DNA of 35,017 nt from an uncultured archaeon (GTDB taxonomy: Archaea; Asgardarchaeota; Thorarchaeia; Thorarchaeales; Thorarchaeaceae). The DNA is taken from positions 1-35,017 of the forward strand of contig CAYFTD010000172.1 in assembly GCA_964345915.1 (NCBI GenBank), written 5' to 3'. Under the pieces are notes generated by a model, which made no database searches, had not been told where the DNA came from, and worked only from the letters and a program-made list of their open reading frames with translations. Positions 1 to 35,017 of this stretch are shown here, piece after piece (positions within the stretch are counted from its first letter, which is position 1; every line of letters begins with the position of its first letter). The translations under genes and the position numbers were made by a program.

Positions 1-6
1 CTGACG

Positions 7-1131
7 ATGTCCGCTGAGAATTCAAGGTTAAACTTCTGGCAGGGAAATCAGGCGTGTGCCGAGGCTGCAATTGAAGCAGGTTGTAGGTTCTTTGCAGGAT
101 ATCCAATCACTCCAGCCTCTGAGATTGCCGAGATAATGGCATTTCGACTTCCGCAGGTTGGAGGAACGTACCTGCAGATGGAGGATGAGATAGGAGCCAT
201 CTCTGCCGTGATTGGCGCGTCGTGGGGAGGGTCTCTCTCAATGACTGCGACTTCAGGACCCGGTTTTAGTCTGATGCAGGAGAACATTGGATATGCCGTA
301 ATGACTGAAACTCCCTGTGTGATTGTCAACGTACAAAGAGGTGGCCCTAGTACTGGACAGGCCACAAAAGCGGCGCAGGGTGATTTCATGCAGGCAGGTT
401 GGGGCACTCATGGAGACCATGAGAGTATAGTGATTGCACCATATTCAGCACAAGAAACTTATGAGTTAACGCTACGAGCCTTCTCTCTGTCTGAAAGACT
501 GAGGCATCCTGTCATTGTGCTTTCGGACGAGATTGTTGCTCACGCACGCGAAAGAGTCGTGATAGACACGGAAAGGAGTAATGAGGTTATTCGACGTTAT
601 GCGGGAGAAGGAGACCCGCCATATGGTGGAGTCGATGATGGATGGTCAATAATGCCCCGATTTGGTGACGGACATGACCTACTAGTAACTGGCTCTACCC
701 ATGACGAGTTGGGATTCAGAAGAACGGCCGATCCTCAAACTCACAATAGCCTGGTACGCAGAATCACAGGTAAGATTCAGGATGAACGAGAGCTTCTGAC
801 TGATGTAGTAGTGTCTGGACCACGAAGAGCTGATTGGGGCGTTATTTCGTACGGGTGTACCTCAAGATCTGTTGAAGAAGTCATGACGAACATCTCTGAT
901 TTGAGTGTCAAGTCTCTTAGACTGAGAACACTCTGGCCATTTCCAGATGGTGAAGTGGCGCAATTCGCGAAGTCCGTCGGTTCATTATTGGTTCCTGAAC
1001 TCAGCCTAGGCCAGCTATCTCGAGAAGTTTCGAGGGCGGTGGGTGATTCTGTGAGGGTTGTATCGTTGGCCAAGATAGGAGGTGGCTTAATGATAGAACC
1101 TGGTGAGATCGTTGATAGAATCACTGAATGA
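7..1131 (+). CDS. korA: 2-oxoacid:ferredoxin oxidoreductase, alpha subunit
   Basis: 374-aa ORF. The blocks AGCRFFAGYPITPASEI, MTATSGPGFSLMQE and VQRGGPSTGQATK are the hallmark alpha-subunit motifs of the 2-oxoacid:Fd oxidoreductase family. The ATG at 7 abuts an upstream stop (cTGAcgATG). Confidence 0.85.
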   Translation: MSAENSRLNFWQGNQACAEAAIEAGCRFFAGYPITPASEIAEIMAFRLPQVGGTYLQMEDEIGAISAVIGASWGGSLSMTATSGPGFSLMQENIGYAVMTETPCVIVNVQRGGPSTGQATKAAQGDFMQAGWGTHGDHESIVIAPYSAQETYELTLRAFSLSERLRHPVIVLSDEIVAHARERVVIDTERSNEVIRRYAGEGDPPYGGVDDGWSIMPRFGDGHDLLVTGSTHDELGFRRTADPQTHNSLVRRITGKIQDERELLTDVVVSGPRRADWGVISYGCTSRSVEEVMTNISDLSVKSLRLRTLWPFPDGEVAQFAKSVGSLLVPELSLGQLSREVSRAVGDSVRVVSLAKIGGGLMIEPGEIVDRITE

Positions 1132-2876
1132 GTTTGAGTGGTCTGTGTTGATTGACCTGCTCCTGATCCTTGTGGAGCTTGATGATTCTCTCCTATTGTG
1201 ATGCTGATGTTGGTCTGCATCCAAACTAGTATTGATGTTGAGATATTGATCGTTCCACACCAAGGACTGCTTACCTGCAGTGTCACTTGATGCGAACCTG
1301 GGAGAATTGATAGCGGCAGGGAAACCTGTACCGGAACTGTGGTGTTTGCATCTTGGATGAAGGCTGTAGGATTAGTCAGATTGTCAATCCACACACGAAG
1401 GTCTATCATGTTTACAGACTGGTTCGTATCATCAGTGACATTCAGAACTATGTCCATTCCTTCTGCATAATAGGCCATTCCCACCTCACAGCTGGCATTC
1501 ATAATGCCAGTAACCAACAGTTCGAATTCAGCAGGTTCGTTGAATTGGTATGAGTTTTCTTCGATATCCATTGTAACTGTATGTGGACCAAGTGAAACAT
1601 TATGGCTGACGACCAAGTCAATTTGCGAATGCGTGTTGACCTCAATGGAAGCATATGTGACAAGCTGGCCACTTGGGTCGCTAATTCTCAATGGAATGGA
1701 TTGATTCAGCAACAGAGTTGAATTGGCATTGAAGCGTACAGAAACATTAGTGCCACGTACTGCATCCCATGTCGAGTTTGTCCATAGAAGACTTAGAGAA
1801 TATGGATTGGCCTCGACCTCGATTGTTTCTGTTTCTGTTCTATAGAAGGGATTGGTCGCAGTCAAGTTAATATTATACCGCCCAGGTCCAGTTTCAAAAG
1901 GGATTGATACGTTGTACAGTCCAGAACCAATGTTGGTCATTGTGCCGGCTGAGAACGCAGTTTCCCATTGGATTGTGCTATCTGATATAGGCTGACCAGC
2001 TCTGTTCTTCTGCTCTAAAAGGATGTCGACAGACTCTGTCTGACTCCCGTCATGAGTTTGACAATGCACGGAAGAAGGTGAGGAGATCACTGTCAGATTA
2101 GAGGATGGTTGTGTTATTGTAAGTGGAAATGACTGCGAAAAGGGAGTGAAGTCTTCGGTTCCGTTGCTTGATATCATCAGACTGTATTCGCCCGGAAGAA
2201 TCGTTGAAGAGTTCAAGCTGAAATGGACCAGGCCATCAGAGGAGGTTGTGGTGTGATCTTGAAACAGCTCTGTTAGAGAGGAATTGAGTAGTGTTATTGA
2301 TACTGGAGAATTCACGTATGCAATAGTGTCACTGTGTATCGATGCTACCTTGAAGATTAGAGTACTGTTTGTGCCAAACTCCAAACTGAGCGATGAGAGT
2401 GAAGTGGCCTTCAGGCGTCCTCTTGTAATGTTGACTTGGATTGTGTCACCGTCCCCTTGGGAGTATGAGTCATAGACTTCTGTAGTAAACATGACATAAG
2501 CCTGTGTGCCTGCTACTCCAGGAGAGGTGTCCTGAGGTGAAATTGTATATGACGAGTTGAAGAAACGTGCTTCGATTGACGGCGGAATGAAGTAACTATT
2601 CCCAAATACGGGACCTTGGTCGGTCGTGACTGCAAAAGAAACATAACACCATCCTTGGTCGCTGAAGTCTGCAGTTAACTTTGCAACCATATGGATTGTT
2701 TCCCCGACCTCGTATACTAGCTTGTCTGTTTCAAAATAGTCAAACTCGAAGTAGTATGCTGAAACAGGTTTAATCAAGACTATCAGGACAACGATAGAAA
2801 CTACGACCGCGGCCACTGTTTCTTTGCTCAATTGACACACCGAAGGTTGGTGTTCGCATTCCCTAAAAAACGGCAC
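777..2876 (-). CDS. Membrane-anchored surface protein with Ig-like repeats, rich in N-glycosylation sequons
   Basis: 699-aa ORF with a GTG start. It has an N-terminal hydrophobic anchor (VAAVVVSIVVLIVLIKPVSA). Units of ~95-100 aa end in G-x-[YH]-x-[LV]-x-[LIM] strands (LPGEYSLMISS, GPGRYNINLTA, LGPHTVTMDI, LPGSHQVTLQV). More than 20 NxS/T sequons. The last ~118 codons run antisense through korA, so the true 3' end is uncertain. Confidence 0.6.
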   Translation of the reverse strand: MPFFRECEHQPSVCQLSKETVAAVVVSIVVLIVLIKPVSAYYFEFDYFETDKLVYEVGETIHMVAKLTADFSDQGWCYVSFAVTTDQGPVFGNSYFIPPSIEARFFNSSYTISPQDTSPGVAGTQAYVMFTTEVYDSYSQGDGDTIQVNITRGRLKATSLSSLSLEFGTNSTLIFKVASIHSDTIAYVNSPVSITLLNSSLTELFQDHTTTSSDGLVHFSLNSSTILPGEYSLMISSNGTEDFTPFSQSFPLTITQPSSNLTVISSPSSVHCQTHDGSQTESVDILLEQKNRAGQPISDSTIQWETAFSAGTMTNIGSGLYNVSIPFETGPGRYNINLTATNPFYRTETETIEVEANPYSLSLLWTNSTWDAVRGTNVSVRFNANSTLLLNQSIPLRISDPSGQLVTYASIEVNTHSQIDLVVSHNVSLGPHTVTMDIEENSYQFNEPAEFELLVTGIMNASCEVGMAYYAEGMDIVLNVTDDTNQSVNMIDLRVWIDNLTNPTAFIQDANTTVPVQVSLPLSILPGSHQVTLQVSSPWCGTINISTSILVWMQTNISITIGENHQAPQGSGAGQSTQTTQTHSVILSTISPGSIIKPPPILANDTTLTESPTALETSRDSWPRLSSGTNNEPTDFANCATSPSGNGQSVLSLRDLTLKSEMFVMTSSTDLEVHPYEITPQSALRGPDTTTSVRSSRSS

Positions 2877-2922
2877 ACGATTACAGCGACAACTTTAATT
2901 CAAGACATGGTGCCCTCTGCAT

Positions 2923-3312
2923 TTGGACCCGGAGTGTATGAGTATTATGGTAGTAAGGCTGAAGGGTACCATTGTCGAGTCTGTTGAGGACACCGAAACA
3001 AGGAAACTAAAGCTGTTGAAGATGGTATGTAAAGAGGAAGGGGCTAGAGTTGTGCTGGAGCTTCCAGAAGTTCTCAGTGATCAGATGAAGGCAAAGGATG
3101 CTGTTCTCATGATCATAGATTCTAAGCCAATTTCAAGGGGGAAAAATGCGAAGCTATACGCAGAAGGAAAGGTCTTCCGAATCAACGAGGATAGCGGCAT
3201 GGAAGTAGTCGGGACTATTGGAGGTCTGAGGTTGGTTCTTACTTTGAGCAACCCGAGTACTTCTCAGAAAAACACGTTCAGTACGGACAGGTTCTTCTTA
3301 GCTATCATATGA
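2923..3312 (+). CDS. Possible RNA polymerase subunit Rpo8 (RpoG, Rpb8-like)
   Basis: 129-aa ORF; the start may be an internal Met (MVVRLKG). The C-terminal block VVGTIGGLRLVLTLSN...DRFFLAII resembles the Rpb8 C-terminus (SFGGLLMRLEG....AYLLIRR), and the N-terminal beta-rich part is compatible. This rests on remembered family motifs only. Confidence 0.4.
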   Translation: MDPECMSIMVVRLKGTIVESVEDTETRKLKLLKMVCKEEGARVVLELPEVLSDQMKAKDAVLMIIDSKPISRGKNAKLYAEGKVFRINEDSGMEVVGTIGGLRLVLTLSNPSTSQKNTFSTDRFFLAII

Positions 3313-3341
3313 CTGGCGACAGTCTTGGCTAGCGTGAGTTT

Positions 3342-4271
3342 CTAGGGTCTTTCATTGGATTGTTGTGCTGAATCGACAGAAGACAACTCTGAATCAGTTG
3401 TAAGTGAACAGGCAATCATTGGCGCTAGTGGTAAATATAGAGGCCAAAGAAACCTAGCATCGAAATAGGCAAAGAAAAGACCCAAGAAAGCCAATGGAAG
3501 AAGTGCTAGGATTCCAAGAGACGCGTCCTTACTTACTAACTTCCAACGGTGGCATTTGTCACTTGTAATCGTGATCAAGAGAATTGTCACTGGTAATACA
3601 AATGTGATTCCGATTACTCCCACGACTTCAAACGGTCTATCGAATATATTGAGATTGAATCTAAGCGTGTTCGATAACTCGCCGAATATGAGAAATCTGA
3701 GTGCAAGATGCAATATTGAGGCTGGAACAATTACCCAGAGTTTCTTCACCCCCTCTCTTAGTACGTAATACAGCCCGATGAAGAGGACTATCTCTTTCAC
3801 AATGACTCCAAAGAGAAGCATTGTCATTGCGAACCAATCACCTAGGCCCTCTATCATTCCTATGACAATGGCCACCATCACAAGTACCGCAAGTGCATCA
3901 ACGAGGGGTACTGGACCATAGAATGCTACGGGAAATGATGCCGTACAGATAGCTGCAGCATAGAAAGCGGGCCTATCATCCATGGAATAACCTCTCACAT
4001 ACCTGTGGATTCCAAGACCAATCAAACAGACAAAGAGTACGTTCAAAGCAGAGAGTATTAGGAAAGAGTCACCCAAGCCGTTTAGTATGGACACCACAAA
4101 TGGTATTGCTGGTCTCAAGGCGAAGGGTGCACGAACGTCTTCGATGCCCCCTTCTCCATCGAAGTACTCGATGTAATCAAGATACACTTGACTGTCCGGA
4201 TAGACATGACCAAATCTAACGACTGATGTTACACACGCCAAGACAATCAGTGTAATCGCGTATTTGTTCAT
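3342..4271 (-). CDS. Polytopic integral membrane protein (possibly a GT-C-like glycosyltransferase)
   Basis: 309-aa ORF with ~8-9 hydrophobic helices. The first loop carries an acidic/aromatic patch (YPDSQVYLDYIEYFDGEG) like the DxxY loops of GT-C enzymes. A TATA-like ATTTAAGG lies ~30 nt upstream of the ATG. The function is a guess. Confidence 0.65.
   Translation of the reverse strand: MNKYAITLIVLACVTSVVRFGHVYPDSQVYLDYIEYFDGEGGIEDVRAPFALRPAIPFVVSILNGLGDSFLILSALNVLFVCLIGLGIHRYVRGYSMDDRPAFYAAAICTASFPVAFYGPVPLVDALAVLVMVAIVIGMIEGLGDWFAMTMLLFGVIVKEIVLFIGLYYVLREGVKKLWVIVPASILHLALRFLIFGELSNTLRFNLNIFDRPFEVVGVIGITFVLPVTILLITITSDKCHRWKLVSKDASLGILALLPLAFLGLFFAYFDARFLWPLYLPLAPMIACSLTTDSELSSVDSAQQSNERP
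3593..3600. repeat. GTAWTAC motif copy (GTAATACA, single unit)
   Basis: Exact 8-mer inside the 3342-4271 membrane-protein gene. Confidence 0.5.
3765..3772. repeat. GTAWTAC motif copy (GTAATACA, single unit)
   Basis: Exact 8-mer inside the 3342-4271 membrane-protein gene. Confidence 0.5.
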
Positions 4272-4488
4272 GGAATGTCAGTCCGTCTTCAACTTCTCAC
4301 CCTTAAATTCATGACTCCCCGGAGATTATTTGGCCCCTCTACCACTCGGGAGTGAATAGTTTCGGTAACCCCTCTTTCTGTCAGTCAGGGCTGCATATGT
4401 TCATTCTGGCCGATTAAGGATTCACTGAAGCGAATACTGTTTCCCACAGAATGTATTGGCAATTGCCTAAAGTCTAGTTAGGGAATCT

Positions 4489-5547
4489 GTGATGTCCTTT
4501 TATTGGGTGTGGTCTTTGATTGATGAAACATTCGAGGCTATTCAGAACTCGTCTTGGTCTTGTCCTGACTGTTCGGGTTTGCTAGTGGTGAACCAGGGTT
4601 ACATAGTATGTGTAAAATGTGGTCTGGTTGTTTCCAGAGAGTATGTCCTGCCCACTTACCAAATGGGTGAAGAACGGTCTACCAACAAGCCCGAAGCAAC
4701 TGTCTATGTGTCTCTAGGCAATCGCATGCATATTGTTGATGGGCTTGGAAGCTATATTGGTTTTCACAAAGAGAGGTACTTTCAGGATGCACAGGGTCAC
4801 ACTCTGTCAGCAAGATCGCAGAAGAAGTTCAAGCGTCTAAAGACAATCTATAGCACACGGATTAGGATAGGCAGGAATGAGGCAAAATACAGAGCTCTTA
4901 GGACACTCAATCACGTTTCAAAACTGCTTATGTTAAGTGAACAGGTGCGAGATCGTACTGCATACCTATACAAGAAGATAGCCACGGAGGCCTCCAGAAA
5001 AATCACTAACAATATCCTGCTCATTGCGGTATGCCTGCTTATGGCTGTTCGTGAGTTCAGAGAAGGTGCTCCAATAACCTTGGACGAAATAGCCAATACG
5101 TTTGAGAGGTGTGGCCACCGTGTAAATGTTAGGGCTATAGTAAGAGAGGCATTGAGGCTCAAATCGCTGACAGGTTTTGCTCCTGAAATTCGTCGTCCAG
5201 AGGACTATGTGCCAAGAGTTCTGTCGATGCTAATGAATAGTGAGAGAGTCGTCAGGAAGGTGAAGGCTCGCGGCTGGAACTTGAGAAGTTATGAAAATGC
5301 GCTCAGAGACAAGATGCTTGAGGTTCTCGGGATGATACCACCTTCAAGAAGAGGGGGTCGGAACCCGTTCATATTCACAGTTTCTGCGGCCTATGCCAGT
5401 GATCGATTGATTGCTGATGAGAATGGAAGACGTTCTGTGCTCACTCAGAAGCTTACATCCAGAGCAACAGAAGTGGCTGAGTATAGTATACGTGATCACT
5501 TCGGAATGATGAAGAAAGAAATCGTGGTGCTAAGTGGGCCTGGTTAG
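4489..5547 (+). CDS. tfb: Transcription initiation factor B (TFIIB-like), divergent paralog
   Basis: It has a Zn-ribbon (CPDCSGLLVVNQGYIVCVKCGLV) followed by two cyclin-like repeats (RDRTAYLYKKIA..., NPFIFTVSAAYASDRL). The usual B-reader block (GPEWR) is not recognisable. GTG/ATG/TTG start choices exist within the first 10 codons. Confidence 0.8.
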   Translation: MMSFYWVWSLIDETFEAIQNSSWSCPDCSGLLVVNQGYIVCVKCGLVVSREYVLPTYQMGEERSTNKPEATVYVSLGNRMHIVDGLGSYIGFHKERYFQDAQGHTLSARSQKKFKRLKTIYSTRIRIGRNEAKYRALRTLNHVSKLLMLSEQVRDRTAYLYKKIATEASRKITNNILLIAVCLLMAVREFREGAPITLDEIANTFERCGHRVNVRAIVREALRLKSLTGFAPEIRRPEDYVPRVLSMLMNSERVVRKVKARGWNLRSYENALRDKMLEVLGMIPPSRRGGRNPFIFTVSAAYASDRLIADENGRRSVLTQKLTSRATEVAEYSIRDHFGMMKKEIVVLSGPG

Positions 5548-5596
5548 ACCGGGCTTGACCTATCATATCTGAATTGACTGAAAGAGCTGAGAGTGA

Positions 5597-7294
5597 ATGT
5601 CGAAGCGTGATGTATCTGTCTTCAGCTGTCCAGGAGATAGATGTCAAGAGTGTCCAGACTTCACATTGTCCAGGTGTTCGAAGCTCGTTCTCCTCAGAGA
5701 TGATGGTTCTTCTAGAGTCGTTATACTTGAACCGGATAGGAATCTCATTCATATTGGTGGTCTAGCAGAATCGTTTCCAGTCGAACCGCCGTGGTATTCT
5801 GACTCTTGGGAGTCGGTCTATGTCCATGACTATAGCAAGGTTCTTGATTCAGAGAGAAGTCTGGTTGATGTCTATGTTGTTGATCCCTATCTCACTCTCT
5901 TCCATAATAGCTCGAATGAGAATGGTTTCCTGCACCGAACATACCCTCTAGTCAAGAGTCCTTTAGAATATGGGCTTCTGAATGAGCTTAGCGACAACAT
6001 ACATAGACAGACACAAGGTCTGTCTGGTGACAGAGTAGAGCTTTCAGATAGGCTTCGACGCCTGTCTCAATGTGTTTCTGACAACATCATGGAAACGTTA
6101 CCAGAGATCAGCGATATGACAAGAAGGAGAATATCTGATGCTGTGGCTGGACGAACTTCCGTATTGGGACCACTTCTTCCACTCTTGCTGGACGACGAGG
6201 TTGAGGAGGTTTACGTGGACAGACCTGGAACCTATGCTTATTTTGACCATCGCCGCTTTGGTCGTTGTCGATCAGGCTTTAAACTACCGCACGGCGACGT
6301 AGAACGACTTGTGACCCTGATAAGGGCAGAGAGCAACCTCAGTCTGGACAGAAGAAACCCTTCGCTCAAGACTGAGCTCAGGCTCTTTGATGTTGTACTG
6401 CGCTTGGCCATAAGCATACCACCACTTAGTCACGATGGAATGCATCTTGAGATTCGTCGGGCGAAGAAGTCCCCATTCTCCATCTTGGACCTGATACGAA
6501 ACGAAACTCTTGTTTCAGAGGCGGCGGCGATTCTCCTATTGGCGGTTGGTTCCAGATTTAACGTAACGATAACTGGTGGTCCAGGGACAGGGAAGACAAC
6601 TCTGTTGAATGCTCTCGATATGAGCACACCTTCAATGTGGAGAAAGGTCTACATCGAAGATGCTGTTGAGAGTAGAGTTGTACCTGACCACCACCAAGTG
6701 CGTATCAGTGTAGATCCGGTTGATGAAACAAGTAGGAGATTCGATAAGACGGCAGAGATAGTGAAAAGCCTCCATCGCTCGCCAGACTATCTCATCCTCG
6801 GTGAGATACAGACCAAGGAACACAGTGAGGCTCTCTTCCAAGCCATCGCAGCTGGGCTCAGGACTATGCAGACATGCCATAGCTACTCAGCAGAAAGTCT
6901 TGTTTCTCGCTGGACTGCAGGACATAAGATAGAAACAACGAGCATGGCACTTATGGATCTGATTGTCACGATGGAGAGACCGATACCTGGTAGATCGTAT
7001 CGCAGAGTGAGTAGCATCGTTGAAGTCCGAAAGGCGATCATTGATGGGTTTCTTAGGTTCTTAGGGTTACATACGGTGTACAATTGTCGTAGTTCAAATG
7101 AAGTGAAATGGGCAGAGGATGGTGCCTTCTTGTTCCATTCGCGCGAGTTAGGACTTGATAGTCATGTTCCCGCGTTCGAGGCTATTGTTGGGTGCATAAG
7201 AGAAGAAATCGATTCATCTCTTGGAAACGTAAGACCTACATTAGGTGATCGACTATGGAAACGAGGGCATCCGATGCAATTCTTGGGAGTCTAG
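5597..7294 (+). CDS. Type IV filament / secretion NTPase (PilB/FlaI/TadA superfamily)
   Basis: Walker A ITGGPGTGKTTLLNAL (~6574-6600), Asp box YIEDAVE, Walker B PDYLILGEIQTKE and His box MQTCHS. The archaeal-style N-domain has a VYV..DPYL pattern. There is an extra N-terminal Cys cluster, CPGDRCQECPDFTLSRC. Confidence 0.8.
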   Translation: MSKRDVSVFSCPGDRCQECPDFTLSRCSKLVLLRDDGSSRVVILEPDRNLIHIGGLAESFPVEPPWYSDSWESVYVHDYSKVLDSERSLVDVYVVDPYLTLFHNSSNENGFLHRTYPLVKSPLEYGLLNELSDNIHRQTQGLSGDRVELSDRLRRLSQCVSDNIMETLPEISDMTRRRISDAVAGRTSVLGPLLPLLLDDEVEEVYVDRPGTYAYFDHRRFGRCRSGFKLPHGDVERLVTLIRAESNLSLDRRNPSLKTELRLFDVVLRLAISIPPLSHDGMHLEIRRAKKSPFSILDLIRNETLVSEAAAILLLAVGSRFNVTITGGPGTGKTTLLNALDMSTPSMWRKVYIEDAVESRVVPDHHQVRISVDPVDETSRRFDKTAEIVKSLHRSPDYLILGEIQTKEHSEALFQAIAAGLRTMQTCHSYSAESLVSRWTAGHKIETTSMALMDLIVTMERPIPGRSYRRVSSIVEVRKAIIDGFLRFLGLHTVYNCRSSNEVKWAEDGAFLFHSRELGLDSHVPAFEAIVGCIREEIDSSLGNVRPTLGDRLWKRGHPMQFLGV

Positions 7295-7367
7295 GAACTC
7301 GCCGGCTGTGATGTTTTGGGGCACTTAAAATACCGTTACCTAGACATCAGTTCAGGTGGACCTATTA

Positions 7368-7568
7368 ATGGTGAAAAAAGACCTCATCGTGGATGAATCT
7401 GGTGGCCCCCTGGTAGAGGAGAGTCTTCTCTTGGGTCTTGCAGTGGTCACTGTTTCGATAGTGATAGCCGTTATCCTACAGGCGACGGGGTGGGCACAAG
7501 ACATTGTCGGAAGTCTTCTGAAACTCTTGGAGGATAGCTGGAGCAGTTTCACAAGTCTCTTTCCCTAG
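7368..7568 (+). CDS. Flp/Epd-type prepilin-like small protein (class III signal peptide)
   Basis: MVKKDLIVDESGG|PLVEESLLLGLAVVTVSIVIAVIL closely mimics the Flp leader and cleavage region (..DESGATAIEYGLI..): short basic leader, Gly, Glu at +5, then a hydrophobic helix. It lies 61-73 nt downstream of the ATPase gene. An alternative GTG start is at 7356. Confidence 0.5.
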   Translation: MVKKDLIVDESGGPLVEESLLLGLAVVTVSIVIAVILQATGWAQDIVGSLLKLLEDSWSSFTSLFP

Positions 7569-7673
7569 TGTCACTCAGCCAGTGGTATCATACTGCTTCA
7601 AATGGCCCTTTTGCGGGGAAAGCCTTATTTGTGGTCCTGAGGGAGCACTCCCGCTCCGGATTGGTGCCAATTA

Positions 7674-7784
7674 GCTCCGGTAGATGTGCTATGAGAATCA
7701 TCATGGTATTGCCGTGTGTAGTCCGGCCCAGCATGGGGGACTCTCGATCCCCCGACCCGGGTTCAAATCCCGGCCGGAGCACCA
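7674..7784 (+). tRNA. tRNA-Glu: tRNA-Glu (anticodon CUC) with a ~33-nt intron in the D-arm region and genomically encoded CCA
   Basis: The 5' acceptor GCTCCGG (7674-7680) pairs with CCGGAGC (7774-7780). T-arm is CCGGG-TTCAAAT-CCCGG. Anticodon stem GGGGA/TCCCC has loop CTCTCGA (CTC at 7743-7745). The D-arm GTGTAGTCCGGCCCAGCAT resumes at ~7716, leaving 7683-7715 as extra sequence. A73 plus CCA occupy 7781-7784. Confidence 0.75.
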
Positions 7785-7794
7785 TTCGATTCTT

Positions 7795-9759
7795 CTAGCC
7801 AATCAGGTGTCTTCGATACAATATTGGTATCCCGAGAAGGCCAATTGAAACACACAGACTCAATACTAGTCCTGGAATCCCCACTCCTTGCGATGCTAGT
7901 ACATCTGTTTCGGATACAGTGATAGAGATGTGTCCCCTAGACGGTTGTAGGGAAGAAGTGCCTTTGATTTCGTAGTGCAGATTGAAGATGCCTGCGTTGG
8001 CGGGTAGAGGAAGAACAAGCTCGATGTGACCAGAATGGGTGCTTGTAGCAGACCCACGGTGAGTCAGCCATTCATAGAGCAGTGTTGTGTCGCCGACTGT
8101 TGTGCCATTGAGACATTGCAGATTTAGATGAATCCAAAGTTCCCTTAGTGTCGGATTGGTGTGGTAGTGGCTCAAAATGACGTCTACGGGCATCAAGGTG
8201 GTCACCACAAGCACGTCCTCGAAACTCACGGGCAGTTCGTAAGAAGATAGGCTACCATTGGTCTTGAGAAACAGAGTATAGTTCCCGATGTCTTCGGGCG
8301 CGTACAATGTCATGTTTGTAAGCCCTTCCGAGTTTGTAACGGATGATGCTAGAACTGTTTCGTCAAGGCCACATTCAATCGACCGAAATGGAAGACTGCC
8401 TTCCGTTGAATTCAGTTGAATGTGAAAGGAGAGTCGTTGTGTTGGAGAAGCATAGCCTCGGGTATTGCTCTGGATAATCGAGATAGCTGGCACTAGCCAG
8501 ACAGTCGCCCAGTGTGTCGAGCTTGTGTTTGTTAGGTAGGGGTTTCCTGAGATTGTGAGTAATAGGCTCCTGGTACCCACAGAGCCAGTGAAGAGGAACT
8601 GGAAATGGACTATGGTCTGGTCGGTTGGTACTGGCAGACTTATGGTTCGGTCTGTTGTTTGGTCTCTGAGCGTGATAGAAACATCTGGGATTGGCCTTCC
8701 AAGCAAATCATGGATTTCAATCTGGATTTCGGTCTTGGATCCAGTTGCTATGTGCTCCGGAAACACGATGTGTGGTAGTACAGGACTATACACAATTATG
8801 TCGATTTCAAGGAAGGAGAAGGAATAGCGGTCTGTCCCATTGAACTCTACTCTAACCTTGTGTGGTCCCAAGTCTAGCTGATGATCAATGGGGATGCAAA
8901 GCTCAGAAACTCCCTGTGTGTCAGCTGTGATGGCGCAAACGAATTCTCCATCAATGAGGGTTTCTAATGTGGCATTGGGAAAGTTCTCACCTGCGGCATC
9001 TACACTCAGCTTCAACCAGAAGAGCTCATTCAGCACGAACTGGGTCCCGTTGGAGTCTTCCAGAACGATATCTGTTAGGATTTGTTCTATGGTAATCTCG
9101 AAGAGATATTCGGACCCATTGTGATAGCTTGTCATGTCAGGTTCATAGACGACTCTGAGTCTGTTCTTGCCAAATGACCCCCAAGACATGTTGCACTCAA
9201 TGTTGAAAGTCGCATAGCCGCTATCATTGGTAATACCAACTGCAAGTTGGAACTGGCCATGATAGACAGCTATCACTGCATCGGTGATGGCCTTGTTGTG
9301 GTCGTCAATTATGCCGATTGTAAAGAGAATATGATCTTCGGGATGAAAGGTTGATTGATTGTAGAACATGCTAATCTGAGTATTGGAAGCAACTATGACG
9401 GTAATCCATTGACATGACGGAGCAAGAGAGAGCGTATCGTTGCCATCGAAAGTCACATTCAGTAGTGTAGGACCTAGAGGATGATTTGATGTGAGGTTCC
9501 AGTATACTGTCGCCCATCCATTGATGTCAGTGGTTGCAGATTCTATGAATGAGTTCTGTGATTGATCATAGAAATCTAGCTGTTGTTCAGGTACGAAATC
9601 ACCATAGGATCCGTTCTGGAGTAGTCTTGCGTTGATTGGTACTATTTCTCCTCTGATAACAACGGGTTGCTCCTCTGCACCAACATTCGTTGTACTTGTG
9701 AGTGACAGTAGAATTGACAATGCGATTGCCAAGATTCCTGCTAGGTAGAGCTTTCTCAA
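7795..9759 (-). CDS. Secreted, C-terminally anchored surface protein with Ig-like repeats, rich in N-glycosylation sequons
   Basis: 654-aa ORF with signal peptide MRKLYLAGILAIALSILLSLTSTTNVGA. Repeats have T[DN]xxGxA and G-x-H/Y-x-V-x-V-x-[FY]-x-G (LGPHKVRVEFNGTDRYSFS). A C-terminal TM helix is followed by a basic tail (GIPGLVLSLCVSIGLLGIPILYRRHLIG). About 17 NxS/T sequons. It is a paralog-like relative of the 777-2876 ORF. Confidence 0.7.
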   Translation of the reverse strand: MRKLYLAGILAIALSILLSLTSTTNVGAEEQPVVIRGEIVPINARLLQNGSYGDFVPEQQLDFYDQSQNSFIESATTDINGWATVYWNLTSNHPLGPTLLNVTFDGNDTLSLAPSCQWITVIVASNTQISMFYNQSTFHPEDHILFTIGIIDDHNKAITDAVIAVYHGQFQLAVGITNDSGYATFNIECNMSWGSFGKNRLRVVYEPDMTSYHNGSEYLFEITIEQILTDIVLEDSNGTQFVLNELFWLKLSVDAAGENFPNATLETLIDGEFVCAITADTQGVSELCIPIDHQLDLGPHKVRVEFNGTDRYSFSFLEIDIIVYSPVLPHIVFPEHIATGSKTEIQIEIHDLLGRPIPDVSITLRDQTTDRTISLPVPTDQTIVHFQFLFTGSVGTRSLLLTISGNPYLTNTSSTHWATVWLVPAISIIQSNTRGYASPTQRLSFHIQLNSTEGSLPFRSIECGLDETVLASSVTNSEGLTNMTLYAPEDIGNYTLFLKTNGSLSSYELPVSFEDVLVVTTLMPVDVILSHYHTNPTLRELWIHLNLQCLNGTTVGDTTLLYEWLTHRGSATSTHSGHIELVLPLPANAGIFNLHYEIKGTSSLQPSRGHISITVSETDVLASQGVGIPGLVLSLCVSIGLLGIPILYRRHLIG

Positions 9760-10023
9760 GAGAGTGCACCTCAGTAATTCTACATCAGATGCGTAGGCCG
9801 TGTGGGGTATGATCAGATTCCGCTCATAGACAGCGGGGGTAGTTTCTGATGCATCAATGAGTCTGTTTCCTCGGTTTTTAATCTCCTATCGATGTATGTG
9901 TTTCTGGATGATTTGCTGAGCGAGTGCCGAGGGGAGTTCATATGTCAACACGGAATACGAGTAGCTGGTCATGACAGTAAGGGCATCCCCTATGCGTCTT
10001 GGTCATTGATGCGGTGATATTGC

Positions 10024-13000
10024 ATGTCCACTGAAAGACTGCGCAGAGAAGATAGTGAAGAACTGATGCAAATGAAAGGGTACCCTATACTGTGGCGTGG
10101 AATTGAGCTTGTTTGGAAGCTAGGAATTGTCACTTGTGCACTCTACCTTCTGACTGTATATCTACTTCCTTCATTAGGTCTGTTGGGTGCGCTATCAATC
10201 CCATCCAAACTCATGGTAGAGCTTCTCATCTGTGGTGTGCCCTTGTGTATGGGCGGCCTAGTCGTCGTTGAAAGACTGATTTCTGAGCGGGCTTCGGTCA
10301 CGATAGATGATGAACTGCTCGTACTTCGTTTGAAAGACCAGATGGTTGCAACATGCTGTCTTGACATCGCTTCGGTTTCAGGTTCTGTTCGTGCTGGAGA
10401 GAATGAACGGCCTGAATATGACACAACCTACCTGTTGGCATTGCGTGCCGGAATGGATGAACGTGTCAGCATGACCTACGAAGCCGGTGTTTTAGGCGGT
10501 GCACCTTATCTGCGCCTCTTCATAACTGGATCAGGTAGCGATTCAGATGAAACTGCGGACTTGTTGAAACGAGAAGCTACTAGAGCAGAAGCAATTCTCC
10601 TTGCTTCTTTGAGTAATATTGAACTCCGTCAATTGAAAGGCGATGATCTGAAGAACGCGACCTTGGGACTAATCAACGCAGACCTTGATGCACGTCAGGG
10701 TCTATCGTTCACAAAGAGGTCAGTCTGCCTATTGCTGCTTGCTGGAGAACCTCGTGTCGAACCCTCAACAGAGAGGTCTCAGGTAGGCGTGTTTATTTCT
10801 ACTGCGTTGAAACAACAATACGACGTCGTATTCTCATGTGTCTTCTCTAGGTCGAAATCTCGTCGAGAACAAAGGAAGCTAGAGAAACAGTGGAAGACAA
10901 TCCGTGAGAAGGAGATGCGAAATGAAGATTCTTTGGCTGACCAATCTGAGAAGAGGAAGCTTGTACGGCGCTACGAGAAGATTCAAGGGAGTACGGGCTG
11001 GTTTGATACGACGGCCCATTTAGTCATAAAAGCAGATGAACCTCAAAAGCTGCAGGAATCTCGAGAAGGGACCATTGGACTCGTGCATTCAATATGGGGA
11101 GATGATGACAAGGTTCTGTTGAAGCATAAGACAATTGATAGAAGGACCGCCTTCCGATTGCTCCTACGACGTCATATGAAAAGAGAGAAGACGCATGTTA
11201 GTAGATTAGCGGCCTTTGTCAACACGCCCGTTCAACAACTGCCAGTCATTGCAGCCTCCCAAGTACCCGACTTTTCTATACCTGCTAGAGAGCTTGTTGA
11301 GAACGAGTTAGTGGTAGGCCAGGCAGTCTTTGGGGGTCGGCTTCTAAACAATATTGGACTCAAGACAGAATGGTTGCGAGAACATGTGGCTATCCTTGGA
11401 GCGACTGGAACTGGAAAGACCACTCTTGTGAAGCATCTTGTTGCAGAGCTGAGTAAGAAATCGCAGGTGCCCTGGTGGGTGTTTGATATCAAGGGATCAG
11501 AGTACATTGAGCTGTTGGACGTATGTGACAGCGATGTTCTTGTGCTTCGACCTGGTGCTGATCCTTCATTCTTCATTGACTTCATGGATTCTGAAACTGA
11601 TTCTAAGGAGAAACATGCACATACTACATTTGCGATATTGAGAGAGTTGCTGAATGAGAGAGGTGTGGCATCTGAGCTTTCCCCGGCAATGGAGAAGCTT
11701 CTGAGAGAGGCAGTTCTCCTTGTTGCCAAGAAGAAAGAACGAGGGAACTCAATTCAGACATTAATCGAAACAATCTCTCAACTCGCTGGAAAAGATCGAA
11801 CCGGACGGATGACACGAGACGCATTGATGAATCGTCTAGAGGTGCTTTCCCGGGAACCACTTGGATCAATATTGGGTGGTGGACCCAGAGCAATGCGAAT
11901 CTCTGAGCTGATGGGCACGCGTGTGATTCTTGATCTACATTATGTTGCACGAGTCGGCGGGATGGATGCCGCCAGATTGCTGTATAATCTGATTGCAAAG
12001 CGGATATTCGATTTCGCTATGCAAAGAGGAGTAAGACCTGGTCTCCATCATGTCGTGGTTCTCGAAGAGGCCAGCAATCTGGTTCCTGAGAGTTACATTA
12101 GGCACTCGGCAGCAGACATCACAACAGGTGAATCCATGGTAATGCTGCAAAGAGCAACAGGACAAGGAGTTGTCATCGTTTCTACGAGACCCAACGTGTC
12201 CTCCAACATACTCGCGAACACGGCCACTAAGATCACATTTCGTCTGCCATATGATAGTCACGTTGGTGCAAGATTCATGTCTCTCGATAAGAATCAGGAG
12301 AGGTATCTGAGATCCTTGAAACGTGGTAGAGCCTTGATTGTAATGCCTGGCATCGAGGCGTTCGAGTTAGCTACCCGTCCTTTCGACGTTTCCACGACTT
12401 CTCACCGAATGCACAAGAGAGATGACCTAATTGGTGAAGAGCTAGAAGAGTCGTCTGATGGAACCCACAACAAAGATACTATAGCTGTTTCATCCAGAGA
12501 ATTGGAATCAGAACGGCCTGCAGGCGCAGTGTTTGATAGGCTCGGAGAGCTTGGATCACACGTTGTTGCCTTTCTTGCATCAAGGAACATGGCTACTCAA
12601 ATAGAAATACAGGGACTTCTCAGGTCGATTGACCCTAGAATAGAAGATGAGGACATAGATGAAGTCATACGAGACCTTGTTTCTTTGGGAACAGTTGATA
12701 GAGAGGCCCTTTCTCTAGTCCCCGGGGGGTTTTTGTTCACTCTGCCAGGCCGTTGTCTTGATGCGGTGAGAACGGCAATTGCTGACTATATAGTCTACCG
12801 ACTAGGATCAATTGAAACAACACCCGAACGAAGTAAGACTGATCGCCCGGATATTGTGGTTGACGATAAGGCGATTCTGATACTTCCAGAACATCTGAAA
12901 GCGTCTTCGATGGAATCAACCCTTGACAAGATTCGTAAATGCATGGCAAATCTAGGTAACAATGTGACCGAGCTGACCGTGATTGTTAGGGGTAGTGTTG

Positions 13001-13818
13001 CAGCTGCCAAGCTCAGAGAGATCATGGATAGCACAGATGCCTTTGATGCGGTAACAACCATATCTGCCTTTCCGACTTCTCTTGATGCAATGATTGAGAG
13101 TTTGCATCCTCAGACATTGTCGAACACGAATGTGAAATCATTCAACACGCAAAGAAACCCAGAAGGTGCTTCGCATGAAACTGGACAGGTGGACTTGATT
13201 GGTGCAATGCATGACGTTGGAACCGCCACTAACCGGGCGATTCAGATGCGTCTGTGGTTTCAATTGATCCAGGATTTCGTCGGACTGTCAGAAGGGCATG
13301 TACAGTGGGATGTTCTGTTGGACTTCATCGAAACGACCGCGTTGCAGTCCGTCAAGAGTCACACAGCTCCATTGAGCGTTGAAGAAGGTAAGAGAGCTTT
13401 GACTGAGTTGTTAGCTGATGAGGTCCTCATTGCTCTACGTGTGGGGGAGAAATTGGAGTTTGTAAATCTTCACAAGGGTCTCTGGATTGTCAACTCGGCC
13501 ATGCTTGAGGATTTCAAGAAATCTGTTATAGATGCCTTGGGAAAGGATCTTCGCAGTCAGAACGGTAGGGTTAAGCGAAACCACAGTTACTATGATCTGT
13601 GTTGTAATGGCGTTTCTTACGTGGTGTTTCCAAACCAGCAACAACTCAATACTCTACTTCACCTTCACAACAACATCGCGTGTAGAACATGTGGATCAAC
13701 TCGGATAGTCTGTGTGTTGACTGCTGCCGAGTATCTCGATGAGAGTATAGCAATGCCAGGAAACGTCCAGCTTTATGACTTCTCGGAGTATCTCTCAGTT
13801 ACCACTGCAACAGGATAG
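10024..13818 (+). CDS. Membrane-anchored P-loop ATPase of the HerA/FtsK/VirB4 (DUF87-like) class with a long C-terminal extension
   Basis: 1264 aa with 2-3 N-terminal TM helices (aa ~30-85). Walker A VAILGATGTGKTTLVKHL then WWVFDIKGSEY (~11398-11470), Walker B HHVVVLEEASNLVPE (~12046-12090), and VIVSTRPNVSSNILANTATKITFRLP. A ~450-aa C-terminal region has a winged-helix-like stretch (VVAFLASRNMATQIEIQGLLRS...VIRDLVSLGTVD) and terminal Cys pairs. Confidence 0.8.
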   Translation: MSTERLRREDSEELMQMKGYPILWRGIELVWKLGIVTCALYLLTVYLLPSLGLLGALSIPSKLMVELLICGVPLCMGGLVVVERLISERASVTIDDELLVLRLKDQMVATCCLDIASVSGSVRAGENERPEYDTTYLLALRAGMDERVSMTYEAGVLGGAPYLRLFITGSGSDSDETADLLKREATRAEAILLASLSNIELRQLKGDDLKNATLGLINADLDARQGLSFTKRSVCLLLLAGEPRVEPSTERSQVGVFISTALKQQYDVVFSCVFSRSKSRREQRKLEKQWKTIREKEMRNEDSLADQSEKRKLVRRYEKIQGSTGWFDTTAHLVIKADEPQKLQESREGTIGLVHSIWGDDDKVLLKHKTIDRRTAFRLLLRRHMKREKTHVSRLAAFVNTPVQQLPVIAASQVPDFSIPARELVENELVVGQAVFGGRLLNNIGLKTEWLREHVAILGATGTGKTTLVKHLVAELSKKSQVPWWVFDIKGSEYIELLDVCDSDVLVLRPGADPSFFIDFMDSETDSKEKHAHTTFAILRELLNERGVASELSPAMEKLLREAVLLVAKKKERGNSIQTLIETISQLAGKDRTGRMTRDALMNRLEVLSREPLGSILGGGPRAMRISELMGTRVILDLHYVARVGGMDAARLLYNLIAKRIFDFAMQRGVRPGLHHVVVLEEASNLVPESYIRHSAADITTGESMVMLQRATGQGVVIVSTRPNVSSNILANTATKITFRLPYDSHVGARFMSLDKNQERYLRSLKRGRALIVMPGIEAFELATRPFDVSTTSHRMHKRDDLIGEELEESSDGTHNKDTIAVSSRELESERPAGAVFDRLGELGSHVVAFLASRNMATQIEIQGLLRSIDPRIEDEDIDEVIRDLVSLGTVDREALSLVPGGFLFTLPGRCLDAVRTAIADYIVYRLGSIETTPERSKTDRPDIVVDDKAILILPEHLKASSMESTLDKIRKCMANLGNNVTELTVIVRGSVAAAKLREIMDSTDAFDAVTTISAFPTSLDAMIESLHPQTLSNTNVKSFNTQRNPEGASHETGQVDLIGAMHDVGTATNRAIQMRLWFQLIQDFVGLSEGHVQWDVLLDFIETTALQSVKSHTAPLSVEEGKRALTELLADEVLIALRVGEKLEFVNLHKGLWIVNSAMLEDFKKSVIDALGKDLRSQNGRVKRNHSYYDLCCNGVSYVVFPNQQQLNTLLHLHNNIACRTCGSTRIVCVLTAAEYLDESIAMPGNVQLYDFSEYLSVTTATG

Positions 13819-13853
13819 TGGATTTTCTTGGACTTTTGAGCGTGCTTCGCATC

Positions 13854-14657
13854 TTAGATTCGTATTCTTGTACATACTGTGGATTCGCCTAAGAACAGGT
13901 CGGAAAGACGACCCGGAACTCCAAGATTGAAGATTGCTATGTCAATACCTTGTCCGGCCAACGTGAAGATCTCGTTAAGCTTCTTTTCCATTCCTCCGGT
14001 GACATCAGTGACTGAAGATGGCCCTGTACTTGCTAGGATTGCTTCTCTCTTTGAAAGGTCGATTGTGTCGATGTGAGCAGCTCCCGAATTGGCTTGGGGG
14101 TCCTCCTCAAAGACCCCGTCTACGTCGGTACCAAGGTACAATGCATCTGCCTTCATCTCTCGTGCGAGGTGGACTGCAATTGTATCACCACTAAGAATGG
14201 ATGCTCCCCGAACATCGTCAAAGCAAACATCACCATGTGTCACCGCAACAAGCCCGGAATCAAGCGTTTTCCGAAGTATCTCGGTTCCGAAGTCTACGAT
14301 TTCGCCATTATGTAGCATTGTCATCGTGAAAGGAGACAATACAACCGCCCTAACTCCCTCGCTGTTTAGGACATGTTCAACCTCATGGGACAATACGGTC
14401 ATATTGTGGCGAATTGGTGGAACTCCTCTCAGTAGCTGGTCCCTAGGAGTTGAGCTATTTCCGAAACCGTAATCATGAGCTGCTTGATGTCCATGGGCGC
14501 CTCCTCCAAGAACTAGGATCAATTCACCAGTATTGGAACCAAGTTCATGTGCAATGCGGGATAGGTTCTCTTTGTCAACGCTTGGTGGTGAGGAGTCCTT
14601 GTGCGTAATGACAGACCCTCCCAACTTTACGACCGTGAGACTATTCAAATCTGACAC
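13854..14657 (-). CDS. ipk: Isopentenyl phosphate kinase (amino-acid kinase fold)
   Basis: VVKLGGSVITHKD, LVLGGGAHGHQAAH, GDTIAVHLAREMKADALYLGTDVDGVF and VTDVTGGMEKK match the archaeal IPK pattern (KLGGS, GGG.FGH, DVTGGM). Confidence 0.8.
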   Translation of the reverse strand: MSDLNSLTVVKLGGSVITHKDSSPPSVDKENLSRIAHELGSNTGELILVLGGGAHGHQAAHDYGFGNSSTPRDQLLRGVPPIRHNMTVLSHEVEHVLNSEGVRAVVLSPFTMTMLHNGEIVDFGTEILRKTLDSGLVAVTHGDVCFDDVRGASILSGDTIAVHLAREMKADALYLGTDVDGVFEEDPQANSGAAHIDTIDLSKREAILASTGPSSVTDVTGGMEKKLNEIFTLAGQGIDIAIFNLGVPGRLSDLFLGESTVCTRIRI

Positions 14658-14734
14658 TTGTTCGCGTTGTATTGTGTGTCCTTATGGACGTTGTCGTTGA
14701 TGTTGTCAGGGCAATCTCGGCTAACACATAAGAC

Positions 14735-14747
14735 AACCTTTTTATCC
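14735..14747 (+). promoter_or_regulatory. BRE/TATA-like element AACCTTTTTATCC upstream of rps10
   Basis: T-rich box preceded by AACC, ~50-60 nt upstream of the rps10 ATG. The same AACC(C)TTTTT form recurs upstream of glmS and the 28206 and 32431 ORFs, and at 19672. Confidence 0.35.
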
Positions 14748-14797
14748 GGTTGTAATTCCGTTGCGATGTCCAGCTTACTTGCGAGGCTGAACTCAAT

Positions 14798-15109
14798 ATG
14801 ACCCAGAAAGCACGGATTAGACTGTCAAGCACAAGCACCGAACATCTAGATGGTGTTTGTAGCCAGATTAAGCGAATCACTCGCAAGACAGGAGTCCGTA
14901 TGTCTGGTCCAATTCCGCTACCCACGAGAAGAATGGTCATTCCTACTCGAAAGACTCCCTGTGGACAGGGTTCTGAGTCTTGGGACAAGTGGGAAATGAG
15001 AGTTCATAAACGGCTCATTGATATTGATGCGGATGAAAGAGCGATTCGTCAGATCATGAGAGTACGAATCCCAGACTCGGTCTATATTGAGATTGAACTT
15101 ACGGGTTGA
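14798..15109 (+). CDS. rps10: 30S ribosomal protein S10 (uS10)
   Basis: 103 aa. [39 protein letters not shown]... and [32 protein letters not shown] are the typical archaeal uS10 sequence. Confidence 0.95.
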
Positions 15110-15124
15110 TTCTGACTGAAAGCG

Positions 15125-15140
15125 AAACCCTTTTTGTACA
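15125..15140 (+). promoter_or_regulatory. BRE/TATA-like element AAACCCTTTTTGTACA upstream of glmS
   Basis: Same AACC-TTTTT pattern as at rps10, ~50 nt upstream of the glmS ATG. Confidence 0.3.
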
Positions 15141-15189
15141 TACACTAATGTTGTTTGTCCATAGGAAGAGCTAGGAGTCCATTGAATAC

Positions 15190-17013
15190 ATGTGTGGAAT
15201 CATCGGCGTTGTTCAGAAACGTGGTCAAGTTGCCCCATTCTTGCACCAAGCATTGAAACGTTTGGAGTATAGGGGGTACGACTCAGTCGGTATGACAACC
15301 ATATCCAGTGGGCAGCTTCACATGAAGAAGGACAAGGGCAAGATCGAAGAGGTTCACAAGAAGCTCAATCTTGATGAGATGCCAGGAAGTATAGGGATTG
15401 GGCATACTAGGTGGGCCACTCACGGAGCTCCGTCCCAGTACAATGCACATCCACACTTTGATTGCAGTAATGAGATTGCAGTTGTTCATAATGGGGTTAT
15501 TGATAACTTCCTAGAGCTCAGAGAGAAGCTTGGTTTGAAAGGGCATAAGTTCAGCTCTGAAACGGATACTGAAGTGATTCCTCACATGCTTGAGGACTAT
15601 ATTTCAGACGGATTGAGCCTAACTGAAGCTCTCACCGAAGTCACACATCGAATTGAGGGTACATATGCAATAGTCGCAATGACAACAAAACAAGATGGTA
15701 GGATAGTATGTACTCGTGATGGTAACCCTCTTGTAATCGGAAAACGGGAAGGGGCCACGTACGTTTCCTCAGATATACCAGCATTCCTGCCCATGACTAA
15801 GGATATGATTTTGCTCCTCGATGGCGAAGTGGCGACTCTGACAACAGATGGAGTTGAGATTCGAAAACTCTCCAATGGGGCCGAGGTGGAGAGAGAAACG
15901 ATAGAGATCAGCTGGACTGCAGATCAAGCTCAGAAAGGTGGATTTCCTCATTTCATGCTGAAGGAGATACATGAGCAACCGGATGCGATAAGGAATACTC
16001 TTAGACTTCGGCCGGAAGTCCTTCAAGAAGCAGCCAAGATAATTCATGGAGCAAGGAATGTCTATTTCCTCGCTATGGGTACTTCTGGATACGCTGGCAT
16101 TGCAGGAAGACACATGTTTGCCTCGCTTGCAGGCGTCCTGCCAAACTTCGAACTTGCTAGTGACTTCCCCGACACAGTGTACAATGCGTTGTCTGGAGAG
16201 GACTGTGTAGTTGCAATCACGCAATCCGGGGAAACAACAGATACGATGATGGCTGTGAAGTATGCTAAGACCTTCGGCGCAAAAGTAATCGCTCTTACCA
16301 ATGTGGTTGGTAGTTCCATAACACGCATTGCAGACCATACGGTGATCACTCAGGCTGGACCAGAGATTGGAGTAGCTGCCACAAAGACCTTCATGGTGCA
16401 GCTGACTGCACTTGCTCAAATGGCATTGGCACTTAGTGAGCTTACAGGTTTTCTTGAGAGTAAAGTGATTGAAACGAAACGCAGATTCTTGGAGGAAATG
16501 CCAGACATAGTGTCTGAAGTCATATCGAGAAATGAAGAACGAGCTCGACGCTTAGCTGGACTTCTCTATGACCAACCTAGCTTGTTATTCTTGGGTAGAG
16601 GGATCTCCCAAGCCACTGCTGAAGAGGGTGCTCTAAAGCTCAAGGAGATATCGTACAATCACGCAGAAGCATATTCGGCAGGTCAATCGAAGCATGGACC
16701 CATAGCACTTGTTCAAGACAACTACCCTGTCATCTTCATAGCACCCAAGGATGAAACCAGAAACAGGATAATCGGCAATGTTATGGAGATGAAAGCTCGT
16801 GGAGCATCGATCATCTCTGTGATTGAGAGAAGTGATGAGGAACTCAGGGGTCTATCCGATCACTGGTTTGCGATTCCTGATGGAATTGAACCGGAATTCT
16901 CTACGATGCCCTATGTGGTACCTCTTCAGCTCTTCAGCTACTATATGGCACGAAGGAAAGGATTTGACCCTGACAAGCCGCGCAATCTGGCAAAGTCAGT
17001 CACTGTTCTTTAG
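15190..17013 (+). CDS. glmS: Glutamine--fructose-6-phosphate aminotransferase (isomerising)
   Basis: N-terminal catalytic MCGIIGV, GHTRWATHG, two SIS domains (FLAMGTSGYAG, GRGISQATAEEGALKLKEISY) and the C-terminal KPRNLAKSVTV motif. Confidence 0.95.
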   Translation: MCGIIGVVQKRGQVAPFLHQALKRLEYRGYDSVGMTTISSGQLHMKKDKGKIEEVHKKLNLDEMPGSIGIGHTRWATHGAPSQYNAHPHFDCSNEIAVVHNGVIDNFLELREKLGLKGHKFSSETDTEVIPHMLEDYISDGLSLTEALTEVTHRIEGTYAIVAMTTKQDGRIVCTRDGNPLVIGKREGATYVSSDIPAFLPMTKDMILLLDGEVATLTTDGVEIRKLSNGAEVERETIEISWTADQAQKGGFPHFMLKEIHEQPDAIRNTLRLRPEVLQEAAKIIHGARNVYFLAMGTSGYAGIAGRHMFASLAGVLPNFELASDFPDTVYNALSGEDCVVAITQSGETTDTMMAVKYAKTFGAKVIALTNVVGSSITRIADHTVITQAGPEIGVAATKTFMVQLTALAQMALALSELTGFLESKVIETKRRFLEEMPDIVSEVISRNEERARRLAGLLYDQPSLLFLGRGISQATAEEGALKLKEISYNHAEAYSAGQSKHGPIALVQDNYPVIFIAPKDETRNRIIGNVMEMKARGASIISVIERSDEELRGLSDHWFAIPDGIEPEFSTMPYVVPLQLFSYYMARRKGFDPDKPRNLAKSVTVL

Positions 17014-17049
17014 GGACTTTAAATCTAGACTTGGAGAAACAACCTTTGT

Positions 17050-17307
17050 GTGAAACCAATGCAGGGTGCGTTTCTCAGTCCCATAGTAGACTTCGCTAAT
17101 CTCATAGCGACATATTTCGTGGAGATCTGGGAGTTCTTGATATTCATTGGCAGAGTTTCAGCTGCAATTGTTGTGCTGATTGGAGCAATACTTTGGTTTA
17201 CTGAAACTAACACTAAGAGAGGCAAGGGTCTAGTCATGAGCGGAATACTCCTTGCCATCATAGTACAGTATTTTGTGACTTATCCTCCAGTCTTCGGTGT
17301 TGGTTGA
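17050..17307 (+). CDS. Small membrane protein with VirB2/TrbC/CedA1-like hairpin topology
   Basis: 82-85 aa (GTG 17050 or ATG 17059). Two hydrophobic helices (VSAAIVVLIGAILWF and LVMSGILLAIIVQYFV) are joined by a short basic loop (TETNTKRGKG). No sequence-family assignment is possible by eye. Confidence 0.5.
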   Translation: MKPMQGAFLSPIVDFANLIATYFVEIWEFLIFIGRVSAAIVVLIGAILWFTETNTKRGKGLVMSGILLAIIVQYFVTYPPVFGVG

Positions 17308-17319
17308 CATTCAAGATGG

Positions 17320-18534
17320 CTAGAGAAGTTCCCTGACGATGATCTGCAATGACTCTATGAATCGGTCAATGTCTGAAGTTGAGTTGTATGCTTGAAGAGA
17401 TGCTTGAATGATACCTTCGTCTGACATTGGTTTGATGAGTGGATGAGCACACACTAGTCCGCTTCGTACAGCAATGTTTGAGTCATCCAAGAAGAGTGCC
17501 ACTTCATGACAATTCATTCCATTCTCGACTCCAACATTGAATCCTACGATCGTGTTGTCTTTGTCCTGATTGCCATAGATAGTCAATGCCTGCATCTCAA
17601 TTAGACGTTCTATCATATAGGACGAAATCTTACTCATGTGTCTAGAAAGACCTCGAGCTTGGAGACCTCGTAGATATTCTAGCGATGCTCCTAGGCCAGC
17701 AATAGCGGGTACGTTCAGCATTCCAGACTCGAACTTGTCAGGCTGGAACGCGAGTTCGAAAGACTTGTGTGTGACATCTGCAACTGCTGAACCACCAAGT
17801 ATACCTGGTCGGTGATTCTCTCCTATTGACTTCTCTATCCATTGAATGACAAGACCGGGTGGGGCCATGAGCCCTATGTTGGCAGAAAATAGGATGACAT
17901 CTGCACCTAGGGCATCAGGAAACACCTCAGAAACTCCTACTGACTGTGTTGCGTCTGTAAGTAGTATTGCACCACTTTCGTGTGATATTTGAGCAATCTG
18001 AGGAATAGGATTTCTCGTCCCGATACCTACAGAAACGTGGTTCACAGCAACAATTCCAGTTTTGTCGTCTACAGCCCGTTCAAGACTCTCGAAGTCCAAG
18101 ATGCCCTTGTCGTCAACTGGGACCAGTTCCACATTGAGATTTAGAAGCTCGGCCACTCTTAGAAGCGCAACCATCACAGAGTGTTCTTCGCTCTGAGCGA
18201 TGACTATCTTGCTTCTCTTGGTTCCCTTCCAGTCAAAACCATATGTCAGCGATGCAATGGATGTGGGAATGGACTTCTGAAAGGATATCTGAGATTTGTC
18301 AGTATCAAGGAAATCGGCTAGCGAGTTGCGAACGTCCTCAACCATGGTGCTTGCATTTACAGCTAGGTGATGAGCTCCACGGCGTGTTGATGAAACTGTG
18401 TTTCTGAGGAACTCGCTTGTAGCATCTACCGCAACTCTTGGAACTAGAGAGGTGCTTGCAGAGTCAAGGTACACAAGTTCGGGCTCTATTTCGAATATGT
18501 TGAAATCAGGCCTTATGTTCAATTCCGGAGTCAT
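17320..18534 (-). CDS. Class V aminotransferase / cysteine desulfurase (SufS/CsdA)-like protein lacking the PLP lysine
   Basis: It aligns block-by-block with SufS: LDSASTS, NHVSVGIGT, LTDATQS, FESGMLN and VRSGLVCAHP (Cys retained). The SGHK motif, however, reads FSANIGLMAPPG. Confidence 0.8.
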   Translation of the reverse strand: MTPELNIRPDFNIFEIEPELVYLDSASTSLVPRVAVDATSEFLRNTVSSTRRGAHHLAVNASTMVEDVRNSLADFLDTDKSQISFQKSIPTSIASLTYGFDWKGTKRSKIVIAQSEEHSVMVALLRVAELLNLNVELVPVDDKGILDFESLERAVDDKTGIVAVNHVSVGIGTRNPIPQIAQISHESGAILLTDATQSVGVSEVFPDALGADVILFSANIGLMAPPGLVIQWIEKSIGENHRPGILGGSAVADVTHKSFELAFQPDKFESGMLNVPAIAGLGASLEYLRGLQARGLSRHMSKISSYMIERLIEMQALTIYGNQDKDNTIVGFNVGVENGMNCHEVALFLDDSNIAVRSGLVCAHPLIKPMSDEGIIQASLQAYNSTSDIDRFIESLQIIVRELL

Positions 18535-18540
18535 AGTGTA

Positions 18541-19608
18541 TTGTTACCTGAGGAGAGGGGTCTCTTTAATTGTTGGCCTCGTATCTACATTCTTGTGAAG
18601 TCCTTAAGCTCTCAGCCTATTGAGGGTTACTTCGTTGTGACTGATGAGGCTCTTGTATTTGAAGTCAAGGGAGTTGTGCATCCTCGCGATCGATTGATTG
18701 CATATCTGAGGTATGTTCCTGATGACAAAGGAAATCGCCAGTCAAGAAATGGCAGAAGATTCAACAAGATATACAGGCTGAAGGATCGCGAACAGTACCT
18801 TCGTGACAGATACCCTGAGTTTCTGTGGTCAGATAGGAAACGTGGACGAGTGTTCCAGACTGTTCCAGTTGATTGTGTCGATTATGTCCTGAGTCCCATT
18901 GATGGACTGCGCCAACTTAGGGACCTTGGAGCACATCTGACTCATCTCGAAGAAGCGTCCTGTGTGCTTGCTCAGGCGTTTGTTGAACAGGCTTGCATCG
19001 ACTGGTCTGACCTTGGTCTCACTGGTTCTCAGCTCGCCGGTCTTAGTACCGCTGAATCTGATATCGACCTTGTTGTATATGGTTCAGACCCAGCCAGAAG
19101 ACTTCACTCTGTCTTGAAACACCACCTTGATCAATTCCCGGATGTCAGCCGATACAGAGATGAACGGCTTGAGAAACATGTGAAGTTTAGGTGGAAAGCC
19201 CTTGGAAGATGGAAGTCTGTATTACAAGTAATAGAATCTCAGAAGGCTTTCCAAGGCGTGTTTAGCTCCATTGATTTCTTTGTTAGAGCTGTGAAACTGC
19301 CAAGAGAGATTGGCCATCGCTATGAGGACCTCAGTATCAAAAGCGAGGGTATTCGAGAAACGAGGTGTTCGGTGATAGATGATTCTGACTCGATTTTCAC
19401 TCCGTGTATCTATCTTGTGCAATGTGATGAGTTGCCAGACATCAAAAGACTGGTCAGCTATCGTGGTCGTTTTGCAGAACATACCTCCAGAGGTTCTTTC
19501 GTCAGAGCAAGAGGTCGACTCGAAGTAGTTGACAACGATAGAAGTGGTGAAAGCTATCAACAGCTTGTTCTTGGAGAGAGTCCGGAAGATTATCTTCTAC
19601 CAATCTGA
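18541..19608 (+). CDS. Nucleotidyltransferase-domain protein (Pol-beta superfamily)
   Basis: GLTGSQLAGLSTAESDIDLVVYGSD is the G[SG]...DxD minimal NTase signature. The rest is unassigned. The start is uncertain (TTG 18541; a GTG ~18595 is possible). Confidence 0.6.
   Translation: MLPEERGLFNCWPRIYILVKSLSSQPIEGYFVVTDEALVFEVKGVVHPRDRLIAYLRYVPDDKGNRQSRNGRRFNKIYRLKDREQYLRDRYPEFLWSDRKRGRVFQTVPVDCVDYVLSPIDGLRQLRDLGAHLTHLEEASCVLAQAFVEQACIDWSDLGLTGSQLAGLSTAESDIDLVVYGSDPARRLHSVLKHHLDQFPDVSRYRDERLEKHVKFRWKALGRWKSVLQVIESQKAFQGVFSSIDFFVRAVKLPREIGHRYEDLSIKSEGIRETRCSVIDDSDSIFTPCIYLVQCDELPDIKRLVSYRGRFAEHTSRGSFVRARGRLEVVDNDRSGESYQQLVLGESPEDYLLPI
19218..19234. repeat. Bipartite GTAWTAC motif (TGTATTACAAGTAATAG)
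   Basis: Two inverted heptamers in 9-bp register, inside the NTase gene. Confidence 0.6.
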
Positions 19609-19661
19609 ATCAGATCTTGTTGACAGATTCACGGTATTTACACGGTTTCACAGTCAACCTC

Positions 19662-20018
19662 TGTGAATGGCGCCCTTTTTGTGAATAGTCTACAGAAAAG
19701 GGACCTCAAATCAGTCCGTGAGGGCTGATGGGACCCCATAGAGGTCCGTAGTCCTGTGAATGAAGCCACCCCTTGGTTTCCAGTGGAATGGGATAACTAG
19801 AGATATGAAATGCTTGTTGAGTCATTCACAAAGTACATAGTTTGGTGAACAAGAGAAGAACTGGAGAATGGGCCAATTTCCTGATTTAGAGGCACCATAG
19901 GCCTTCTTTTGTGTTTTAAGGGATTCACAAGCTGCCAGCACAGTTATAGCATAACGGACGTGTTCTGAATGCGTACAGACGCATTATGTAGCCGTTACCA
20001 TGGTATTGGCAATTCACA
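19662..20018. repeat. Mirrored heptamer array: TGTGAAT x3 (19662, 19680, 19755), then ATTCACA x3 (19824, 19923, 20012)
   Basis: Six exact 7-mers in one 496-bp spacer. All forward copies are left of the ORB-like box at 19768-19788 and all reverse copies are right of it. Near-copies are TGTGAAC at 20054, GGTGAAC at 19844 and ATTCACg at 19627. Confidence 0.7.
19768..19788 (-). promoter_or_regulatory. ORB-type origin recognition box (copy A)
   Basis: The reverse complement TTCCACTGGAAACCAAGGGGT combines a TCCA-N2-GGAAA dyad with a G-string, the form of archaeal Orc1/Cdc6 ORB elements. It is 20/21 identical to copy B. Confidence 0.55.
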
Positions 20019-20104
20019 TACTCACACTTATTTGAGAAACGAATTCAGATACTTGTGAACACGGCTTCATGCACTGAGCCAAGTAGAAGTAAACAAGGAA
20101 CTGG

Positions 20105-20743
20105 GTGAATGATTTGAAGACTGAAGAGAGAACGGGGTATTTGTACGAGTTCACATACAACTCCGGCCCGGGCCTACGAGAAATCTTTCAGTGCAAATAC
20201 GTCAAGCCTGATGAGGCATTGACAAGATTCCGAAGAATTCTTTCTCTCACAGAGGAGCCATTTGATTTCAGAATCGTAGTACGAGATGAGTCCAAGAGAG
20301 AAGAGTCTAGCTTCCAAGTCGAAGGTGGCAGCATAAAGGAGATGTTCGAGAAATTCAAGGTCTTCTTGGAAGCGAGTACCGGTCATTCCTTTGCCCCGGA
20401 GAAAGAAGAGGCAGTTGATGCTGGGATTGAAGAAATCAGCTATGAGTCAATGAGTAGTTATGAGAAGATGCACATTGTAATATATGCATCCTTCAAGCAC
20501 GGCAAGTTCTCTTCCTTGGATGTTGCCGAGATCTATCAAGCAACATTTAATGAAGACCTACCAAAGAGTACTGCTTCTACGTATCTTGCCCGAATGTGGA
20601 ATGATGGAAAGGGCCATCTTGAAAGACATGGGAATCGTTCGGGCTATACGTATCGACTCAAGACTGAGATCTCGGAAGTCCAGAAAGAAGCTGAGAGAGC
20701 CGAGGGAATTCTTGCTTCTATCCAGCTTCACGTAGGCAAGTAG
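20105..20743 (+). CDS. Hypothetical protein with a C-terminal winged-helix DNA-binding domain
   Basis: 212-aa ORF (GTG 20105; an in-frame TTG at 20114 follows an SD-like GGGTGA). The C-terminal LDVAEIYQATFNEDLPKSTASTYLARMWNDGKGHLERHGNRSGYTYRLK has an HTH-plus-wing pattern. The N-terminal half is unassigned. Confidence 0.6.
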   Translation: MNDLKTEERTGYLYEFTYNSGPGLREIFQCKYVKPDEALTRFRRILSLTEEPFDFRIVVRDESKREESSFQVEGGSIKEMFEKFKVFLEASTGHSFAPEKEEAVDAGIEEISYESMSSYEKMHIVIYASFKHGKFSSLDVAEIYQATFNEDLPKSTASTYLARMWNDGKGHLERHGNRSGYTYRLKTEISEVQKEAERAEGILASIQLHVGK

Positions 20744-20756
20744 CTTCTGAAAGTGA

Positions 20757-22082
20757 TCAATCCCCAGACAACAGAGTCACACTTTCTTCCAGTTTGATGT
20801 CTAGGTTCTCGAGCTCGTTGAGAATTGGTTCATAAAGCTCTGGCATTACTGGTCGCTGGACTCCTGTGAGAGTAATCGAACCGTCAAGAATCATCTTGCT
20901 TGCAATGGCTACAGGTAATGCGACCGTTCTGGACATTGAACTATCTCCATTGGGAATGCCATAGTCAATCATTGTCGAGGTGATCTTCTCCTTTCGGTCT
21001 GGGTACTCAGCAATGAACTCATGATGCATGACAATCATGTCTCTTTCGCCAGGAGCATATTGCAGTTTCTCTTCGAACAGATAACAGAGTACATCCAGAT
21101 ATGTATTGATACCGGAAGGAATGTTCTGAGTGCTGAATAGTCCAAGCCAATCAAGACGGGAGATTATCGGATTATCACTCTTGAGACCAATGACCTCGGA
21201 AACGGCCCCTGCAATTTCCAATTCCTTGGAGTCTACCAGTTCATACATCATATCAGCAAAGGTCATCCCATCAAAGCTGCGTTCGTTAAGTGACAAGAGG
21301 CCAAGATCGGCAATCTTTTTGAGTGTGCTACACCAGCCAAGATTCCTGAAAGTGCCTCGTAGCATAGTGTTCGTTTCAGGGATGGCGTATGTATCAATGA
21401 ATGACATGCTGTCACGATTGGGATATCCCTCGAACTTGCCCATTCCAGGAACCTCCATTATCTCATAGTTGTCGAAGAGCTCGGGTCCCGGAATCCTGAC
21501 TTCTTTCCCATCTCGAAGAAAGTGAGCATCATTTCGACCAGCGAGTAGAACTCCTCTGGGACTCCAGGACAACTTGTATCCAAATGGATTATCGTTGGCC
21601 TCTGGAGCAGGAAGGCCACCTGTAAAGGAGGTGAAGCTGTTTATCTTTCCGCCTTGATTGTGGACATGATCAATGATCTTCATGGCACTCATATGGTCAA
21701 TCCCAGGGTCCACGCCACACTCGTTCAAAATGAGAATCCCCGCTGTCTTGGCGGCCTCGTCTAGTCCTTGCATTTCCTCTGAGATGTATGATGTCGTGCA
21801 GAATGGTTTCCCATAGTTGATTGCCACTTTTGCGGCTTTGAAATGGTAGGTGGATGGGAGAATTGAACAGATCAAGTCAGACTCGGCTGTTAGTTTGTCA
21901 AGGAGACTGTCGTCAGTCTTGATATTGAAGACTGTAGCTTTAGCGTTCTTGCAGCCTGTGATGAGTCGATCTGCTTTGCTTTTCGTTCTGCTTGCAACTG
22001 TCACATGGAATCCATGGTCACTGAGATATTGTACATAAGGACGGGCCACCAGGCCTGCACCAAGACAGAGCACATTCTTCAT
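20757..22082 (-). CDS. Saccharopine dehydrogenase (LYS9 / AASS SDH-domain type)
   Basis: Rossmann N-terminus MKNVLCLGAGLVARPYVQYL. Full-length resemblance to the L-glutamate-forming SDH family (GVDPGIDHM, YKLSWSPRGVL). The start overlaps the stop of the upstream LKR gene (ATGA at 22079-22082). Confidence 0.85.
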   Translation of the reverse strand: MKNVLCLGAGLVARPYVQYLSDHGFHVTVASRTKSKADRLITGCKNAKATVFNIKTDDSLLDKLTAESDLICSILPSTYHFKAAKVAINYGKPFCTTSYISEEMQGLDEAAKTAGILILNECGVDPGIDHMSAMKIIDHVHNQGGKINSFTSFTGGLPAPEANDNPFGYKLSWSPRGVLLAGRNDAHFLRDGKEVRIPGPELFDNYEIMEVPGMGKFEGYPNRDSMSFIDTYAIPETNTMLRGTFRNLGWCSTLKKIADLGLLSLNERSFDGMTFADMMYELVDSKELEIAGAVSEVIGLKSDNPIISRLDWLGLFSTQNIPSGINTYLDVLCYLFEEKLQYAPGERDMIVMHHEFIAEYPDRKEKITSTMIDYGIPNGDSSMSRTVALPVAIASKMILDGSITLTGVQRPVMPELYEPILNELENLDIKLEESVTLLSGD

Positions 22083-23488
22083 AGTCGGTTCTCCTTTGCC
22101 GTCAGATATTGATTTAGATACTTGTAGTCTTCCGTAAGTTCTCCCTGATATACAATCACTGCGTTCTTGAGCTCTCTCGGAAGGTCAAGCTCTTCGAATG
22201 GTATTTTGAAGTCTGCTTTTGCAAGCGCAGGTACATAGTCCAAAAGCGTTTCGCTGAATGATGTGGAAGACTCGCGTGGGAGTTCGCATGGGAGATTATC
22301 AACAGCCATTACTACAGGACCATCACCAGACACACCAAGCTTTGCTCGGTCTTCATCTACAATGTACGTGAACGCTGGATTTCCCGGATTTGTGCATCGA
22401 GTAGTGAATTCGATTGCTCCCTCGATATCGCACGAGATGTCACCTATCACCTCGAGTTTGCGGCTCTCGTTGTGCCAGTGTTCTTGCATGAAGTCCTTTC
22501 TCACAAGGCGCGGATATCTCTCAGCCCAGTAGATGCAGTTCATGATTACTGAAAGATAAGGGACATACTTGTGAAAGACTCCCCGGTATTTGGCTGAGCC
22601 ATTCTTGTAGTAGTCCTGAAGAACGAAGTCTGCCGTGGGATCCTTGGGTTCCACCATGTGCTCTTCTTTGAAGATGCACTTGTAGAGGATGTTGTCCTTT
22701 GGATCGGGGATCTCAGAGATATGTTCCGGCTGAACTTCTTCATGAGGAAGTAGGTCAAACATCTCTTGTGCACCGCGTGATACATTCCCGTAACCTGCGA
22801 AGCCCACAATGAATGGAACCATGTGTTTAGGCAGGCCCTCATCAACAATTCGACGACCCAGATACTGGAATTCCTTCTTGAGTTCTGCAAGATTCTTTGC
22901 TTGCAGGGTAGGTTTCATTCCGGAGAAGGGGTTTGGTGTGATCCCTTTGAGGTCAAGGCGATCTCCGAGAACTCGTAGTGTGTCTGATATGCCAGCCATG
23001 CCTGCCCAGTTACCGAAGAAGATTAGCCTTCGACCCTTTTCGTCGATGACTCGTTCATAGTCTATTAGAGTAGCACCCACATCCAGGATTCTCTTTAACA
23101 TAGGCATGTTTTGCTTCTGCCCCTTTATAGTGTGGCTGAAGAAGACGTAGACTGTGCCCCTCTCAAAGAAGTCTGATGGCATCTCCTTGATTCCTAAGAT
23201 GACCGGAATGTTTCTTCCCTTTAGTTGACCAACCTCAGCTCCAACTTCTTTGAACTCGTTAGTGTCAAATGCTCGTTGGTCACTGGGTTCAACAATGAAT
23301 TGAATTTGGTGTTTCTTGGATAGCTCCATAATATGCTTGGGTACAACAGGCACTCTTGTTTCGAAGGCTTTTTCCTCTTGTCGAAGACCAACAGTGTTCA
23401 TGAGATCTCTTCCTTTTGGCTTGTTGATGTGTATCTGGAGGTAGTTCGCGGGGGATTCATCGTCCGCTTTAACCTTTCCATCCCACAT
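22079..23488 (-). CDS. Lysine-ketoglutarate reductase-like protein (AlaDH/PNT-fold; AASS LKR-domain type)
   Basis: YVFFSHTIKGQKQNMPMLKRILDVGATLIDYERVIDEKGRRLIFFGNWAGMAG matches the plant/animal LKR signature (FFSHT.KAQ.ENM.LLD.IL....L.DYE...). GYGNVSRGAQEMF, CIYWAERYPRL and DISCDIEGAIEF are also present. Confidence 0.8.
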   Translation of the reverse strand: MWDGKVKADDESPANYLQIHINKPKGRDLMNTVGLRQEEKAFETRVPVVPKHIMELSKKHQIQFIVEPSDQRAFDTNEFKEVGAEVGQLKGRNIPVILGIKEMPSDFFERGTVYVFFSHTIKGQKQNMPMLKRILDVGATLIDYERVIDEKGRRLIFFGNWAGMAGISDTLRVLGDRLDLKGITPNPFSGMKPTLQAKNLAELKKEFQYLGRRIVDEGLPKHMVPFIVGFAGYGNVSRGAQEMFDLLPHEEVQPEHISEIPDPKDNILYKCIFKEEHMVEPKDPTADFVLQDYYKNGSAKYRGVFHKYVPYLSVIMNCIYWAERYPRLVRKDFMQEHWHNESRKLEVIGDISCDIEGAIEFTTRCTNPGNPAFTYIVDEDRAKLGVSGDGPVVMAVDNLPCELPRESSTSFSETLLDYVPALAKADFKIPFEELDLPRELKNAVIVYQGELTEDYKYLNQYLTAKENRL

Positions 23489-23513
23489 TCAGTATTACTC
23501 GGTCTGAAAATGA

Positions 23514-23525
23514 GAACATGTGTTC
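23514..23525. promoter_or_regulatory. GAACAYGYGTTC box 1 (GAACATGTGTTC)
   Basis: Near-palindromic 12-mer followed by CAGTAATTGG, so GTTCCAGTAA resembles a mini-ORB. It is one of three related 12-mers in the 23.5-24.1 kb spacer. Confidence 0.4.
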
Positions 23526-23844
23526 CAGTAATTGGTTGTCAGAATTGTCGTCGTACTTTCTCTATCTCTATGATTGTAAGCGGGCTCGACAGATCAATGC
23601 GCGTAGAGTGTCTTTCACCAAAGAGCTCCATGGTTATGTCTACTCTTGGAAGACAAGAAGTGGGATTCGCCAAAAGAAGAAACCAGGGTTGATTGACCAA
23701 TGTGAAGGTGCTCAGGCGGTTGCTGATTCTGCAATCCTAGTCCCTGGAGAGTTCAAGCCGGTCTTTGATCAGTTCTTCTTGTCTTACGTGGATATCCTAG
23801 TTCTGAAAGTCTACGAGGTAATTGGTGAGGTGCTGTGGTAGTTA

Positions 23845-23856
23845 GAACACGTGTTC
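23845..23856. promoter_or_regulatory. GAACAYGYGTTC box 2 (perfect palindrome GAACACGTGTTC)
   Basis: Perfect 12-bp palindrome 12 nt left of ORB copy B. Confidence 0.45.
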
Positions 23857-23868
23857 CAACACCCATGG

Positions 23869-23889
23869 ACCCCTTGGTTTCCAGTAGAA
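23869..23889 (-). promoter_or_regulatory. ORB-type origin recognition box (copy B)
   Basis: The reverse complement is TTCTACTGGAAACCAAGGGGT. It directly abuts the AT-rich stretch and is inverted relative to copy C. Confidence 0.6.
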
Positions 23890-24010
23890 AGTCAATTGAG
23901 TTATAATGCGATTAGAAATCAGAAAATATAAATAGGTGTTTATGAAGCTGTAGTATATCTCCATTTTAATTACTTATTATATAACTCGCTGAAAAAACTC
24001 CATAGATCAT
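23890..24010. other. AT-rich candidate duplex-unwinding element
   Basis: About 120 bp that is visibly far more AT-rich than its surroundings (aatcagaaaatataaataggtgtttatg...ccattttaattacttattatataac), bracketed by inverted ORB copies B and C. Confidence 0.55.
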
Positions 24011-24031
24011 CTCCACTGGAAATGAAGGGGT
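24011..24031 (+). promoter_or_regulatory. ORB-type origin recognition box (copy C)
   Basis: CTCCACTGGAAATGAAGGGGT on the + strand: same dyad plus G-string, facing copy B across the AT-rich stretch. Confidence 0.6.
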
Positions 24032-24070
24032 GTTGTGCCATAATATCTGAGTATGACTGGGACATTACTC

Positions 24071-24082
24071 GAACACGCGTTC
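24071..24082. promoter_or_regulatory. GAACAYGYGTTC box 3 (GAACACGCGTTC)
   Basis: Third copy of the 12-mer, 39 nt right of ORB copy C. Confidence 0.4.
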
Positions 24083-24094
24083 TATGTCCCTATG

Positions 24095-24113
24095 ATAATA
24101 CTTGTAATACAAG
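24095..24113. repeat. Bipartite GTAWTAC motif (ATAATACTTGTAATACAAG), containing the perfect palindrome CTTGTAATACAAG
   Basis: Intergenic, 70 bp right of ORB copy C. The 13-bp perfect palindrome is at 24101-24113. Confidence 0.7.
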
Positions 24114-24229
24114 ACTTGGATAGCATACTTGGGAACTAAGTTTCATTATCTATTACCACAAGGTTGATACATGATACACTCTCCCCGTCGTTTCGTCCCA
24201 AAACCACTGGTTAATCGGAGGCTCAATAG

Positions 24230-26122
24230 TTGACCAGGCCAAAGGAATTACTTGAAGACAAAGTTGGCAAGAAGGCCCTACTTCTGGCAAATGAGGCAAT
24301 TGCTCGTGGAGTCCTTGAGGCTGGAGTTCGTCTTGTAGCATTATACCCTGGAACTCCAAGTAGTGAGATAGGAAACAATCTGACCTCAATGGCACCACAC
24401 ATATCCAACTTCTATTTCGAATTCAGTGCAAATGAGAAGGTTGCTTTGGAAGTGGCTGGAGCCGCTGCTGTGGCCGGTGTTAGATCTATGATGGTCTGCA
24501 AGGGGCCTGGTCTCAATGTGGCCGCAGACCCATTCTTTTCTCTAGCATATGTTGGCGTGCGTGCTGGAATGGTGATTGTAGTCGCCGATGATCCGAGTAT
24601 GTGGAGCTCTCAAAACGAGAATGACAGTAGATACTATGCACTGATGGGCAACATGCCAATGATTGAGCCAGCAGATCCTGCAGAAGCCAAGGCAATGTTG
24701 CTGGAGGCGTATGAGATATCGGAGGAATTGGAGCTACCCGTACTTTTCAGAACCACCACCCGTGTCAACCATACCAGAGCTCCAGTTGAGTTCAACAAAA
24801 TCAAAGAGAGGCCAAACACTATAGACTTTGTAAAGGAGCCCTTTCGTTTTGTCCCAATACCTTCCGTGGCAAGGAAACGTCATCCAATACTCTTGGAACT
24901 GATGAAGAGGGCGACTGAAATTTCAGAATCTACATCTCTCAACTTCACGCACGGACAAGGGGACCTTGGGATTATTACTAGCGGAGTTTCTTACAACTAT
25001 GTCCTTGAAGCACTCTCCACTATGAACCTTGAGGCAGAAGTTCTCAAGCTAGGTATGACGCATCCGGTTCCTGAGAAAACCATCATCGACTTTCTGAAGC
25101 GCCACAAGAAAGTTGTCGTGGTCGAAGAGCTTGAGCCTTTCCTGGAAACACACGCTCGACGAATAGCACAACTACGATCAATCCCCGTTGAGATTGTAGG
25201 GAAGGAACAGGACTACTTCTCTCGCGCATACGAATATAGTCCAAGGATTGTCATCGAGGCTCTTTCAAGGATTATGAATCGTAATACAAGTATTAACTGG
25301 AATGCTATTGACCAGAAGGTGAAGAAGCTCCCAGATCTTCCTCCGAGACCACCGTTGTTGTGTGCGGGATGTCCTCATCGAGCTACATATTATGCAATCA
25401 GGAGTGCTACGCGTGGCAAAGCCATATACCCCTCAGACATAGGGTGCTACACTCTAAGCATTTCACCACCACTAGAAACCGCAGATATCCTGTTTGACAT
25501 GGGCTCATCAATAACCACTGCTTGCGGCCTAGCACGTGTGACAAATCAAGATGTCGTGGCATCGATAGGTGATAGTACGTTCTTTGCATCTGGACTTCCA
25601 GGCATTGCAAATGCTGTCTACAATCGTCATCCAATCAGTCTGGTTGTCCTTGACAATCGTACTACTGCAATGACTGGCCATCAACCGCACCCTGGTACTG
25701 GAATCACCGGAATGCAAGAAGAGGTACCCCCTTTGGACATAGCAGAAGCATGTAGGGGTCTTGGCGTGGAGTATGTGATAGATGTAGATCCATTCGCACC
25801 TTTGGCAAATCTTGTTGCACAGGTTCGAGAGATGGTGACTTGGGTAAGGGAGAACGAAGCACCTGCAGTGATGGTGTCAAAGGCACCCTGTGCTCTTCTC
25901 ACAGCCGCTAATCGACGTAAGACCGGAGAGTATCCTCCAGACTACTATGTTGACGAGGAGCTATGCAATACATGCAAACGTTGTCTGAATCGTCTATCCT
26001 GTCCAGCGATGTATCTCGATTCTGAAACTGAGAAGGCCGTGATTGAAGAAACTCTTTGCAACCTTTGTGGTACCTGTACAGACGTATGTCCTCAAGGTGC
26101 AATCAAGCAAGAGGAGGTATGA
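24230..26122 (+). CDS. iorA: Indolepyruvate:ferredoxin oxidoreductase, alpha subunit
   Basis: 630 aa. NEAIARGVLEAGVRLVALYPGTPSSEI, TPP site GDSTFFASGLPG, and C-terminal ferredoxin-like Cys motifs (CNTCKRCLNRLSCP, CNLCGTCTDVCP). TTG start 8 nt after a GGAGG. Confidence 0.9.
   Translation: MTRPKELLEDKVGKKALLLANEAIARGVLEAGVRLVALYPGTPSSEIGNNLTSMAPHISNFYFEFSANEKVALEVAGAAAVAGVRSMMVCKGPGLNVAADPFFSLAYVGVRAGMVIVVADDPSMWSSQNENDSRYYALMGNMPMIEPADPAEAKAMLLEAYEISEELELPVLFRTTTRVNHTRAPVEFNKIKERPNTIDFVKEPFRFVPIPSVARKRHPILLELMKRATEISESTSLNFTHGQGDLGIITSGVSYNYVLEALSTMNLEAEVLKLGMTHPVPEKTIIDFLKRHKKVVVVEELEPFLETHARRIAQLRSIPVEIVGKEQDYFSRAYEYSPRIVIEALSRIMNRNTSINWNAIDQKVKKLPDLPPRPPLLCAGCPHRATYYAIRSATRGKAIYPSDIGCYTLSISPPLETADILFDMGSSITTACGLARVTNQDVVASIGDSTFFASGLPGIANAVYNRHPISLVVLDNRTTAMTGHQPHPGTGITGMQEEVPPLDIAEACRGLGVEYVIDVDPFAPLANLVAQVREMVTWVRENEAPAVMVSKAPCALLTAANRRKTGEYPPDYYVDEELCNTCKRCLNRLSCPAMYLDSETEKAVIEETLCNLCGTCTDVCPQGAIKQEEV
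25281..25296. repeat. Bipartite GTAWTAC motif (GTAATACAAGTATTAA)
   Basis: Inverted heptamers in 9-bp register, inside iorA. Confidence 0.6.
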
Positions 26123-26748
26123 CAGTGACTAGTAATAATAGTAATACAGTCAATGTGGCTATTGCTGGTGTTGGAGGCCAGGGCGTGTTGTCTCTTGCTG
26201 AGATATTAGCAAAGGCGGCCTTGGCTGACTCTCATAATGTCCGTGTGGGTGAGATTCACGGAATGGCCCAACGTGGGGGACATGTCGTCTGTACCGTCAG
26301 AATTGGAGATGGTGTACGAGGACCAATTGTGGATCCCGGTTCTGCCAACTTACTTGTTGGTTTTGAACCAATTGAAACACTACGTGAGATCCACTATGTG
26401 ATGGAGGACGGTTGCGTACTGATGAGCTCTCATGTTCAATATCCAGTAGCTGTTTCAATGGGCAACACGGAGTATCCAGCACATGAGAAGATCATTGCAG
26501 ATATGAGAAAATTCACGGATTGTATCCTAGAAATTAATGCAATGGAGCTCGCGAAAGAGGCCGGGAACGCTCTGTCCCTAAATATGGTAATGCTAGGCGG
26601 AGTTCTTGGAACCGGAGTGACACCAATAAAGAAGGATACAACCATTGAGGTGGTACGCACTACATTCTCCAAGAAGTATGAGTCCGTCAATCTCAAGGCC
26701 CTAGAACTTGGAATGTCGTCAGTTCAAGCATTGGCCAAGCATGCATAG
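26119..26748 (+). CDS. iorB: Indolepyruvate:ferredoxin oxidoreductase, beta subunit
   Basis: The ATG at 26119 overlaps the iorA stop (ATGA) and follows GAGGAGG. NVAIAGVGGQGVLSLAEILAKAAL and GEIHGMAQRGGHV are typical IorB / gamma-domain motifs. The tracked 26056 start would overlap iorA. Confidence 0.9.
   Translation: MTVTSNNSNTVNVAIAGVGGQGVLSLAEILAKAALADSHNVRVGEIHGMAQRGGHVVCTVRIGDGVRGPIVDPGSANLLVGFEPIETLREIHYVMEDGCVLMSSHVQYPVAVSMGNTEYPAHEKIIADMRKFTDCILEINAMELAKEAGNALSLNMVMLGGVLGTGVTPIKKDTTIEVVRTTFSKKYESVNLKALELGMSSVQALAKHA
26132..26148. repeat. Bipartite GTAWTAC motif (GTAATAATAGTAATACA)
   Basis: Direct heptamers in 9-bp register at the 5' end of iorB (codons SNNSNT). Confidence 0.55.
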
Positions 26749-26781
26749 TGGTTCTCATATGTGAAAGATGGGTCGGTATGA

Positions 26782-26800
26782 CTTGTATTACAATCATTAC
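26782..26800. repeat. Bipartite GTAWTAC motif (CTTGTATTACAATCATTAC)
   Basis: Intergenic, just after iorB. Confidence 0.65.
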
Positions 26801-26838
26801 ACGACCAAAAGCCAGGATCACAATGAAACTCGATCAGC

Positions 26839-27339
26839 TTGCAGTTGAAATGGCAAGACACTACAGACTTTGTTATTGTAGGACCTCATAAGCACAGAAG
26901 CCTCACCAACCTACGAACTGACTTGCATGTCCCAGATGAAGATACCCGGTCTATCCTGTTCGAACCTAAGTTGACTCCGTCCATACTCGCAAGTGTCCCT
27001 GGTTGTTTCAAGAAGACACTTATTGAATCAACTGAGAAATTAAGAAAGAAGCGGAAGTCAGTCCTAGTTTCCAGTAATAGTCTAGCCAACAGATTCATTC
27101 TAGAAAGGTGGGGGATCAGGCCATCACAACGCAAACGGTATCGGAATCTATTTGCAGACGTCCGGAAGCACTGTCGAGCTATCTTTCACCACTATCTTGC
27201 AAGAGGGAAGATTGAATGGACTGACAGCAAGAAGAGGCATGTGTTTGGTGTCTTCAAGTTTGACGAGATCCGAGGGAACCTAATCCTAGGATTTGTCTTG
27301 ATGCCACCAGAGGCAGAATGGAAGCTCCCACTTAGATAG
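26839..27339 (+). CDS. Hypothetical basic protein (doubtful ORF, no in-frame ATG near the 5' end)
   Basis: 166-codon ORF opened by TTG. Lys/Arg-rich (KLRKKRKS, RPSQRKRYR). No recognisable motif. It is the longest ORF in an 814-bp gap between iorB and the 27563 gene. Confidence 0.3.
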   Translation: MQLKWQDTTDFVIVGPHKHRSLTNLRTDLHVPDEDTRSILFEPKLTPSILASVPGCFKKTLIESTEKLRKKRKSVLVSSNSLANRFILERWGIRPSQRKRYRNLFADVRKHCRAIFHHYLARGKIEWTDSKKRHVFGVFKFDEIRGNLILGFVLMPPEAEWKLPLR

Positions 27340-27415
27340 CCTACCAACCTCTTTCTCTCCTCAGACTTGTTCTCTTGGTGTTTACCGGCGAGCATTTAAG
27401 CCAACCATCGCAATC

Positions 27416-27429
27416 ATTTGTATACAAAT
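27416..27429. promoter_or_regulatory. Perfect 14-bp palindrome ATTTGTATACAAAT
   Basis: It shares the TTGTA/TACAA arms of the CTTGTAWTACAAG motif but lacks the central base. It lies in the spacer upstream of the 27563 HTH gene. Confidence 0.4.
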
Positions 27430-27519
27430 CTGTATCCGCACAGTGCCCCATCAGATCAACAAAGAAAACAGTGCTCATAATCCCTTAAACACGCTTCACA
27501 AGGTTATGAAGCCATTTTC

Positions 27520-27535
27520 TGAAAGGCGCCTTTCA
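27520..27535. promoter_or_regulatory. Perfect 16-bp palindrome TGAAAGGCGCCTTTCA (candidate operator)
   Basis: It lies 27 nt upstream of the GTG at 27563 (39 nt upstream of the ATG at 27575). Confidence 0.4.
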
Positions 27536-27562
27536 ACCAAAGCGTGATACAGAAACCAGTCG

Positions 27563-28141
27563 GTGAATGATGCCATGAGTTCCAAGAAATCGGATCCGAA
27601 GAGAGATGGAGTTTCAATCAAGCAACTTGCCACCTCCACACGGCGAGTGTTGAAGGAGCCAATACTGAAGGCACTCCTCGATCAATCAGTACTAACCACG
27701 ACCCAGTTGGAAACCCTACTAATCGACTTGGTCGTGGAGGATGAGTATGGCAGCCACATCCCATACGATGACAAAGCCTCCTTTCGATCAAGGTCTGGAA
27801 GAAAGGCAACCGGCGTCACCCGCGGTGCTTTCAACAGAACACTGAAACAAGCACGAAGGAATGTTACTCGATGCTTCTACACGATGCTTCTTCTAGCATA
27901 CCTAGGCATGTTCGATCACACACTCTTTCGTCCTTTCGAAGAGGTTGCTACCAGAATCGGTGATTACCGGAGAGTACGTGACGTACTCTCAGGCAAAGCA
28001 GAGTTGTCAAAGGAAGAAATCGAGAGCTATCGTCTGGTCGAGGAAACGATACTGTCCGCACTAGAAGAGCTCAATGCGTCATCAGCCCTCAAGTCAGAGC
28101 TCTCGAGGCGTAAGGCAGTAACTACAGCCAGACAACGATGA
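27563..28141 (+). CDS. Hypothetical protein with a putative HTH (sigma-r4 / HTH_10-like) segment
   Basis: 192 aa (GTG 27563; ATG 27575 after an SD-like GGTGA). GRKATGVTRGAFNRTLKQARRNV resembles the ..G.S...v...l..A...l recognition-helix pattern. The C-terminal part is helical and acidic. Confidence 0.5.
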   Translation: MNDAMSSKKSDPKRDGVSIKQLATSTRRVLKEPILKALLDQSVLTTTQLETLLIDLVVEDEYGSHIPYDDKASFRSRSGRKATGVTRGAFNRTLKQARRNVTRCFYTMLLLAYLGMFDHTLFRPFEEVATRIGDYRRVRDVLSGKAELSKEEIESYRLVEETILSALEELNASSALKSELSRRKAVTTARQR

Positions 28142-28144
28142 AGT

Positions 28145-28160
28145 GTAATACAATTAATAC
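28145..28160. repeat. Bipartite GTAWTAC motif (GTAATACAATTAATAC)
   Basis: Intergenic, between the 27563 and 28206 genes, immediately upstream of the TATA-like box. Confidence 0.65.
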
Positions 28161-28162
28161 GC

Positions 28163-28178
28163 CAACCTTTTCATTAGG
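28163..28178 (+). promoter_or_regulatory. BRE/TATA-like element CAACCTTTTCATTAGG
   Basis: AACC-TTTT box ending 28 nt upstream of the GTG at 28206. Confidence 0.3.
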
Positions 28179-28205
28179 TATTGTCGAACTATCTGTTTTG
28201 ACTCG

Positions 28206-29447
28206 GTGGCTATCTTGACCAATGAGGACGACAAAAGGTGGTTCATGAGAGCGCTTAAGGACAAGGCAGCAGAATCCGAGAAAGAGCAGCAAATCAGTCA
28301 TCTTGCTGATGCAATCGGCGAACGAAGGGGTAGAGACCTGCTCGATGCCGTTGCTACAACAGAGCGTGATGAAGGATGGAATACCGCATTGCAATATCTG
28401 ATCAAGGCAGCGGAGGCCGATTACGTCACACCGGCAAGTTTCGGAAAAACACGTACAAGGATTGAGCCAATCAAGTACCGAGAGATGGTATTTGAGCTTC
28501 TTTCAGCTATCGGTCTGGAGCCTGTAGACTCCGATACAATCAATCTTCTCAAGAAACTGGAAGACGAAGACTCATTGGCCGAGGCCACACACTCTTTTGG
28601 TGCGCACGTCCAAAGACTGAGTCTACAGCAAATACAAAACGGTGATACTCTATTCTTTGATCTTCCAATGTCGAATGTTCAAGCGTTCGAGGAGCTAGAA
28701 ACTACCCTTGAATCCGCCAGGCTGGGAGAGATTGCCGGTCTTAGACTGATTCAAGATGGGAATGCAATTGATGTTACACCTCTTTGGTACTCAGAGTATG
28801 GCCGAAGGGCACTTTCGGAGTTGGGAGTCAAAGGAACACTACTGCCGACAGACCAGTTTGAAGTGGTATTATCAGTAATACAAGTATCACCACGCACCCG
28901 TGGCCAGATTCATATTCAAAGAGAGGAAGATGCCAGTCTAAAACACCCAGTTATCCCATCAAACTCATTGTATGCAAATCTGCTGAAGGCCATAATCAAT
29001 CAGGATCTGGACACCCTCTCTTCCCTTGCCAGTAAACACTCGTTCCCCGCCCTTAACGTCGTACTCGAGAACACAGTGACCCAGTATCATGAATCATCAT
29101 CGAGTGAGAACTACCGACTTGTACTTGAGTGTATGAAGAGCCATGTAGCAATTCGAAGCATTGACTCGATTATTGCACTCGAGAAGTTTGTAAGGCTTGA
29201 CGATCCCCGCATTGCAACACCAGCAATCAATGTTCTTGGAAATCTCTACAATGATTCTTCGGTTCTGACTCTTGCTGAAACTGTGTGCCGTGGCAAGAAG
29301 GAATGGATGATCCACCCTATACTGGATGCCCTAGAGAACATCTCCAAGAAGTGTCCTGAAACAATGCCTGCAATTGAAGGAATACTAGAATCTGATTGCA
29401 AGAATCGAACCATACTCAAACGTTTCCTAGGCAGAATCTCGAAGTAG
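28206..29447 (+). CDS. Hypothetical protein, C-terminal HEAT/ARM-like repeats
   Basis: 413-aa ORF with a GTG start. The C-terminal third has HEAT-like repeats (DDPRIATPAINVLGNLYN, HPILDALENISKKCPE). The N-terminal two-thirds are unassigned. Confidence 0.55.
   Translation: MAILTNEDDKRWFMRALKDKAAESEKEQQISHLADAIGERRGRDLLDAVATTERDEGWNTALQYLIKAAEADYVTPASFGKTRTRIEPIKYREMVFELLSAIGLEPVDSDTINLLKKLEDEDSLAEATHSFGAHVQRLSLQQIQNGDTLFFDLPMSNVQAFEELETTLESARLGEIAGLRLIQDGNAIDVTPLWYSEYGRRALSELGVKGTLLPTDQFEVVLSVIQVSPRTRGQIHIQREEDASLKHPVIPSNSLYANLLKAIINQDLDTLSSLASKHSFPALNVVLENTVTQYHESSSSENYRLVLECMKSHVAIRSIDSIIALEKFVRLDDPRIATPAINVLGNLYNDSSVLTLAETVCRGKKEWMIHPILDALENISKKCPETMPAIEGILESDCKNRTILKRFLGRISK
28865..28890. 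repeat. Triple GTAWTAC motif (GGTATTATCAGTAATACAAGTATCAC)
   Basis: Three alternating heptamers in 9-bp register inside the HEAT-like gene. It shares GGTATTAT-NN-GTAWTACA with the 30423 and 33443 copies. Confidence 0.65.
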
Positions 29448-29498
29448 GTTGATGGAATCACGGAGAATCTCGGCAGACATAAATCGACTGTAGGCCGC

Positions 29499-30896
29499 GT
29501 GAGGATTATGACGGACTCGCAAGTGGACAAGTTCCACGAGATTGATCTCTTTTTCAATCCTAAGCGAGTGGCACTAGTCGGAGCTTCTTCCGACCATCGA
29601 AAACTAGGCCATACAATTCTGACGAATCTCTTGGAGTCCGAGGTCGAAACTTATCCAGTGACACGAAGTGGGAACCAAATACTTGGAGCCAAGGCTTATC
29701 CAAGTCTAGCAGATCTTCCAAAGGCGGTCGATTTGGTCATAGTGGCAGTCGCAGCAAAACATTGTTCGAGTCTGATGGCCGAAGTCCAAAAGGCAGGAGC
29801 CAAAGCTGCGGTTGTCGTTTCAGGAGGGTTCAGTGAAATAGGCAGTGCTGGTTCAAAGCTTGAGGGAGAGCTTGTGAAGGCAGCAAAGAATGCTGGCGTC
29901 AGGATCATAGGACCGAATTGTGTTGGTGTTTCCAACACCAAACTCTTCAATGGAACCTTCACTATGATGCCTGAATCAGGCAATATTGCTCTCGTTTCTC
30001 AGAGCGGTGCATTGGGTGGAATGATCGTCTATGAAACTCGAGCGAAAGGGATTGGGATGAGCAAGTTCGCAAGTTTGGGAAACGCAGCCGATGTACAATT
30101 CTCTGAAATCATTGACTACCTGGGGGAGGATCCTGGGACGACTGTAGTTGCTGTGTACGTTGAAGGAGTGGACCACGGCAGGGCCTTTTTTGAGTCACTT
30201 CATGGAGCCGCACGCAAGAAACCAGTTGTCATACTGAAGGGCGGCAGAAGCGAACTCGGTGGAAGGGCCACATTGTCCCACACTGGATCTTTGGCTGGTT
30301 CAGTCGAAGTGTTCAATGGGATGATTCGGCAAGCACGCTGTGTTACTGTTCCTACTCTGAACAGCCTCCTTGAAGTGTGCAAACTCTTTGACTATCAACC
30401 ACTCCCCAAGGGACGTAATGTTGGTATTATTAGTAATACAGGCGGTGCAGGAGTTCTCGCCTCTGATGCCGCGTCTGATTATGGATTGACCGTCCCTATC
30501 CTTGACAAGAGTACTAGACAGGAATTAAACCAGATTCTTCCTGACATGGCATCAGTAAGTAATCCTGTAGATCTAGTTGCAAGTGGGGGCCGGAGAGAAT
30601 ACCGTGCGAGTACCGAGCTGCTGCTGAAGAATCCCAATATAGACATTCTGTTAGTCATATGTGCAGTTCCAACATTCGCTGGTATGACACTGACGGAGCA
30701 CGCTGAAGGAACTCTCGAAGGCATTCGGGACGCCTCTGAGAGAAAGCCTGTTGTTGGAGTATGGTTAGCCGCAGATGTAGGAGCACCTGGAAGGAACTTA
30801 CTCGAAACGAACAAAGTTCCATGCTATGATGATCCATCTCTGGCAGCACTGTGCATTTCCCGAGTTACGGAATACGCAGAGATGCAAATGAAATGA
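29499..30896 (+). CDS. acdA: Acetyl-CoA synthetase (ADP-forming) / acyl-CoA synthetase, alpha subunit
   Basis: CoA-binding N-terminus FFNPKRVALVGASSDHRKLGH, IGPNCVGV, LVSQSGALG, phosphohistidine-loop region SHTGSLAG and GIISNTGGAGVLASD. The likely ATG start is at 29508. Confidence 0.85.
   Translation: MRIMTDSQVDKFHEIDLFFNPKRVALVGASSDHRKLGHTILTNLLESEVETYPVTRSGNQILGAKAYPSLADLPKAVDLVIVAVAAKHCSSLMAEVQKAGAKAAVVVSGGFSEIGSAGSKLEGELVKAAKNAGVRIIGPNCVGVSNTKLFNGTFTMMPESGNIALVSQSGALGGMIVYETRAKGIGMSKFASLGNAADVQFSEIIDYLGEDPGTTVVAVYVEGVDHGRAFFESLHGAARKKPVVILKGGRSELGGRATLSHTGSLAGSVEVFNGMIRQARCVTVPTLNSLLEVCKLFDYQPLPKGRNVGIISNTGGAGVLASDAASDYGLTVPILDKSTRQELNQILPDMASVSNPVDLVASGGRREYRASTELLLKNPNIDILLVICAVPTFAGMTLTEHAEGTLEGIRDASERKPVVGVWLAADVGAPGRNLLETNKVPCYDDPSLAALCISRVTEYAEMQMK
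30423..30440. repeat. Bipartite GTAWTAC motif (GGTATTATTAGTAATACA)
   Basis: Inside the ACD alpha gene, across the codons for the conserved GIISNT. Confidence 0.6.
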
Positions 30897-30924
30897 CGAA
30901 TTTGCAGCAGAAGCATATCTCCTT

Positions 30925-30947
30925 GTATCATGTGTATTACAAGAAGT
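30925..30947. repeat. Bipartite GTAWTAC motif (GTATCATGTGTATTACAAGAAGT); left arm of a 15-bp inverted repeat
   Basis: It lies in the spacer between the convergent ACD and RHH genes. TGTATTACAAGAAGT (30933-30947) is the exact reverse complement of 32265-32279. Confidence 0.7.
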
Positions 30948-30973
30948 GAATGAGTTTGATTCGGTTGATGAGG

Positions 30974-31261
30974 CTACCCTTGTAGATGTCTGCTGGCTAT
31001 GTCCGGAAACTCTTCAGACAAAGCTTCCCGTAATCTCCGTTCAACCCACATACTCAGATTGATTGCCCTTTCATTTCTCACGTTTTGAAGACATGATCTA
31101 AGCTCTGTGGTGAACGAGAACGAAACAATTGGACTCTTTCGTTCTTTGTTAGGCACTGCTACGACAGACCTACTTCTTTCAGCGACTGTGGTTCTCTCCA
31201 TAGCTGTTGGTCTTGCATCTCTCTCTTCTTCGGAATCTCGATACTTCTTTAGAACACTCAA
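30974..31261 (-). CDS. Ribbon-helix-helix (CopG/Arc-like) small DNA-binding protein
   Basis: IVSFSFTTELRSCLQNVRNERAINLSMWVERRLREAL gives a beta-strand plus two helices in the RHH pattern. The TTG start at 31261 is 2 nt after the upstream AAA+ stop; the alternative Met (MERTT) gives 75 aa. Confidence 0.55.
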   Translation of the reverse strand: MSVLKKYRDSEEERDARPTAMERTTVAERSRSVVAVPNKERKSPIVSFSFTTELRSCLQNVRNERAINLSMWVERRLREALSEEFPDIASRHLQG

Positions 31262-31263
31262 AC

Positions 31264-32238
31264 CTAGCGCACCTCTCTAAGCAATTCAGCATATGCTTCT
31301 GATACTAGTTTGGCAGTTTCTCTGTCCACTTCTGGATCTCCGTTGCGTCTGAAACCCTCTGCGGCCACCTGTTGACATCCTCTTGCCAACATCCGGATGT
31401 CACGTGGGTTCCCCTTGGCCGCTTCATTGATGACCTCAATTGCAGCATCATCGAATGGGTAGATCTCAAAGCTACCAGGGTCAAAGCTGTCTATGCGTCC
31501 TTGAGCATAGTAGATTCTTCTCCCGATGAACTCCTTTGCTTTCTGATTATCAAACGGTGGGACATCCAAAGGCTCAGTCCTGTCTGCAATCTGTGGTAAA
31601 AACGAAAGCATGGCATTCCAGTAGATTGCGGTGCCAGACATTATCAAAGTGACAATCGGTTCATCGAGCACGTCCGGATAATCGGCTTTCATTTCTTGAG
31701 TTGGAAGATCAGCCAGATAACGCAGCTTGTGGAATGCCGTTTCCTGATTGTCTGCGACATCCTCAAGGAACAGTGCAGTGCGACAGTTCTCTTCGATATA
31801 CCTTCTCACAGATTCCTGAGCGACAGTCTCTATGATTTGACTGGACTCCCATGACCTTCGATACTTTATCCTCAAAGAGTCGGCAATGGCAGCCGACATC
31901 TGTTTCTCATAGAGTCCTGTCATGCCAACGTAACCAGTCACGAATTTGTTTCCTTTGCGATCAGCTAAGGTCGGCAGGTCTCTGAGAGCAAGCAACATCA
32001 GCGTACTCTTCCCAGATCCCACTGGGCCTCTAAGGAAGATATGCCGTTCATTAGTGAGAATCAGATCCACAAGGTGATCCAGGAATTCCGGCCATTCAAT
32101 GTAGAGTCGTGAGTCCGGCATCTTGTAACCACGAAAGGGAGAGAACCGAGCACCAATCCGCTCTTCCCAAGCCCGCAAAACTTCCTTGCGAGTGTTGAAG
32201 TGGCGGATCAACGCACTCTCATGAATCGCTATTGTCAT
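31264..32238 (-). CDS. AAA+ ATPase, Orc1/Cdc6-like (or ExeA/TniB-like AAA_22) module without a winged-helix domain
   Basis: Walker A FLRGPVGSGKSTL, Walker B ALFLEDVAD, sensor-1-like LIMSGT, PPF..QKAKEFIGRRI and a lid with GNPRDIRMLARGC (compare GDAR..L.LL of Cdc6). The protein ends ~40 aa after the lid. Confidence 0.7.
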   Translation of the reverse strand: MTIAIHESALIRHFNTRKEVLRAWEERIGARFSPFRGYKMPDSRLYIEWPEFLDHLVDLILTNERHIFLRGPVGSGKSTLMLLALRDLPTLADRKGNKFVTGYVGMTGLYEKQMSAAIADSLRIKYRRSWESSQIIETVAQESVRRYIEENCRTALFLEDVADNQETAFHKLRYLADLPTQEMKADYPDVLDEPIVTLIMSGTAIYWNAMLSFLPQIADRTEPLDVPPFDNQKAKEFIGRRIYYAQGRIDSFDPGSFEIYPFDDAAIEVINEAAKGNPRDIRMLARGCQQVAAEGFRRNGDPEVDRETAKLVSEAYAELLREVR

Positions 32239-32262
32239 GATGTGTACCCCACGGTATCACAT

Positions 32263-32280
32263 GTACTTCTTGTAATACAA
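32263..32280. repeat. Bipartite GTAWTAC motif (GTACTTCTTGTAATACAA); right arm of a 15-bp inverted repeat
   Basis: It lies 27-42 nt upstream of the AAA+ gene start (32238, minus strand). ACTTCTTGTAATACA is at 32265-32279. Confidence 0.7.
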
Positions 32281-32355
32281 TCCTCCGATGAGTCAGTGGC
32301 TAATAAGTAGTACGGTGAATCTTCCGGTGTCTACTCTTTTCACACCAACAAGACG

Positions 32356-32370
32356 TAACCTTTTTGAACA
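32356..32370 (+). promoter_or_regulatory. BRE/TATA-like element TAACCTTTTTGAACA
   Basis: Same AACC-TTTTT pattern, ~60 nt upstream of the ATG at 32431. Confidence 0.3.
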
Positions 32371-32430
32371 GAATGAAGCAGCGAGGGGGCTAGTCCGGAC
32401 ACGAACCGGTCAATACGAAAGGAGTAACTA

Positions 32431-32712
32431 ATGATGGACGTCGACCGAATCCGGCATGTACTGAACTCGTTGATGATACTGAGCTTCCTAGTCTTTGGAG
32501 CACTAGCTGCAACAATCTTGATTACCGATGCGCCACTGACGAGTTCGACAGTCGCTCTTCCTTTTGCCTTTCTATTCATCTCATTCATGACTCTTATCGT
32601 GACCGGACAAATCAACGACCGACCCAGACTCGTGAAGAGATACGTTCGAGATTGGCTCCTCATCTGTGCCCTTGCCATAATCATGAGTGCACTTGTAGTG
32701 ACTTTCACATGA
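32431..32712 (+). CDS. Small membrane protein (3 predicted TM helices)
   Basis: 93 aa. GGAG lies 8 nt upstream of ATGATG. Three clean hydrophobic helices. The overlapping minus-strand ORF (32340-32708) looks like a shadow. Confidence 0.5.
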   Translation: MMDVDRIRHVLNSLMILSFLVFGALAATILITDAPLTSSTVALPFAFLFISFMTLIVTGQINDRPRLVKRYVRDWLLICALAIIMSALVVTFT

Positions 32713-32797
32713 TGCCCATCACAAGAGTTTTAGGACATCAGTATGTGACACGGCTCAGCCTAGGAAATCCGTATTCACCTCTCTGAAGGGACTGCCA

Positions 32798-33430
32798 ATG
32801 AGTAAGATTCTGCCAGGAACCAAGACAACGCGGATGGAGCTTCTTCGATTGAAGAACAGAATGAGGCTGGCAGAGCGCGGTCACGATCTACTCAAGGAGA
32901 AACGTGACTCACTTATCATGGAGCTCTTCAACGTCCTTGCCGAGGTCAAGGACACTCGAGAGAAAGTTGAAACCGCTCTCTCAGAAGCCTTCTCCGCTCT
33001 CACAAAGACCAAGATGATAATGGGACCTTCCGAAGTTGTAGAGTTTGCCAATGCGAGCAGAGTTCAGGCTGACCTGAGAATCTCTACGCGTTCTATGATG
33101 GGCGTCTTGGTACCAGTCCTATCAGTTGAGCAATACGTACCAGAACTTCCATACTCCCTACCAGACTCCAGTGTGCAACTCGACGTCATGTCAACTAAAT
33201 TCAAAGAAGCATTGAAGGCGGTAGTACGCCTAGCCGAGATCGACTCAACAGTCAAGAGACTAGCTGTCGAAGTCGAACGTACTAAGAGACGCGTGTCAGC
33301 TCTTGAAACAATTGTAATTCCTCGACTTGATGCAACCGCAAGGTATGTGAAGCAAGCACTAGAAGAACGAGAGCGGGAGGACTTCTTCAGACTCAAATTC
33401 CTAAAGGAAAGAATGGAGTCCGAACAGTAA
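32798..33430 (+). CDS. atpD: A-type (V-type) ATP synthase subunit D
   Basis: PGTKTTRMELLRLKNRMRLAERGHDLLKEKRDSLIMEL and ...RRVSALETIVIPRL...ALEEREREDFFRLK form the canonical subunit D coiled-coil sequence. Confidence 0.9.
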   Translation: MSKILPGTKTTRMELLRLKNRMRLAERGHDLLKEKRDSLIMELFNVLAEVKDTREKVETALSEAFSALTKTKMIMGPSEVVEFANASRVQADLRISTRSMMGVLVPVLSVEQYVPELPYSLPDSSVQLDVMSTKFKEALKAVVRLAEIDSTVKRLAVEVERTKRRVSALETIVIPRLDATARYVKQALEEREREDFFRLKFLKERMESEQ

Positions 33431-33442
33431 TGCACAACTACT

Positions 33443-33460
33443 GGTATTATTTGTATTACA
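33443..33460. repeat. Bipartite GTAWTAC motif (GGTATTATTTGTATTACA)
   Basis: It fills most of the 30-bp spacer between the convergent atpD and nac genes. Confidence 0.65.
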
Positions 33461-33853
33461 CTATGTACGTCTGAGCTTCAAGATTGCCGCGGCCAAATCG
33501 CCATCGCTCTCCTTCAGTGCTTGCTTTGCAGTTTCTATGTCAACACCAGTTTGACTGGCTACCAGTGCGGCATCTTCCATGGGAATCTCAATCTCCTTTT
33601 CTGGTTCGGACGTTACATCCTCAGAAACACCTGCCTCAGTAGTCACTGCTCTCTCTGATTTACTGCCCGACACCTGAAATGACTCACTACCCGCCTGCTT
33701 AATCATCACGACTTGTGGATCTGCGATTAGCCACTCCTTGTTGTCGAAGCGGAATATCACTTCCTTCACACCATTAACGTCCTTTTGTTCTATTCCCATT
33801 TGTTTCATCATTCTGGCAATGGCTCTTGGCGACATACCACGTCTACGTGACAT
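33461..33853 (-). CDS. nac: Nascent polypeptide-associated complex protein (NAC alpha homolog)
   Basis: NAC domain (MMKQMGIEQKDVNGVKEVIFRFDNKEWLIADPQVVMIKQAG) plus a C-terminal UBA (EDAALVASQTGVDIETAKQALKESDGDLAAAILKL). Confidence 0.9.
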   Translation of the reverse strand: MSRRRGMSPRAIARMMKQMGIEQKDVNGVKEVIFRFDNKEWLIADPQVVMIKQAGSESFQVSGSKSERAVTTEAGVSEDVTSEPEKEIEIPMEDAALVASQTGVDIETAKQALKESDGDLAAAILKLRRT

Positions 33854-33938
33854 TCATCATACCTCGGACTATTCCAAGATCTTCTATCTTGATACTCAAA
33901 GTCAGGGATAAAATAATTGTGCTCTATCAGTCATCATC

Positions 33939-34766
33939 TCAAGACTGAACGACCTTGATGTCAAGGACAGAATGCCGAATGCTAGGCGCATACCATTTGA
34001 TGCCGCGTATGGAGATGTCTGAGATGAAGCCCCTACTAGAACAAATGTCTTCAACATCTCGTATCAACTTGTCCAATTCCTTGTCAGGCAAAGCAATATG
34101 CATGTGAATCATCCCGCCTTCGGGCACTAACGCTTCCAATGCATGAGGAAGAAAATGATGCGTATCATGCAGATATCCCATGACGACCCTATTCACACCA
34201 TGAATGGGATGAACCACTCGACAATCACCATGAATGGCTTCAACCAAGTCATCAAGATCATTCAGTCGAATGTTGGTAACGAGGAACTTGTATGCTTCCG
34301 GATTCAACTCAATCGCCTTGACTCTTACTTGCCTATTCTTCGCCATTGGTAAAGCAAATTGACCGACACAAGCAAACATGTCGAGAACACACTCTCCAGA
34401 CTGGACTATGGATGCCATGCGTTCCCTCTCTCCTCTATTGCCACCAGAGAAAGTGATGCGTGTTGGATCAAGTCTGAACTTGACTCCGTTCTCAACGTGT
34501 GTTGTGACTGTGTCACTATCACCGGCTACCAGAGTGTAATCTGGTATCCGCATGACTCCAGACGTTGCACCGGTACGCACTGCAACCGAATCGATTCTTC
34601 CGTCATACTTGAGAGTGGCCTCTCCGAGCAAGGGCAAATATGGGTGCAGACCGAAATCAACATGTAGTAGGGCAACATGTCCTACGAGATGATATCCGCT
34701 AGGGAGAGGTATGCCTGAGGGGACTTGGTCTTTGAGGCTAGTTCTAAGGAACTCTCTGTACTTCAT
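33939..34766 (-). CDS. Trm5/Taw2 (Met-10+) family tRNA modification enzyme
   Basis: GHVALLHV, SAM site VLDMFACVGQFALPMA, AIELNPEAYKFLVTNIRLN and HGDCR. The Trm5 NLP motif position reads MGYL, which I associate with the Taw2/TYW2 branch (memory-based). Confidence 0.8.
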   Translation of the reverse strand: MKYREFLRTSLKDQVPSGIPLPSGYHLVGHVALLHVDFGLHPYLPLLGEATLKYDGRIDSVAVRTGATSGVMRIPDYTLVAGDSDTVTTHVENGVKFRLDPTRITFSGGNRGERERMASIVQSGECVLDMFACVGQFALPMAKNRQVRVKAIELNPEAYKFLVTNIRLNDLDDLVEAIHGDCRVVHPIHGVNRVVMGYLHDTHHFLPHALEALVPEGGMIHMHIALPDKELDKLIRDVEDICSSRGFISDISIRGIKWYAPSIRHSVLDIKVVQS

Positions 34767-34813
34767 GAGGACTCACAGAAAGCAGTGATTGACTACAATC
34801 AGGGTACAACGTA

Positions 34814-35017
34814 TCAGCAATACAAAGTGCTCGGAGCGCCATCACCCTTACCTCGACTCTGAATCTTTGCTATTCCCTTGCTAAAGTCTTCCTGAATTAC
34901 ACAGACTCTACTTTCGCGGATAGCAAACATACCGGCTTCGGTGCAGATTATCTTGATGTCAGCACCCGTCAGATTTGCCGTGGCAGATACCAGTCTATCA
35001 AAATCAAGTTCGGTATG
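34814..35017 (-). CDS. pan: Proteasome-activating nucleotidase, 3' fragment (gene runs off the window)
   Basis: Not in the ORF track. The reverse-strand translation from 35017 gives HTELDFDRLVSATANLTGADIKIICTEAGMFAIRESRVCVIQEDFSKGIAKIQSRGKGDGAPSTLYC*, the conserved AAA lid / C-terminus of PAN/Rpt. The stop is at 34814-34816. Confidence 0.85.
   Translation of the reverse strand, partial: HTELDFDRLVSATANLTGADIKIICTEAGMFAIRESRVCVIQEDFSKGIAKIQSRGKGDGAPSTLYC

Follow-up and report, generated by a model that had tools for sequence, protein, structure and literature searches.

The 35,017-nucleotide stretch of DNA analysed here (the window) contains, at positions 10024..13818 on the + strand, a gene for a membrane-anchored ATPase of the VirB4/HerA class that carries a C-terminal tail. 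Its reading frame is single, unbroken and intact and encodes 1264 aa. With this protein as the query, a homolog search retrieved 210 proteins; the best 120 of these are 51-86% identical to it, nearly all across 91-100% of its length. A scan of GTDB species genomes located the gene in 69 Thorarchaeia loci, always at the same syntenic place amid housekeeping genes, and full-length syntenic orthologs are present in ~70 Thorarchaeia species. A chance ORF or the fusion artefact that the earlier note raised is rejected by these near-full-length homologs and loci, and the ORF is real and under strong constraint. All of the motifs quoted in that note are found in the protein, and its outline of an FtsK-HerA-superfamily ATPase with a membrane anchor, an N-terminal region that matches no profile and a long tail with winged-helix folds is sound. 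The locus is not a mobile or viral element, because GC content is flat across the window, no tRNAs were found within it, and comparison with viral proteins and PHROGs identified no relatives past the P-loop.

Hydropathy predicts two transmembrane (TM) helices, ~aa 27-48 and 62-83 (Kyte-Doolittle maxima of 1.95 at aa 33-51 and 2.27 at aa 64-82), that with a short connecting loop form a hairpin (aa ~27-83, 10102..10272, +). Within the hairpin, E66 is invariant and K62, P49, P60, P73 and G77 are ≥90% conserved; the segment N-terminal to the helices is basic, with a family median pI of 9.5. The hairpin is the predicted membrane tether of the ATPase, with both ends predicted to be on the cytoplasmic side, and the N-domain, motor and tail must be cytoplasmic because the motor needs ATP. 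Some relatives have 4-7 N-terminal TM helices, consistent with a role as a membrane channel. The N-domain that follows (aa 85-425, 10276..11298, +) is a basic alpha/beta domain common to a pan-Asgard family. It is modelled mostly at pLDDT 76-93, and alignments with distant Asgard homologs begin at aa ~103-135 and continue onward. No Pfam, NCBIfam or PHROGs profile matches this domain. By fold only, it appears to resemble the VirB4 N-domain, as judged from one Foldseek alignment with a high rmsd of 14 Å.

The motor (aa 426-790, 11299..12393, +) is RecA-like with an inserted helical bundle, as indicated by matches to DUF87, CedD and the VirB4 C-terminal domain structure 4ag5, and its catalytic motifs are intact and invariant. 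In an alignment of 61 sequences, invariant residues are G459, T461, G462, G464, K465 and T466 of the Walker A motif GATGTGKTT (aa 459-467, 11398..11424, +), L680, E681 and E682 of the Walker B motif VVVLEEASNL (aa 677-686, 12052..12081, +), and all five residues, S720, T721, R722, P723 and N724, of STRPN (aa 720-724, 12181..12195, +). FDIKGSEY lies between the Walker motifs at aa 487-494, and ATKITFRL is at aa 734-741. VVVLEEASNL aligns with LVVLEEAH, and STRPN with SQRPS, of the HerA 8wiv, and STRPN is the equivalent of the HerA SQRP, an arginine-finger motif. Its R and P, and the G..G.GK of Walker A, are also invariant in an Asgard-wide alignment.

DUF87, the HerA central domain, is the sole Pfam match of the ATPase above threshold (E 1.3e-14; 55 bits, cutoff 23). 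CedD is the top NCBIfam model (E 1.8e-13, aa 440-778) and so the best sequence lead, in keeping with the link to archaeal DNA import already suggested, followed by VirB4_CagE (2.6e-8), anti-phage HerA (1.6e-7) and CedB (2e-3). All family-specific models match the motor far under their cutoffs: CedD at 50 bits against 600, the VirB4 model TIGR00929 at 33 against 643 and HerA_Thermprot at 18 against 800. A weak match to TrwB_AAD_bind, aligned over aa 445-492 only, reaches 20.1 bits against a cutoff of 20.5, and neither CagE_TrbE_VirB nor the HAS-barrel is matched anywhere in the ATPase. When the predicted structure (pLDDT 76) was compared with the PDB by Foldseek, the top 13 matches were all R388 TrwK/VirB4 chains, with ~800-840 aligned columns. 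Full-length TrwK/VirB4 gives a best E of 5e-20 over ~820 columns, versus 1e-9 when the C-terminal domain of VirB4 is taken by itself. That domain (4ag5) superposes with a TM-score of 0.71 and an rmsd of 4.7; TM-scores are ~0.6 for TrwB and ~0.5 for HerA, with a Foldseek E of 1e-13 for HerA 4d2i. By hhalign, only the Walker A region aligns with TrwK. None of the 50 best structural matches is to FtsK. Within the FtsK-HerA superfamily, the protein belongs to the HerA/VirB4 branch; it is a membrane-anchored ATPase whose first ~790 residues (anchor, N-domain, ATPase) resemble a VirB4 or CedD-type protein, not FtsK.

The matches found by sequence in the PDB (8yho, 8wiv, 8ziq and 9c1m) are defence HerAs, PADLOC mad8 matches with an E of 8.7e-14 and several defence HerA models match with values down to 5e-12. 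A component of HerA-type anti-phage defence (Sir2-HerA, DUF4297-HerA or MADS-like) whose effector would be the tail is nevertheless a very improbable identity for this ATPase. These matches are limited to the generic motor, the tail matches no effector family, no Sir2, DUF4297 or nuclease partner was found adjacent, and a syntenic place held in all 69 Thorarchaeia loci is unlike that of patchy defence islands.

Downstream of the motor is an acidic tail of ~430 aa, previously undescribed, built from two modules that each combine a winged helix with a small alpha/beta domain. An acidic disordered linker (aa 791-838, 12394..12537, +; pLDDT 27-32; family median pI 4.3) with only 16% mean identity to the window protein precedes module 1 (aa 839-1030, 12538..13113, +; tail model pLDDT 80), and a second disordered linker (aa 1031-1066, 13114..13221, +; pLDDT <50; 33% mean identity) leads to module 2 (aa 1067-1264, 13222..13815, +), also delimited from the tail model. 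The winged helices are as conserved as the motor, with mean identities to the window protein of 66%, 69% and 69% for WH1, WH2 and the motor, respectively. Module 1 gives local winged-helix matches to the cullin WHB domain 3tdz_D (TM 0.72) and to HxlR 7bzd. It has N979, R989-G990-S991 and S1014-A1015-F1016 as invariants and is also present in P0140, a distant homolog of 937 aa; one BLAST alignment extends to aa 1023. Module 2 is present in Thorarchaeia orthologs only, and a search of representative proteins found no match beyond them. Its residues H1187, C1193 and C1220-x2-C1223 (13582..13692, +), invariant in the 61 sequences and in 12 tails, probably form a zinc site. Of the other tail cysteines, C1194 varies and C1230 is replaced by Gly at two loci (L001 and L005).

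Two segments of module 1, RPDIVVDD (aa 941-948) and LPEHLK (aa 954-959), had been likened, on weak evidence, to the core of a PD-(D/E)xK nuclease. This is not supported: among orthologs D943 is D, E, Q or G, E956 is E, Q or N and K959 is K or R; no nuclease-family profile matches the tail, and its structural similarity to restriction-endonuclease-like folds is not significant. DNA recognition, as had also been proposed, is unlikely for winged helices that are acidic family-wide (median pI 4.4-4.6), and docking of partner or regulatory proteins is the more likely function of the tail than reading or cutting DNA.

As described in the earlier note, the ATPase gene is divergent from a surface-protein gene and ~2.4 kb from a filament module. 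The surface protein (7795..9759, -; 654 aa) has a signal sequence, Ig-like repeats with weak Big_1, Invasin_D3 and bMG3 matches, many N-x-S/T sequons and a C-terminal membrane anchor. It adjoins the ATPase gene in 61 loci, an adjacency that outlasts inversions. The filament module, ~2.4 kb upstream, consists of a Flp/type-IV-prepilin-like small protein (7356..7568, +; ~66 aa if translated from the ATG at 7368), with a variable leader and a core, (G/A)G-PLVEESLLLG[LI]AV..SI.IAVILQATGWAQ, that is nearly invariant in 57 loci, and a T2SSE-family secretion/pilus ATPase (5597..7294, +; 565 aa; Pfam T2SSE E 1e-20; TadA-family 1.2e-26, FlaI 4.2e-25, VirB11 5.9e-17). Further upstream is a divergent TFB (TFIIB) paralog (4489..5547, +; 352 aa; TFIIB E 4.1e-5), which is 62-97% identical across Thorarchaeia and scores 56 bits with PRK00423, against a cutoff of 384.

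This block of TFB-like, T2SSE, prepilin, Ig-like and ATPase genes is present in 55-57 of 64 Thorarchaeia loci, essentially all that have sufficient upstream sequence. Its members accompany the ATPase through rearrangements and into Helarchaeota. At L085, the TFB-like and T2SSE genes have been relocated directly downstream of the ATPase gene, and at L082 the T2SSE, Ig-like and ATPase genes share one strand. The T2SSE gene is linked in 56 Thorarchaeia loci and, at 39% identity, in the Hel-type locus L030, where it lies upstream of the ATPase with a polytopic membrane protein and a TFB-like gene; TFB-like copies, 39% identical, are directly upstream of the VirB4-like genes of both L030 and a second Hel-type locus, L098. 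The Hel-type ATPases themselves are 26-27% identical. Some of this conservation of gene order in Thorarchaeia may reflect inertia, as rpS10, GlmS and PFOR are no less syntenic than the pilus/TFB block. No type-IV-pilus platform protein was found beside the Thorarchaeia T2SSE gene, and no VirB6/CedA-like channel, VirB2/CedA1-type pilin, VirD4 or relaxase within ~10 kb of the ATPase. ORFs scanned across the window likewise gave no profile match to NurA, Mre11/Rad50, VirD4 or CedA, as had been noted before, but to say that there are no partner genes is misleading given the pilus and TFB neighbours. The location of the ATPase beside pilus genes hints at a cell-surface transfer system not yet characterised.

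The neighbours conserved alongside the ATPase gene encode two large surface proteins, a prepilin and a pilus ATPase, and the Ig-like gene stays divergently paired with it through inversions. On this view the ATPase might serve pilus or surface-structure biogenesis or protein secretion in the manner of a VirB4 pilin dislocase, moving proteins such as the Flp-like pilin or those with Ig-like repeats at the surface and handling no DNA. The tail resembles a protein-protein adaptor, and the invariant E66 and conserved K62 could touch a pilin TM segment. We consider this possible but somewhat unlikely, as the T2SSE ATPase is already the usual motor of type IV pilin assembly, the surface proteins carry signal sequences of the ordinary kind, the nearest sequence profile is that of a DNA-import ATPase, CedD, and most Asgard lineages have the ATPase without adjacent pilus genes.

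Sequence comparison of the N-domain plus motor defines a wider family whose named members are exclusively Asgard, from at least ten lineages (Thor, Hel, Loki, Baldr, Ran, Njord, Jord, Odin, Frey and Heimdallarchaeaceae). The pilus/TFB linkage is not family-wide, because at the loci sampled the Baldr-, Jord-, Loki-, Frey-, Odin- and Heimdall-archaeal homologs stand alone amid housekeeping genes. A chromosomal gene in all sampled Asgard lineages, usually in such surroundings, could encode an FtsK-like translocase, a membrane pump that clears or segregates DNA at division and whose winged helices read polarity as FtsK-gamma does. The order of TM anchor, motor and winged helix is that of FtsK, a Cdc6 gene lies ~9.4 kb upstream in Thorarchaeia, and at the Heimdall locus L105 FtsZ is encoded ~5 kb away from the homolog. 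We regard this as improbable. The FtsK_SpoIIIE profile aligns over no more than 24 residues, those at the P-loop (E 0.011), and FtsK alpha and gamma profiles give no match, VirB4/TrwK leads the structural matches, the winged helices have a pI of ~4.5, and the tail is absent from most of the family. FtsK typically has four or five TM helices; the ATPase has two. The earlier note favoured an FtsK-like framing, which these results do not bear out, and a role in segregation or exchange; the secretion/pilus context is of the kind that it had itself named as counting against segregation. A putative origin that it placed 10 kb away is not confirmed: the 23.3-24.3 kb segment showed no repeats, and Cdc6 is just left of the window start in syntenic loci.

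The reading we prefer, with middling confidence, is of a VirB4/CedD-like membrane translocation ATPase that would work with the pilus module and would have DNA as its most likely cargo. ATPases of the HerA/VirB4 branch are normally hexameric, and this one is presumably so too. Working like VirB4, CedB and CedD, it would be placed on the cytoplasmic side of an apparatus that spans the envelope and would use ATP to drive a macromolecule through the membrane. By analogy with Ced import in Sulfolobales this would most likely be DNA, with pilin or another protein as the alternative. In Thorarchaeia the partners would be the two components of the pilus module, T2SSE ATPase and Flp-like prepilin, together with Ig-like surface proteins and a TFB paralog dedicated to them, a set that mirrors the Ups pili, Ced and TFB3 of Sulfolobales DNA exchange, and the acidic tail may provide a docking site for partner or regulatory proteins.

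No description of the full architecture was found in the searchable literature, consistent with the novelty claimed for it, but its parts are recognisable in several known systems. With FtsK/SpoIIIE it shares the superfamily and the coarse order of anchor, motor and winged helix, but past the P-loop it shows no homology to the alpha, beta or gamma domains; its winged helices are acidic, and a structured VirB4-like N-domain replaces the FtsK linker. As in VirD4/TrwB, two N-terminal TM helices precede a motor with a helical insertion, consistent with the weak TrwB_AAD_bind match and TM-score, but VirB4 is the better structural fit and nothing in TrwB corresponds to the 340-aa N-domain. HerA, both as the end-resection helicase of archaea and in defence systems, has the DUF87 central domain and the DxKGEY, hhhhEE and S(Q/T)RP motifs in common with the ATPase, and matches it by Foldseek. 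Unlike HerA, the ATPase lacks a HAS-barrel match, falls far short of HerA_Thermprot, is membrane-anchored, has a large and different N-domain and is not partnered by NurA or Mre11/Rad50. Bacterial VirB4 (TrwK of R388) is the best structural match across both N- and C-terminal domains, and the N-terminal TM hairpin joined to an ATPase recalls VirB3-VirB4 fusions. Unlike VirB4, however, the protein is distant from the TIGR00929 and CagE_TrbE_VirB models and aligns with TrwK by hhalign only at Walker A, carries the extra 430-aa tail and is encoded without further T4SS genes. CedD, a protein of Crenarchaeota where the ATPase here is from Asgard archaea, has ~530 aa and no tail, and only the ATPase part of the Asgard protein aligns with it; CedA and CedA1 homologs are not nearby, and the TFB paralog is full-length, in contrast to the truncated TFB3 of Sulfolobales. 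Like CedB and CedD (SiRe_1715), the Asgard protein has a TM anchor, an N-domain and a C-terminal HerA/VirB4-like ATPase; CedD, in which the N-domain is of unknown family and VirB4-NTD-like, is essential for DNA import (PMC11868833). All are encoded by domesticated chromosomal genes, not plasmid-borne ones. CedD of Sulfolobales works alongside Ups pili, which are of type IV, under a TFB paralog; in Thorarchaeia, homologs of all three kinds of gene are neighbours.

The 10024-13818 (+) region is a single unbroken reading frame of 1,264 codons, and the motif strings that the earlier note had quoted are all present where it had placed them. A homolog search returned 210 proteins, and the best 120 of the 210 are 51-86% identical, with query coverage of 91-100% in almost all and lengths of about 1150-1290 aa; where a name is given by the source, these 120 are labelled Thorarchaeota, Promethearchaeota or Sifarchaeia. 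When one genome was taken for each GTDB species and scanned by pattern, the gene was located at 69 Thorarchaeia loci. Together, the full-length homologs and the 69 loci exclude a chance ORF, as well as the frameshift or fusion artefact against which the earlier note had cautioned. A mobile-element origin was also considered and dropped on distribution, synteny, composition and the lack of partner genes. Five Thorarchaeia MAGs have two copies of the gene on separate contigs (L038/L069, L048/L077, L018/L063, L022/L089 and L039/L088), 53-68% identical to the window protein, that could be true paralogs or reflect mixed-strain bins.

Exactly two strongly hydrophobic stretches are apparent in Kyte-Doolittle plots, with peaks at aa 33-51 and aa 64-82 separated by a short loop. 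In such a two-TM hairpin, the N-terminus and all residues beyond aa ~84 share one side of the membrane and, as an ATPase requires ATP, this side must be the cytoplasm. The topology predicted, a hairpin with the motor facing the cytoplasm, answers the question of membrane sidedness that had been raised, and the segment ahead of the TM helices is basic (family median pI 9.5), in agreement with a cytoplasmic N-terminus. Within the hairpin, E66 is invariant and K62, P49, P60, P73 and G77 are conserved in an alignment of 61 sequences. E66 and K62 (aa 62-66, encoded by 10207-10221) are located at or inside the second TM helix, and such conservation of charged residues in the membrane suggests contact with a partner membrane protein or pilin.

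The protein was modelled with AlphaFold as two separate runs, aa 85-1264 (pLDDT 76) and aa 835-1264 (pLDDT 80). In the model, aa 85-425 form a basic, well-folded alpha/beta N-domain, and aa 426-790 a RecA-like motor into which a helical bundle is inserted. Invariant in the motor are the Walker A G459...K465-T466, the Walker B L680-E681-E682 and S720-T721-R722-P723-N724, a sequence that lines up with HerA's SQRP arginine-finger motif. K465, T466, E681, E682 and R722 are unchanged in 61 orthologs, the Walker A lysine and the arginine also in an Asgard-wide alignment, and the catalytic site is intact with all of the residues that predict an active P-loop ATPase.

The only Pfam match above gathering score is to the DUF87/HerA central domain (E 1.3e-14, 55.3 bits versus 23.2, aa 446-606). 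The earlier note had placed this membrane-anchored pump in the right superfamily, FtsK-HerA. The FtsK-like framing of that assignment fails. FtsK_SpoIIIE (PF01580) is matched over just 24 residues at the P-loop (aa 453-476; E 0.011, 15.7 bits versus a cutoff of 24), there is no Pfam match to FtsK alpha or gamma domains in the whole protein at E ≤ 0.1 or in 12 tails at E ≤ 10, and FtsK is absent from the 50 best PDB fold matches, which are led by VirB4, HerA and TrwB. A role in chromosome segregation like that of FtsK, with which the superfamily, the membrane anchor and the winged helices described below would be compatible, is accordingly improbable.

Among NCBIfam models, CedD ranks first (E 1.8e-13, 50 bits versus 600; aa 440-778 on model positions 209-518 of 527), followed by VirB4_CagE (TIGR00929; E 2.6e-8, 32.6 bits versus 643, aa 453-587 only), anti-phage HerA (E 1.6e-7), the Thermoprotei HerA (HerA_Thermprot; E 7e-4, 18 bits versus 800) and CedB (E 2e-3, 16.9 bits versus 700), every one far below its own cutoff. 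The protein is therefore not a member of the curated VirB4, CedD, HerA or FtsK families. It has the HerA central domain, but lacks a Pfam match to the HAS-barrel, as also to CagE_TrbE_VirB (PF03135), lacks a HerA equivalog score and lacks a NurA partner, with no match to NurA, Mre11 or Rad50 among the window ORFs scanned. A defence-type function is most improbable because the gene is universally present in synteny and has no effector partner; the defence-system HerA reading was dropped on these grounds of distribution, synteny and absent partner genes, and on composition.

All of the 13 best PDB fold matches are TrwK/VirB4 chains from the type IV secretion system of R388. Full-length TrwK chains align over about 800-840 columns (E 5e-20 to 7e-14), E is 1e-9 for 4ag5, the C-terminal domain of VirB4 by itself (TM 0.71, rmsd 4.7), and TM values are about 0.6 for TrwB and about 0.5 for HerA. 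The modelled protein thus appears to have the two-domain fold of VirB4, an N-domain plus a RecA-like C-domain with a helical insertion. Inclusion of the VirB4 N-domain, which was aligned locally by 3Di and for which the global rmsd is high, gains ten orders of magnitude in E, suggesting that aa 85-425 are VirB4-NTD-like; this likeness is one of predicted fold, as hhalign of the family profile with TrwK or TrwB aligns Walker A only. From the sequence profiles and fold matches, we infer that the window protein works like a VirB4/CedD-class ATPase. VirB4 is typically encoded with VirB2, VirB3 and VirB6, and usually also with VirD4. Pfam and NCBIfam detect none of these among the window ORFs scanned, and what is present is a T2SSE (VirB11-superfamily) ATPase (5597-7294, +) and a Flp-like prepilin only.

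An acidic disordered linker (aa 791-838) leads into the tail, in which two modules are separated by a second disordered linker. Module 1 (aa 839-1030) has a winged helix and a small alpha/beta domain, with R989-G990-S991 and S1014-A1015-F1016 invariant; module 2 (aa 1067-1264) has a second winged helix and alpha/beta domain, with H1187, C1193, C1220 and C1223 invariant. The winged-helix assignment comes from the tail model, in which the predicted order is helix-strand-helix-helix-strand-strand. Mean identity to the window protein is 66-69% in the winged helices and 69% in the motor, versus 16-33% in the linkers, and so the tail is functional rather than junk. It matches no family in Pfam (12 orthologous tails, E ≤ 10), in a PDB profile search or in PHROGs, and its folds have no Foldseek match at E < 1e-3 in PDB or BFVD. 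The full architecture, which the earlier note had suggested would be new, is not described in the searchable literature. Local winged-helix matches, none at E < 1e-3, are to the cullin WHB 3tdz_D (TM 0.72, rmsd 2.8) and HxlR 7bzd (rmsd 3.0), and MarR, MukE/Nse 'kite' and viral wHTH proteins also recur. Sequence matches to Rpb4 and RTEL1-HHD at aa ~787-913 (E 0.009-0.6) were judged too marginal.

The PD-(D/E)xK nuclease cores tentatively read into the tail do not withstand comparison of orthologs: D943 is D, E, Q or G, E956 is E, Q or N, and K959 is K or R. No nuclease profile matches the tail, and fold matches to the restriction-endonuclease-like YaeQ, XPF and EcoO109I are insignificant (E 0.07-0.17). 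For the terminal cysteine pairs, the H-x5-C...C-x2-C set is invariant, and C1194 and C1230 are variable; the H1187/C1193/C1220/C1223 cluster is probably a zinc site. The FtsK gamma winged helix is the KOPS reader, and the tail had been paralleled with it. Both winged helices are acidic family-wide (median pI 4.4 and 4.6), which argues against DNA reading of the FtsK-gamma type and for protein docking. A distant 937-aa homolog (P0140) aligns as a single BLAST segment from aa 103 to 1023, so module 1 predates the Thorarchaeia; module 2 is seen, among representative proteins searched with phmmer, in Thorarchaeia orthologs only. An internal duplication is not demonstrable (module 1 versus module 2, hhalign E 0.14), with only the order of secondary structures repeated, and neither is homology of the Helarchaeota and Thorarchaeia tails (hhalign E 0.12). 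A stand-alone tail-like protein (P0268) is encoded on a 1.3-kb contig, too short to give it a gene neighbourhood of use.

The earlier note described the gene as having no adjacent partner genes; in fact, a block containing T2SSE, prepilin, Ig-like and TFB-like genes is retained with it. The order in Thorarchaeia is PFOR, a 699-aa surface protein (-), a 121-aa protein, TFB-like, T2SSE, an ORF of 66-70 aa, a 654-aa Ig-like protein (-), the ATPase, an amino-acid kinase (-), rpS10 and GlmS. By tblastn, the TFB-like, T2SSE and small ORF are present at 55-57 of 64 Thorarchaeia loci, and the loci with none of the three are on contigs that are too short to reach them. As housekeeping genes are equally syntenic, rearranged loci are the informative cases. 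The TFB-like and T2SSE genes are relocated directly downstream of the ATPase gene in L085; T2SSE, Ig-like and ATPase genes are in tandem on a single strand in L082; and in L056 and L076, where an inversion breakpoint separates the small ORF from the Ig-like gene, all are still within 10 kb. Upstream of a 27%-identical ATPase in the Helarchaeota-type L030 are a T2SSE (39%), a 503-aa polytopic membrane protein, a GTPase and a TFB-like gene (39%).

The small ORF (7356-7568, +) has no Pfam or NCBIfam match. A variable leader precedes a (G/A)G-PLVEESLLLG...ILQATGWAQ core that, as (G/A)G-PLVEESLLLG[LI]AV..SI.IAVILQATGWAQ, is nearly invariant at 57 Thorarchaeia loci, and this arrangement, with Glu at +4/+5, is the signature of a Flp/type IV prepilin. 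The divergent TFB paralog (4489-5547, +) scores 56 bits versus the 384-bit TFIIB cutoff and, with 62-97% identity within Thorarchaeia, is more conserved than the ATPase. Copies 39% identical are directly upstream of the VirB4-like genes at Helarchaeota-type loci (L030, 7258-8280; L098 of Hel_GB_B, 874-1908, directly 5′ of the ATPase homolog). The two large surface proteins (777-2876 and 7795-9759, both -) match Ig-like/MG2 domains weakly and are rich in N-x-S/T sequons; the one of 654 aa (7795-9759) also starts with a clear signal sequence and has a membrane anchor at its C-terminus. The pair is kept in the Thorarchaeia block and, with 27-55% identity beyond the two closest relatives, evolves much faster than the neighbouring genes.

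Downstream, a 355-aa protein (18541-19608, +) with a weak nucleotidyltransferase match and a 212-aa protein (20105-20743, +) with no match, 65-98% identical across Thorarchaeia, are conserved in the syntenic block. A 309-aa polytopic membrane ORF (3342-4271, -) without a family match is found in the closest relative, L032 (91%), and is absent from the other 60 or more Thorarchaeia loci, and so was either inserted recently or is no gene at all. In syntenic loci, Orc1/Cdc6 is encoded directly upstream of the PFOR that opens the window (L024, 1-602, -; L025, 1-400, -), about 9.4 kb from the ATPase start. In a check of the putative origin of the earlier note, no origin-type repeats were found at 23.3-24.3 kb, the region of lowest GC (0.43) in the window.

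Cells of Sulfolobales are drawn together by type IV Ups pili, for which UpsE is the T2SSE ATPase of assembly, and DNA is then taken in by the Ced system through the VirB4-like ATPases CedB and CedD; TFB3, a TFB paralog, activates both systems and binds the upsE, cedB and SiRe_1715 (CedD) promoters (PMC6101594, PMC9905601, PMC11868833). The Thorarchaeia cluster holds one gene of each kind, and we therefore favour a pilus-associated motor. Most likely, by this analogy, the ATPase would power an envelope apparatus associated with pili from the cytoplasmic face, driving a macromolecule, probably DNA, across the membrane, with the acidic tail as an adaptor and the TFB paralog possibly a dedicated regulator analogous to TFB3. 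The ATPase class, topology, intact catalytic site, conservation and gene linkage are established, and a hexameric state, the substrate, the partners and the direction of transport are presumed. The main weaknesses of this motor reading are that neither a VirB6/CedA-like channel gene nor one for a Ced-type pilin turned up nearby, that no tail feature points to DNA, and that the pilus/TFB linkage is missing from most Asgard lineages, the homolog being among housekeeping genes in Baldr-, Jord-, Loki-, Frey-, Odin- and Heimdall-archaeal loci. The connection to DNA exchange made in the earlier note is thus possible, with CedD as the top profile and pilus and TFB genes as neighbours, and gains nothing from the tail. 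Movement of a protein or pilin in place of DNA, to which docking by an acidic tail would be no obstacle, is rather unlikely but the first of the two main alternatives, the other being the FtsK-like segregation role.

With phmmer, 1.84 billion representative proteins were searched exhaustively, and 1,801 match at E ≤ 1e-3, of which 371 pass E ≤ 1e-10 and 69 pass E ≤ 1e-30: about nine full-length representatives, then proteins of 700-1440 aa that match the N-domain and motor only, with 22-35% identity. Most of these shorter matches have 1-7 N-terminal TM helices. Clusters with a source-given organism are all Asgard (Thor-, Hel-, Loki-, Baldr-, Njord-, Odin- and Freyarchaeota, Ranarchaeia, Jordarchaeales, Heimdallarchaeaceae and 'Asgardarchaeia'), to which the family is apparently restricted. 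A profile search from 31 distant homologs returned a Baldrarchaeota subgroup only, and a viral collection gave P-loop-level matches only. Members are currently annotated just as 'ATP-binding protein' or 'DUF87', and the searchable literature has no description of the family. In Baldrarchaeota (L026 (9733-9948, 13263-14261), L027 and L028), the homolog is shorter, about 1080 aa, with a 71-83-aa protein of two hydrophobic helices, VirB2/VirB3/CedA1-like in shape, encoded about 50 bp upstream; downstream, in convergent orientation, is the gene of a 330-aa MarR/HTH-like protein, which may correspond to the winged-helix tail as a separate protein.

Orthologous GTPases, 64-71% identical, in which a longin-like N-domain precedes an Arf/Roc-like GTPase domain, are encoded one to three genes away from the VirB4-like gene at Loki- and Helarchaeota loci (L102, 15697-16590, -; L030, 5787-6665, -; L031, 7717-8712, +), and a different Arf/Rag-like GTPase is directly 3′ of the homolog in a Heimdallarchaeaceae locus (L105, 12912-13586, +). 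None is present in the Thorarchaeia window, and the proximity may be lineage synteny or a real link. A broader, unlikely reading is that the N-domain plus motor family is the pan-Asgard and Asgard-restricted membrane motor of an unrecognised envelope machine, serving Ups/Ced-like cell-cell DNA exchange or DNA uptake with its own TFB in Thorarchaeia and Helarchaeota, and coupled to longin/Arf-type small GTPases in Loki-, Hel- and Heimdallarchaeia.

No known prokaryotes are more closely related to eukaryotes than the Asgard archaea and, to our knowledge, almost nothing is known of how these archaea exchange DNA or build cell-cell contacts. What is new here is a VirB4/HerA-class ATPase with a new tail, in a conserved, apparently Asgard-restricted family of membrane-anchored VirB4/CedD-like motors. 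Its importance would rise if the Ups/Ced-like reading or the small-GTPase association is borne out. If the Ups/Ced analogy is false, this is still an uncharacterised core Asgard membrane ATPase with a new tail architecture; if true, it offers a concrete, testable candidate for how genes flow and cells interact in a lineage relevant to eukaryogenesis, and were the pan-Asgard envelope machine real, the closest prokaryotic relatives of eukaryotes would own a dedicated, regulated apparatus for intercellular transfer of DNA or macromolecules. The parts of the Thorarchaeia cluster, a pilus ATPase, prepilin, adhesin-like surface proteins and TFB paralog, are of the kinds that mediate DNA-damage-induced DNA exchange in Sulfolobales, and the architecture described for CedD, which is essential for DNA import, and for CedB, a TM anchor, N-domain and HerA/VirB4-like ATPase, is also that of the window protein (PMC11868833).

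Follow-up and report, generated by a model that had tools for sequence, protein, structure and literature searches.

Archaeal ORBs and origins of the ORB-DUE-ORB type have been reviewed (PMC4010727) and dissected (PMC12141716), and an Orc1/Cdc6 paralogue has been reported as a transcription regulator (PMC12490963). The locus described here is a 496-bp gene-free spacer (19609-20104) that adjoins a winged-helix (wHTH) gene on a Thorarchaeota chromosome, and it was analysed within a window of 35,017 bp, by which we mean the whole stretch of DNA under study. Compared with the described systems, the spacer has several shared and several distinct features. First, as in ORB-DUE-ORB origins, its ORB (copy A) carries a TTCCAnTGGAA dyad and a polar C/G-string and is nearly identical to the two ORBs of the probable oriC in the same window. 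In contrast to those origins, ORB A stands alone upstream of a regulator gene, has no unwinding element beside it, and follows the gene even where no further ORB is found within 3 kb on either side of the two, as tested in Methanoperedens. Second, the sites of Orc1-2 of Saccharolobus islandicus (PMC12490963) and the ORBs that overlap orc1 promoters are likewise initiator-type sites in promoter regions, a placement that would imply control of transcription by an Orc1/Cdc6 protein, whereas the spacer, judged by its sequence, appears to hold a full origin-type ORB instead of the short Orc1-2 promoter motif, and the putative target is an uncharacterised wHTH gene. Third, as with WhiP at oriC3 (PMC3607249) and Rep-iteron systems, a winged-helix gene lies beside a presumed site cluster with an ORB; however, those proteins have tandem winged helices, whereas the protein here has one behind a (beta-beta-alpha)x2 domain, its sites are 6-7-bp bidirectional half-sites with no DUE, and no relatives of it were found in plasmid, phage and IMG/VR collections. 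Fourth, the autoregulated dimeric repressors of the PadR, RosR, MarR and BlaI types share the predicted fold of the C-terminal domain with its terminal helix, inverted half-sites (TTCACA-N9-TGTGAA) and sites at the presumed start of the own gene, but they differ from the window protein, which has an extra N-terminal repeat domain and no Pfam match, and from its spacer, in which about 10 fixed-distance sites extend over 450 bp with an embedded ORB. Finally, the ucm motif of Sulfolobales and its binding protein UBP (PMC12141716) offer a parallel in that a short non-ORB motif is conserved beside ORBs and has a dedicated small binder (presumed here), although motif, protein fold and lineage are different, functional origins carry ucm within the DUE, and UBP binds hundreds of sites, whereas the cluster described here occurs once per genome.

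The spacer is an enriched set of motifs that is conserved in position and length. When it was compared with 22-24 Thorarchaeota genomes, one copy per genome was found, and in 22 aligned spacers the ORB, about 10 TGTGAA half-sites and a 23-nt block hold their positions with little or no change, in contrast to the diverging DNA in between (Table 1). Measured from TGTGAATGGCGCC to ATTCACA.ACTCACAC, the first and last core blocks, every genome gives 349-352 bp, and no more than 9 columns of the alignment carry gaps. The half-site array is enriched in the spacer of 37 of the 40 related loci. In the window, six of the nine copies of the TGTGAAT/ATTCACA heptamers fall within the spacer, which makes up 1.4% of the length (P ~6e-10, a binomial estimate from the window counts), and the positions given for them in the first-pass annotation were borne out (TGTGAAT at 19662, 19680 and 19755 on the + strand; ATTCACA at 19824, 19923 and 20012). 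The mirror symmetry around the ORB that it also described is not the organising principle, as conserved sites mix orientations and lie at unequal distances from the ORB; a conserved reverse half-site (TTCACA, 19647-19652) sits to the left of ORB A, and conserved forward half-sites (GTGAA, 19845-19849, and TGTGAA, 20054-20059) sit to its right. Each repeat is a half-site of 6-7 bp, either orientation occurs, and the intervals vary irregularly (16-168 bp). This is unlike the regularly spaced tandem direct repeats of ~17-22 bp expected of the plasmid Rep-like iterons suggested earlier, and the spacings of the half-sites (N9, N13 and N36, together with isolated sites) fit one simple dimer operator poorly. 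The string GCCCTTTTTGTGAATA (19672-19687), once taken for a promoter pointing into the spacer, found no support in that role and belongs to the invariant 24-nt block TGTGAATGGCGCCnTTTnTGTGAA, whose two half-sites point the same way at a distance of 18 bp and which also holds a GGCGCC palindrome and a T-tract, a possible terminator for the upstream gene. A sigma-70 promoter scan was set aside as irrelevant to an archaeon. About 400 bp of rigidly spaced sites is rare for an ordinary autoregulated promoter, and some extra function is likely.

Table 1. Positions in the window, strand and conservation of the features of the spacer and of the adjoining gene.
Feature	Position	Strand	Conservation and remarks
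Weak half-site ATTCACG (CGTGAAT on the - strand)	19627-19633	-	Most Thorarchaeota (alignments A1, A3)
Inverted pair TTTCACA-N9-TGTGAAT	19646-19668	.	Half-sites at 19647-19652 and 19662-19667; nearly invariant blocks in 22 genomes; TTCACA/TGTGAA inverted pair recurs distally in the spacers of Methanocellales and Mnemosynella
Invariant 24-nt block TGTGAATGGCGCCnTTTnTGTGAA	19662-19685	+	Exact pattern once per genome in 23 Thorarchaeota-type genome contigs
TGTGAAT half-site, 6 bp upstream of the ORB	19755-19761	+	Conserved in all 22 genomes, with one base substituted in L025 (TGTGATT); TGTGAAT likewise precedes the ORB in Methanoperedens
ORB copy A (C-string and dyad TTTCCAGTGGAA)	19766-19789	+	Variation at the dyad centre only
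Conserved block AGAGATATGAAAT beside the ORB	19799-19811	.	Alignment conservation line
Half-site pair ATTCACAAAG-N-(T/G)GTGAA(T/C)	19824-19850	.	Conserved ATA between half-sites; matching order (ORB, TTCACAA, GTGAAT) in Methanocellales
AATAAG / CATAA / T-rich block	19884-19918	+	Reads TTTAGAGGCACCATAGGCCTTCTTTTGTGTTTT here; terminator-like score; stem not conserved across the aligned spacers; AAATAAGGCATCATA at the equivalent place in Methanocellales
ATTCACA copy outside the conserved core	19923-19929	-	Closest relatives only
Phased invariant TAT/TA/TAT steps, putative TATA-like core-promoter zone of the wHTH gene	19983-20007	+	Invariant alignment columns (19985-87, 19996-97, 20004-06)
Block ATTCACATACTCACACTTATTTG including half-site S8 and TCACAC, putative operator at or just past the transcription start	20012-20034	+	21 of 23 positions invariant; substitutions at the other two positions in 2 genomes and in 1 genome
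TGTGAA(C/T) half-site in the presumed leader	20054-20060	+	40-41 bp past the start of the ATTCACATACTCACACTTATTTG TTCACA in all genomes
Gene of the 212-aa wHTH protein	20105-20743	+	Presumed binder of the TGTGAA boxes

The spacer and the gene behave as one module, since distant homologues share the block order but have other neighbours. The homologous genes of Methanocellales and Methanoperedens lie behind spacers of 415-500 bp with a matching order of blocks, which consists of a TTCAC/TGTGAA pair, an ORB or ORB-like element, TTCACAA..GTGAA, the AATAAG block, TATA, a TTCACA doublet and the start, and this order is partly kept in Mnemosynella and Methanonatronarchaeales. The genes flanking the module vary from lineage to lineage, and spacer and gene have been inherited together across distant archaeal lineages. 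When the consensus spacers of Thorarchaeota and Methanoperedens were aligned globally, only the ORB matched convincingly, so the homology of the spacers is claimed from block order and not base by base. Enrichment of the half-sites is seen in the wider family as well: across 78 loci the density of TGTGAA/TTCACA is 4.6 per kb in the upstream 500 bp versus 1.1 per kb elsewhere, and among upstream hexamers in Methanocellales, TGTGAA ranks second (28-fold) after the overlapping GTGAAC (29-fold). However, the Methanothrix and ANME-2 relatives keep the same recognition helix with no TGTGAA enrichment upstream, where other words including TGTGAT/GATCAC are enriched, so that protein and motif are not tightly linked. 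Where relatives have a clear TATA box (Methanocellales, Methanoperedens and Mnemosynella), a homologous doublet, ATTCACATG(C/T)(T/C)GTTCACAA, lies 20-25 nt downstream of it, from which we infer the TATA-like zone of Table 1. By the same homology, the promoter would lie just upstream of 20012 and the leader would be ~90 nt long; the long regulated 5' leader proposed earlier is thus retained for at most the last ~90 nt of the spacer and given up for the rest.

In its predicted structure, the 212-aa protein encoded next to the spacer has a winged helix towards its C-terminus, in agreement with the earlier winged-helix assignment. A first AlphaFold model, made from a shallow alignment, was discarded (pLDDT 54, meaningless Foldseek matches). 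The second model (AF2) predicts an N-terminal (beta-beta-alpha)x2 domain, a single winged helix at about 113-185 and a C-terminal helix, and its C-terminal domain (pLDDT ~87-93) has the canonical H-H-H-wing topology plus the terminal helix, with elements H118-129, H137-148, H154-166, E172-177 and E180-185. In this model the recognition helix and the beta-wing of a PadR/MarR/BlaI-type wHTH fold are both present, and the best Foldseek matches were PadR, RosR, LmrR, MarR and BlaI (probability 0.99-1.0, TM(target) 0.5-0.6, E at least 0.02). Throughout the protein family, the recognition helix (S-T-x-S-T-Y-L-x-R) does not vary. Neither the protein nor its profile had a significant match in PDB, Pfam or NCBIfam; of the distant relatives, P0128 (28.1 bits) and P0130 (22.8 bits) exceed the Penicillinase_R threshold of 22.6. 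In its predicted architecture the protein is not WhiP/Cdt1-like, a role suggested for it in the first-pass annotation, as it has one winged helix in place of a tandem and no sequence match in Pfam or PDB, and the Foldseek matches to the C-terminal winged helix of Cdt1 (E 0.05-0.11) were no better than those to PadR/MarR.

On balance, we lean toward the view that the spacer is a double-stranded-DNA control region of ~400 bp, followed by the ~90-nt leader of the wHTH gene and inherited with this gene as a module, a reading drawn from sequence comparison. Orc1/Cdc6 would occupy the single ORB, and dimers or larger oligomers of the wHTH protein would bind the ~10 TGTGAA/TTCACA half-sites, including the doublet at the presumed transcription start and the site within the leader. 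The assembly of both proteins would form a nucleoprotein complex of fixed geometry that sets the expression of the wHTH gene, which may thus be subject to autoregulation and be coupled to the initiator's state. Of the earlier idea of a second initiator-binding region with iterons, the ORB and a conserved half-site array linked to the wHTH gene remain, and the origin and the iterons do not.

The first alternative is a replication-control element that would either belong to the chromosomal origin as an auxiliary part or be a second, weak origin itself. In it, ORB A would recruit Orc1/Cdc6 and the array-bound wHTH protein would serve as accessory or initiator factor, by analogy with WhiP at Sulfolobus oriC3 or UBP at ucm. 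Such an element might act by looping to ORB B/C or by sequestration of the initiator. The probable oriC consists of ORB B, an AT-rich stretch and ORB C (23.87-24.03 kb) with a bracketing GAACACGTGTTC palindrome, and lies 4.1 kb from ORB A. The reported identity of ORB A (19768-19788, ACCCCTTGGTTTCCAGTGGAA) with ORB B (23869-23889) at 20 of 21 positions was reproduced, and ORB A shares the polarity of ORB B, while ORB C is matched in reverse. The dyad core TTCCAnTGGAA is present as TTTCCAGTGGAA at 19777-19788, with the polar string ACCCC (19768-19772) near it as in the origin ORBs of this genome. The replication-control reading is further favoured by the conservation of the three-ORB arrangement and of the 4.1-kb distance in most of the Thorarchaeota loci long enough to show it, by the rigid spacing, which suggests a higher-order complex, and by the recurrence of ORB or ORB-like elements in the corresponding position of the module in other phyla (Methanoperedens, Methanocellales and Methanonatronarchaeales). 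Precedents exist as well, both of non-ORB motifs at origins that have their own binding proteins (PMC12141716) and of a winged-helix initiator whose gene lies beside its origin (PMC3607249). However, the spacer itself is not a canonical replication origin, as it holds a single ORB and lacks an AT-rich unwinding element. No inverted ORB partner was found in the spacer, the only inverted pair of the window being that at 23869/24010, and no AT-rich DUE is present in its 44% GC (minimum 37% per 100 bp), whereas the interval between ORB B and ORB C has 27% GC (minimum 23% per 100 bp) and is the only segment of the window at or below 30% GC. Outside Thorarchaeota, the module in Methanoperedens has no other ORB within 3 kb on either side, elsewhere the module carries at most ORB-like elements, and the neighbouring genes differ, so the element follows the gene and not the origin; the single winged helix, compared with the tandem of WhiP (PMC3607249), also argues against this alternative. 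We regard it as unlikely, and keep it in view for the module's 4.1-kb distance from the probable oriC in Thorarchaeota and the likeness of ORB A to ORB B. GC skew in the window follows gene orientation, peaks near 30 kb and is uninformative in this respect, and no Orc1/Cdc6 gene was found in the window. A 324-aa AAA_22 ORF (31264-32238) was considered as a candidate and is not one, and the haloarchaeal origin-associated 'oap' genes are unrelated, this name covering small GTPase or OLE-RNA proteins.

A second alternative is a site for chromosome organisation or segregation, that is, a centromere-like or nucleoid-anchoring array comparable to parS/ParB or archaeal SegB sites. Clustered, bidirectional and rigidly spaced short sites beside the gene of a DNA-binding protein, at one locus per genome near the probable oriC, would suit such an array, but no ParA/SegA-type ATPase gene adjoins the wHTH gene, here or in relatives, and the proximity to the origin is confined to Thorarchaeota. 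In relatives, moreover, the distal sites flank the TATA box and the proximal ones lie at the gene start, as expected of an operator, which makes a segregation site very improbable.

A third alternative places the function in RNA: the spacer would be mostly transcribed, yielding a very long leader or else an ncRNA that is unstructured or serves as a protein scaffold, and UGUGAA/UUCACA words would serve long-range pairing or protein binding. Forward and reverse heptamers are complementary to each other and are paired by RNAalifold, the + strand folds somewhat better than shuffled sequences (z = -2.4; - strand, z = -1.6), T-tracts (19675-79 and 19906-18) and a terminator-like hairpin are present, and the Methanoperedens relatives have a truly covarying hairpin with T6 in the leader right before the start codon. 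However, the RNAalifold pairs (15 and 22 spacers) fall almost entirely on invariant words, with a covariation term of -0.2 and any compensatory change in only 6 of 47 pairs, and the SCI is 0-0.30 in every alignment window on both strands. The four stem-loops named in the first-pass annotation do exist in the single-sequence MFE fold, but they are not conserved, with 46-69% of cells paired in 22 genomes and the hairpins broken in about half of these. An exhaustive search for stacked column pairs at least 85% canonical gave no covarying helix, of 4 bp or more, and the Rfam scan of the spacer gave nothing relevant at the gathering threshold or at E up to 10, which leaves the proposed structured ncRNA of ~400 nt unsupported. 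The spacer also has no conserved ORF on either strand, and thus neither conserved RNA structure nor coding potential. As three identical stems would, in addition, favour misfolding, and the TATA box of relatives lies downstream of most of the array, an element acting in RNA is the least probable of these readings.

In conclusion, the locus is best described by the control-region reading, and a more far-reaching one can be formulated tentatively. Asgard archaea and euryarchaea may share a replication-coupled switch in which Orc1/Cdc6 on a lone, origin-grade ORB gates expression of the wHTH regulator, and the regulator, assembled on the TGTGAA array of fixed geometry that in Thorarchaeota lies beside the probable oriC, feeds back on origin firing or cell-cycle genes; we consider this reading doubtful, and if it were true, the protein would be an unrecognised ORC-linked cell-cycle regulator or origin accessory factor of archaea. 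In Asgard archaea, which among prokaryotes are the nearest kin of eukaryotes, replication origins and their control have, to our knowledge, hardly been studied. The locus offers three testable objects, namely a probable oriC, a conserved lone ORB 4.1 kb away and an uncharacterised, strongly conserved wHTH family whose gene is accompanied throughout by the platform of ORB and TGTGAA boxes. In addition, the presence of the module in Methanoperedens, Methanocellales and other Halobacteriota makes biochemistry, and even genetics, feasible outside the hard-to-grow Asgards. If Orc1/Cdc6 binds the ORB, the module would represent a widely conserved wiring of the initiator into the transcription of a specific regulator, and if the ORB is unbound, it would still be a clear case of a large, rigidly spaced cis-regulatory region in archaea.

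The chromosome segment examined here is from Thorarchaeota (Asgard archaea), and public-record homologues of the 212-aa protein encoded downstream of the 496-bp gene-free spacer (19609-20104) carry the name Candidatus Thorarchaeota. The six exact TGTGAAT heptamers (either orientation) reported in this spacer by the first-pass annotation are all located where it placed them, and represent six of the nine copies in the 35-kb window. Since the window total is as shuffles predict (8.6), yet two thirds of the copies fall in the spacer, the heptamer is concentrated and not common; the spacer is enriched in heptamers in 37 of 40 related loci. The 24-nt pattern TGTGAATGGCGCCnTTTnTGTGAA was matched exactly in 23 genome contigs, all Thorarchaeota-type, with a single copy in each genome. 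When 22 distinct spacers (window 19612-20121 and 21 loci, flanking protein down to 70% identity) were aligned, several half-sites, TGTGAA(T) or the reverse complement, and an origin recognition box (ORB) were conserved in place, that is, nearly invariant or better in high-information blocks. The described mirror symmetry of the array about the ORB is partly coincidental, because conserved sites in the "wrong" orientation lie on either side of it; the heptamer at 19923 is restricted to the closest relatives. Inter-block DNA diverges freely, yet it is almost indel-free (9 gapped columns across 350 bp), and 349-352 bp separate the 24-nt block from the 23-mer in every aligned genome. Outside the spacer, two of the three TGTGAAT copies (34103-34109, +; 34191-34197, -) lie 88 bp from each other on opposite strands within a TYW2-like gene (33939-34766), a pairing that is probably due to chance.

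Features of the spacer, its flanking genes and the probable oriC
Feature	Position	Strand	Remark
355-aa ORF	18541-19608	+	upstream of spacer; weak nucleotidyltransferase domain
TTCACA half-site	19647-52		conserved in place
24-nt block TGTGAATGGCGCCnTTTnTGTGAA	19662-85		conserved in place
TGTGAAT half-site	19755-61		conserved in place
ORB copy A	19768-19788		conserved in place; variation at dyad centre only
TTCACA half-site	19825-30		conserved in place
GTGAA half-site	19845-49		conserved in place
23-mer ATTCACATACTCACACTTATTTG	20012-34		conserved in place
TGTGAA half-site	20054-59		conserved in place
212-aa ORF	20105-20743	+	downstream of spacer; no family match
Palindrome GAACACGTGTTC	23845-56		left bracket of probable oriC
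ORB B	23869-91	+	
27%-GC stretch	23893-24008		between ORB B and ORB C
ORB C	24010-32	-	
Palindrome GAACACGCGTTC	24071-82		right bracket of probable oriC

The decisive result is the occurrence of the module (spacer and downstream winged-helix, wHTH, gene) outside Thorarchaeota. Distant homologues in Candidatus Mnemosynella and Methanonatronarchaeales lie behind gene-free 415-430-bp spacers rich in TTCACA/TGTGAA, with ORB-like elements in the Methanonatronarchaeales spacer. Using a profile search, 432 loci were found across Halobacteriota; over 78 of them taken together, TGTGAA/TTCACA was four times as dense within 500 bp upstream (4.6 per kb) as it was elsewhere (1.1 per kb). Among the upstream hexamers of Methanocellales, TGTGAA came second in enrichment (28-fold), narrowly exceeded by GTGAAC (29-fold), a variant that overlaps it. 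The aligned spacers of Methanoperedens and Methanocellales have the same block order as Thorarchaeota: a distal half-site, which in Methanocellales is paired (TTCAC/TGTGAAT) and in Methanoperedens is a lone TGTGAAT; the ORB, with the canonical ACCCCTTTGTTTCCACTGGAAA in several Methanoperedens; TTCACAA..GTGAAT; an AAATAAG..CATAA block; a second, degenerate ORB-like dyad adjoining a clear TATA box; a ATTCACATG..TTCACAA doublet 20-25 nt downstream of the TATA; and a leader followed by the start codon. By homology, the Thorarchaeota core promoter would coincide with the invariant, phased TAT/TA/TAT steps at 19985-20006, and transcription would start near 20012, giving a ~90-nt leader. The genes neighbouring the module differ from lineage to lineage, and therefore the spacer goes with the gene rather than with a place on the chromosome. 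The Methanoperedens leader (L116 and 15 other loci of this group, columns ~385-470 of alignment A8) contains three conserved elements: GGAGACATCGGAGGGGAAATCCGGATG; a hairpin (GCTGTCCGCC...GGCGGACAGC) in which the changes are compensatory; and T6 then GAGG immediately 5' of the start codon. It resembles an attenuator or an element of translational control, or else a short upstream ORF, and is absent from Thorarchaeota.

The 212-aa protein is labelled hypothetical in public records. Its full-length relatives (70-97% identical) are essentially confined to Thorarchaeota, and its C-terminal half has distant relatives of ~140-190 aa, some of which pass the Penicillinase_R (BlaI/MecI) winged-helix model and touch MarR and PadR; none of the relatives was found on plasmids, phages or IMG/VR contigs. 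Structure prediction with AlphaFold gave a poor first model; a second, for which distant relatives were included in the alignment, reached pLDDT 76.7 overall and 87-93 in the C-terminal domain. This model supports the predicted winged helix (H-H-H, then a beta-hairpin wing and a long terminal helix), preceded by an N-terminal (beta-beta-alpha)x2 domain. Foldseek matched the C-terminal part to PadR, RosR, LmrR, MarR, BlaI and STIV F93 (probability 0.99-1.0, E about 0.02-0.1), and Cdt1 C-terminal winged helices were no better a match than the PadR/RosR/MarR type. The suggested WhiP/Cdt1-like role does not fit the architecture: WhiP is reported to be a Cdt1-related, crenarchaeal-specific protein with tandem winged helices (PMC3607249), whereas the 212-aa protein has a single winged helix behind the (beta-beta-alpha)x2 domain. 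When P0149, P0188, P0195 and P0214 were compared with the window protein, the N-terminal beta-hairpin-plus-helix unit (consensus like xVxIEIxxxxGxxxSxxFEGxxxxE...L) was present in 1-3 copies per family member before the same winged helix; this repeat domain gave no structural match.

We propose that the spacer would act as a nucleoprotein platform of fixed geometry that controls the wHTH gene, with the ORB occupied by Orc1/Cdc6, and the half-sites, including the start-site operator, by the wHTH protein. Several features favour the link between protein and motif. First, spacer and gene are strictly co-inherited. Second, the recognition helix is invariant across the family. Third, the dimer architecture would be PadR/RosR-like, and the TTCACA-N9-TGTGAA pair would fit it. 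The link may not be tight: in Methanothrix and ANME-2 relatives the helix is retained, and the words enriched upstream are others. A simple operator model leaves the fixed spacer geometry unexplained, and the origin-grade ORB together with the rigid 350-bp spacing suggests a function beyond simple autorepression. It is possible that the module is coupled to replication or assists the origin, in functional analogy to WhiP or UBP; the origin criteria tested at the spacer give no support to this. Here only one ORB is present, with no inverted partner and no AT-rich duplex unwinding element (DUE; 44% GC, minimum 37%).

ORB copy A differs from copy B (23869-23889) by a single base, as annotated. 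Sixteen syntenic loci were collected from genomes representing their species, among them the complete chromosome CP070658.1. Copies A, B and C are all conserved in most syntenic loci that extend far enough, with B and C ~4.1 kb downstream of A. ORBs B and C are 141-143 bp apart, and their interval is the sole window segment with 30% GC or less per 100 bp; both bracketing palindromes are kept in 14 syntenic Thorarchaeota loci. By sequence criteria (PMC4010727, PMC12141716), 23845-24082 is a canonical ORB-DUE-ORB and the probable chromosomal oriC, and its flanking palindrome might be where a further origin factor binds. Despite this structure, no Orc1/Cdc6 gene is encoded within the 35-kb window, so the origin is not initiator-adjacent here; neither Pfam nor NCBIfam identifies the 324-aa AAA_22 ORF (31264-32238) as Orc1/Cdc6-like. 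A conserved 107-aa ORF (23518-23841) directly upstream of ORB B shows codon-like conservation and has no match in Pfam, NCBIfam or PDB, and a third palindrome copy, GAACATGTGTTC (23514-25), overlaps its start. At 7716-7773 (+), an Rfam tRNA match barely over threshold (30.7 bits vs 29, model positions 10-63) and not called by ARAGORN could represent part of a tRNA, or an archaeal tRNA that is split or contains an intron.

Neither a structured RNA nor a protein-coding spacer is supported: Rfam gave no match at the gathering threshold or at E up to 10, RNAalifold paired mainly invariant complementary words (covariation term -0.2 kcal/mol), the structure conservation index was 0-0.30 (100-column windows, both strands), no covarying helix emerged from a search for stacked, largely canonical column pairs that assumed no particular structure, and no open reading frame is kept across genomes. 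The four stem-loops described earlier do exist in the single-sequence MFE fold, whose gain in stability over shuffles is moderate for the + strand (z = -2.4) and smaller for the - strand (z = -1.6), but they are not conserved (paired in 46-69% of cells). From these negative results, we conclude that the conserved signal is primary sequence and spacing in duplex DNA.

In the searchable literature, no description was found of the 212-aa protein family, the TGTGAA array or Asgard origins. The components are of known kinds (ORB, winged-helix repressor and operator array); what is new is that a single ORB sits inside a rigid array of half-sites in front of a conserved regulator, and that this combination is conserved between Asgard archaea and Halobacteriota.

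Follow-up and report, generated by a model that had tools for sequence, protein, structure and literature searches.

A probable Thorarchaeota chromosomal replication origin with inverted origin recognition boxes and no neighbouring orc1/cdc6 gene

Introduction

In Pyrococcus and Thermococcus, oriC lies in a cdc6-oriC-PolD DP1 neighbourhood, where two origin recognition boxes (ORBs), ORB1 and ORB2, flank a duplex unwinding element (DUE). Sulfolobus oriC3 and the origins of Aeropyrum pernix are not next to a canonical orc1/cdc6, and oriC3 is instead associated with whiP, a different initiator gene lying beside it, and with sites other than ORBs. No described replication origin was found in literature searches for Asgard archaea or Thorarchaeota.

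The window analysed here is the whole 35,017-nt stretch of contig CAYFTD010000172.1 (assembly GCA_964345915.1), from an uncultured archaeon of the Thorarchaeaceae. Judging from its sequence, the segment 23845-24082 is probably the core of a Thorarchaeota (Asgard) chromosomal replication origin (oriC). The locus very probably belongs to a known kind, the archaeal ORB/Orc1-Cdc6-type origin, of which it would be a new instance. As such it would give Thorarchaeota an oriC that is concretely defined by its sequence and has orthologues elsewhere among the Asgard lineages. Replichores could be analysed, and growth rates estimated from metagenome coverage, with this site as the reference point, and biochemical work on Asgard Orc1/Cdc6 and MCM loading would gain a defined DNA substrate.

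Sulfolobus oriC3 and the A. pernix origins offer a precedent for an origin at a distance from the gene encoding the Orc1/Cdc6 that fires it; unlike at oriC3, the ORBs here are fully canonical and the uncoupling can be traced to a rearranged orc1-adjacent ancestor. The locus shares with Pyrococcus/Thermococcus oriC the ORB core TCCAGTGGAAA..., which is carried by published primers (PMC11005403), the inverted boxes around an AT-rich stretch and, in a sister Asgard lineage, the orc1/cdc6 and DP1 pair adjoining the origin. It differs in that this pair is gone from the present neighbourhood, and in the extra GAACAYRTGTTC palindromes, ATTCACA boxes and genes orf107 and orf212. The likeness to Haloferax volcanii oriC1 and other haloarchaeal origins lies in G-string ORBs close to GTTCCAGTGGAAAC-AAA----GGGGG (PMC1868953), in AT-rich DUEs, and in an inverted GC skew whose leading strand is enriched in C (Norais et al. 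2007, PMC1868953). Haloarchaeal origins, however, lie beside an orc gene and carry more repeats over ~1 kb, whereas at the present locus a single inverted pair and a single distant box occur without an adjoining initiator gene. Methanomassiliicoccales have near-identical boxes, which form inverted pairs and also stand on both sides of a gene block, the pairs flanking orc1/cdc6.1 (Borrel et al. 2014, PMC4153887). At the present locus it is orf212-SDH-LKR-orf107 that the pair and a third box, ORB3, flank.

The ORB pair and the AT-rich stretch

A preliminary description of this DNA had proposed two 21-nt boxes facing each other, and both are confirmed. The left box, ORB-L (23869-23889, minus strand), reads ACCCCTTGGTTTCCAGTAGAA on the plus strand and TTCTACTGGAAACCAAGGGGT on the minus strand; the right box, ORB-R (24011-24031, plus strand), reads CTCCACTGGAAATGAAGGGGT. 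A repeat search recovers them as an inverted repeat of 20 nt, 85% complementary, with 123 nt between the arms. In ORB-L the dyad adjoins the AT-rich stretch and the G-string points away from it. Their assignment to the ORB architecture agrees with the published pan-archaeal consensus CTTCCAGTGGAAACGAAAGGGGT (PMC4153887; PMC1868953) and with listed ORBs, and ORB-R is almost the same as Methanomassiliicoccales boxes such as GTTCCAGTGGAAATGA-AGGGGT (PMC4153887). A search of the window for TCCACTGGAAANNAAGGGGT with up to 3 mismatches returned three sites, against 0.01 in shuffled sequence, and none of 100 shuffles gave three; ORB-L, ORB-R and ORB3 all fit the pattern with 0-1 mismatch. A further degenerate form of the box pattern is TCYANTGGAAAYNRAGGGGT.

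The DNA between the boxes had been described as AT-rich, and no other segment of the window is as AT-rich or as unstable. This candidate DUE (23890-24010) spans 121 nt at 73.6% AT and contains two blocks that are conserved, ATATAAATAG (23926-23935) and ATCTCCATTTT (23957-23967). At 74.2%, the 120-mer at 23885-24004 marks the AT maximum of the window, where 120-mers average 53.3% (sd 3.5) and the next best reaches 64.2%. Its nearest-neighbour duplex energy, -109.5, is likewise the weakest (window mean -136.5, sd 4.5). The inter-box interval lies ~6 sd from the window mean and is the sole strong DUE-like segment of the contig. No mini-ORB array was seen at the locus, and no RNA gene was detected in either intergenic region by Rfam at the gathering threshold or by ARAGORN.

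Across Thorarchaeota relatives, the sequence, orientation and spacing of the boxes are conserved while the intervening DNA drifts. The pair is kept in relatives with 66-87% identity in LKR, in CP070658.1, a 2.58-Mb assembly of one contig in which L145 places it at ~1.787-1.808 Mb, and in the deeper lineages L152 and L154. Long contigs such as SMTZ1_10000031 and JAFGAR010000088.1 also carry the locus. Over six lineages, 14/21 columns of ORB-L (kept in L121-L124, L145 and L154) and 15/21 of ORB-R are invariant, against 1/39 and 2/12 in the linkers between elements; in the AT-rich stretch the count is 19/121. Every relative has the AT-rich stretch (62-75% AT, against 51-63% across the locus), and the inter-box length is held at 122-125 nt. 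The alignment shows the ORB boxes and their spacing to be under purifying selection across Thorarchaeota. Three ORB boxes occur in the 35-kb window, and none occurs in the remaining ~20 kb of L145, a stretch of CP070658.1.

An exact-pattern scan of 185,579 genomes found the ORB in at least 119 stretches, with 116 archaeal among the matches listed. Also among the matches listed, 42 stretches have an Orc1/Cdc6-like ORF within the 8-kb block that holds the box, at no more than ~730 bp from it in 28 of the 42; Pfam confirmed the Orc1/Cdc6 family on three of those ORFs. The Thorarchaeota-type matches among those listed all correspond to the ORB3 locus. At other archaeal loci, adjacent opposite-strand ORB pairs have outward-pointing G-strings ('-+') in 29 cases and the '+-' arrangement in 3, and ORB-L/ORB-R shares the '-+' polarity of these 29/32 pairs. 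The comparison '-+' pairs have AT-enriched gaps of 142-273 nt; the 122-nt gap here falls below every one of the 29, which counts against the origin reading. The reading of this inverted ORB pair around a candidate DUE as an oriC layout is supported by the consensus match, the polarity, the AT-richness, the conserved boxes and spacing, and the composition switch described below.

Orthologous loci beside orc1/cdc6

No Orc1/Cdc6 was found in the window by Pfam or tblastn, nor in the window and all Thorarchaeota loci examined by an Orc1 HMM run on six-frame ORFs, in agreement with the preliminary description. Leftward of the ORB pair, neither orc1/cdc6 nor the gene for DP1, the PolD small subunit, occurs for at least 24 kb; rightward, both are absent for ~18 kb. 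An orc1/cdc6 beside the origin, a usual and not obligatory feature, is missing here and present at the orthologous sister-lineage locus.

In that more distant Asgard lineage (L146-L148, L156), the left part consists of DP1(+), Orc1/Cdc6(-), an ORB with TGTGAA boxes, an orf212 wHTH homologue and an orf107 homologue. The core follows as a palindrome, ORB(-), 136 nt at 87.5% AT, ORB(+) and a second palindrome, past which lie iorA, iorB and, further on, an AAA324 homologue. In L149-L151 the order is DP1, Orc1/Cdc6 and then an orf107 homologue, the Orc1 being named by NCBI 'ORC1-type DNA replication protein' (Promethearchaeota/Lokiarchaeota). In the Thorarchaeota arrangement, the orc1/cdc6-DP1 pair is parted from the left end, and an SDH-LKR pair lies between orf212 and orf107. 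Because the same module abuts canonical orc1/cdc6 and PolD DP1 in the sister Asgard lineage, the locus is, as far as sequence and synteny can tell, the orthologous oriC, and the absence of its initiator neighbour is explained by rearrangement. It would be a clear example of an origin outlasting the departure of its initiator gene. The sister-lineage context, together with orf107, the flanking palindromes and ORB3, had been omitted from the preliminary description.

The absence of orc1/cdc6 and DP1 over these distances would also suit a relic or dormant state, in which the ancestral orc1-adjacent oriC is still bound by Orc1/Cdc6 and rarely or never fires, the main origin being near the relocated orc1/cdc6. 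Archaea often have several origins, and the active ones are mostly beside an initiator gene (PMC1868953). The boxes, spacing and AT-richness, however, are still under selection across lineages that all lack an orc1 neighbour. A strand-composition switch also coincides with the ORB pair in several such lineages, and it counts against a relic because a silent site would not create one; dormancy is quite unlikely. A reading as the origin of a mobile element was rejected, since the locus is embedded in stable housekeeping synteny.

Palindromes, ORB3 and ATTCACA boxes

The putative origin extends beyond 23845-24082, to palindromes, to ORB3 and to an ATTCACA array upstream of orf212. The 12-bp palindrome GAACAYRTGTTC flanks each ORB on its outer side, with a third copy upstream of orf107. 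Palindrome P2 (GAACACGTGTTC, 23845-23856) lies 12 nt outside ORB-L and 4 nt past the orf107 stop codon; 11/12 of its columns are invariant, and it holds the same position in L121-L126, L145 and L154, with GAACATATGTTC in L146. Palindrome P3 (GAACACGCGTTC, 24071-24082), which precedes iorA and lies 39 nt beyond ORB-R, has 10/12 invariant columns and a conserved position. Palindrome P1 (GAACATGTGTTC, 23514-23525) is located between LKR and orf107, overlaps the orf107 ATG and is conserved in position in L121-L126. The range 23845-24082 has its two ends exactly on the copies GAACACGTGTTC and GAACACGCGTTC. The boxes had been placed in a 740-bp spacer between LKR and iorA; this interval is not empty, containing orf107 (23518-23841), and the boxes lie in a noncoding gap of 388 bp (23842-24229).

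ORB3 (TCCACTGGAAACCAAGGGGT, 19768-19787, minus strand) is a perfect third ORB in the orientation of ORB-L, 4.1 kb to the left of it. It is syntenic in L041, L051, L064, L077, L114, L122-L126, L152 and L154, and its L146 counterpart lies between divergent orc1/cdc6 and wHTH genes. The surrounding conserved noncoding region (19609-20104; 69% mean column identity in the alignment) contains ~9 positionally conserved ATTCACA/TGTGAAT boxes, an invariant 23-mer (20011-20033) and the sequence GGCGCCATTCAC. The 500-nt bin 19500-19999 holds six of the window's 39 TTCACA/TGTGAA hexamers, and the next bin three. ATTCACA boxes also surround the orc1-proximal ORB in L146. The ORB3 region was rejected as an initiation site because it has neither a strong AT-rich stretch nor a composition switch.

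These elements could alternatively serve transcriptional control, with the ORBs as Orc1/Cdc6 operators, the GAACAYRTGTTC palindromes as operators of a second regulator, and no role in initiation. The targets would be the divergent amino-acid catabolic operons LKR-SDH and iorAB, plus orf107. Orc1 paralogues are known as regulators, which speaks for such control, as do the promoter-proximal positions of P1 and P3, with P1 overlapping the orf107 start. ORB3 is likewise found within a promoter region (in L146, the divergent orc1/wHTH promoter), and isolated ORBs away from origins have been reported, including single orphan ORBs in Methanomassiliicoccales (PMC4153887). Left unexplained are the extreme AT-richness and fixed length of the stretch between inverted boxes, the origin-type polarity, the composition switch and the position of P2 at the 3' end of a gene, and control of transcription in place of initiation is very unlikely. 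Regulation and origin function are not mutually exclusive, and a transcriptional role may be partly true.

Strand composition around the ORB pair

The skew analysis was local and reached no further than ~24 kb left and ~20 kb right of the ORB pair. On the left, plus-strand GC3 skew is positive in 14 of 15 genes, whatever their orientation (mean +0.138); on the right it is about zero or negative (mean -0.045; left versus right, Mann-Whitney p = 5.5e-4). The preliminary description had tied an origin at this locus to a skew inflection, and within these distances a GC3 switch is present in the window and in relatives. The left and right means are +0.183 and -0.098 in L124, and +0.163 and -0.070 in L125; in both, the best two-segment GC3 split falls exactly between orf107 and iorA. 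In the window, the best unweighted split lies 3 kb to the right of the pair, after g18. No composition switch was found at ORB3. The switch in L146, L152 and L154 is one of third-position T/A, and the carrier of the asymmetry differs among Thorarchaeota sublineages (G/C versus T/A). Purine/pyrimidine skew does not unify the lineages and is not significant in the window.

The GC3 switch runs opposite in sign to the bacterial convention: the leading strand of the origin would be C-rich, and the bacterial rule would point to a terminus. A calibration of polarity on orc1-adjacent ORB pairs elsewhere yielded 7 negative and 3 positive values at 10 usable loci, the 8-kb blocks being too short. A site of fork convergence, with the ORB pair as an Orc1-bound fork barrier, is extremely unlikely, and we know of no ORB-based archaeal terminator. 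In its favour, the plus strand in the window's group is G-rich on the left and neutral or C-rich on the right, which under a 'leading strand G-rich' rule implies converging forks; against it, the locus carries every sequence hallmark of an origin, its sister-lineage counterpart abuts orc1/cdc6-DP1, inverted polarity with C-rich leading strands is documented at mapped haloarchaeal origins (PMC1868953), and the T/A switch in L146, L152 and L154 has the conventional sense, T-rich on the would-be leading strand.

Neighbouring genes and proposed mechanism

The gene orf107 (23518-23841, plus strand) encodes a small conserved 107-aa protein and is invariably beside the ORB pair. In syntenic relatives its product is 45-92% identical (tblastn), and in other Asgard lineages the gene is beside orc1/cdc6; the homologues P0247 and P0245 adjoin Orc1/Cdc6 and DP1. 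A search over 1.84 billion proteins gave just 11 representative clusters for the protein.

The product of orf212 (20105-20743, plus strand) is lineage-specific and very conserved, with 85% mean column identity in the alignment. Its 305 homologues are all named Thorarchaeota-type, and no Pfam domain was found among them. The C-terminal half has a winged-helix-like secondary structure (H-H-H-b-b, AF2) followed by a long helix. This assignment is drawn from the secondary-structure pattern and the sequence only, because a fold search is meaningless for a model with a pLDDT of 59.8. Over 110 aa the protein shares 40% identity (E 5e-28) with the product of a 167-aa gene between orc1/cdc6 and orf107 in L146.

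AAA324 (31264-32238, minus strand), 7.2 kb to the right of the ORB pair, is an AAA+ ATPase without a winged-helix domain. It keeps the same distance from the pair in the sister lineage and is syntenic in L145 and L156. Pfam gives weak AAA_22 and ORC-CDC6-like matches and no match to Cdc6_lid or Cdc6_C. The best Foldseek PDB matches of its AF2 model (pLDDT 74.6) are the archaeal Orc1/Cdc6 structures 1w5t, 2qby_A, 1fnn and 2v1u (E 3.5e-8 to 7e-7, TM 0.43-0.50); with an Orc1 profile, the Walker A region alone aligns (hhalign, probability 14.5%). PDB sequence searches with AAA324, orf212 and orf107 gave nothing useful, and queries for exact matches to orf107 and SDH returned none. The preliminary description had regarded this ATPase as initiator-like. 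By its model, AAA324 does resemble the AAA+ part of Orc1/Cdc6, its nearest fold, but lacks Cdc6_lid and Cdc6_C and so is not a member of the family. It was rejected as a replacement initiator because it coexists with canonical Orc1/Cdc6 in the sister lineage (L156).

In the proposed mechanism of the origin, a canonical Orc1/Cdc6 encoded elsewhere in the genome would bind each inverted ORB, with its winged-helix domain on the TCCA-N-TGGA dyad beside the AT-rich stretch and its AAA+ domain reaching toward the outward-pointing G-string. The 121-nt AT-rich stretch would melt, MCM would be loaded there, and forks would depart from it in both directions. We infer that this binding, melting and firing take place at 23845-24082. 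On the simplest reading, the palindromes and ATTCACA boxes would be sites for accessory DNA-binding proteins, and orf107 and orf212 would be obvious, if speculative, candidates to bind them. The palindromes, the box array and the two lineage-specific genes may be regarded as candidate new origin-associated factors. That orf107, orf212, the GAACAYRTGTTC palindromes, the ATTCACA array and AAA324 all act as Asgard-group origin factors alongside Orc1/Cdc6 is improbable; if true, sequence-specific accessory proteins and a second Orc-like ATPase would cooperate with Orc1/Cdc6 at the origin.

Upstream of orf107, the LKR start codon is most likely at 23401 rather than at 23488, where the preliminary description had set it.

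Paired origin recognition boxes around the weakest duplex

In the spacer between the LKR and iorA genes, two origin recognition boxes (ORBs) form an inverted repeat, ORB-L at 23869-23889 (-) and ORB-R at 24011-24031 (+), exactly where the preliminary description had placed them. The locus is predicted to be a canonical ORB/DUE replication origin, a reading we regard as highly probable; judging by the searchable literature, it would be the first origin defined at sequence level in any Asgard lineage. Across the 35,017 bp of the window, TCCACTGGAAANNAAGGGGT is matched with up to three mismatches at three sites, against 0.01 in shuffled sequence; two of these are the ORB pair, and the third, ORB3 (19768-19787, -), is a perfect match absent from the earlier account. 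The 121 nt separating the pair have an AT content of 73.6%. Within the window, the 120-mer at 23885-24004 is both the AT maximum (74.2% versus 53.3 +/- 3.5%; runner-up 64.2%) and the weakest duplex by nearest-neighbour energy, about 6 standard deviations off the mean. The extreme of composition and stability falls between the boxes, in keeping with the proposed arrangement of inverted ORBs around an AT-rich DUE.

The pair fits the archaeal ORB consensus CTTCCAGTGGAAACGAAAGGGGT (PMC4153887), being near-identical to listed ORBs of Methanomassiliicoccales (PMC4153887) and similar to the euryarchaeal consensus that PMC1868953 quotes for Haloferax. When 185,579 species, each represented by a single genome, were scanned for the exact pattern (8-kb blocks examined), at least 119 stretches were returned, and 116 of the 119 matches listed are archaeal. 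Among the matches listed, 42 blocks contain an Orc1/Cdc6-like ORF, with the box no more than about 730 bp from it in 28; three of these ORFs carry Cdc6_lid and Cdc6_C domains by Pfam. Neighbouring boxes on opposite strands at the listed loci are arranged '-+' (dyads inward, G-strings outward) in 29 cases versus '+-' in 3, and the '-+' pairs enclose AT-enriched gaps of 142-273 nt. The window pair is also '-+', with a gap somewhat below this range. The consensus match and the near-restriction of the pattern to archaea among the matches listed bear out the assignment of the boxes to the archaeal ORB architecture.

Conservation of the pair

Besides an identical fragment, a metagenome scan with LKR as the query yielded six syntenic relatives (LKR identity 66-87%). 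The window spans an entire NCBI contig of a Thorarchaeota-type archaeon, and its DNA is about 69% identical to several Thorarchaeota MAGs. The inverted pair is kept in relatives L121-L124 (gap 122-125 nt), in CP070658.1 (a single-contig Thorarchaeota assembly of 2.58 Mb) and in the deeper lineages L152 and L154, while in relative L125 one box is clear and the other degenerate. In the spacer alignment A1, 14-15 of 21 columns are invariant in the ORBs, 1/39 and 2/12 in the linkers, and 19/121 in the AT-rich stretch, which is nevertheless AT-rich in all lineages. This pattern matches the footprint expected for predicted protein-binding boxes around a stretch constrained in composition, not in sequence.

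Strand composition

Raw GC skew across the 35 kb is uninformative. Computed per gene from third codon positions and referred to the plus strand, the skew is positive in 14 of the 15 genes left of the ORB pair, irrespective of gene orientation, and near or below zero on the right (mean +0.138 versus -0.045; Mann-Whitney p = 5.5e-4, window only); transcription strand has no effect on it. The same pattern recurs in relatives with largely re-randomised third positions. The best two-segment split lies precisely between orf107 and iorA in L124 and L125, and 3 kb to the right of that point in the window; strand composition does not change at ORB3. This evidence is local in scope. The switch is unexpected in both its polarity and its carrier nucleotide: it is carried by G/C in the window group, versus T over A in L146 (sister lineage), L152 and L154. 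Were the locus an origin, its leading strand would be C-rich in the window group, opposite to the bacterial convention; a C-rich leading strand is reported at mapped haloarchaeal origins (PMC1868953). On the same premise, the leading strand would be pyrimidine-enriched (C or T) in the window group and deeper lineages alike.

Separation of the probable origin from orc1/cdc6

The preliminary description had noted that no orc1/cdc6 gene adjoins the boxes. This unusual uncoupling is upheld, and comparison with a sister Asgard lineage traces it to a rearrangement. There, four loci (L146-L148, L156) begin with PGM, PolD DP1 (+), Orc1/Cdc6 (-) and an ORB with TGTGAA/TTCACA boxes, followed by a 167-aa protein, which shares 40% identity with the orf212 C-terminal half, and an orf107 homologue. 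The core consists of GAACATATGTTC, ORB (-), 136 nt at 87.5% AT, ORB (+) and GAACATATGTTC, and the right part of iorA, iorB, ACS, HypF, an AAA324 homologue, atpD, NAC and TYW2. The right flank and module are those of the window, the difference being confined to the left end. Distant orf107 homologues (34-41% identity) adjoin canonical initiator genes; L149-L151 have, in order, DP1, Orc1/Cdc6 (NCBI 'ORC1-type DNA replication protein', Promethearchaeota/Lokiarchaeota) and the orf107 homologue. In L152 and L154, which are intermediate, the Thorarchaeota arrangement is already in place: SDH-LKR lies between orf212 and orf107, and there is no orc1 near the locus. The shared module and right flank, and the gene order in L149-L151, L152 and L154, thus indicate that the window locus is orthologous to a classical oriC adjoining orc1/cdc6 and DP1, and that the initiator gene was split from it early in the Thorarchaeota-type group. 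With this orthology added to ORB match, conservation and local skew switch, the original proposal of an origin very probably holds.

AAA324 (31264-32238, -), an AAA+ ATPase, gives only weak P-loop Pfam hits and has no similarity to the Orc1/Cdc6 profile past the Walker A region. The nearest PDB folds to its AlphaFold model (pLDDT 74.6) are archaeal Orc1/Cdc6, then eukaryotic ORC/Cdc6 subunits, and the model lacks a winged helix, so that 'WH-less initiator-like ATPase' describes the fold fairly. As a substitute initiator it is rejected, since its spacing from the ORB pair, about 7 kb, is kept, though it is inverted together with its neighbour, in the sister lineage with canonical Orc1/Cdc6 next door. 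The neighbour, an ORF of about 95 aa (30974-31261, -), always follows AAA324. A very large HerA/DUF87-type ATPase (10024-13818, +; 1264 aa) has the top but insignificant Orc1 HMM score, through its P-loop only.

Additional conserved elements and genes

The locus is also unusual in having two lineage-specific genes and a series of further elements that are conserved. A 12-bp palindrome, GAACACGTGTTC, flanks each ORB closely on its outer side (23845-23856 and 24071-24082) and recurs at the start of orf107 (23514-23525). The three copies, GAACAYRTGTTC, of general form GAAC-N4-GTTC, bracket orf107 and the ORB pair; they are conserved in position and near-invariant across lineages, the centre being altered to GAACATATGTTC in the AT-rich sister lineage. 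The range given in the preliminary description begins and ends on two of them without describing them.

The noncoding ORB3 region (19609-20104) exceeds the adjacent genes in conservation (mean column identity 69%) and contains about nine positionally conserved ATTCACA/TGTGAAT boxes, GGCGCCATTCAC, and an invariant 23-mer, AATTCACATACTCACACTTATTT (plus strand, 20011-20033). The boxes have the look of an iteron-type array, and also surround the orc1-proximal ORB in L146. A small hairpin or palindrome, AATGCGT-ACAG-ACGCATT (19968-19985), matches nothing in Rfam; by eye, its pairing is retained in relatives, C-G in the window becoming T-A in L124, for example (alignment A2). A structured RNA/DNA element and a dyad binding site are both possible readings.

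Downstream of ORB3, the lineage-specific orf212 (20105-20743, +) lacks any Pfam domain and averages 85% column identity across Thorarchaeota. It consists of an N-terminal beta-beta-alpha-beta-beta-alpha domain and a C-terminal half in which a long helix accompanies a winged-helix-like pattern; the quality of its structure model is too low for fold assignment. The N-terminal part of the sister-lineage homologue (167 aa) is shorter and not alignable to this domain.

Pfam confirmed saccharopine dehydrogenase (20757-22082, -), the LKR-type AlaDh/PNT protein (longest ORF 22079-23488, -), iorA (24230-26122) and iorB. The 740-bp LKR/iorA spacer that contains the ORB pair is not empty: it also holds the 107-aa orf107 (23518-23841, +), which leaves 23842-24229 as the actual noncoding gap. 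The LKR Pfam domain begins at residue 34 of the longest ORF; the N-terminus is better accounted for by a second ATG, at 23401. This is the more likely start, and it would widen the LKR-orf107 gap that houses the first palindrome. orf107 is present in every syntenic relative (45-92% identity), always origin-proximal, and adjoins orc1/cdc6 in other Asgard lineages. Its family is tiny, 1.84 billion proteins yielding 11 representative clusters, and its 70 close homologues are all named as Thorarchaeota-type. The motif reads LYVYDC..NARRVxFTKELYGYxYxWKT..KRKxGL..DSAILVP..FDxLFxxYxDIL..RxFxV and, by eye, resembles a beta-alpha-beta-beta-alpha-beta unit (Cas2/ferredoxin-like).

Elsewhere, 7716-7773 (+) matches the Rfam tRNA model (positions 10-63) just over threshold (30.7 versus 29 bits). 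ARAGORN finds no tRNA there, and the segment may represent part of a tRNA, or else a tRNA that is atypical or contains an intron.

Follow-up and report, generated by a model that had tools for sequence, protein, structure and literature searches.

Type Ib partition systems, such as ParF-ParG/parH of TP228 and delta-omega of pSM19035, rely on a small RHH protein that binds the centromere and has a flexible N-terminal tail. The centromeres themselves consist of short repeats, either 4-bp boxes or 7-bp heptads, which are arranged as direct or inverted copies and bound cooperatively, and these repeats overlap the operon promoter, which leads to autoregulation. Bacterial ParB-parS systems near oriC employ palindromic sites located within a few to tens of kb, often inside genes, which nucleate an origin-proximal nucleoprotein complex. 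The SegAB system of Sulfolobales comprises the ATPase SegA, the RHH protein SegB and the segS sites; the palindromic SegB sites are clustered around segAB and oriC1, with 16 peaks in 50 kb, 84% intragenic (10.1101/2025.02.07.637068; PMC8682754). SegB and the ParG-type centromere-binding proteins are composed of an N-terminal tail and a C-terminal DNA-binding domain (PMC8682754, PMC12139799). The pNOB8 partition machine (AspA, ParB, ParA) is an archaeal three-component system in which an NTPase works with an adaptor and a small protein that binds DNA site-specifically (PMC8682754).

The window analyzed here is the whole 35,017-nucleotide stretch of a Thorarchaeota (Asgard) contig. The 8-mer GTAATACA/TGTATTAC was found in it 13 times, at all the coordinates claimed in the earlier note (3593, 3765, 19218, 24104, 25281, 26141, 26784, 28145, 28875, 30433, 30933, 32272 and 33452), against 0.50 copies expected and a maximum of 3 in 100 dinucleotide shuffles of the window. 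An unbiased k-mer scan with order-2 and order-3 Markov backgrounds ranked it as the top 8-mer in the window (13 versus 0.6-0.85 expected). Ten of the 13 copies lie within 24,104-33,459, which bears out the claimed clustering between 24.1 and 33.5 kb (binomial probability 2e-4). Sites are built of two or three GTAWTAC heptads with a spacing of exactly 9 bp. With up to two mismatches allowed, the second heptad was present exactly 9 bp away for 11 of the 13 copies, as claimed, the exceptions being 3593 and 3765; across 166 sites in 13 genomes a partner heptad occurred at exactly +/-9 bp in 83%, and nearly all other offsets were at or below 3%. The same examination confirmed a 13-bp palindrome, CTTGTAATACAAG, at 24101-24113, 69 bp from an inverted ORB; a three-heptad site, located at 28866-28890; three copies of the longer form GGTATTAT-NN-GTAWTACA; and six spacers carrying a site, two of which separate convergent genes.

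The array begins at a predicted origin, recognized from its ORB/DUE anatomy (23870..24030): an ORB on the plus strand (23870-23889), an AT-rich DUE (~23900-24000) and an inverted ORB (24012-24030). Most related contigs have ORB-like matches at approximately -140 to -390 bp relative to iorA. To the left of the ORB pair there is a left-edge site (23492..23498), which in this contig is left with just one GTATTAC heptad and in most Thor contigs is canonical, lying at -700 to -811 bp relative to the iorA start. Site 1 (24095..24113; ATAATAC-TT-GTAATAC-AAG) contains CTTGTAATACAAG and occupies the stretch between the origin and iorA, 122 bp before the start of that gene; many related contigs have a counterpart at about -105 to -144 bp. 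Site 2 (25281..25296; GTAATAC-AA-GTATTAA) is within iorA at codon ~352, and essentially all metagenomic Thor contigs covering the position have it at +1051 bp relative to the iorA start (+1036 in L101). Site 3 (26132..26148; GTAATAA-TA-GTAATAC-A), at the iorA/iorB junction, occupies iorB codons 5-10 and is conserved in most Thor loci. Site 4 (26776..26800) has three heptads, GTATGAC-TT-GTATTAC-AA-TCATTAC, in the spacer between iorB and a 166-aa gene, and site 5 (28145..28160; GTAATAC-AA-TTAATAC) separates a 192-aa gene from a 413-aa gene. Site 6 (28866..28890; GTATTAT-CA-GTAATAC-AA-GTATCAC), also with three heptads, is inside the 413-aa gene at codon ~224. Site 7 (30424..30440; GTATTAT-TA-GTAATAC-A) covers codons 309-314 of acs, the gene for the alpha subunit of ADP-forming acetyl-CoA synthetase, where it overlaps the conserved peptide GIISNTGG.

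Site 8 (30925..30941; GTATCAT-GT-GTATTAC-A) is in the spacer between acs and the convergent RHH gene, at acs+36 to +49 in most Thor loci. Site 9 (32263..32279; GTACTTC-TT-GTAATAC-A) is centred 37 bp ahead of the start codon of the ATPase gene, in the spacer between this gene and the divergent gene for a 93-aa membrane protein. Site 10 (33444..33460; GTATTAT-TT-GTATTAC-A) fills the 30-bp spacer between the convergent atpD and nac genes; it is present in most Thor loci, and no counterpart was found in 56 non-Thor atpD loci. The right-edge site (34811..34827; GTATCAG-CA-ATACAAAG), upstream of trm5, is degenerate here and canonical in other Thor genomes, and site density falls beyond it. Several sites are 30-150 bp upstream of genes, a placement also compatible with transcriptional control.

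The earlier note took ATTTGTATACAAAT (27417-27430) for a spacer-less variant of the site. Rather than being a decayed copy, this sequence is part of a separate conserved element, TGTATACA-N4-5-TGTATCC, located ahead of the 192-aa gene and, in other genomes, present together with canonical sites. The copy at 19218..19234, within a 355-aa nucleotidyltransferase-domain gene, is outside the array and showed no conservation in related contigs. Two single-heptad outliers (3593..3772; copies 3593 and 3765) lie within a 309-aa gene. They are not conserved in the orthologous regions L123-L126, each of which has 0-1 copies per 21 kb, and are therefore probably outside the system.

From the origin-like locus the array extends rightwards to the spacer upstream of trm5, a length of 10.7 kb in this contig and ~13.5-14 kb in relatives also carrying hypF. 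In approximately 45 related Thor loci GTAATACA/TGTATTAC occurs at about 1 per kb, and the array, at ~0.9-1 per kb, comprises about a dozen sites. The left flank has 0.03 per kb (~210 kb from 24 related contigs), and this drop of about 30-fold outside the cluster, seen on contig flanks, favoured the earlier claim of a local concentration. The right flank in related contigs has ~0.1 per kb; further left there is one copy in ~63 kb of non-redundant sequence, and non-Thor atpD loci have 0.01 per kb over 837 kb. Enrichment was observed at GC contents from 32% to 53%. Overall, the array is sharply bounded, with near-even spacing of about one site per kb.

Sites keep their orthologous positions, also within acs, iorB, hypF and the 413-aa gene, and synonymous codons at these intragenic copies are clearly constrained, a result that also came out in favour of the earlier note. 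The site 6 block of ~25 nt is almost invariant in 13 of 14 genomes, where the protein is merely 31-49% identical in the more distant ones, and codon entropy at the site is 0.44 versus 1.40 elsewhere in the gene. At site 7 the Thor orthologues retain GGT ATT ATT AGT AAT ACA and neighbouring Gly codons are free to vary; the six codon entropies are 0, 0.5, 1.05, 0, 0 and 0.31 versus a gene mean of 1.43. Judged from these alignments, site positions are held by selection, coding sequence included.

Inside the array there is a two-gene operon on the minus strand. Its first gene (31264..32238) encodes a 324-aa, lineage-restricted AAA+ ATPase with the Walker A motif GPVGSGKST, a classical P-loop and not the deviant Walker motif of the ParA/SegA type. 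The second (30974..31261) encodes a 95-aa protein whose N-terminal peptide (MSLLGKYRKEEE in relatives) and C-terminal strand-helix-helix domain are conserved, the linker between them being variable and disordered. This protein is RHH by transitive homology: it matches a 110-aa protein of a distant lineage (hhalign probability 98.4%, E 7e-15), and that protein scores above the gathering threshold of Pfam RHH_1. All Thor loci containing the ATPase gene have a site at +33 to +55 bp upstream of it, and site 9 is presumed to be an autoregulatory or anchor site. The 192-aa HTH-like protein (GVTRGAFNRTLKQARRNV; gene at 27563..28141, plus strand) is also conserved inside the array.

The distant lineage is a Heimdall-labelled MAG (L128, GC 32%). 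Its orthologous ATPase gene (42% identity) and RHH gene are flanked by ten occurrences of GTAATACA/TGTATTAC, all of which fall within 4.3 kb, with none across the remaining 16.6 kb. One copy is 27 bp upstream of the ATPase gene, one is between the ATPase and RHH genes, six are in a ~950-bp non-coding stretch just downstream of the operon, and two are inside hypF; iorAB, acs and atpD are absent from the locus, and a homologue of the 192-aa protein, with a weak DUF134 match, flanks the site cluster. Operon and motif thus co-occur in an independent lineage. In a sister lineage (L025) there are three sites in total, one of them 85 bp upstream of the ATPase gene.

Because the word is preserved even within genes and accompanies a small DNA-binding protein and an ATPase of predicted ORC-like fold, the locus looks like a previously undescribed centromere-like chromosome-organizing system. 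The explanation that we favour, with about even confidence, is a module resembling SegAB and type Ib par systems, in which an NTPase, an RHH site-binder and the site array would together serve origin-proximal chromosome organization or segregation. The motif would be the recognition site of a sequence-specific DNA-binding protein, most likely the 95-aa RHH protein. This candidate, named in the earlier note, gains from its RHH homology, the fixed site upstream of its operon and the motif following the operon into a distant lineage; binding by it is what we infer. The 192-aa HTH-like protein, equally conserved beside the sites in both lineages, could be an alternative binder or a third component, and the wHTH protein (20105-20743), also put forward earlier, is encoded outside the array and found no support. 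One RHH dimer may occupy each heptad, with adjacent dimers acting cooperatively; cooperative binding by neighbouring dimers is known for other RHH proteins. The conserved N-terminal peptide would engage the ATPase encoded just upstream, autoregulation would come from the site 37 bp ahead of the operon, and the resulting origin-proximal nucleoprotein domain would serve chromosome organization or segregation, a centromere-like function. Against this reading, the ATPase is not of the ParA/SegA type, and no AAA+ partition motor is known.

The sites could alternatively serve replication control, which we consider unlikely. The RHH protein would target a WHD-less Orc1/Cdc6-like ATPase to sites running outward from the origin, the complex acting as an auxiliary initiator or loader, in licensing or sequestration, or as a titration sink like bacterial datA or SeqA/GATC clusters. 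An Orc1/Cdc6-like fold is predicted from the ATPase model, whose best structural matches are archaeal Orc1/Cdc6 and eukaryotic ORC subunits, the structure models being of modest confidence (pLDDT 65 and 69). At 324 aa the protein is too short for a winged-helix domain, whereas the canonical Thor Cdc6 (398 aa) has both Cdc6_lid and WHD_Cdc6. The ORB/DUE locus is exactly where the Thor array starts, the wider surroundings form an island of replication genes (Cdc6, RFC-S, RFC-L, MCM, Hel308), and a Bathyarchaeota homologue of the ATPase adjoins a D5-type primase in an integrated element. However, sequence searches place the ATPase among AAA_22/ExeA/TniB-like proteins and not Orc1/Cdc6 (TIGR02928 E = 0.077), and ~12 sites at ~1-kb spacing over 11-14 kb on one side are not origin-like, origins being compact. 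The origin-side concentration claimed earlier holds in all Thor contigs examined, where the array begins at ORB-DUE-ORB, but not in L128, where no ORB or obvious DUE pair was found near the array. In L128 the sites gather around the operon, so the operon and not the origin is their primary association, and the interpretation given in the earlier note is borne out in part.

Local transcriptional control is improbable in our estimation. The sites would be operators of an autoregulated repressor or activator (the RHH or the 192-aa HTH protein) coordinating neighbourhood genes, with intragenic copies functioning as roadblocks or as auxiliary sites for looping. Repression is the typical role of RHH proteins, and four of the ten window sites are 37-122 bp upstream of starts (iorA, the 166-aa gene, the 413-aa gene and the ATPase operon); relatives also have sites upstream of p192, acs and trm5, and iorAB and acs are metabolically linked. 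But another four are in coding sequence and two between convergent genes, all conserved with codon-level constraint, and the genes of the array (iorAB, hypF, acs, atpD, nac, trm5) are functionally unrelated. The L128 sites lie around the operon and hypF, at a locus without iorAB, acs or atpD, and near-even spacing with sharp domain edges is not regulon-like. An artefact of composition, whether through k-mer or codon bias, through conserved peptides or by chance, has the peptide overlap of the acs site on its side but is refuted by flank densities 10- to 30-fold lower in the same genomes and by synonymous positions frozen within the motif only, and with sites also in non-coding spacers and in the divergent 413-aa protein, and enrichment persisting across the GC range, we give it practically no credence.

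Returning to the centromere-like module, no described system matching both array and operon was found in the literature searched, and no defence-system or viral-contig matches were found. ParB-parS is similar in having several palindromic sites concentrated beside an origin, some inside genes; in contrast, Pfam scans detected no ParB (HTH/CTPase) or ParA encoded in the array, and the motif is unrelated to parS. Orc1/Cdc6 with ORB is comparable in that the ATPase model superposes best on Orc1/Cdc6 and the array abuts ORB repeats, but the ATPase lacks a winged-helix domain and does not match the family significantly in sequence, the motif differs from an ORB, and in relatives the canonical cdc6 gene is ~24 kb from the origin-like locus. 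The pNOB8 machine is a precedent by analogy only: RHH protein, 192-aa HTH-like protein and ATPase are all conserved beside the sites, with no homology detected.

The type Ib systems (see also PMC7308502 and PMC9178275) likewise combine an RHH protein with short repeated units at the operon, and the compact L128 layout (sites upstream, within and in a ~1-kb downstream block) is very similar. The partner ATPase here is of a different class, and the Thor sites are spread over 11-14 kb of chromosome including coding sequence, compared with ~100-200 bp in type Ib. SegAB is likewise a two-gene operon with the NTPase first and the small RHH protein second, and has palindromic sites directly upstream of the NTPase gene and many further sites around the operon and beside an origin, most of them in SegAB intragenic (10.1101/2025.02.07.637068; PMC8682754). 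The RHH protein architecture of N-terminal peptide, variable linker and C-terminal domain matches SegB and ParG-type proteins (PMC8682754, PMC12139799), with an N-terminal tail that is conserved or unstructured ahead of the DNA-binding domain here as in SegB, although no sequence similarity of the RHH protein to SegB, ParG or CopG was detected. The NTPase here is AAA+ with a classical P-loop and a predicted Orc1/Cdc6-like fold, whereas that of SegAB is of the ParA type with a deviant Walker motif. Unlike the TCTAGA-S-TCTAGA motif of SegAB, the motif here consists of GTAWTAC heptads with a 9-bp period, and their array, at 1 per kb, is denser, lies on one side only and has sharp edges.

Recounting the 35,017-bp window bore out the earlier note, which had listed 13 copies of the 8-mer GTAATACA/TGTATTAC from the sequence alone: all of them lie at the coordinates it reported. 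Dinucleotide shuffles of the window averaged 0.5 copies and never exceeded 3. When all 7- and 8-mers were ranked without prior choice against Markov backgrounds of order 2 and 3, this 8-mer was the top over-represented word (13 copies versus 0.6-0.85 expected). A Markov test of maximal order gave no information, since the sub-words that make up the motif are enriched as well. The clustering claimed in the note was also seen, with 10 of the 13 copies within 24,104-33,459 (binomial probability 2e-4), and so was the claimed pairing: a partner GTAWTAC-like heptad is present exactly 9 bp away in 11 of the 13 copies, and three heptads are found at 28866-28890. The palindrome CTTGTAATACAAG was confirmed at 24101-24113, 69 bp from the inverted ORB copy.

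A symmetrised logo built from 166 sites reads gtaNtaN-tT-GTAWTAC-Aa-NtaNtac. A partner heptad with at most two mismatches occurs at exactly +/-9 bp in 83% of these 166 sites, and nearly every other offset accounts for 3% or less. The site therefore consists of two heptads, or at times three, each a palindrome in itself and set 9 bp from the next. By analogy with established RHH and other dimeric repressor systems, such a layout would be expected for cooperative binding by small dimers. A PWM trained on other genomes only recovered the same ten window sites and revealed no hidden weak sites.

The window, which is one whole NCBI contig, was assigned to a Thorarchaeota (Asgard) MAG by querying a genome collection with atpD as anchor. 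Its closest relatives show 99% atpD identity, and the Thor chromosome CP070658.1 (2.58 Mb) shows 96%. Three further loci (L001, L082 and L083) are indel-ridden metagenome contigs from the same organism as the window and added nothing. Gene order is conserved as iorA-iorB-(hypF)-166aa-192aa-413aa-acs-RHH-AAA-93aa-atpD-nac-trm5. Just upstream of atpD, gene calls of a related chromosome place a plus-strand gene of 92-93 aa encoding a hydrophobic small membrane protein; the 122-aa minus-strand ORF at 32340-32708, which overlaps 32431-32712 (+), is probably spurious. Thor loci, with GC contents from 40% to 53%, all hold between 7 and 17 8-mer copies per 20 kb, and 56 non-Thor atpD loci (837 kb) hold eight copies altogether.

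An iorA-anchored metagenome scan supplied 41 further Thor contigs, and densities were aligned on the iorA start. The 8-mer is found at 0.03-0.05 per kb between -10 and -1 kb (about 210 kb sampled), at 1.5 per kb in the last kb before iorA, which holds the predicted ORB/DUE region, and at about 0.4-1.9 per kb over the next 12 kb. From the PAN-trm5 spacer onwards, about 2-3 kb past the atpD start, it is down to about 0.1 per kb. The earlier note had allowed that simple k-mer bias might produce a similar density genome-wide; every flank sampled speaks against this, with a 10- to 30-fold drop at both array edges in many genomes. The same fall rules out a genome-wide over-represented word of the DUS/USS (DNA uptake), Chi or KOPS-like kind in the sampled flanks. 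Loci reaching 34 kb to the left of the origin contain 0, 1, 0 and 0 copies per 21 kb each. The two window copies at 3593-3600 and 3765-3772 are thus not conserved: they are missing from the orthologous regions of other Thor genomes. They lie 172 bp apart inside a 309-aa gene, and neither has a partner heptad.

Within the array, sites hold orthologous positions across Thor loci. Around the ORB pair they are conserved at about -760 bp and about -126 bp from iorA. Conserved intragenic sites occur in iorA at codon 352 (+1051 bp from the start; essentially every contig covering the position), in iorB at codon 9, in hypF at codons 166 and 517 (15 of 15 Thor genomes examined), in the 413-aa gene at codon 224 and in acs at codon 313. 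The remaining conserved sites occupy the spacers that precede the 166-aa, 192-aa and 413-aa genes and acs, the convergent acs/RHH and atpD/nac spacers, a point 37 bp ahead of the ATPase gene, and the region upstream of trm5. The intragenic copies, which the earlier note wished to see conserved in orthologues, are present there, with synonymous constraint in acs and the 413-aa gene. The acs site reads GGT ATT ATT AGT AAT ACA in Thor orthologues with rare third-position changes, and all four synonymous codons are in use for the Gly residues right after it. Codon entropy ranges from 0 to 1.05 across the site and averages 1.43 for the gene. In the 413-aa gene a block of about 25 nt, GTATTATCAGTAATACAAGTATCAC, is almost invariant, and the protein is only 31-49% identical in more distant genomes. 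These patterns indicate that selection acts on the DNA itself at intragenic sites.

An exhaustive search identified a full-length relative of the array-encoded ATPase, 42% identical, in Heimdallarchaeota/Gerdarchaeota-labelled MAGs. At one such Heimdall-labelled locus (L128; GC 32%) the ATPase gene is followed by a 110-aa gene whose product starts MSLLQKYRKEE and is homologous over its whole length to the Thor 95-aa RHH protein (hhalign probability 98.4%, E 7e-15). This 21-kb locus holds 10 copies of the 8-mer versus 0.8 expected, all in 4.3 kb, with none in the other 16.6 kb. One copy precedes the ATPase gene by 27 bp, another lies between the ATPase and RHH genes, six fall in an AT-rich non-coding stretch of about 950 bp just downstream and two in hypF; the heptads keep the same 9-bp register. 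No ORB was seen within the L128 array. The Thor sister lineage (L025) keeps only three sites, one at the origin edge, one 85 bp before the ATPase gene and one ahead of trm5. Judged from these site patterns, the motif goes with the operon even between deeply diverged lineages, and the site nearest the promoter is the most constant. Sites within hypF were seen in both lineages (13331 and 14276 in L128; 14016 in the Thor locus L093, for example). The L128 site at about HypF residue 288 matches the position of a site in some Thor genomes, which may reflect ancient conservation or a shared peptide.

The first gene of the operon (31264-32238, minus strand, inside the array) encodes a 324-aa P-loop protein with the Walker A sequence GPVGSGKST. 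It is 76-97% identical within Thor and restricted in distribution: a word-indexed search gave 136 matches, and an exhaustive HMMER search gave 25 representatives among 1.84 billion sequences. None were found in viral contigs. Pfam and NCBIfam matches were limited to weak AAA_22/ExeA hits. The best fold matches of its AlphaFold model are archaeal Orc1/Cdc6 and eukaryotic ORC subunits; the top Foldseek matches (1w5t, 2qby and 2v1u; E 2e-9 to 1e-7, TM about 0.5) come from a model of modest confidence with mean pLDDT 69 and values below 50 at residues 105-130, the putative initiator-specific-motif region. Membership in the Orc1/Cdc6 sequence family was rejected, with TIGR02928 at E = 0.077 and neither WHD_Cdc6 nor Cdc6_lid found, both of which the canonical Thor Cdc6 (398 aa) has; the ATPase is too short for a winged-helix domain. 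Ten of the 25 representatives were scanned: they are AAA_22/ExeA/TniB-like, with one faint ORC-CDC6-like match below cut-off and no confident Cdc6 signature. PDB sequence searches with the ATPase and the RHH protein returned nothing useful. A more distant, 298-aa relative lies at about 2300-5100 of the Bathyarchaeota-labelled contig JAPUUM010000027.1, with an uncalled small RHH-like ORF directly upstream and a tRNA gene, a D5_N primase and a KaiC/AAA_25 ATPase around it. The GTAWTAC motif is absent from this contig. The relative apparently sits in an integrated element, a context hinting that the module arose from mobile elements.

ORB-like repeats CCCCTTGGTTTCCAGTRGAA are present at 19769 (+), 23870 (+) and 24012 (inverted), with an AT-rich stretch between the latter two, as in a classical origin (PMC4010727, for a general description). 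Replication control, with an Orc-like ATPase recruited via the RHH protein, could draw on this neighbourhood and on the fold matches; we consider it unlikely, given that sequence searches place the ATPase among AAA_22/ExeA/TniB-like proteins and that ORB was not seen in the L128 array.

The third ORB copy (19769-19788) lies 4.1 kb left of the pair, upstream of a 212-aa gene. The saccharopine-dehydrogenase and AlaDH/PNT-like genes between the copies (20105-23488) are missing in L025, in which the 212-aa gene directly adjoins orf107. The ORBs are flanked by copies of a second palindrome, GAACAYGYGTTC (consensus GAACACGTGTTC), at 23514-23525, 23845-23856 and 24071-24082. This palindrome often falls within about 25 bp of origin-region GTAWTAC sites, has several copies in the same region of other Thor contigs, and may be the site of another origin-binding factor. 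Directly left of the window start, related genomes (10 kb; L123-L126) carry a replication-gene island with a Hel308-like helicase, MCM, both RFC subunits (small and large), TruA, an ArsR-type HTH protein and the canonical Orc1/Cdc6 with its WHD. The predicted ORB/DUE origin is thus about 24 kb from cdc6 and not adjacent to it; no ORB-like match was seen beside cdc6 in L123-L126. Genes for a TFB-like protein, a FlaI/T2SSE-type ATPase and a small protein of 63-70 aa (window 4489-7568; L128 5945-8985) are linked to cdc6 and to the ATPase-RHH neighbourhood in both Thor and the Heimdall-labelled lineage. A marginal, partial Rfam tRNA match at 7716-7773 (+) (30.7 bits versus a gathering score of 29, model positions 10-63), where ARAGORN finds none, may be a tRNA fragment or chance.

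The second operon gene (30974-31261, minus strand) encodes the 95-aa protein. In the alignment, the N-terminal peptide MSLLGKYRKEEE and the C-terminal strand-helix-helix domain are conserved, and the linker between them is variable and disordered (residues 12-32 in the AF2 model). Thor members match no Pfam family beyond spurious weak hits; the RHH fold, with a separate N-terminal tail, was recognised via the L128 homologue (RHH_1, 23.2 bits versus a cut-off of 20.5). Foldseek with the small monomer model (pLDDT 65) gave no matches. Profile and single-sequence searches of all PDB chains, SegB presumably among them, found neither SegB nor other RHH chains at E <= 10, and hhalign of the Thor family against CopG and ParG sequences gave nothing. 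By sequence comparison, the protein thus seems to lack detectable similarity to SegB, ParG or CopG. Among the array proteins scanned with Pfam, which include the 93-aa membrane protein and the neighbours on the trm5 side, no ParA or ParB domains came up, and PADLOC and PHROGs gave no meaningful matches. A homologue of the 192-aa HTH-like protein borders the L128 site cluster; this protein may be the binder or a third component. Upstream of its gene, TTTGTATACAAATCTGTATCC at 27417-27437 (TGTATACA-N4-5-TGTATCC) is conserved across Thor genomes, in which canonical GTAWTAC sites are present alongside it. This element, probably a separate operator, has the TGTA/TACA half-sites in common with them and lacks the central base. 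A similar GTATAC/GATAC pair precedes the homologous L128 gene.

A local transcriptional circuit, to which the constant site before the ATPase gene would lend itself, strikes us as improbable: four of the ten window sites are intragenic and two lie in convergent spacers, and all six are conserved. With the genes concerned unrelated, an ordinary promoter-confined operator or regulon was rejected as well. An RNA-level element was rejected because the sites are palindromic, occur in both orientations and in convergent spacers, and have no Rfam match. A compositional artefact, ORB or mini-ORB identity of the motif, a restriction-modification or methylation site, and a MITE or IS remnant were all considered and dismissed.

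The earlier note had proposed centromere/parS-like or nucleoid-organising sites beside an origin. The parallels with SegAB, coupled with a lack of family membership, make a SegAB-like, centromere-like or chromosome-organising array, which the RHH protein would bind with an AAA+ partner, the best-supported mechanism, and we give it about an even chance. Only tentatively do we suggest that Thorarchaeota and at least one Heimdall-labelled lineage possess an unrecognised class of partition or organisation machine, in which an ORC/Cdc6-like AAA+ ATPase and an RHH adaptor act on an origin-proximal centromere-like array. If true, DNA segregation would have a fourth class of NTPase beside ParA, actin-like and tubulin-like proteins, and there would also be a prokaryotic case of an ORC-like protein building a sequence-defined chromatin domain next to an origin; an AAA+ partner acting as motor or organiser would enlarge the known repertoire of segregation NTPases.

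Asgard archaea are the closest prokaryotic relatives of eukaryotes, and to our knowledge nothing is known experimentally of their chromosome organisation, replication or segregation. A literature search on the motif, on Asgard origins and segregation and on AAA+/RHH partition systems found no description of the element. Our Thorarchaeota evidence comes only from metagenome-assembled genomes. The finding yields a defined cis-element under strong selection, a site of 16-25 bp that recurs about 12 times, together with two or three small trans-factor candidates amenable to recombinant production, so the question can be tested directly in vitro as well as in heterologous hosts. In Thor MAGs the array moreover flags the predicted origin region, a help in genome finishing and in coverage-based growth-rate estimates.

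In the SegAB system of Sulfolobus, the unstructured N-terminus of the RHH protein SegB activates SegA, SegB recognises a palindrome of 13 bp directly before segA, and 16 SegB peaks, 84% of them intragenic, are spread over 50 kb around segAB and oriC1 (PMC8682754; 10.1101/2025.02.07.637068). The Thor arrangement closely resembles this: an NTPase gene is followed by a small gene for an RHH protein with a conserved tail, one site covers the operon promoter, and the operon is surrounded by numerous other palindromic sites, which also lie beside an origin and are often intragenic. Unlike SegAB, only 4 of the 10 window sites are intragenic, the ATPase is of the AAA+ type and not a ParA-family protein with a deviant Walker A (KGGxGK[ST]), the motif consists of GTAWTAC heptads and not TCTAGA-S-TCTAGA, and the DNA-binding partner has no detectable SegB homology. 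ParABS differs as well: no ParB (HTH and CTPase domains) was found among the array proteins scanned, and the motif is unrelated to the 16-bp parS. The compact L128 form, at 9,950-12,300 of that locus, resembles type Ib plasmid partition cassettes, and the anatomy of the Thor and L128 loci, with a small RHH protein as candidate binder and short repeats over the operon promoter, appears to fit that type, but a ParA-type Walker ATPase partner is lacking. Membership in the SegAB and type Ib families was therefore rejected, as the ATPase is not ParA-type, the RHH protein is unlike SegB, ParG and CopG, and the motif is different. Set against known origin-proximal arrays of sites for centromere-binding-type proteins, the element is a variant, and there is a realistic chance that its NTPase partner makes it a new class.

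Follow-up and report, generated by a model that had tools for sequence, protein, structure and literature searches.

A conserved pair of ExeA-type AAA+ ATPase and ribbon-helix-helix genes in Asgard archaea and its phased GTAWTAC arrays: a candidate partition-like or origin-organizing module

In a 35,017-nucleotide stretch of Thorarchaeaceae DNA (hereafter the window), we characterized a two-gene operon encoding an AAA+ ATPase and a small ribbon-helix-helix (RHH) protein (Table 1), which is conserved in Asgard archaea and lies in a cluster of phased GTAWTAC arrays. The arrays are restricted to this locus, are under selection at the nucleotide level where they fall inside genes, occupy an operator position in front of the operon, and lie close to an Orc-type replication origin. 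We propose, tentatively, that the phased arrays, the RHH protein, and the ExeA-type ATPase could form a three-part module with a partition-like or origin-organizing role, a reading that we consider a serious possibility.

Results

The ATPase-RHH pair was present in 76 Thor genomes (all retrieved loci), in fixed synteny among housekeeping genes and essentially as a single copy. ATPase identity across these loci was 76–98%, and in most of them the ATPase surpassed V-ATPase D, ACS, and NAC in conservation and was the best-conserved protein of the block. The RHH gene lay directly downstream in 72/72 Thor loci with the downstream flank present, the gap being ≤10 nt in most of them and never above ∼140 nt; in the window, the RHH ORF begins 2 nt past the TAG stop of the ATPase gene. 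The outgroup locus L071 (63% ATPase identity) kept the pair despite a rearranged neighborhood, and ATPase homologues in Heimdall, Frey, and Odin genomes had an RHH-type gene next downstream. We read the pair as chromosomal and vertically inherited; so far it is known from four Asgard lineages and, as a variant, from MAGs labelled Bathyarchaeota, where the overlapping downstream partner of the ATPase is a KaiC/RecA-like (KaiC/DnaB_C-like) protein with three VLSKY[RK]K copies. A preliminary description of this DNA had proposed a coupled AAA+/RHH unit lacking a winged helix; the gene layout, which points to translational coupling, and the homologues support that proposal, as does the conservation of the two genes as neighbors in four lineages, and the arrays are locus-specific.

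A third gene, encoding a helix-turn-helix (HTH)-like protein of 192 aa, matched neighbors of the pair in Heimdall, Frey, and Odin (blastp, E 1e-11 to 4e-20), with a recognition helix nearly identical across all four lineages; its Heimdall orthologue had a weak, sub-threshold DUF134 match (17.8 bits vs. a cut-off of 27). A T2SSE-type ATPase and a 352-aa partner were syntenic with the pair in both Thor and Heimdall.

Table 1. Coordinates of the genes, arrays, and other elements in the window.
Feature	Position	Strand	Remarks
Array	19219..19234		Outermost of cluster
Orc-type replication origin	23869..24031		Inverted origin recognition box (ORB) pair, 23869-23888 and 24012-24031, around 25% GC unwinding region
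Two-unit array	24095..24110		64 bp from right ORB
Array	25281..25296		Inside indolepyruvate oxidoreductase (IOR) alpha gene
Two-unit array	26132..26147		Junction of IOR subunit genes; conserved bin +6000
Three-unit array	26776..26800		Upstream of 166-aa gene
192-aa HTH-like protein	27563..28141	+	Third gene kept close to the pair (Thor, Heimdall, Frey, Odin)
Two-unit array	28145..28160		Upstream of 413-aa gene; conserved bin +4000
Three-unit array	28866..28890		Within fast-evolving 413-aa gene; score 19/21
Three-unit array	30415..30439		Within ACS coding sequence
Array	30925..30949		Follows RHH stop, where ACS and RHH genes converge; GTATCAT gt GTATTAC aa GAAGTGA; holds left arm of inverted repeat
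Tail-bearing RHH protein	30974..31261	-	TTG start, 95 aa; N-terminal peptide MSLLGKYRKEEE conserved, then a variable, disordered linker and a C-terminal RHH
AAA+ ATPase	31264..32238	-	ATG start, 324 aa; ExeA/AAA_22-type by sequence, Orc1/Cdc6-like predicted fold, no winged helix
Three-unit array	32254..32278		Minus strand GTATTAC aa GAAGTAC at GTGATAC; between TATA box and Shine-Dalgarno; holds right arm of inverted repeat
BRE/TATA-like promoter element of operon	32300..32317	-	CACCGTAC..CTTATTAG; read by eye from upstream regions of ∼70 stacked loci
Array	33444..33468		Between convergent V-ATPase D and NAC genes; conserved bin -1500, 0.79 sites/locus

In the 324-aa ATPase, the Orc1/Cdc6-style order of motifs noticed earlier was confirmed, with all named strings (GPVGSGKST, FLED, SGT, PPF...R, and GNPRDIRMLARGC) found in the ORF translation, and the Walker A G/K, sensor-1 T, PF motif, and sensor-2 R were invariant even among homologues at 21–45% identity. 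The protein also ends after the lid, as had been described: the model has lid helices at 231–245, 264–274, 278–299, and 306–323, the chain end (324) falling at the last of them, a winged helix is absent from the model, and the Pfam scan returned no WHD_Cdc6 match. Sequence comparison places the ATPase, as a divergent member, with the ExeA/AAA_22-type proteins. Residues 41–294 matched the ExeA-type protein P0140 (BLASTP, 26% identity, E 5e-14), itself composed of AAA_22 (89.5 bits) and PG_binding_1, in an alignment that covers the complete AAA+ module, with both its N-terminal PF...PD segment and its G-x-PR sensor-2 lid. TIGR03015 was the best NCBIfam match, several homologues at 80–85% identity carry a precomputed PF13401 match, and JGI annotators have named homologues ExeA. 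The window protein remained below the AAA_22 (PF13401) gathering score (20.7 vs. 27 bits), which was exceeded by the distant family members P0123 (34.4 bits) and P0137 (52.8 bits). No transmembrane or peptidoglycan-binding part was found in its translation or by Pfam scan.

Likeness to Orc1/Cdc6 was seen at the level of the predicted fold only. Foldseek matched the ATPase model (pLDDT 66.6) best to archaeal Orc1/Cdc6 and eukaryotic ORC/Cdc6 (Drosophila) at TM ∼0.3, with 1w5t and 2qby as top matches (E 1.5e-5, TM 0.28–0.34), whereas Orc1/Cdc6 profiles scored far below threshold (TIGR02928, 11.8 bits vs. 181.3; PF24389, 16.5 bits vs. a cut-off of 27). On this point the preliminary description needs amending: in sequence the ATPase groups with ExeA/AAA_22 proteins, and its likeness to Orc1/Cdc6 is one of fold.

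The RHH protein of the window had no sequence match in Pfam or PDB, and no sequence relation to SegB, ParG, or omega was detectable. Its Heimdall orthologue, which aligned over its full length with the Thor RHH profile (hhalign, 98.35%, E 1e-14), scored above the cut-off of Pfam RHH_1 (PF01402; 23.2 vs. 20.5 bits). The AF2 monomer has an extended segment at 44–50 and helices at 52–65 and 69–84, with pLDDT ∼80 there, and its first two Foldseek matches, SegB (E 1.3) and PrpA (E 6.5), are both RHH proteins and both non-significant. Homologues were called at 88–105 aa, and therefore the 95-aa form with the TTG start is the likely product; the spacing and RHH assignment of the preliminary description hold, but the 75-aa form that it had allowed is the less likely one. 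Thor and Heimdall RHH proteins have in common the peptide MSLLxKYRKEE and the strand P[IV][VI]S, and these lineages also share the GTAWTAC motif. Odin and Frey RHH proteins have different strands, and different candidate repeats lie near the pair, the one in Frey being statistically weak.

In the window, GTAWTAC occurs in 15 copies against 1.8 expected. Of 775 perfect copies, 560 had a partner with ≤1 mismatch at ±9 bp. The motif is the unit of tandem arrays with a 9-bp period, not a lone heptamer; three-unit arrays numbered seven in the window and zero in 100 shuffles. Thor partnered arrays were found only at 19.2–33.5 kb (a ∼15-kb block), with none in the window from 1 to 19 kb, and sites were sparse beyond about −2.5 kb upstream. 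In 10 Heimdall genomes (flank up to ±10 kb), partnered arrays were confined to −26 to +3570 of the ATPase start (∼3.6 kb), where they occupy an AT-rich, gene-free region of 950 bp. A 596-Gb scan placed 16/16 Thor stretches and 1/1 Heimdall stretch, among the 120 stretches listed, in the locus of the pair; no other listed stretch matched any locus gene, and nearly all of those outside the locus carry just 1–4 motif copies. The within-genome uniqueness of the arrays is in this way sampled through the 120 listed stretches rather than proven for whole chromosomes. Between lineages, the arrays accompany the pair even where the neighbor genes differ.

Among Thor loci with a full gene start, all 75 carried the motif ahead of the ATPase start, at −10 to −89 and mostly at −36 to −63, and most Thor loci carried a further copy immediately beyond the RHH stop (∼+1255 to +1400 relative to the ATPase start). 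In the window, these flanks hold TGTATTACAAGAAGT exactly, at 30933-30947 (+) and 32265-32279 (-), which makes up the 15-bp inverted repeat already noticed around the pair; at ≤3 mismatches, eight matches were found against 1.05 expected. The arms were correctly described as copies of the clustered motif, but they are parts of 9-bp-period arrays. Full 15-bp identity of the flanks was found only in this genome and two genomes 98% identical to it, and other Thor species share just a motif core of 7–11 bp at this place. The conserved feature of the flanks is the presence of a motif copy, not the 15-bp identity.

This result bears on whether the pair could be a remnant of a mobile element, as the preliminary description had suggested, or a defense or toxin-antitoxin pair, with a TniB/ExeA-type ATPase or an RHH antitoxin and the inverted repeat as element ends. 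Besides the exact repeat, this would be in line with the relatedness of the AAA_22 and TniB families, with TniB matches of two remote ATPase homologues (23.7 bits, just above the Pfam cut-off of 22.4, and 16.7 bits, below it), and with the place of PrpA among the Foldseek matches, RHH proteins being common antitoxins. However, the long repeat is not kept beyond near-identical genomes, and the motif stands at 12 sites in the 19–34 kb block and is therefore no marker of element ends. Pfam scans of the window ORFs revealed no transposase or integrase domain, and PADLOC revealed no known defense system in the window (sole match, E 0.038). The mobile-element remnant was rejected because the pair is single-copy and fixed in position across 76 Thor genomes and because the ATPase is, in most loci, the best-kept protein of the block; we regard this group of explanations as extremely unlikely.

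Two intragenic arrays revealed the level at which selection acts. At ACS codons 306–314, which hold an array, synonymous codons were fixed at 0.85–1.00 in 8/9 codons and at 0.76 in the ninth, compared to a gene mean of 0.53, and the array island was the most conserved 9-codon stretch of the 413-aa gene (0.57 vs. 0.29). Synonymous sites are frozen in both, and selection is on the DNA sequence, not on the protein.

At the operon, the BRE/TATA-like element lies 21–22 nt upstream of the first array unit, and most other Thor genomes have ACCACACnTTTTATAT at this element. The operon array had a three-unit score of 18/21, with none in 100 shuffles, and its 25-nt element was recognizable in most Thor loci, a few others having a different arrangement. 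The order of TATA box, 22 nt, array, Shine-Dalgarno, and ATG was visible in most Thor loci, and the array is a probable operator, which would overlap the start of transcription.

RHH proteins are classic autorepressors, and ExeA and GspA, the sole characterized close relatives of the ATPase, have a role in secretin assembly and not on DNA. An ordinary autoregulated operon could be imagined, in which the RHH protein represses its own and perhaps a few neighbor promoters, the ATPase has a non-DNA role such as ExeA-like envelope or pilus assembly, and the other arrays are sites of a different factor or an origin-proximal regulon. The sequence family of the ATPase, the syntenic T2SSE-type ATPase with its 352-aa partner, and the position of several arrays 30–60 nt upstream of start codons would all suit such an operon. 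Yet arrays also lie between convergent genes, in synonymously constrained coding sequence, and in the gene-free Heimdall region, and they always stay with the pair while neighbor genes vary by lineage. The ATPase has no transmembrane or peptidoglycan-binding part, and the tail-linker-RHH architecture and extreme ATPase conservation exceed the needs of a private repressor. We consider autoregulation as the whole explanation unlikely.

The arrays might instead act in RNA, as 5′-UTR, 3′-UTR, or intragenic elements for an RNA-binding factor or as hairpins. Several lie just 3′ of stop codons, the conserved 25-nt element coincides with the predicted transcription start or follows it, and a stem of 8–10 bp is possible in the operator sequence, GTATTACA pairing with TGTGATAC. 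Against this, each unit is perfectly palindromic and recurs in 9-bp phase, as is typical of sites where dimers bind double-stranded DNA; the stem arms are invariant, without covariation; and arrays occur in either transcriptional context as well as in the gene-free region. Rfam had no family match, and action in RNA seems very improbable to us.

The arrays had been described as lying beside an origin, and an ORB pair with an AT-rich unwinding region is indeed located inside the block at 23.87–24.03 kb, with arrays 64 bp and ∼380 bp away. This Orc-type origin is conserved in the Thor loci L138, L158, and L151, and no orc1/cdc6 gene was found within ∼24 kb to its left or ∼14 kb to its right. In Frey, a perfect mini-ORB lies beside Orc1/Cdc6 and PolD DP1, 2.6 kb from the ATPase, and in Odin, PolD DP1 adjoins the module; around the Heimdall modules, ±10 kb of sequence showed no origin of the ORB type.

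These surroundings, including the distance to orc1/cdc6 in Thor and the AT-rich setting of the Heimdall arrays, would also be compatible with a replication-initiation accessory or a second initiator or loader, in which the RHH protein targets the ORC-fold ATPase to iteron-like arrays at or near oriC. Alongside or instead of Orc1/Cdc6, the ATPase would then melt DNA, serve MCM as loader or regulator, or license or restrain origin firing. The Foldseek matches point the same way, as do two helices (111–121 and 132–150) that the model places between strands 98–105 and 152–161, that is, between beta2 and beta3, an arrangement known from AAA+ proteins of the initiator clade, and the KaiC/DnaB_C-like RecA-family partner in one lineage recalls loader-helicase pairs. 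However, most arrays are spread over 15 kb, in and between genes, which fits centromere-like or organizer sites better, the ATPase falls far below threshold for Orc1/Cdc6 profiles, and the canonical ORB boxes at the Thor origin imply a canonical Orc1/Cdc6 initiator. An initiator or loader is, in our view, unlikely.

Discussion

From these observations we infer which protein binds the arrays, how it may contact the ATPase, and what the module may do in the cell. In the partition-like or origin-organizing module that we favor, the cis-acting part would be the cluster of 9-bp-phased GTAWTAC arrays, each of 2–3 or more units, and the array-binding part would be the small RHH protein with its conserved N-terminal KYRK peptide and flexible linker, dimers of which would occupy successive array units. 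At the array between the operon TATA box and the ribosome-binding site, the RHH protein would regulate its own operon, and on the dozen other arrays around the replication origin it would build a larger nucleoprotein complex. The N-terminal peptide may recruit the ExeA-type AAA+ ATPase, which has an ORC-like predicted fold and lacks a DNA-binding domain of its own; the ATPase would oligomerize and use ATP to assemble, remodel, or move the complex.

The arrays are assigned to the RHH protein through adjacency, operator position, and a phylogenetically confounded co-variation. The RHH protein is our candidate reader because Thor and Heimdall share both motif and strand while Odin and Frey differ in both. 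Alternatively, the arrays could be read by a further conserved DNA-binding protein from the block, namely the 192-aa HTH-like, the 212-aa, or the 107-aa protein, or by Orc1/Cdc6 itself, but the RHH protein is favored over the 192-aa protein because the recognition helix of the latter is nearly constant across the four lineages. KYRK is proposed as a docking peptide because it is common to Thor and Heimdall RHH proteins and recurs on the ATPase partner in the MAGs labelled Bathyarchaeota. Weighing against the favored module are the secretin-assembly role of the characterized ATPase relatives, the lack of AAA+ proteins among known partition ATPases, the modest quality and low TM-scores of the ATPase model, the non-significant structural matches of the RHH model, the weak Frey repeat, and the missing ORB-type origin near the Heimdall modules.

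To our knowledge, very little has been described of the organization, segregation, and licensing of Asgard chromosomes, and we know of partition ATPases only of the ParA, actin, or tubulin type, never AAA+. In its boldest form, which we hold to be rather doubtful, our proposal would describe an unrecognized Asgard origin-linked machinery for segregation or organization, with an ORC/ExeA-fold AAA+ motor or remodeller, a tail-bearing RHH adaptor, and arrays flanking oriC. If true, it would add a fourth type to the known prokaryotic logics of DNA partition, and this among the archaea most closely related to eukaryotes. If the RHH protein binds the arrays and the ATPase acts there, this would be the first partition-like or origin-organizing module with an ORC-fold AAA+ ATPase, and Asgard genomes would gain an origin and centromere-like marker of experimental use. 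Should the pair be only autoregulated, the locus would even so mark a conserved Thorarchaeota origin of the Orc type, and the unusual arrays would still call for a reader. The locus is a testable candidate, combining an ATPase that is among the most conserved lineage-specific Thorarchaeota proteins with a DNA-binding-type partner and private origin-flanking arrays.

Compared to known systems, ExeA/GspA proteins (COG3267, AAA_22, TIGR03015-like) are the best sequence relatives, with the whole AAA+ module aligned. However, the pair described here has no transmembrane segment, peptidoglycan-binding domain, ExeB, or secretin partner, and its ATPase is archaeal and paired with an RHH protein and DNA arrays. 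With archaeal Orc1/Cdc6 proteins the ATPase shares the motif order and a predicted AAA+ core with a helical lid, and in Thor and Frey its gene lies a few kilobases from an origin of the ORB type, but it lacks their winged helix, the associated motif is not an ORB box, and structural similarity is low (TM ∼0.3). With TniB/TnsC and TniQ, IstB, and DnaC, the module shares an initiator-clade-like AAA+ protein without a sequence-specific DNA-binding domain that is coupled to a partner, in one lineage a RecA/DnaB_C-like ATPase. In contrast to the transposition systems, there is no transposase, element end, or mobility here, the partner is an RHH protein, and the TniB matches of distant homologues are marginal.

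Bacterial ParABS systems near oriC are alike in having about a dozen short palindromic, origin-proximal sites, several of them intragenic, next to the genes for the system presumed to bind them. Neither ParB, a CTPase clamp of the HTH type, nor ParA, a Walker ATPase, is homologous to the proteins here, and in place of single 16-bp palindromes the present sites are arrays of several phased units. The type Ib partition systems (ParF-ParG, delta-omega) and SegAB resemble the module more closely in layout: they have the same two-gene operon of an NTPase followed by a small RHH protein, the same short tandem repeat arrays beside the operon, one at its own promoter, and sites likewise confined to one chromosomal neighborhood. 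On the other hand, the NTPase here is of the AAA+ ExeA/ORC type instead of a deviant Walker A ParA/SegA protein, and the Thor sites, known here from sequence, span 15 kb around the origin and lie partly inside genes. SegB has been reported for the most part in Sulfolobales-type archaea, with a few cases in euryarchaea; it joins a conserved N-terminal region for SegA binding to an RHH domain through a variable middle, and it binds three repeats upstream of segAB (PMC12139799). The RHH protein described here has the same architecture of conserved N-terminal tail, variable or flexible linker, and C-terminal RHH. By analogy, the module may be a functional parallel of the ParA/SegA, RHH, and centromere modules in partition or origin-region organization, but with an AAA+ motor.

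Results

Conservation of the gene pair

The winged helix reported as missing from the AAA+ ATPase is indeed absent, as the protein ends at the last AAA+ lid helix in the AF2 model, and every motif string that the preliminary description quoted for this protein was found in the translated ORF. The small ribbon-helix-helix (RHH) gene likewise starts where it had been placed, 2 nt downstream of the ATPase. About 136 close ATPase relatives shared 76–94% identity and were nearly throughout from Candidatus Thorarchaeota (Asgard); near-all full-length ones were 321–346 aa long, most of them exactly 324. The Walker A G/K, sensor-1 T, PF motif, and sensor-2 arginine were invariant down to homologues of 21–45% identity.

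A scan using one genome per species recovered 76 Thor loci, nearly all of which had the gene order Trm5/Taw2, NAC, V-ATPase D, small membrane protein, ATPase, and RHH, followed by ADP-forming acetyl-CoA synthetase (ACS), a 413-aa protein, and a 192-aa protein. A small ORF followed the ATPase in every Thor locus with a complete downstream flank, and in most loci the ATPase (76–98% identity) outscored all neighbors, including V-ATPase D. An outgroup locus (L071, 63% identity) kept the pair despite a rearranged neighborhood, and ATPase homologues in Heimdall genomes were likewise followed by RHH genes. Given this conservation of the pair in a fixed neighborhood, we rule out both a defense island, with PADLOC also detecting no defense system in the window, and the ExeA/TniB-type mobile-element remnant that had been offered as an alternative.

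Features of the window and of related loci (coordinates refer to the window unless a locus is named)
Feature	Position	Strand	Remarks
ATPase gene	31264-32238	minus	ATG start, TAG stop, 324 aa
RHH gene	30974-31261	minus	TTG start, 95 aa; begins 2 nt past ATPase TAG stop
BRE/TATA element	32300-32317
25-nt three-unit array element	32254-32278
Array holding second inverted-repeat arm	30925-30949		Just past RHH stop; position conserved in most species
Exact 15-bp inverted repeat	30933-30947; 32265-32279
Predicted Orc-type origin	23869-24031
Inverted origin-box pair, 20 nt each	23869-23888; 24012-24031		Inside 740-bp gap 23488-24230
Third origin-recognition-box copy	19766-19790
Palindrome GAACAyrTGTTC	23514-23525; 23845-23856; 24071-24082		Similar palindrome in Frey locus, L081:6907-6925 and 7618-7636
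HTH-like family near pair, 167-192 aa	27563-28141; L077:8304-8807; L081:9569-10078; L083:29-604		Four Asgard lineages (Thor, Heimdall, Frey, Odin)
212-aa protein	20105-20743		Frey counterpart L081:5455-6075
107-aa protein	23518-23841		Frey counterpart L081:6604-6909
T2SSE-family ATPase and 352-aa zinc-ribbon-like gene pair	4489-7294		Heimdall pair L077:1945-4506
1264-aa protein	10024-13818		Central HerA/DUF87 ATPase domain
Marginal Rfam tRNA match	7716-7773		Partial
Odin GGAATAY repeats	L083:604-800, 2147-2245, 2839-3045		Including sites just upstream of ATPase and PolD DP1 start codons
Bathyarchaeota-labelled variant	L082:4089-5021; L213:8867-9799		ATPase homologue followed by KaiC/RecA-like gene, not RHH

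ATPase identity

No curated profile matched the window ATPase above threshold: AAA_22 reached 20.7 bits (cut-off 27), the ORC-CDC6-like profile 16.5 bits (27), and TIGR02928 11.8 bits (181), and the top NCBIfam match, ExeA-like TIGR03015, was also below threshold. Several distant full-length family members, from MAGs labelled Heimdall/Gerdarchaeota, Freyarchaeota, Odinarchaeia, and Bathyarchaeota, did pass the AAA_22 threshold, and residues 41–294 of the window protein aligned with an ExeA-type protein carrying AAA_22 and peptidoglycan-binding domains (26% identity, E 5e-14). The best PDB structural matches of the AF2 model, which was of moderate quality (pLDDT 66.6), were archaeal Orc1/Cdc6 and eukaryotic ORC/Cdc6 (E ~1e-5, TM ~0.3). 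At sequence level, the ATPase profile drew only P-loop matches from PDB. Together, the sub-threshold Orc profiles, the ExeA-type alignment, and the ORC-like model point to an ATPase that is ExeA/AAA_22-type by sequence and probably ORC-like by fold, rather than a member of Orc1/Cdc6. The earlier label “Orc1/Cdc6-like” thus fits the modelled fold but not the sequence. The family is tiny: when 1.84 billion representative proteins were searched in full with HMMER, only 29 reached E ≤ 1e-3 with its profile.

The small RHH protein and its N-terminal peptide

Direct Pfam and PDB sequence searches returned no match for the small window protein, and its RHH assignment was reached solely via the Heimdall orthologue. 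This 110-aa protein, encoded by the gene after the ATPase, passed Pfam RHH_1 (23.2 bits, cut-off 20.5) and aligned over its full length with the Thor profile (hhalign 98.35%, E 1e-14). In alignments, the small protein falls into three parts, with MSLLGKYRKEEE conserved at the N-terminus, a linker that is variable and of low complexity, and 55 conserved C-terminal residues. In its AF2 model, the N-terminus forms a short helix and the linker is disordered, with an extended segment preceding helices at 52–65 and 69–84. The top two Foldseek matches of this model were the RHH proteins SegB (E 1.3) and antitoxin PrpA (E 6.5), neither of which was significant. In Frey and Odin, the ATPase homologues preceded small proteins with an RHH-like C-terminus, judging by eye from the translations.

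Two contigs from MAGs labelled Bathyarchaeota had a different partner, a KaiC/RecA-like ATPase whose gene overlaps the stop of the ATPase homologue and whose N-terminus holds three copies of VLSKY[RK]K; in one of these contigs, a small RHH-like gene (by eye) lay just upstream of the ATPase homologue. The Heimdall RHH protein begins with MSLLQKYRKEE. Given that a like peptide heads two unrelated partners of homologous ATPases, we suggest that this N-terminal peptide is what the ATPase recognizes, probably as a docking peptide.

Phased arrays around the pair

The clustering of GTAWTAC noted earlier is borne out, with 15 copies in the window versus 1.8 expected. The copies form tandem arrays in 9-bp phase: of 775 perfect copies in the Thor loci, 560 were accompanied at exactly 9 bp by a second copy with at most one mismatch, and 152 by one at 18 bp. 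Seven three-unit arrays scoring at least 17/21 were found in the window and none in 100 shuffles. In early statistics, sites were enriched in intergenic DNA close to starts and stops.

One explanation for such sites is a promoter or start-site element used throughout the genome, which we reject because, over the stretches covered here, the arrays in Thor and Heimdall are confined to the pair locus. Sites with a second unit 9 bp away (partnered sites) occurred only at 19.2–33.5 kb of the window, dropping to background outside this block, with none in 1–19 kb; in the Thor loci they were scarce more than ~2.5 kb from the ATPase on its far side. Across ten Heimdall genomes with flanks of up to ±10 kb, partnered arrays were restricted to positions −26 through +3570 relative to the ATPase start; five or six of them lay downstream of the RHH gene, in 950 bp of AT-rich DNA devoid of genes. 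Finally, a stringent 22-nt three-unit pattern matched at least 120 stretches in 596 Gb of genomes. Among the 120 listed, the 16 Thor and one Heimdall stretches were all at the pair locus (17/17), and the others had no match to any locus gene and nearly all held 1–4 motif copies. Among the Thor and Heimdall matches listed, the phased array is therefore private to the pair locus.

The arrays are selected as DNA. ACS codons 306–314 spell GTAATAT-tg-GTATTAT-ta-GTAATAC, and eight of these nine codons use their commonest synonymous form at a frequency of 0.85–1.00, the ninth at 0.76 (gene mean 0.53); immediately past the array, the value drops to ~0.4. The 413-aa gene is poorly conserved overall, and no other run of nine codons in it is as conserved as the array (0.57 vs. 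0.29). The Odin module is ringed by GGAATAY repeats instead (7 vs. 1.5 expected), spaced roughly 10 bp apart by eye, and the Frey repeat GATATCG gave a weak signal that was not significant.

Stacked upstream regions of ~70 Thor species, read by eye, revealed the BRE/TATA element ACCACACnTTTTATAT upstream of the operon and, ~22 nt past it, a 25-nt element, GTATTAC-aa-GAAGTAC-wt-GTGATAC, recognizable in most Thor loci; next come GAGGT, as the Shine-Dalgarno sequence, and the ATG. Lying over the expected start of transcription, such an array occupies the classical place of an RHH autorepressor. A plainer alternative to a DNA-handling module is an autoregulated operon whose ATPase has a task unrelated to DNA. 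The exact 15-bp inverted repeat around the operon was found as described, and its full identity was restricted to the window and two near-identical genomes; elsewhere, the arms share a 7–11 bp core. We therefore reject the repeat as the ends of an element. In the window, Rfam returned only tRNA matches, one of them at 30.7 bits (gathering score 29), and ARAGORN detected no tRNA there.

A predicted replication origin inside the array block

The preliminary description had placed the pair beside the origin, and Orc-type origin features do lie inside the array block. A 20-nt inverted pair, ACCCCTTGGTTTCCAGTAGA and TCCACTGGAAATGAAGGGGT (box consensus ACCCCTTGGTTTCCAGTGGA), flanks a ~120-bp stretch with 25% GC, and both arms take the form known from archaeal origin recognition boxes, a dyad with a G-string. 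The box pair has arrays on either side, at 64 bp on the right and ~380 bp on the left, and three other Thor loci (L138, L158, and L151) had the same box architecture. We interpret this region as a predicted Orc-type replication origin. The ORFs of the 35-kb window that were scanned with Pfam included no orc1/cdc6 gene. In the Frey locus, 2.6 kb from the ATPase, a perfect mini-ORB, TCCAGTGGAAAC, lay upstream of an Orc1/Cdc6 gene that adjoins PolD DP1; PolD DP1 also adjoins the Odin module. The ±10 kb around the Heimdall modules yielded neither ORB-like nor GAACA-TGTTC elements.

A conserved palindrome, GAACAyrTGTTC, occurs three times round the Thor origin, and on the origin side of the Frey locus a similar one directly follows each of two stop codons. 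Cumulative GC skew had its maximum at ~30–31 kb (29500–35017), at the ATPase-RHH operon; given that this coincides with the switch in gene orientation and that the window spans only 35 kb, the peak is not readable as a replication signal.

The main rival to an array-organizing role is that the pair acts in origin firing or loading, in line with the ORC-like fold of the ATPase, the proximity to the origin, and a helicase-like partner in one lineage.

Neighboring genes and the array reader

Homologues of the 192-aa protein adjoin the pair in Heimdall, Frey, and Odin (E 1e-11 to 4e-20). By eye, this protein resembles helix-turn-helix proteins of the DUF134/sigma-region-4 type; the sole profile match was a weak, sub-threshold one to DUF134 in the Heimdall orthologue. 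The family may represent a third module component. Its putative recognition helix is near-identical in all four lineages, whereas the RHH strand varies with the motif: P[IV][VI]S is common to Thor and Heimdall, as is GTAWTAC, and the strand differs in Odin (GGAATAY repeats) and in Frey (GATATCG, weak signal). This favors the RHH protein as the putative array reader, by an argument that is confounded by phylogeny. The Frey counterparts of the 212-aa and 107-aa proteins sit between Orc1/Cdc6 and the ATPase (E 1e-11 and 6e-18).

Farther away, the T2SSE-family ATPase gene forms a pair with the zinc-ribbon-like gene; this pair recurs in Heimdall at a distance of 1.5 kb from the module, with 41% identity between the 352-aa proteins. 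The 1264-aa protein had no recognized domain besides HerA/DUF87.

Discussion

The best-supported reading is a module of cis-acting array, RHH adaptor, and NTPase. RHH dimers would coat the phased arrays, shutting down their own promoter and, on the arrays flanking the origin, building a larger complex. They would also show their KYRK tail to the AAA+ ATPase, which would in turn assemble or remodel the array complex. Of the split AAA+/RHH machine proposed in the preliminary description, the placement on arrays near an origin stands, with an array block around the predicted origin, while its Orc1/Cdc6 component becomes an ExeA/AAA_22-type ATPase with a probable ORC-like fold. A less likely but real prospect is that Asgard archaea have, in this pair, chromosome-handling machinery of a new class. 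Literature searches covering Asgard together with ExeA, the motif strings, and Thor promoters returned nothing describing the ATPase family, the motif, or the locus.

To our knowledge, the ATPase class described here is unlike every known partition NTPase. In logic and protein architecture, the proposed array/RHH/ATPase module nevertheless matches ParG/omega/SegB-type systems. In SegB, the N-terminal part is conserved and binds SegA, the middle is variable, and there is an RHH domain; the target of SegB consists of three repeats upstream of segAB (PMC12139799).
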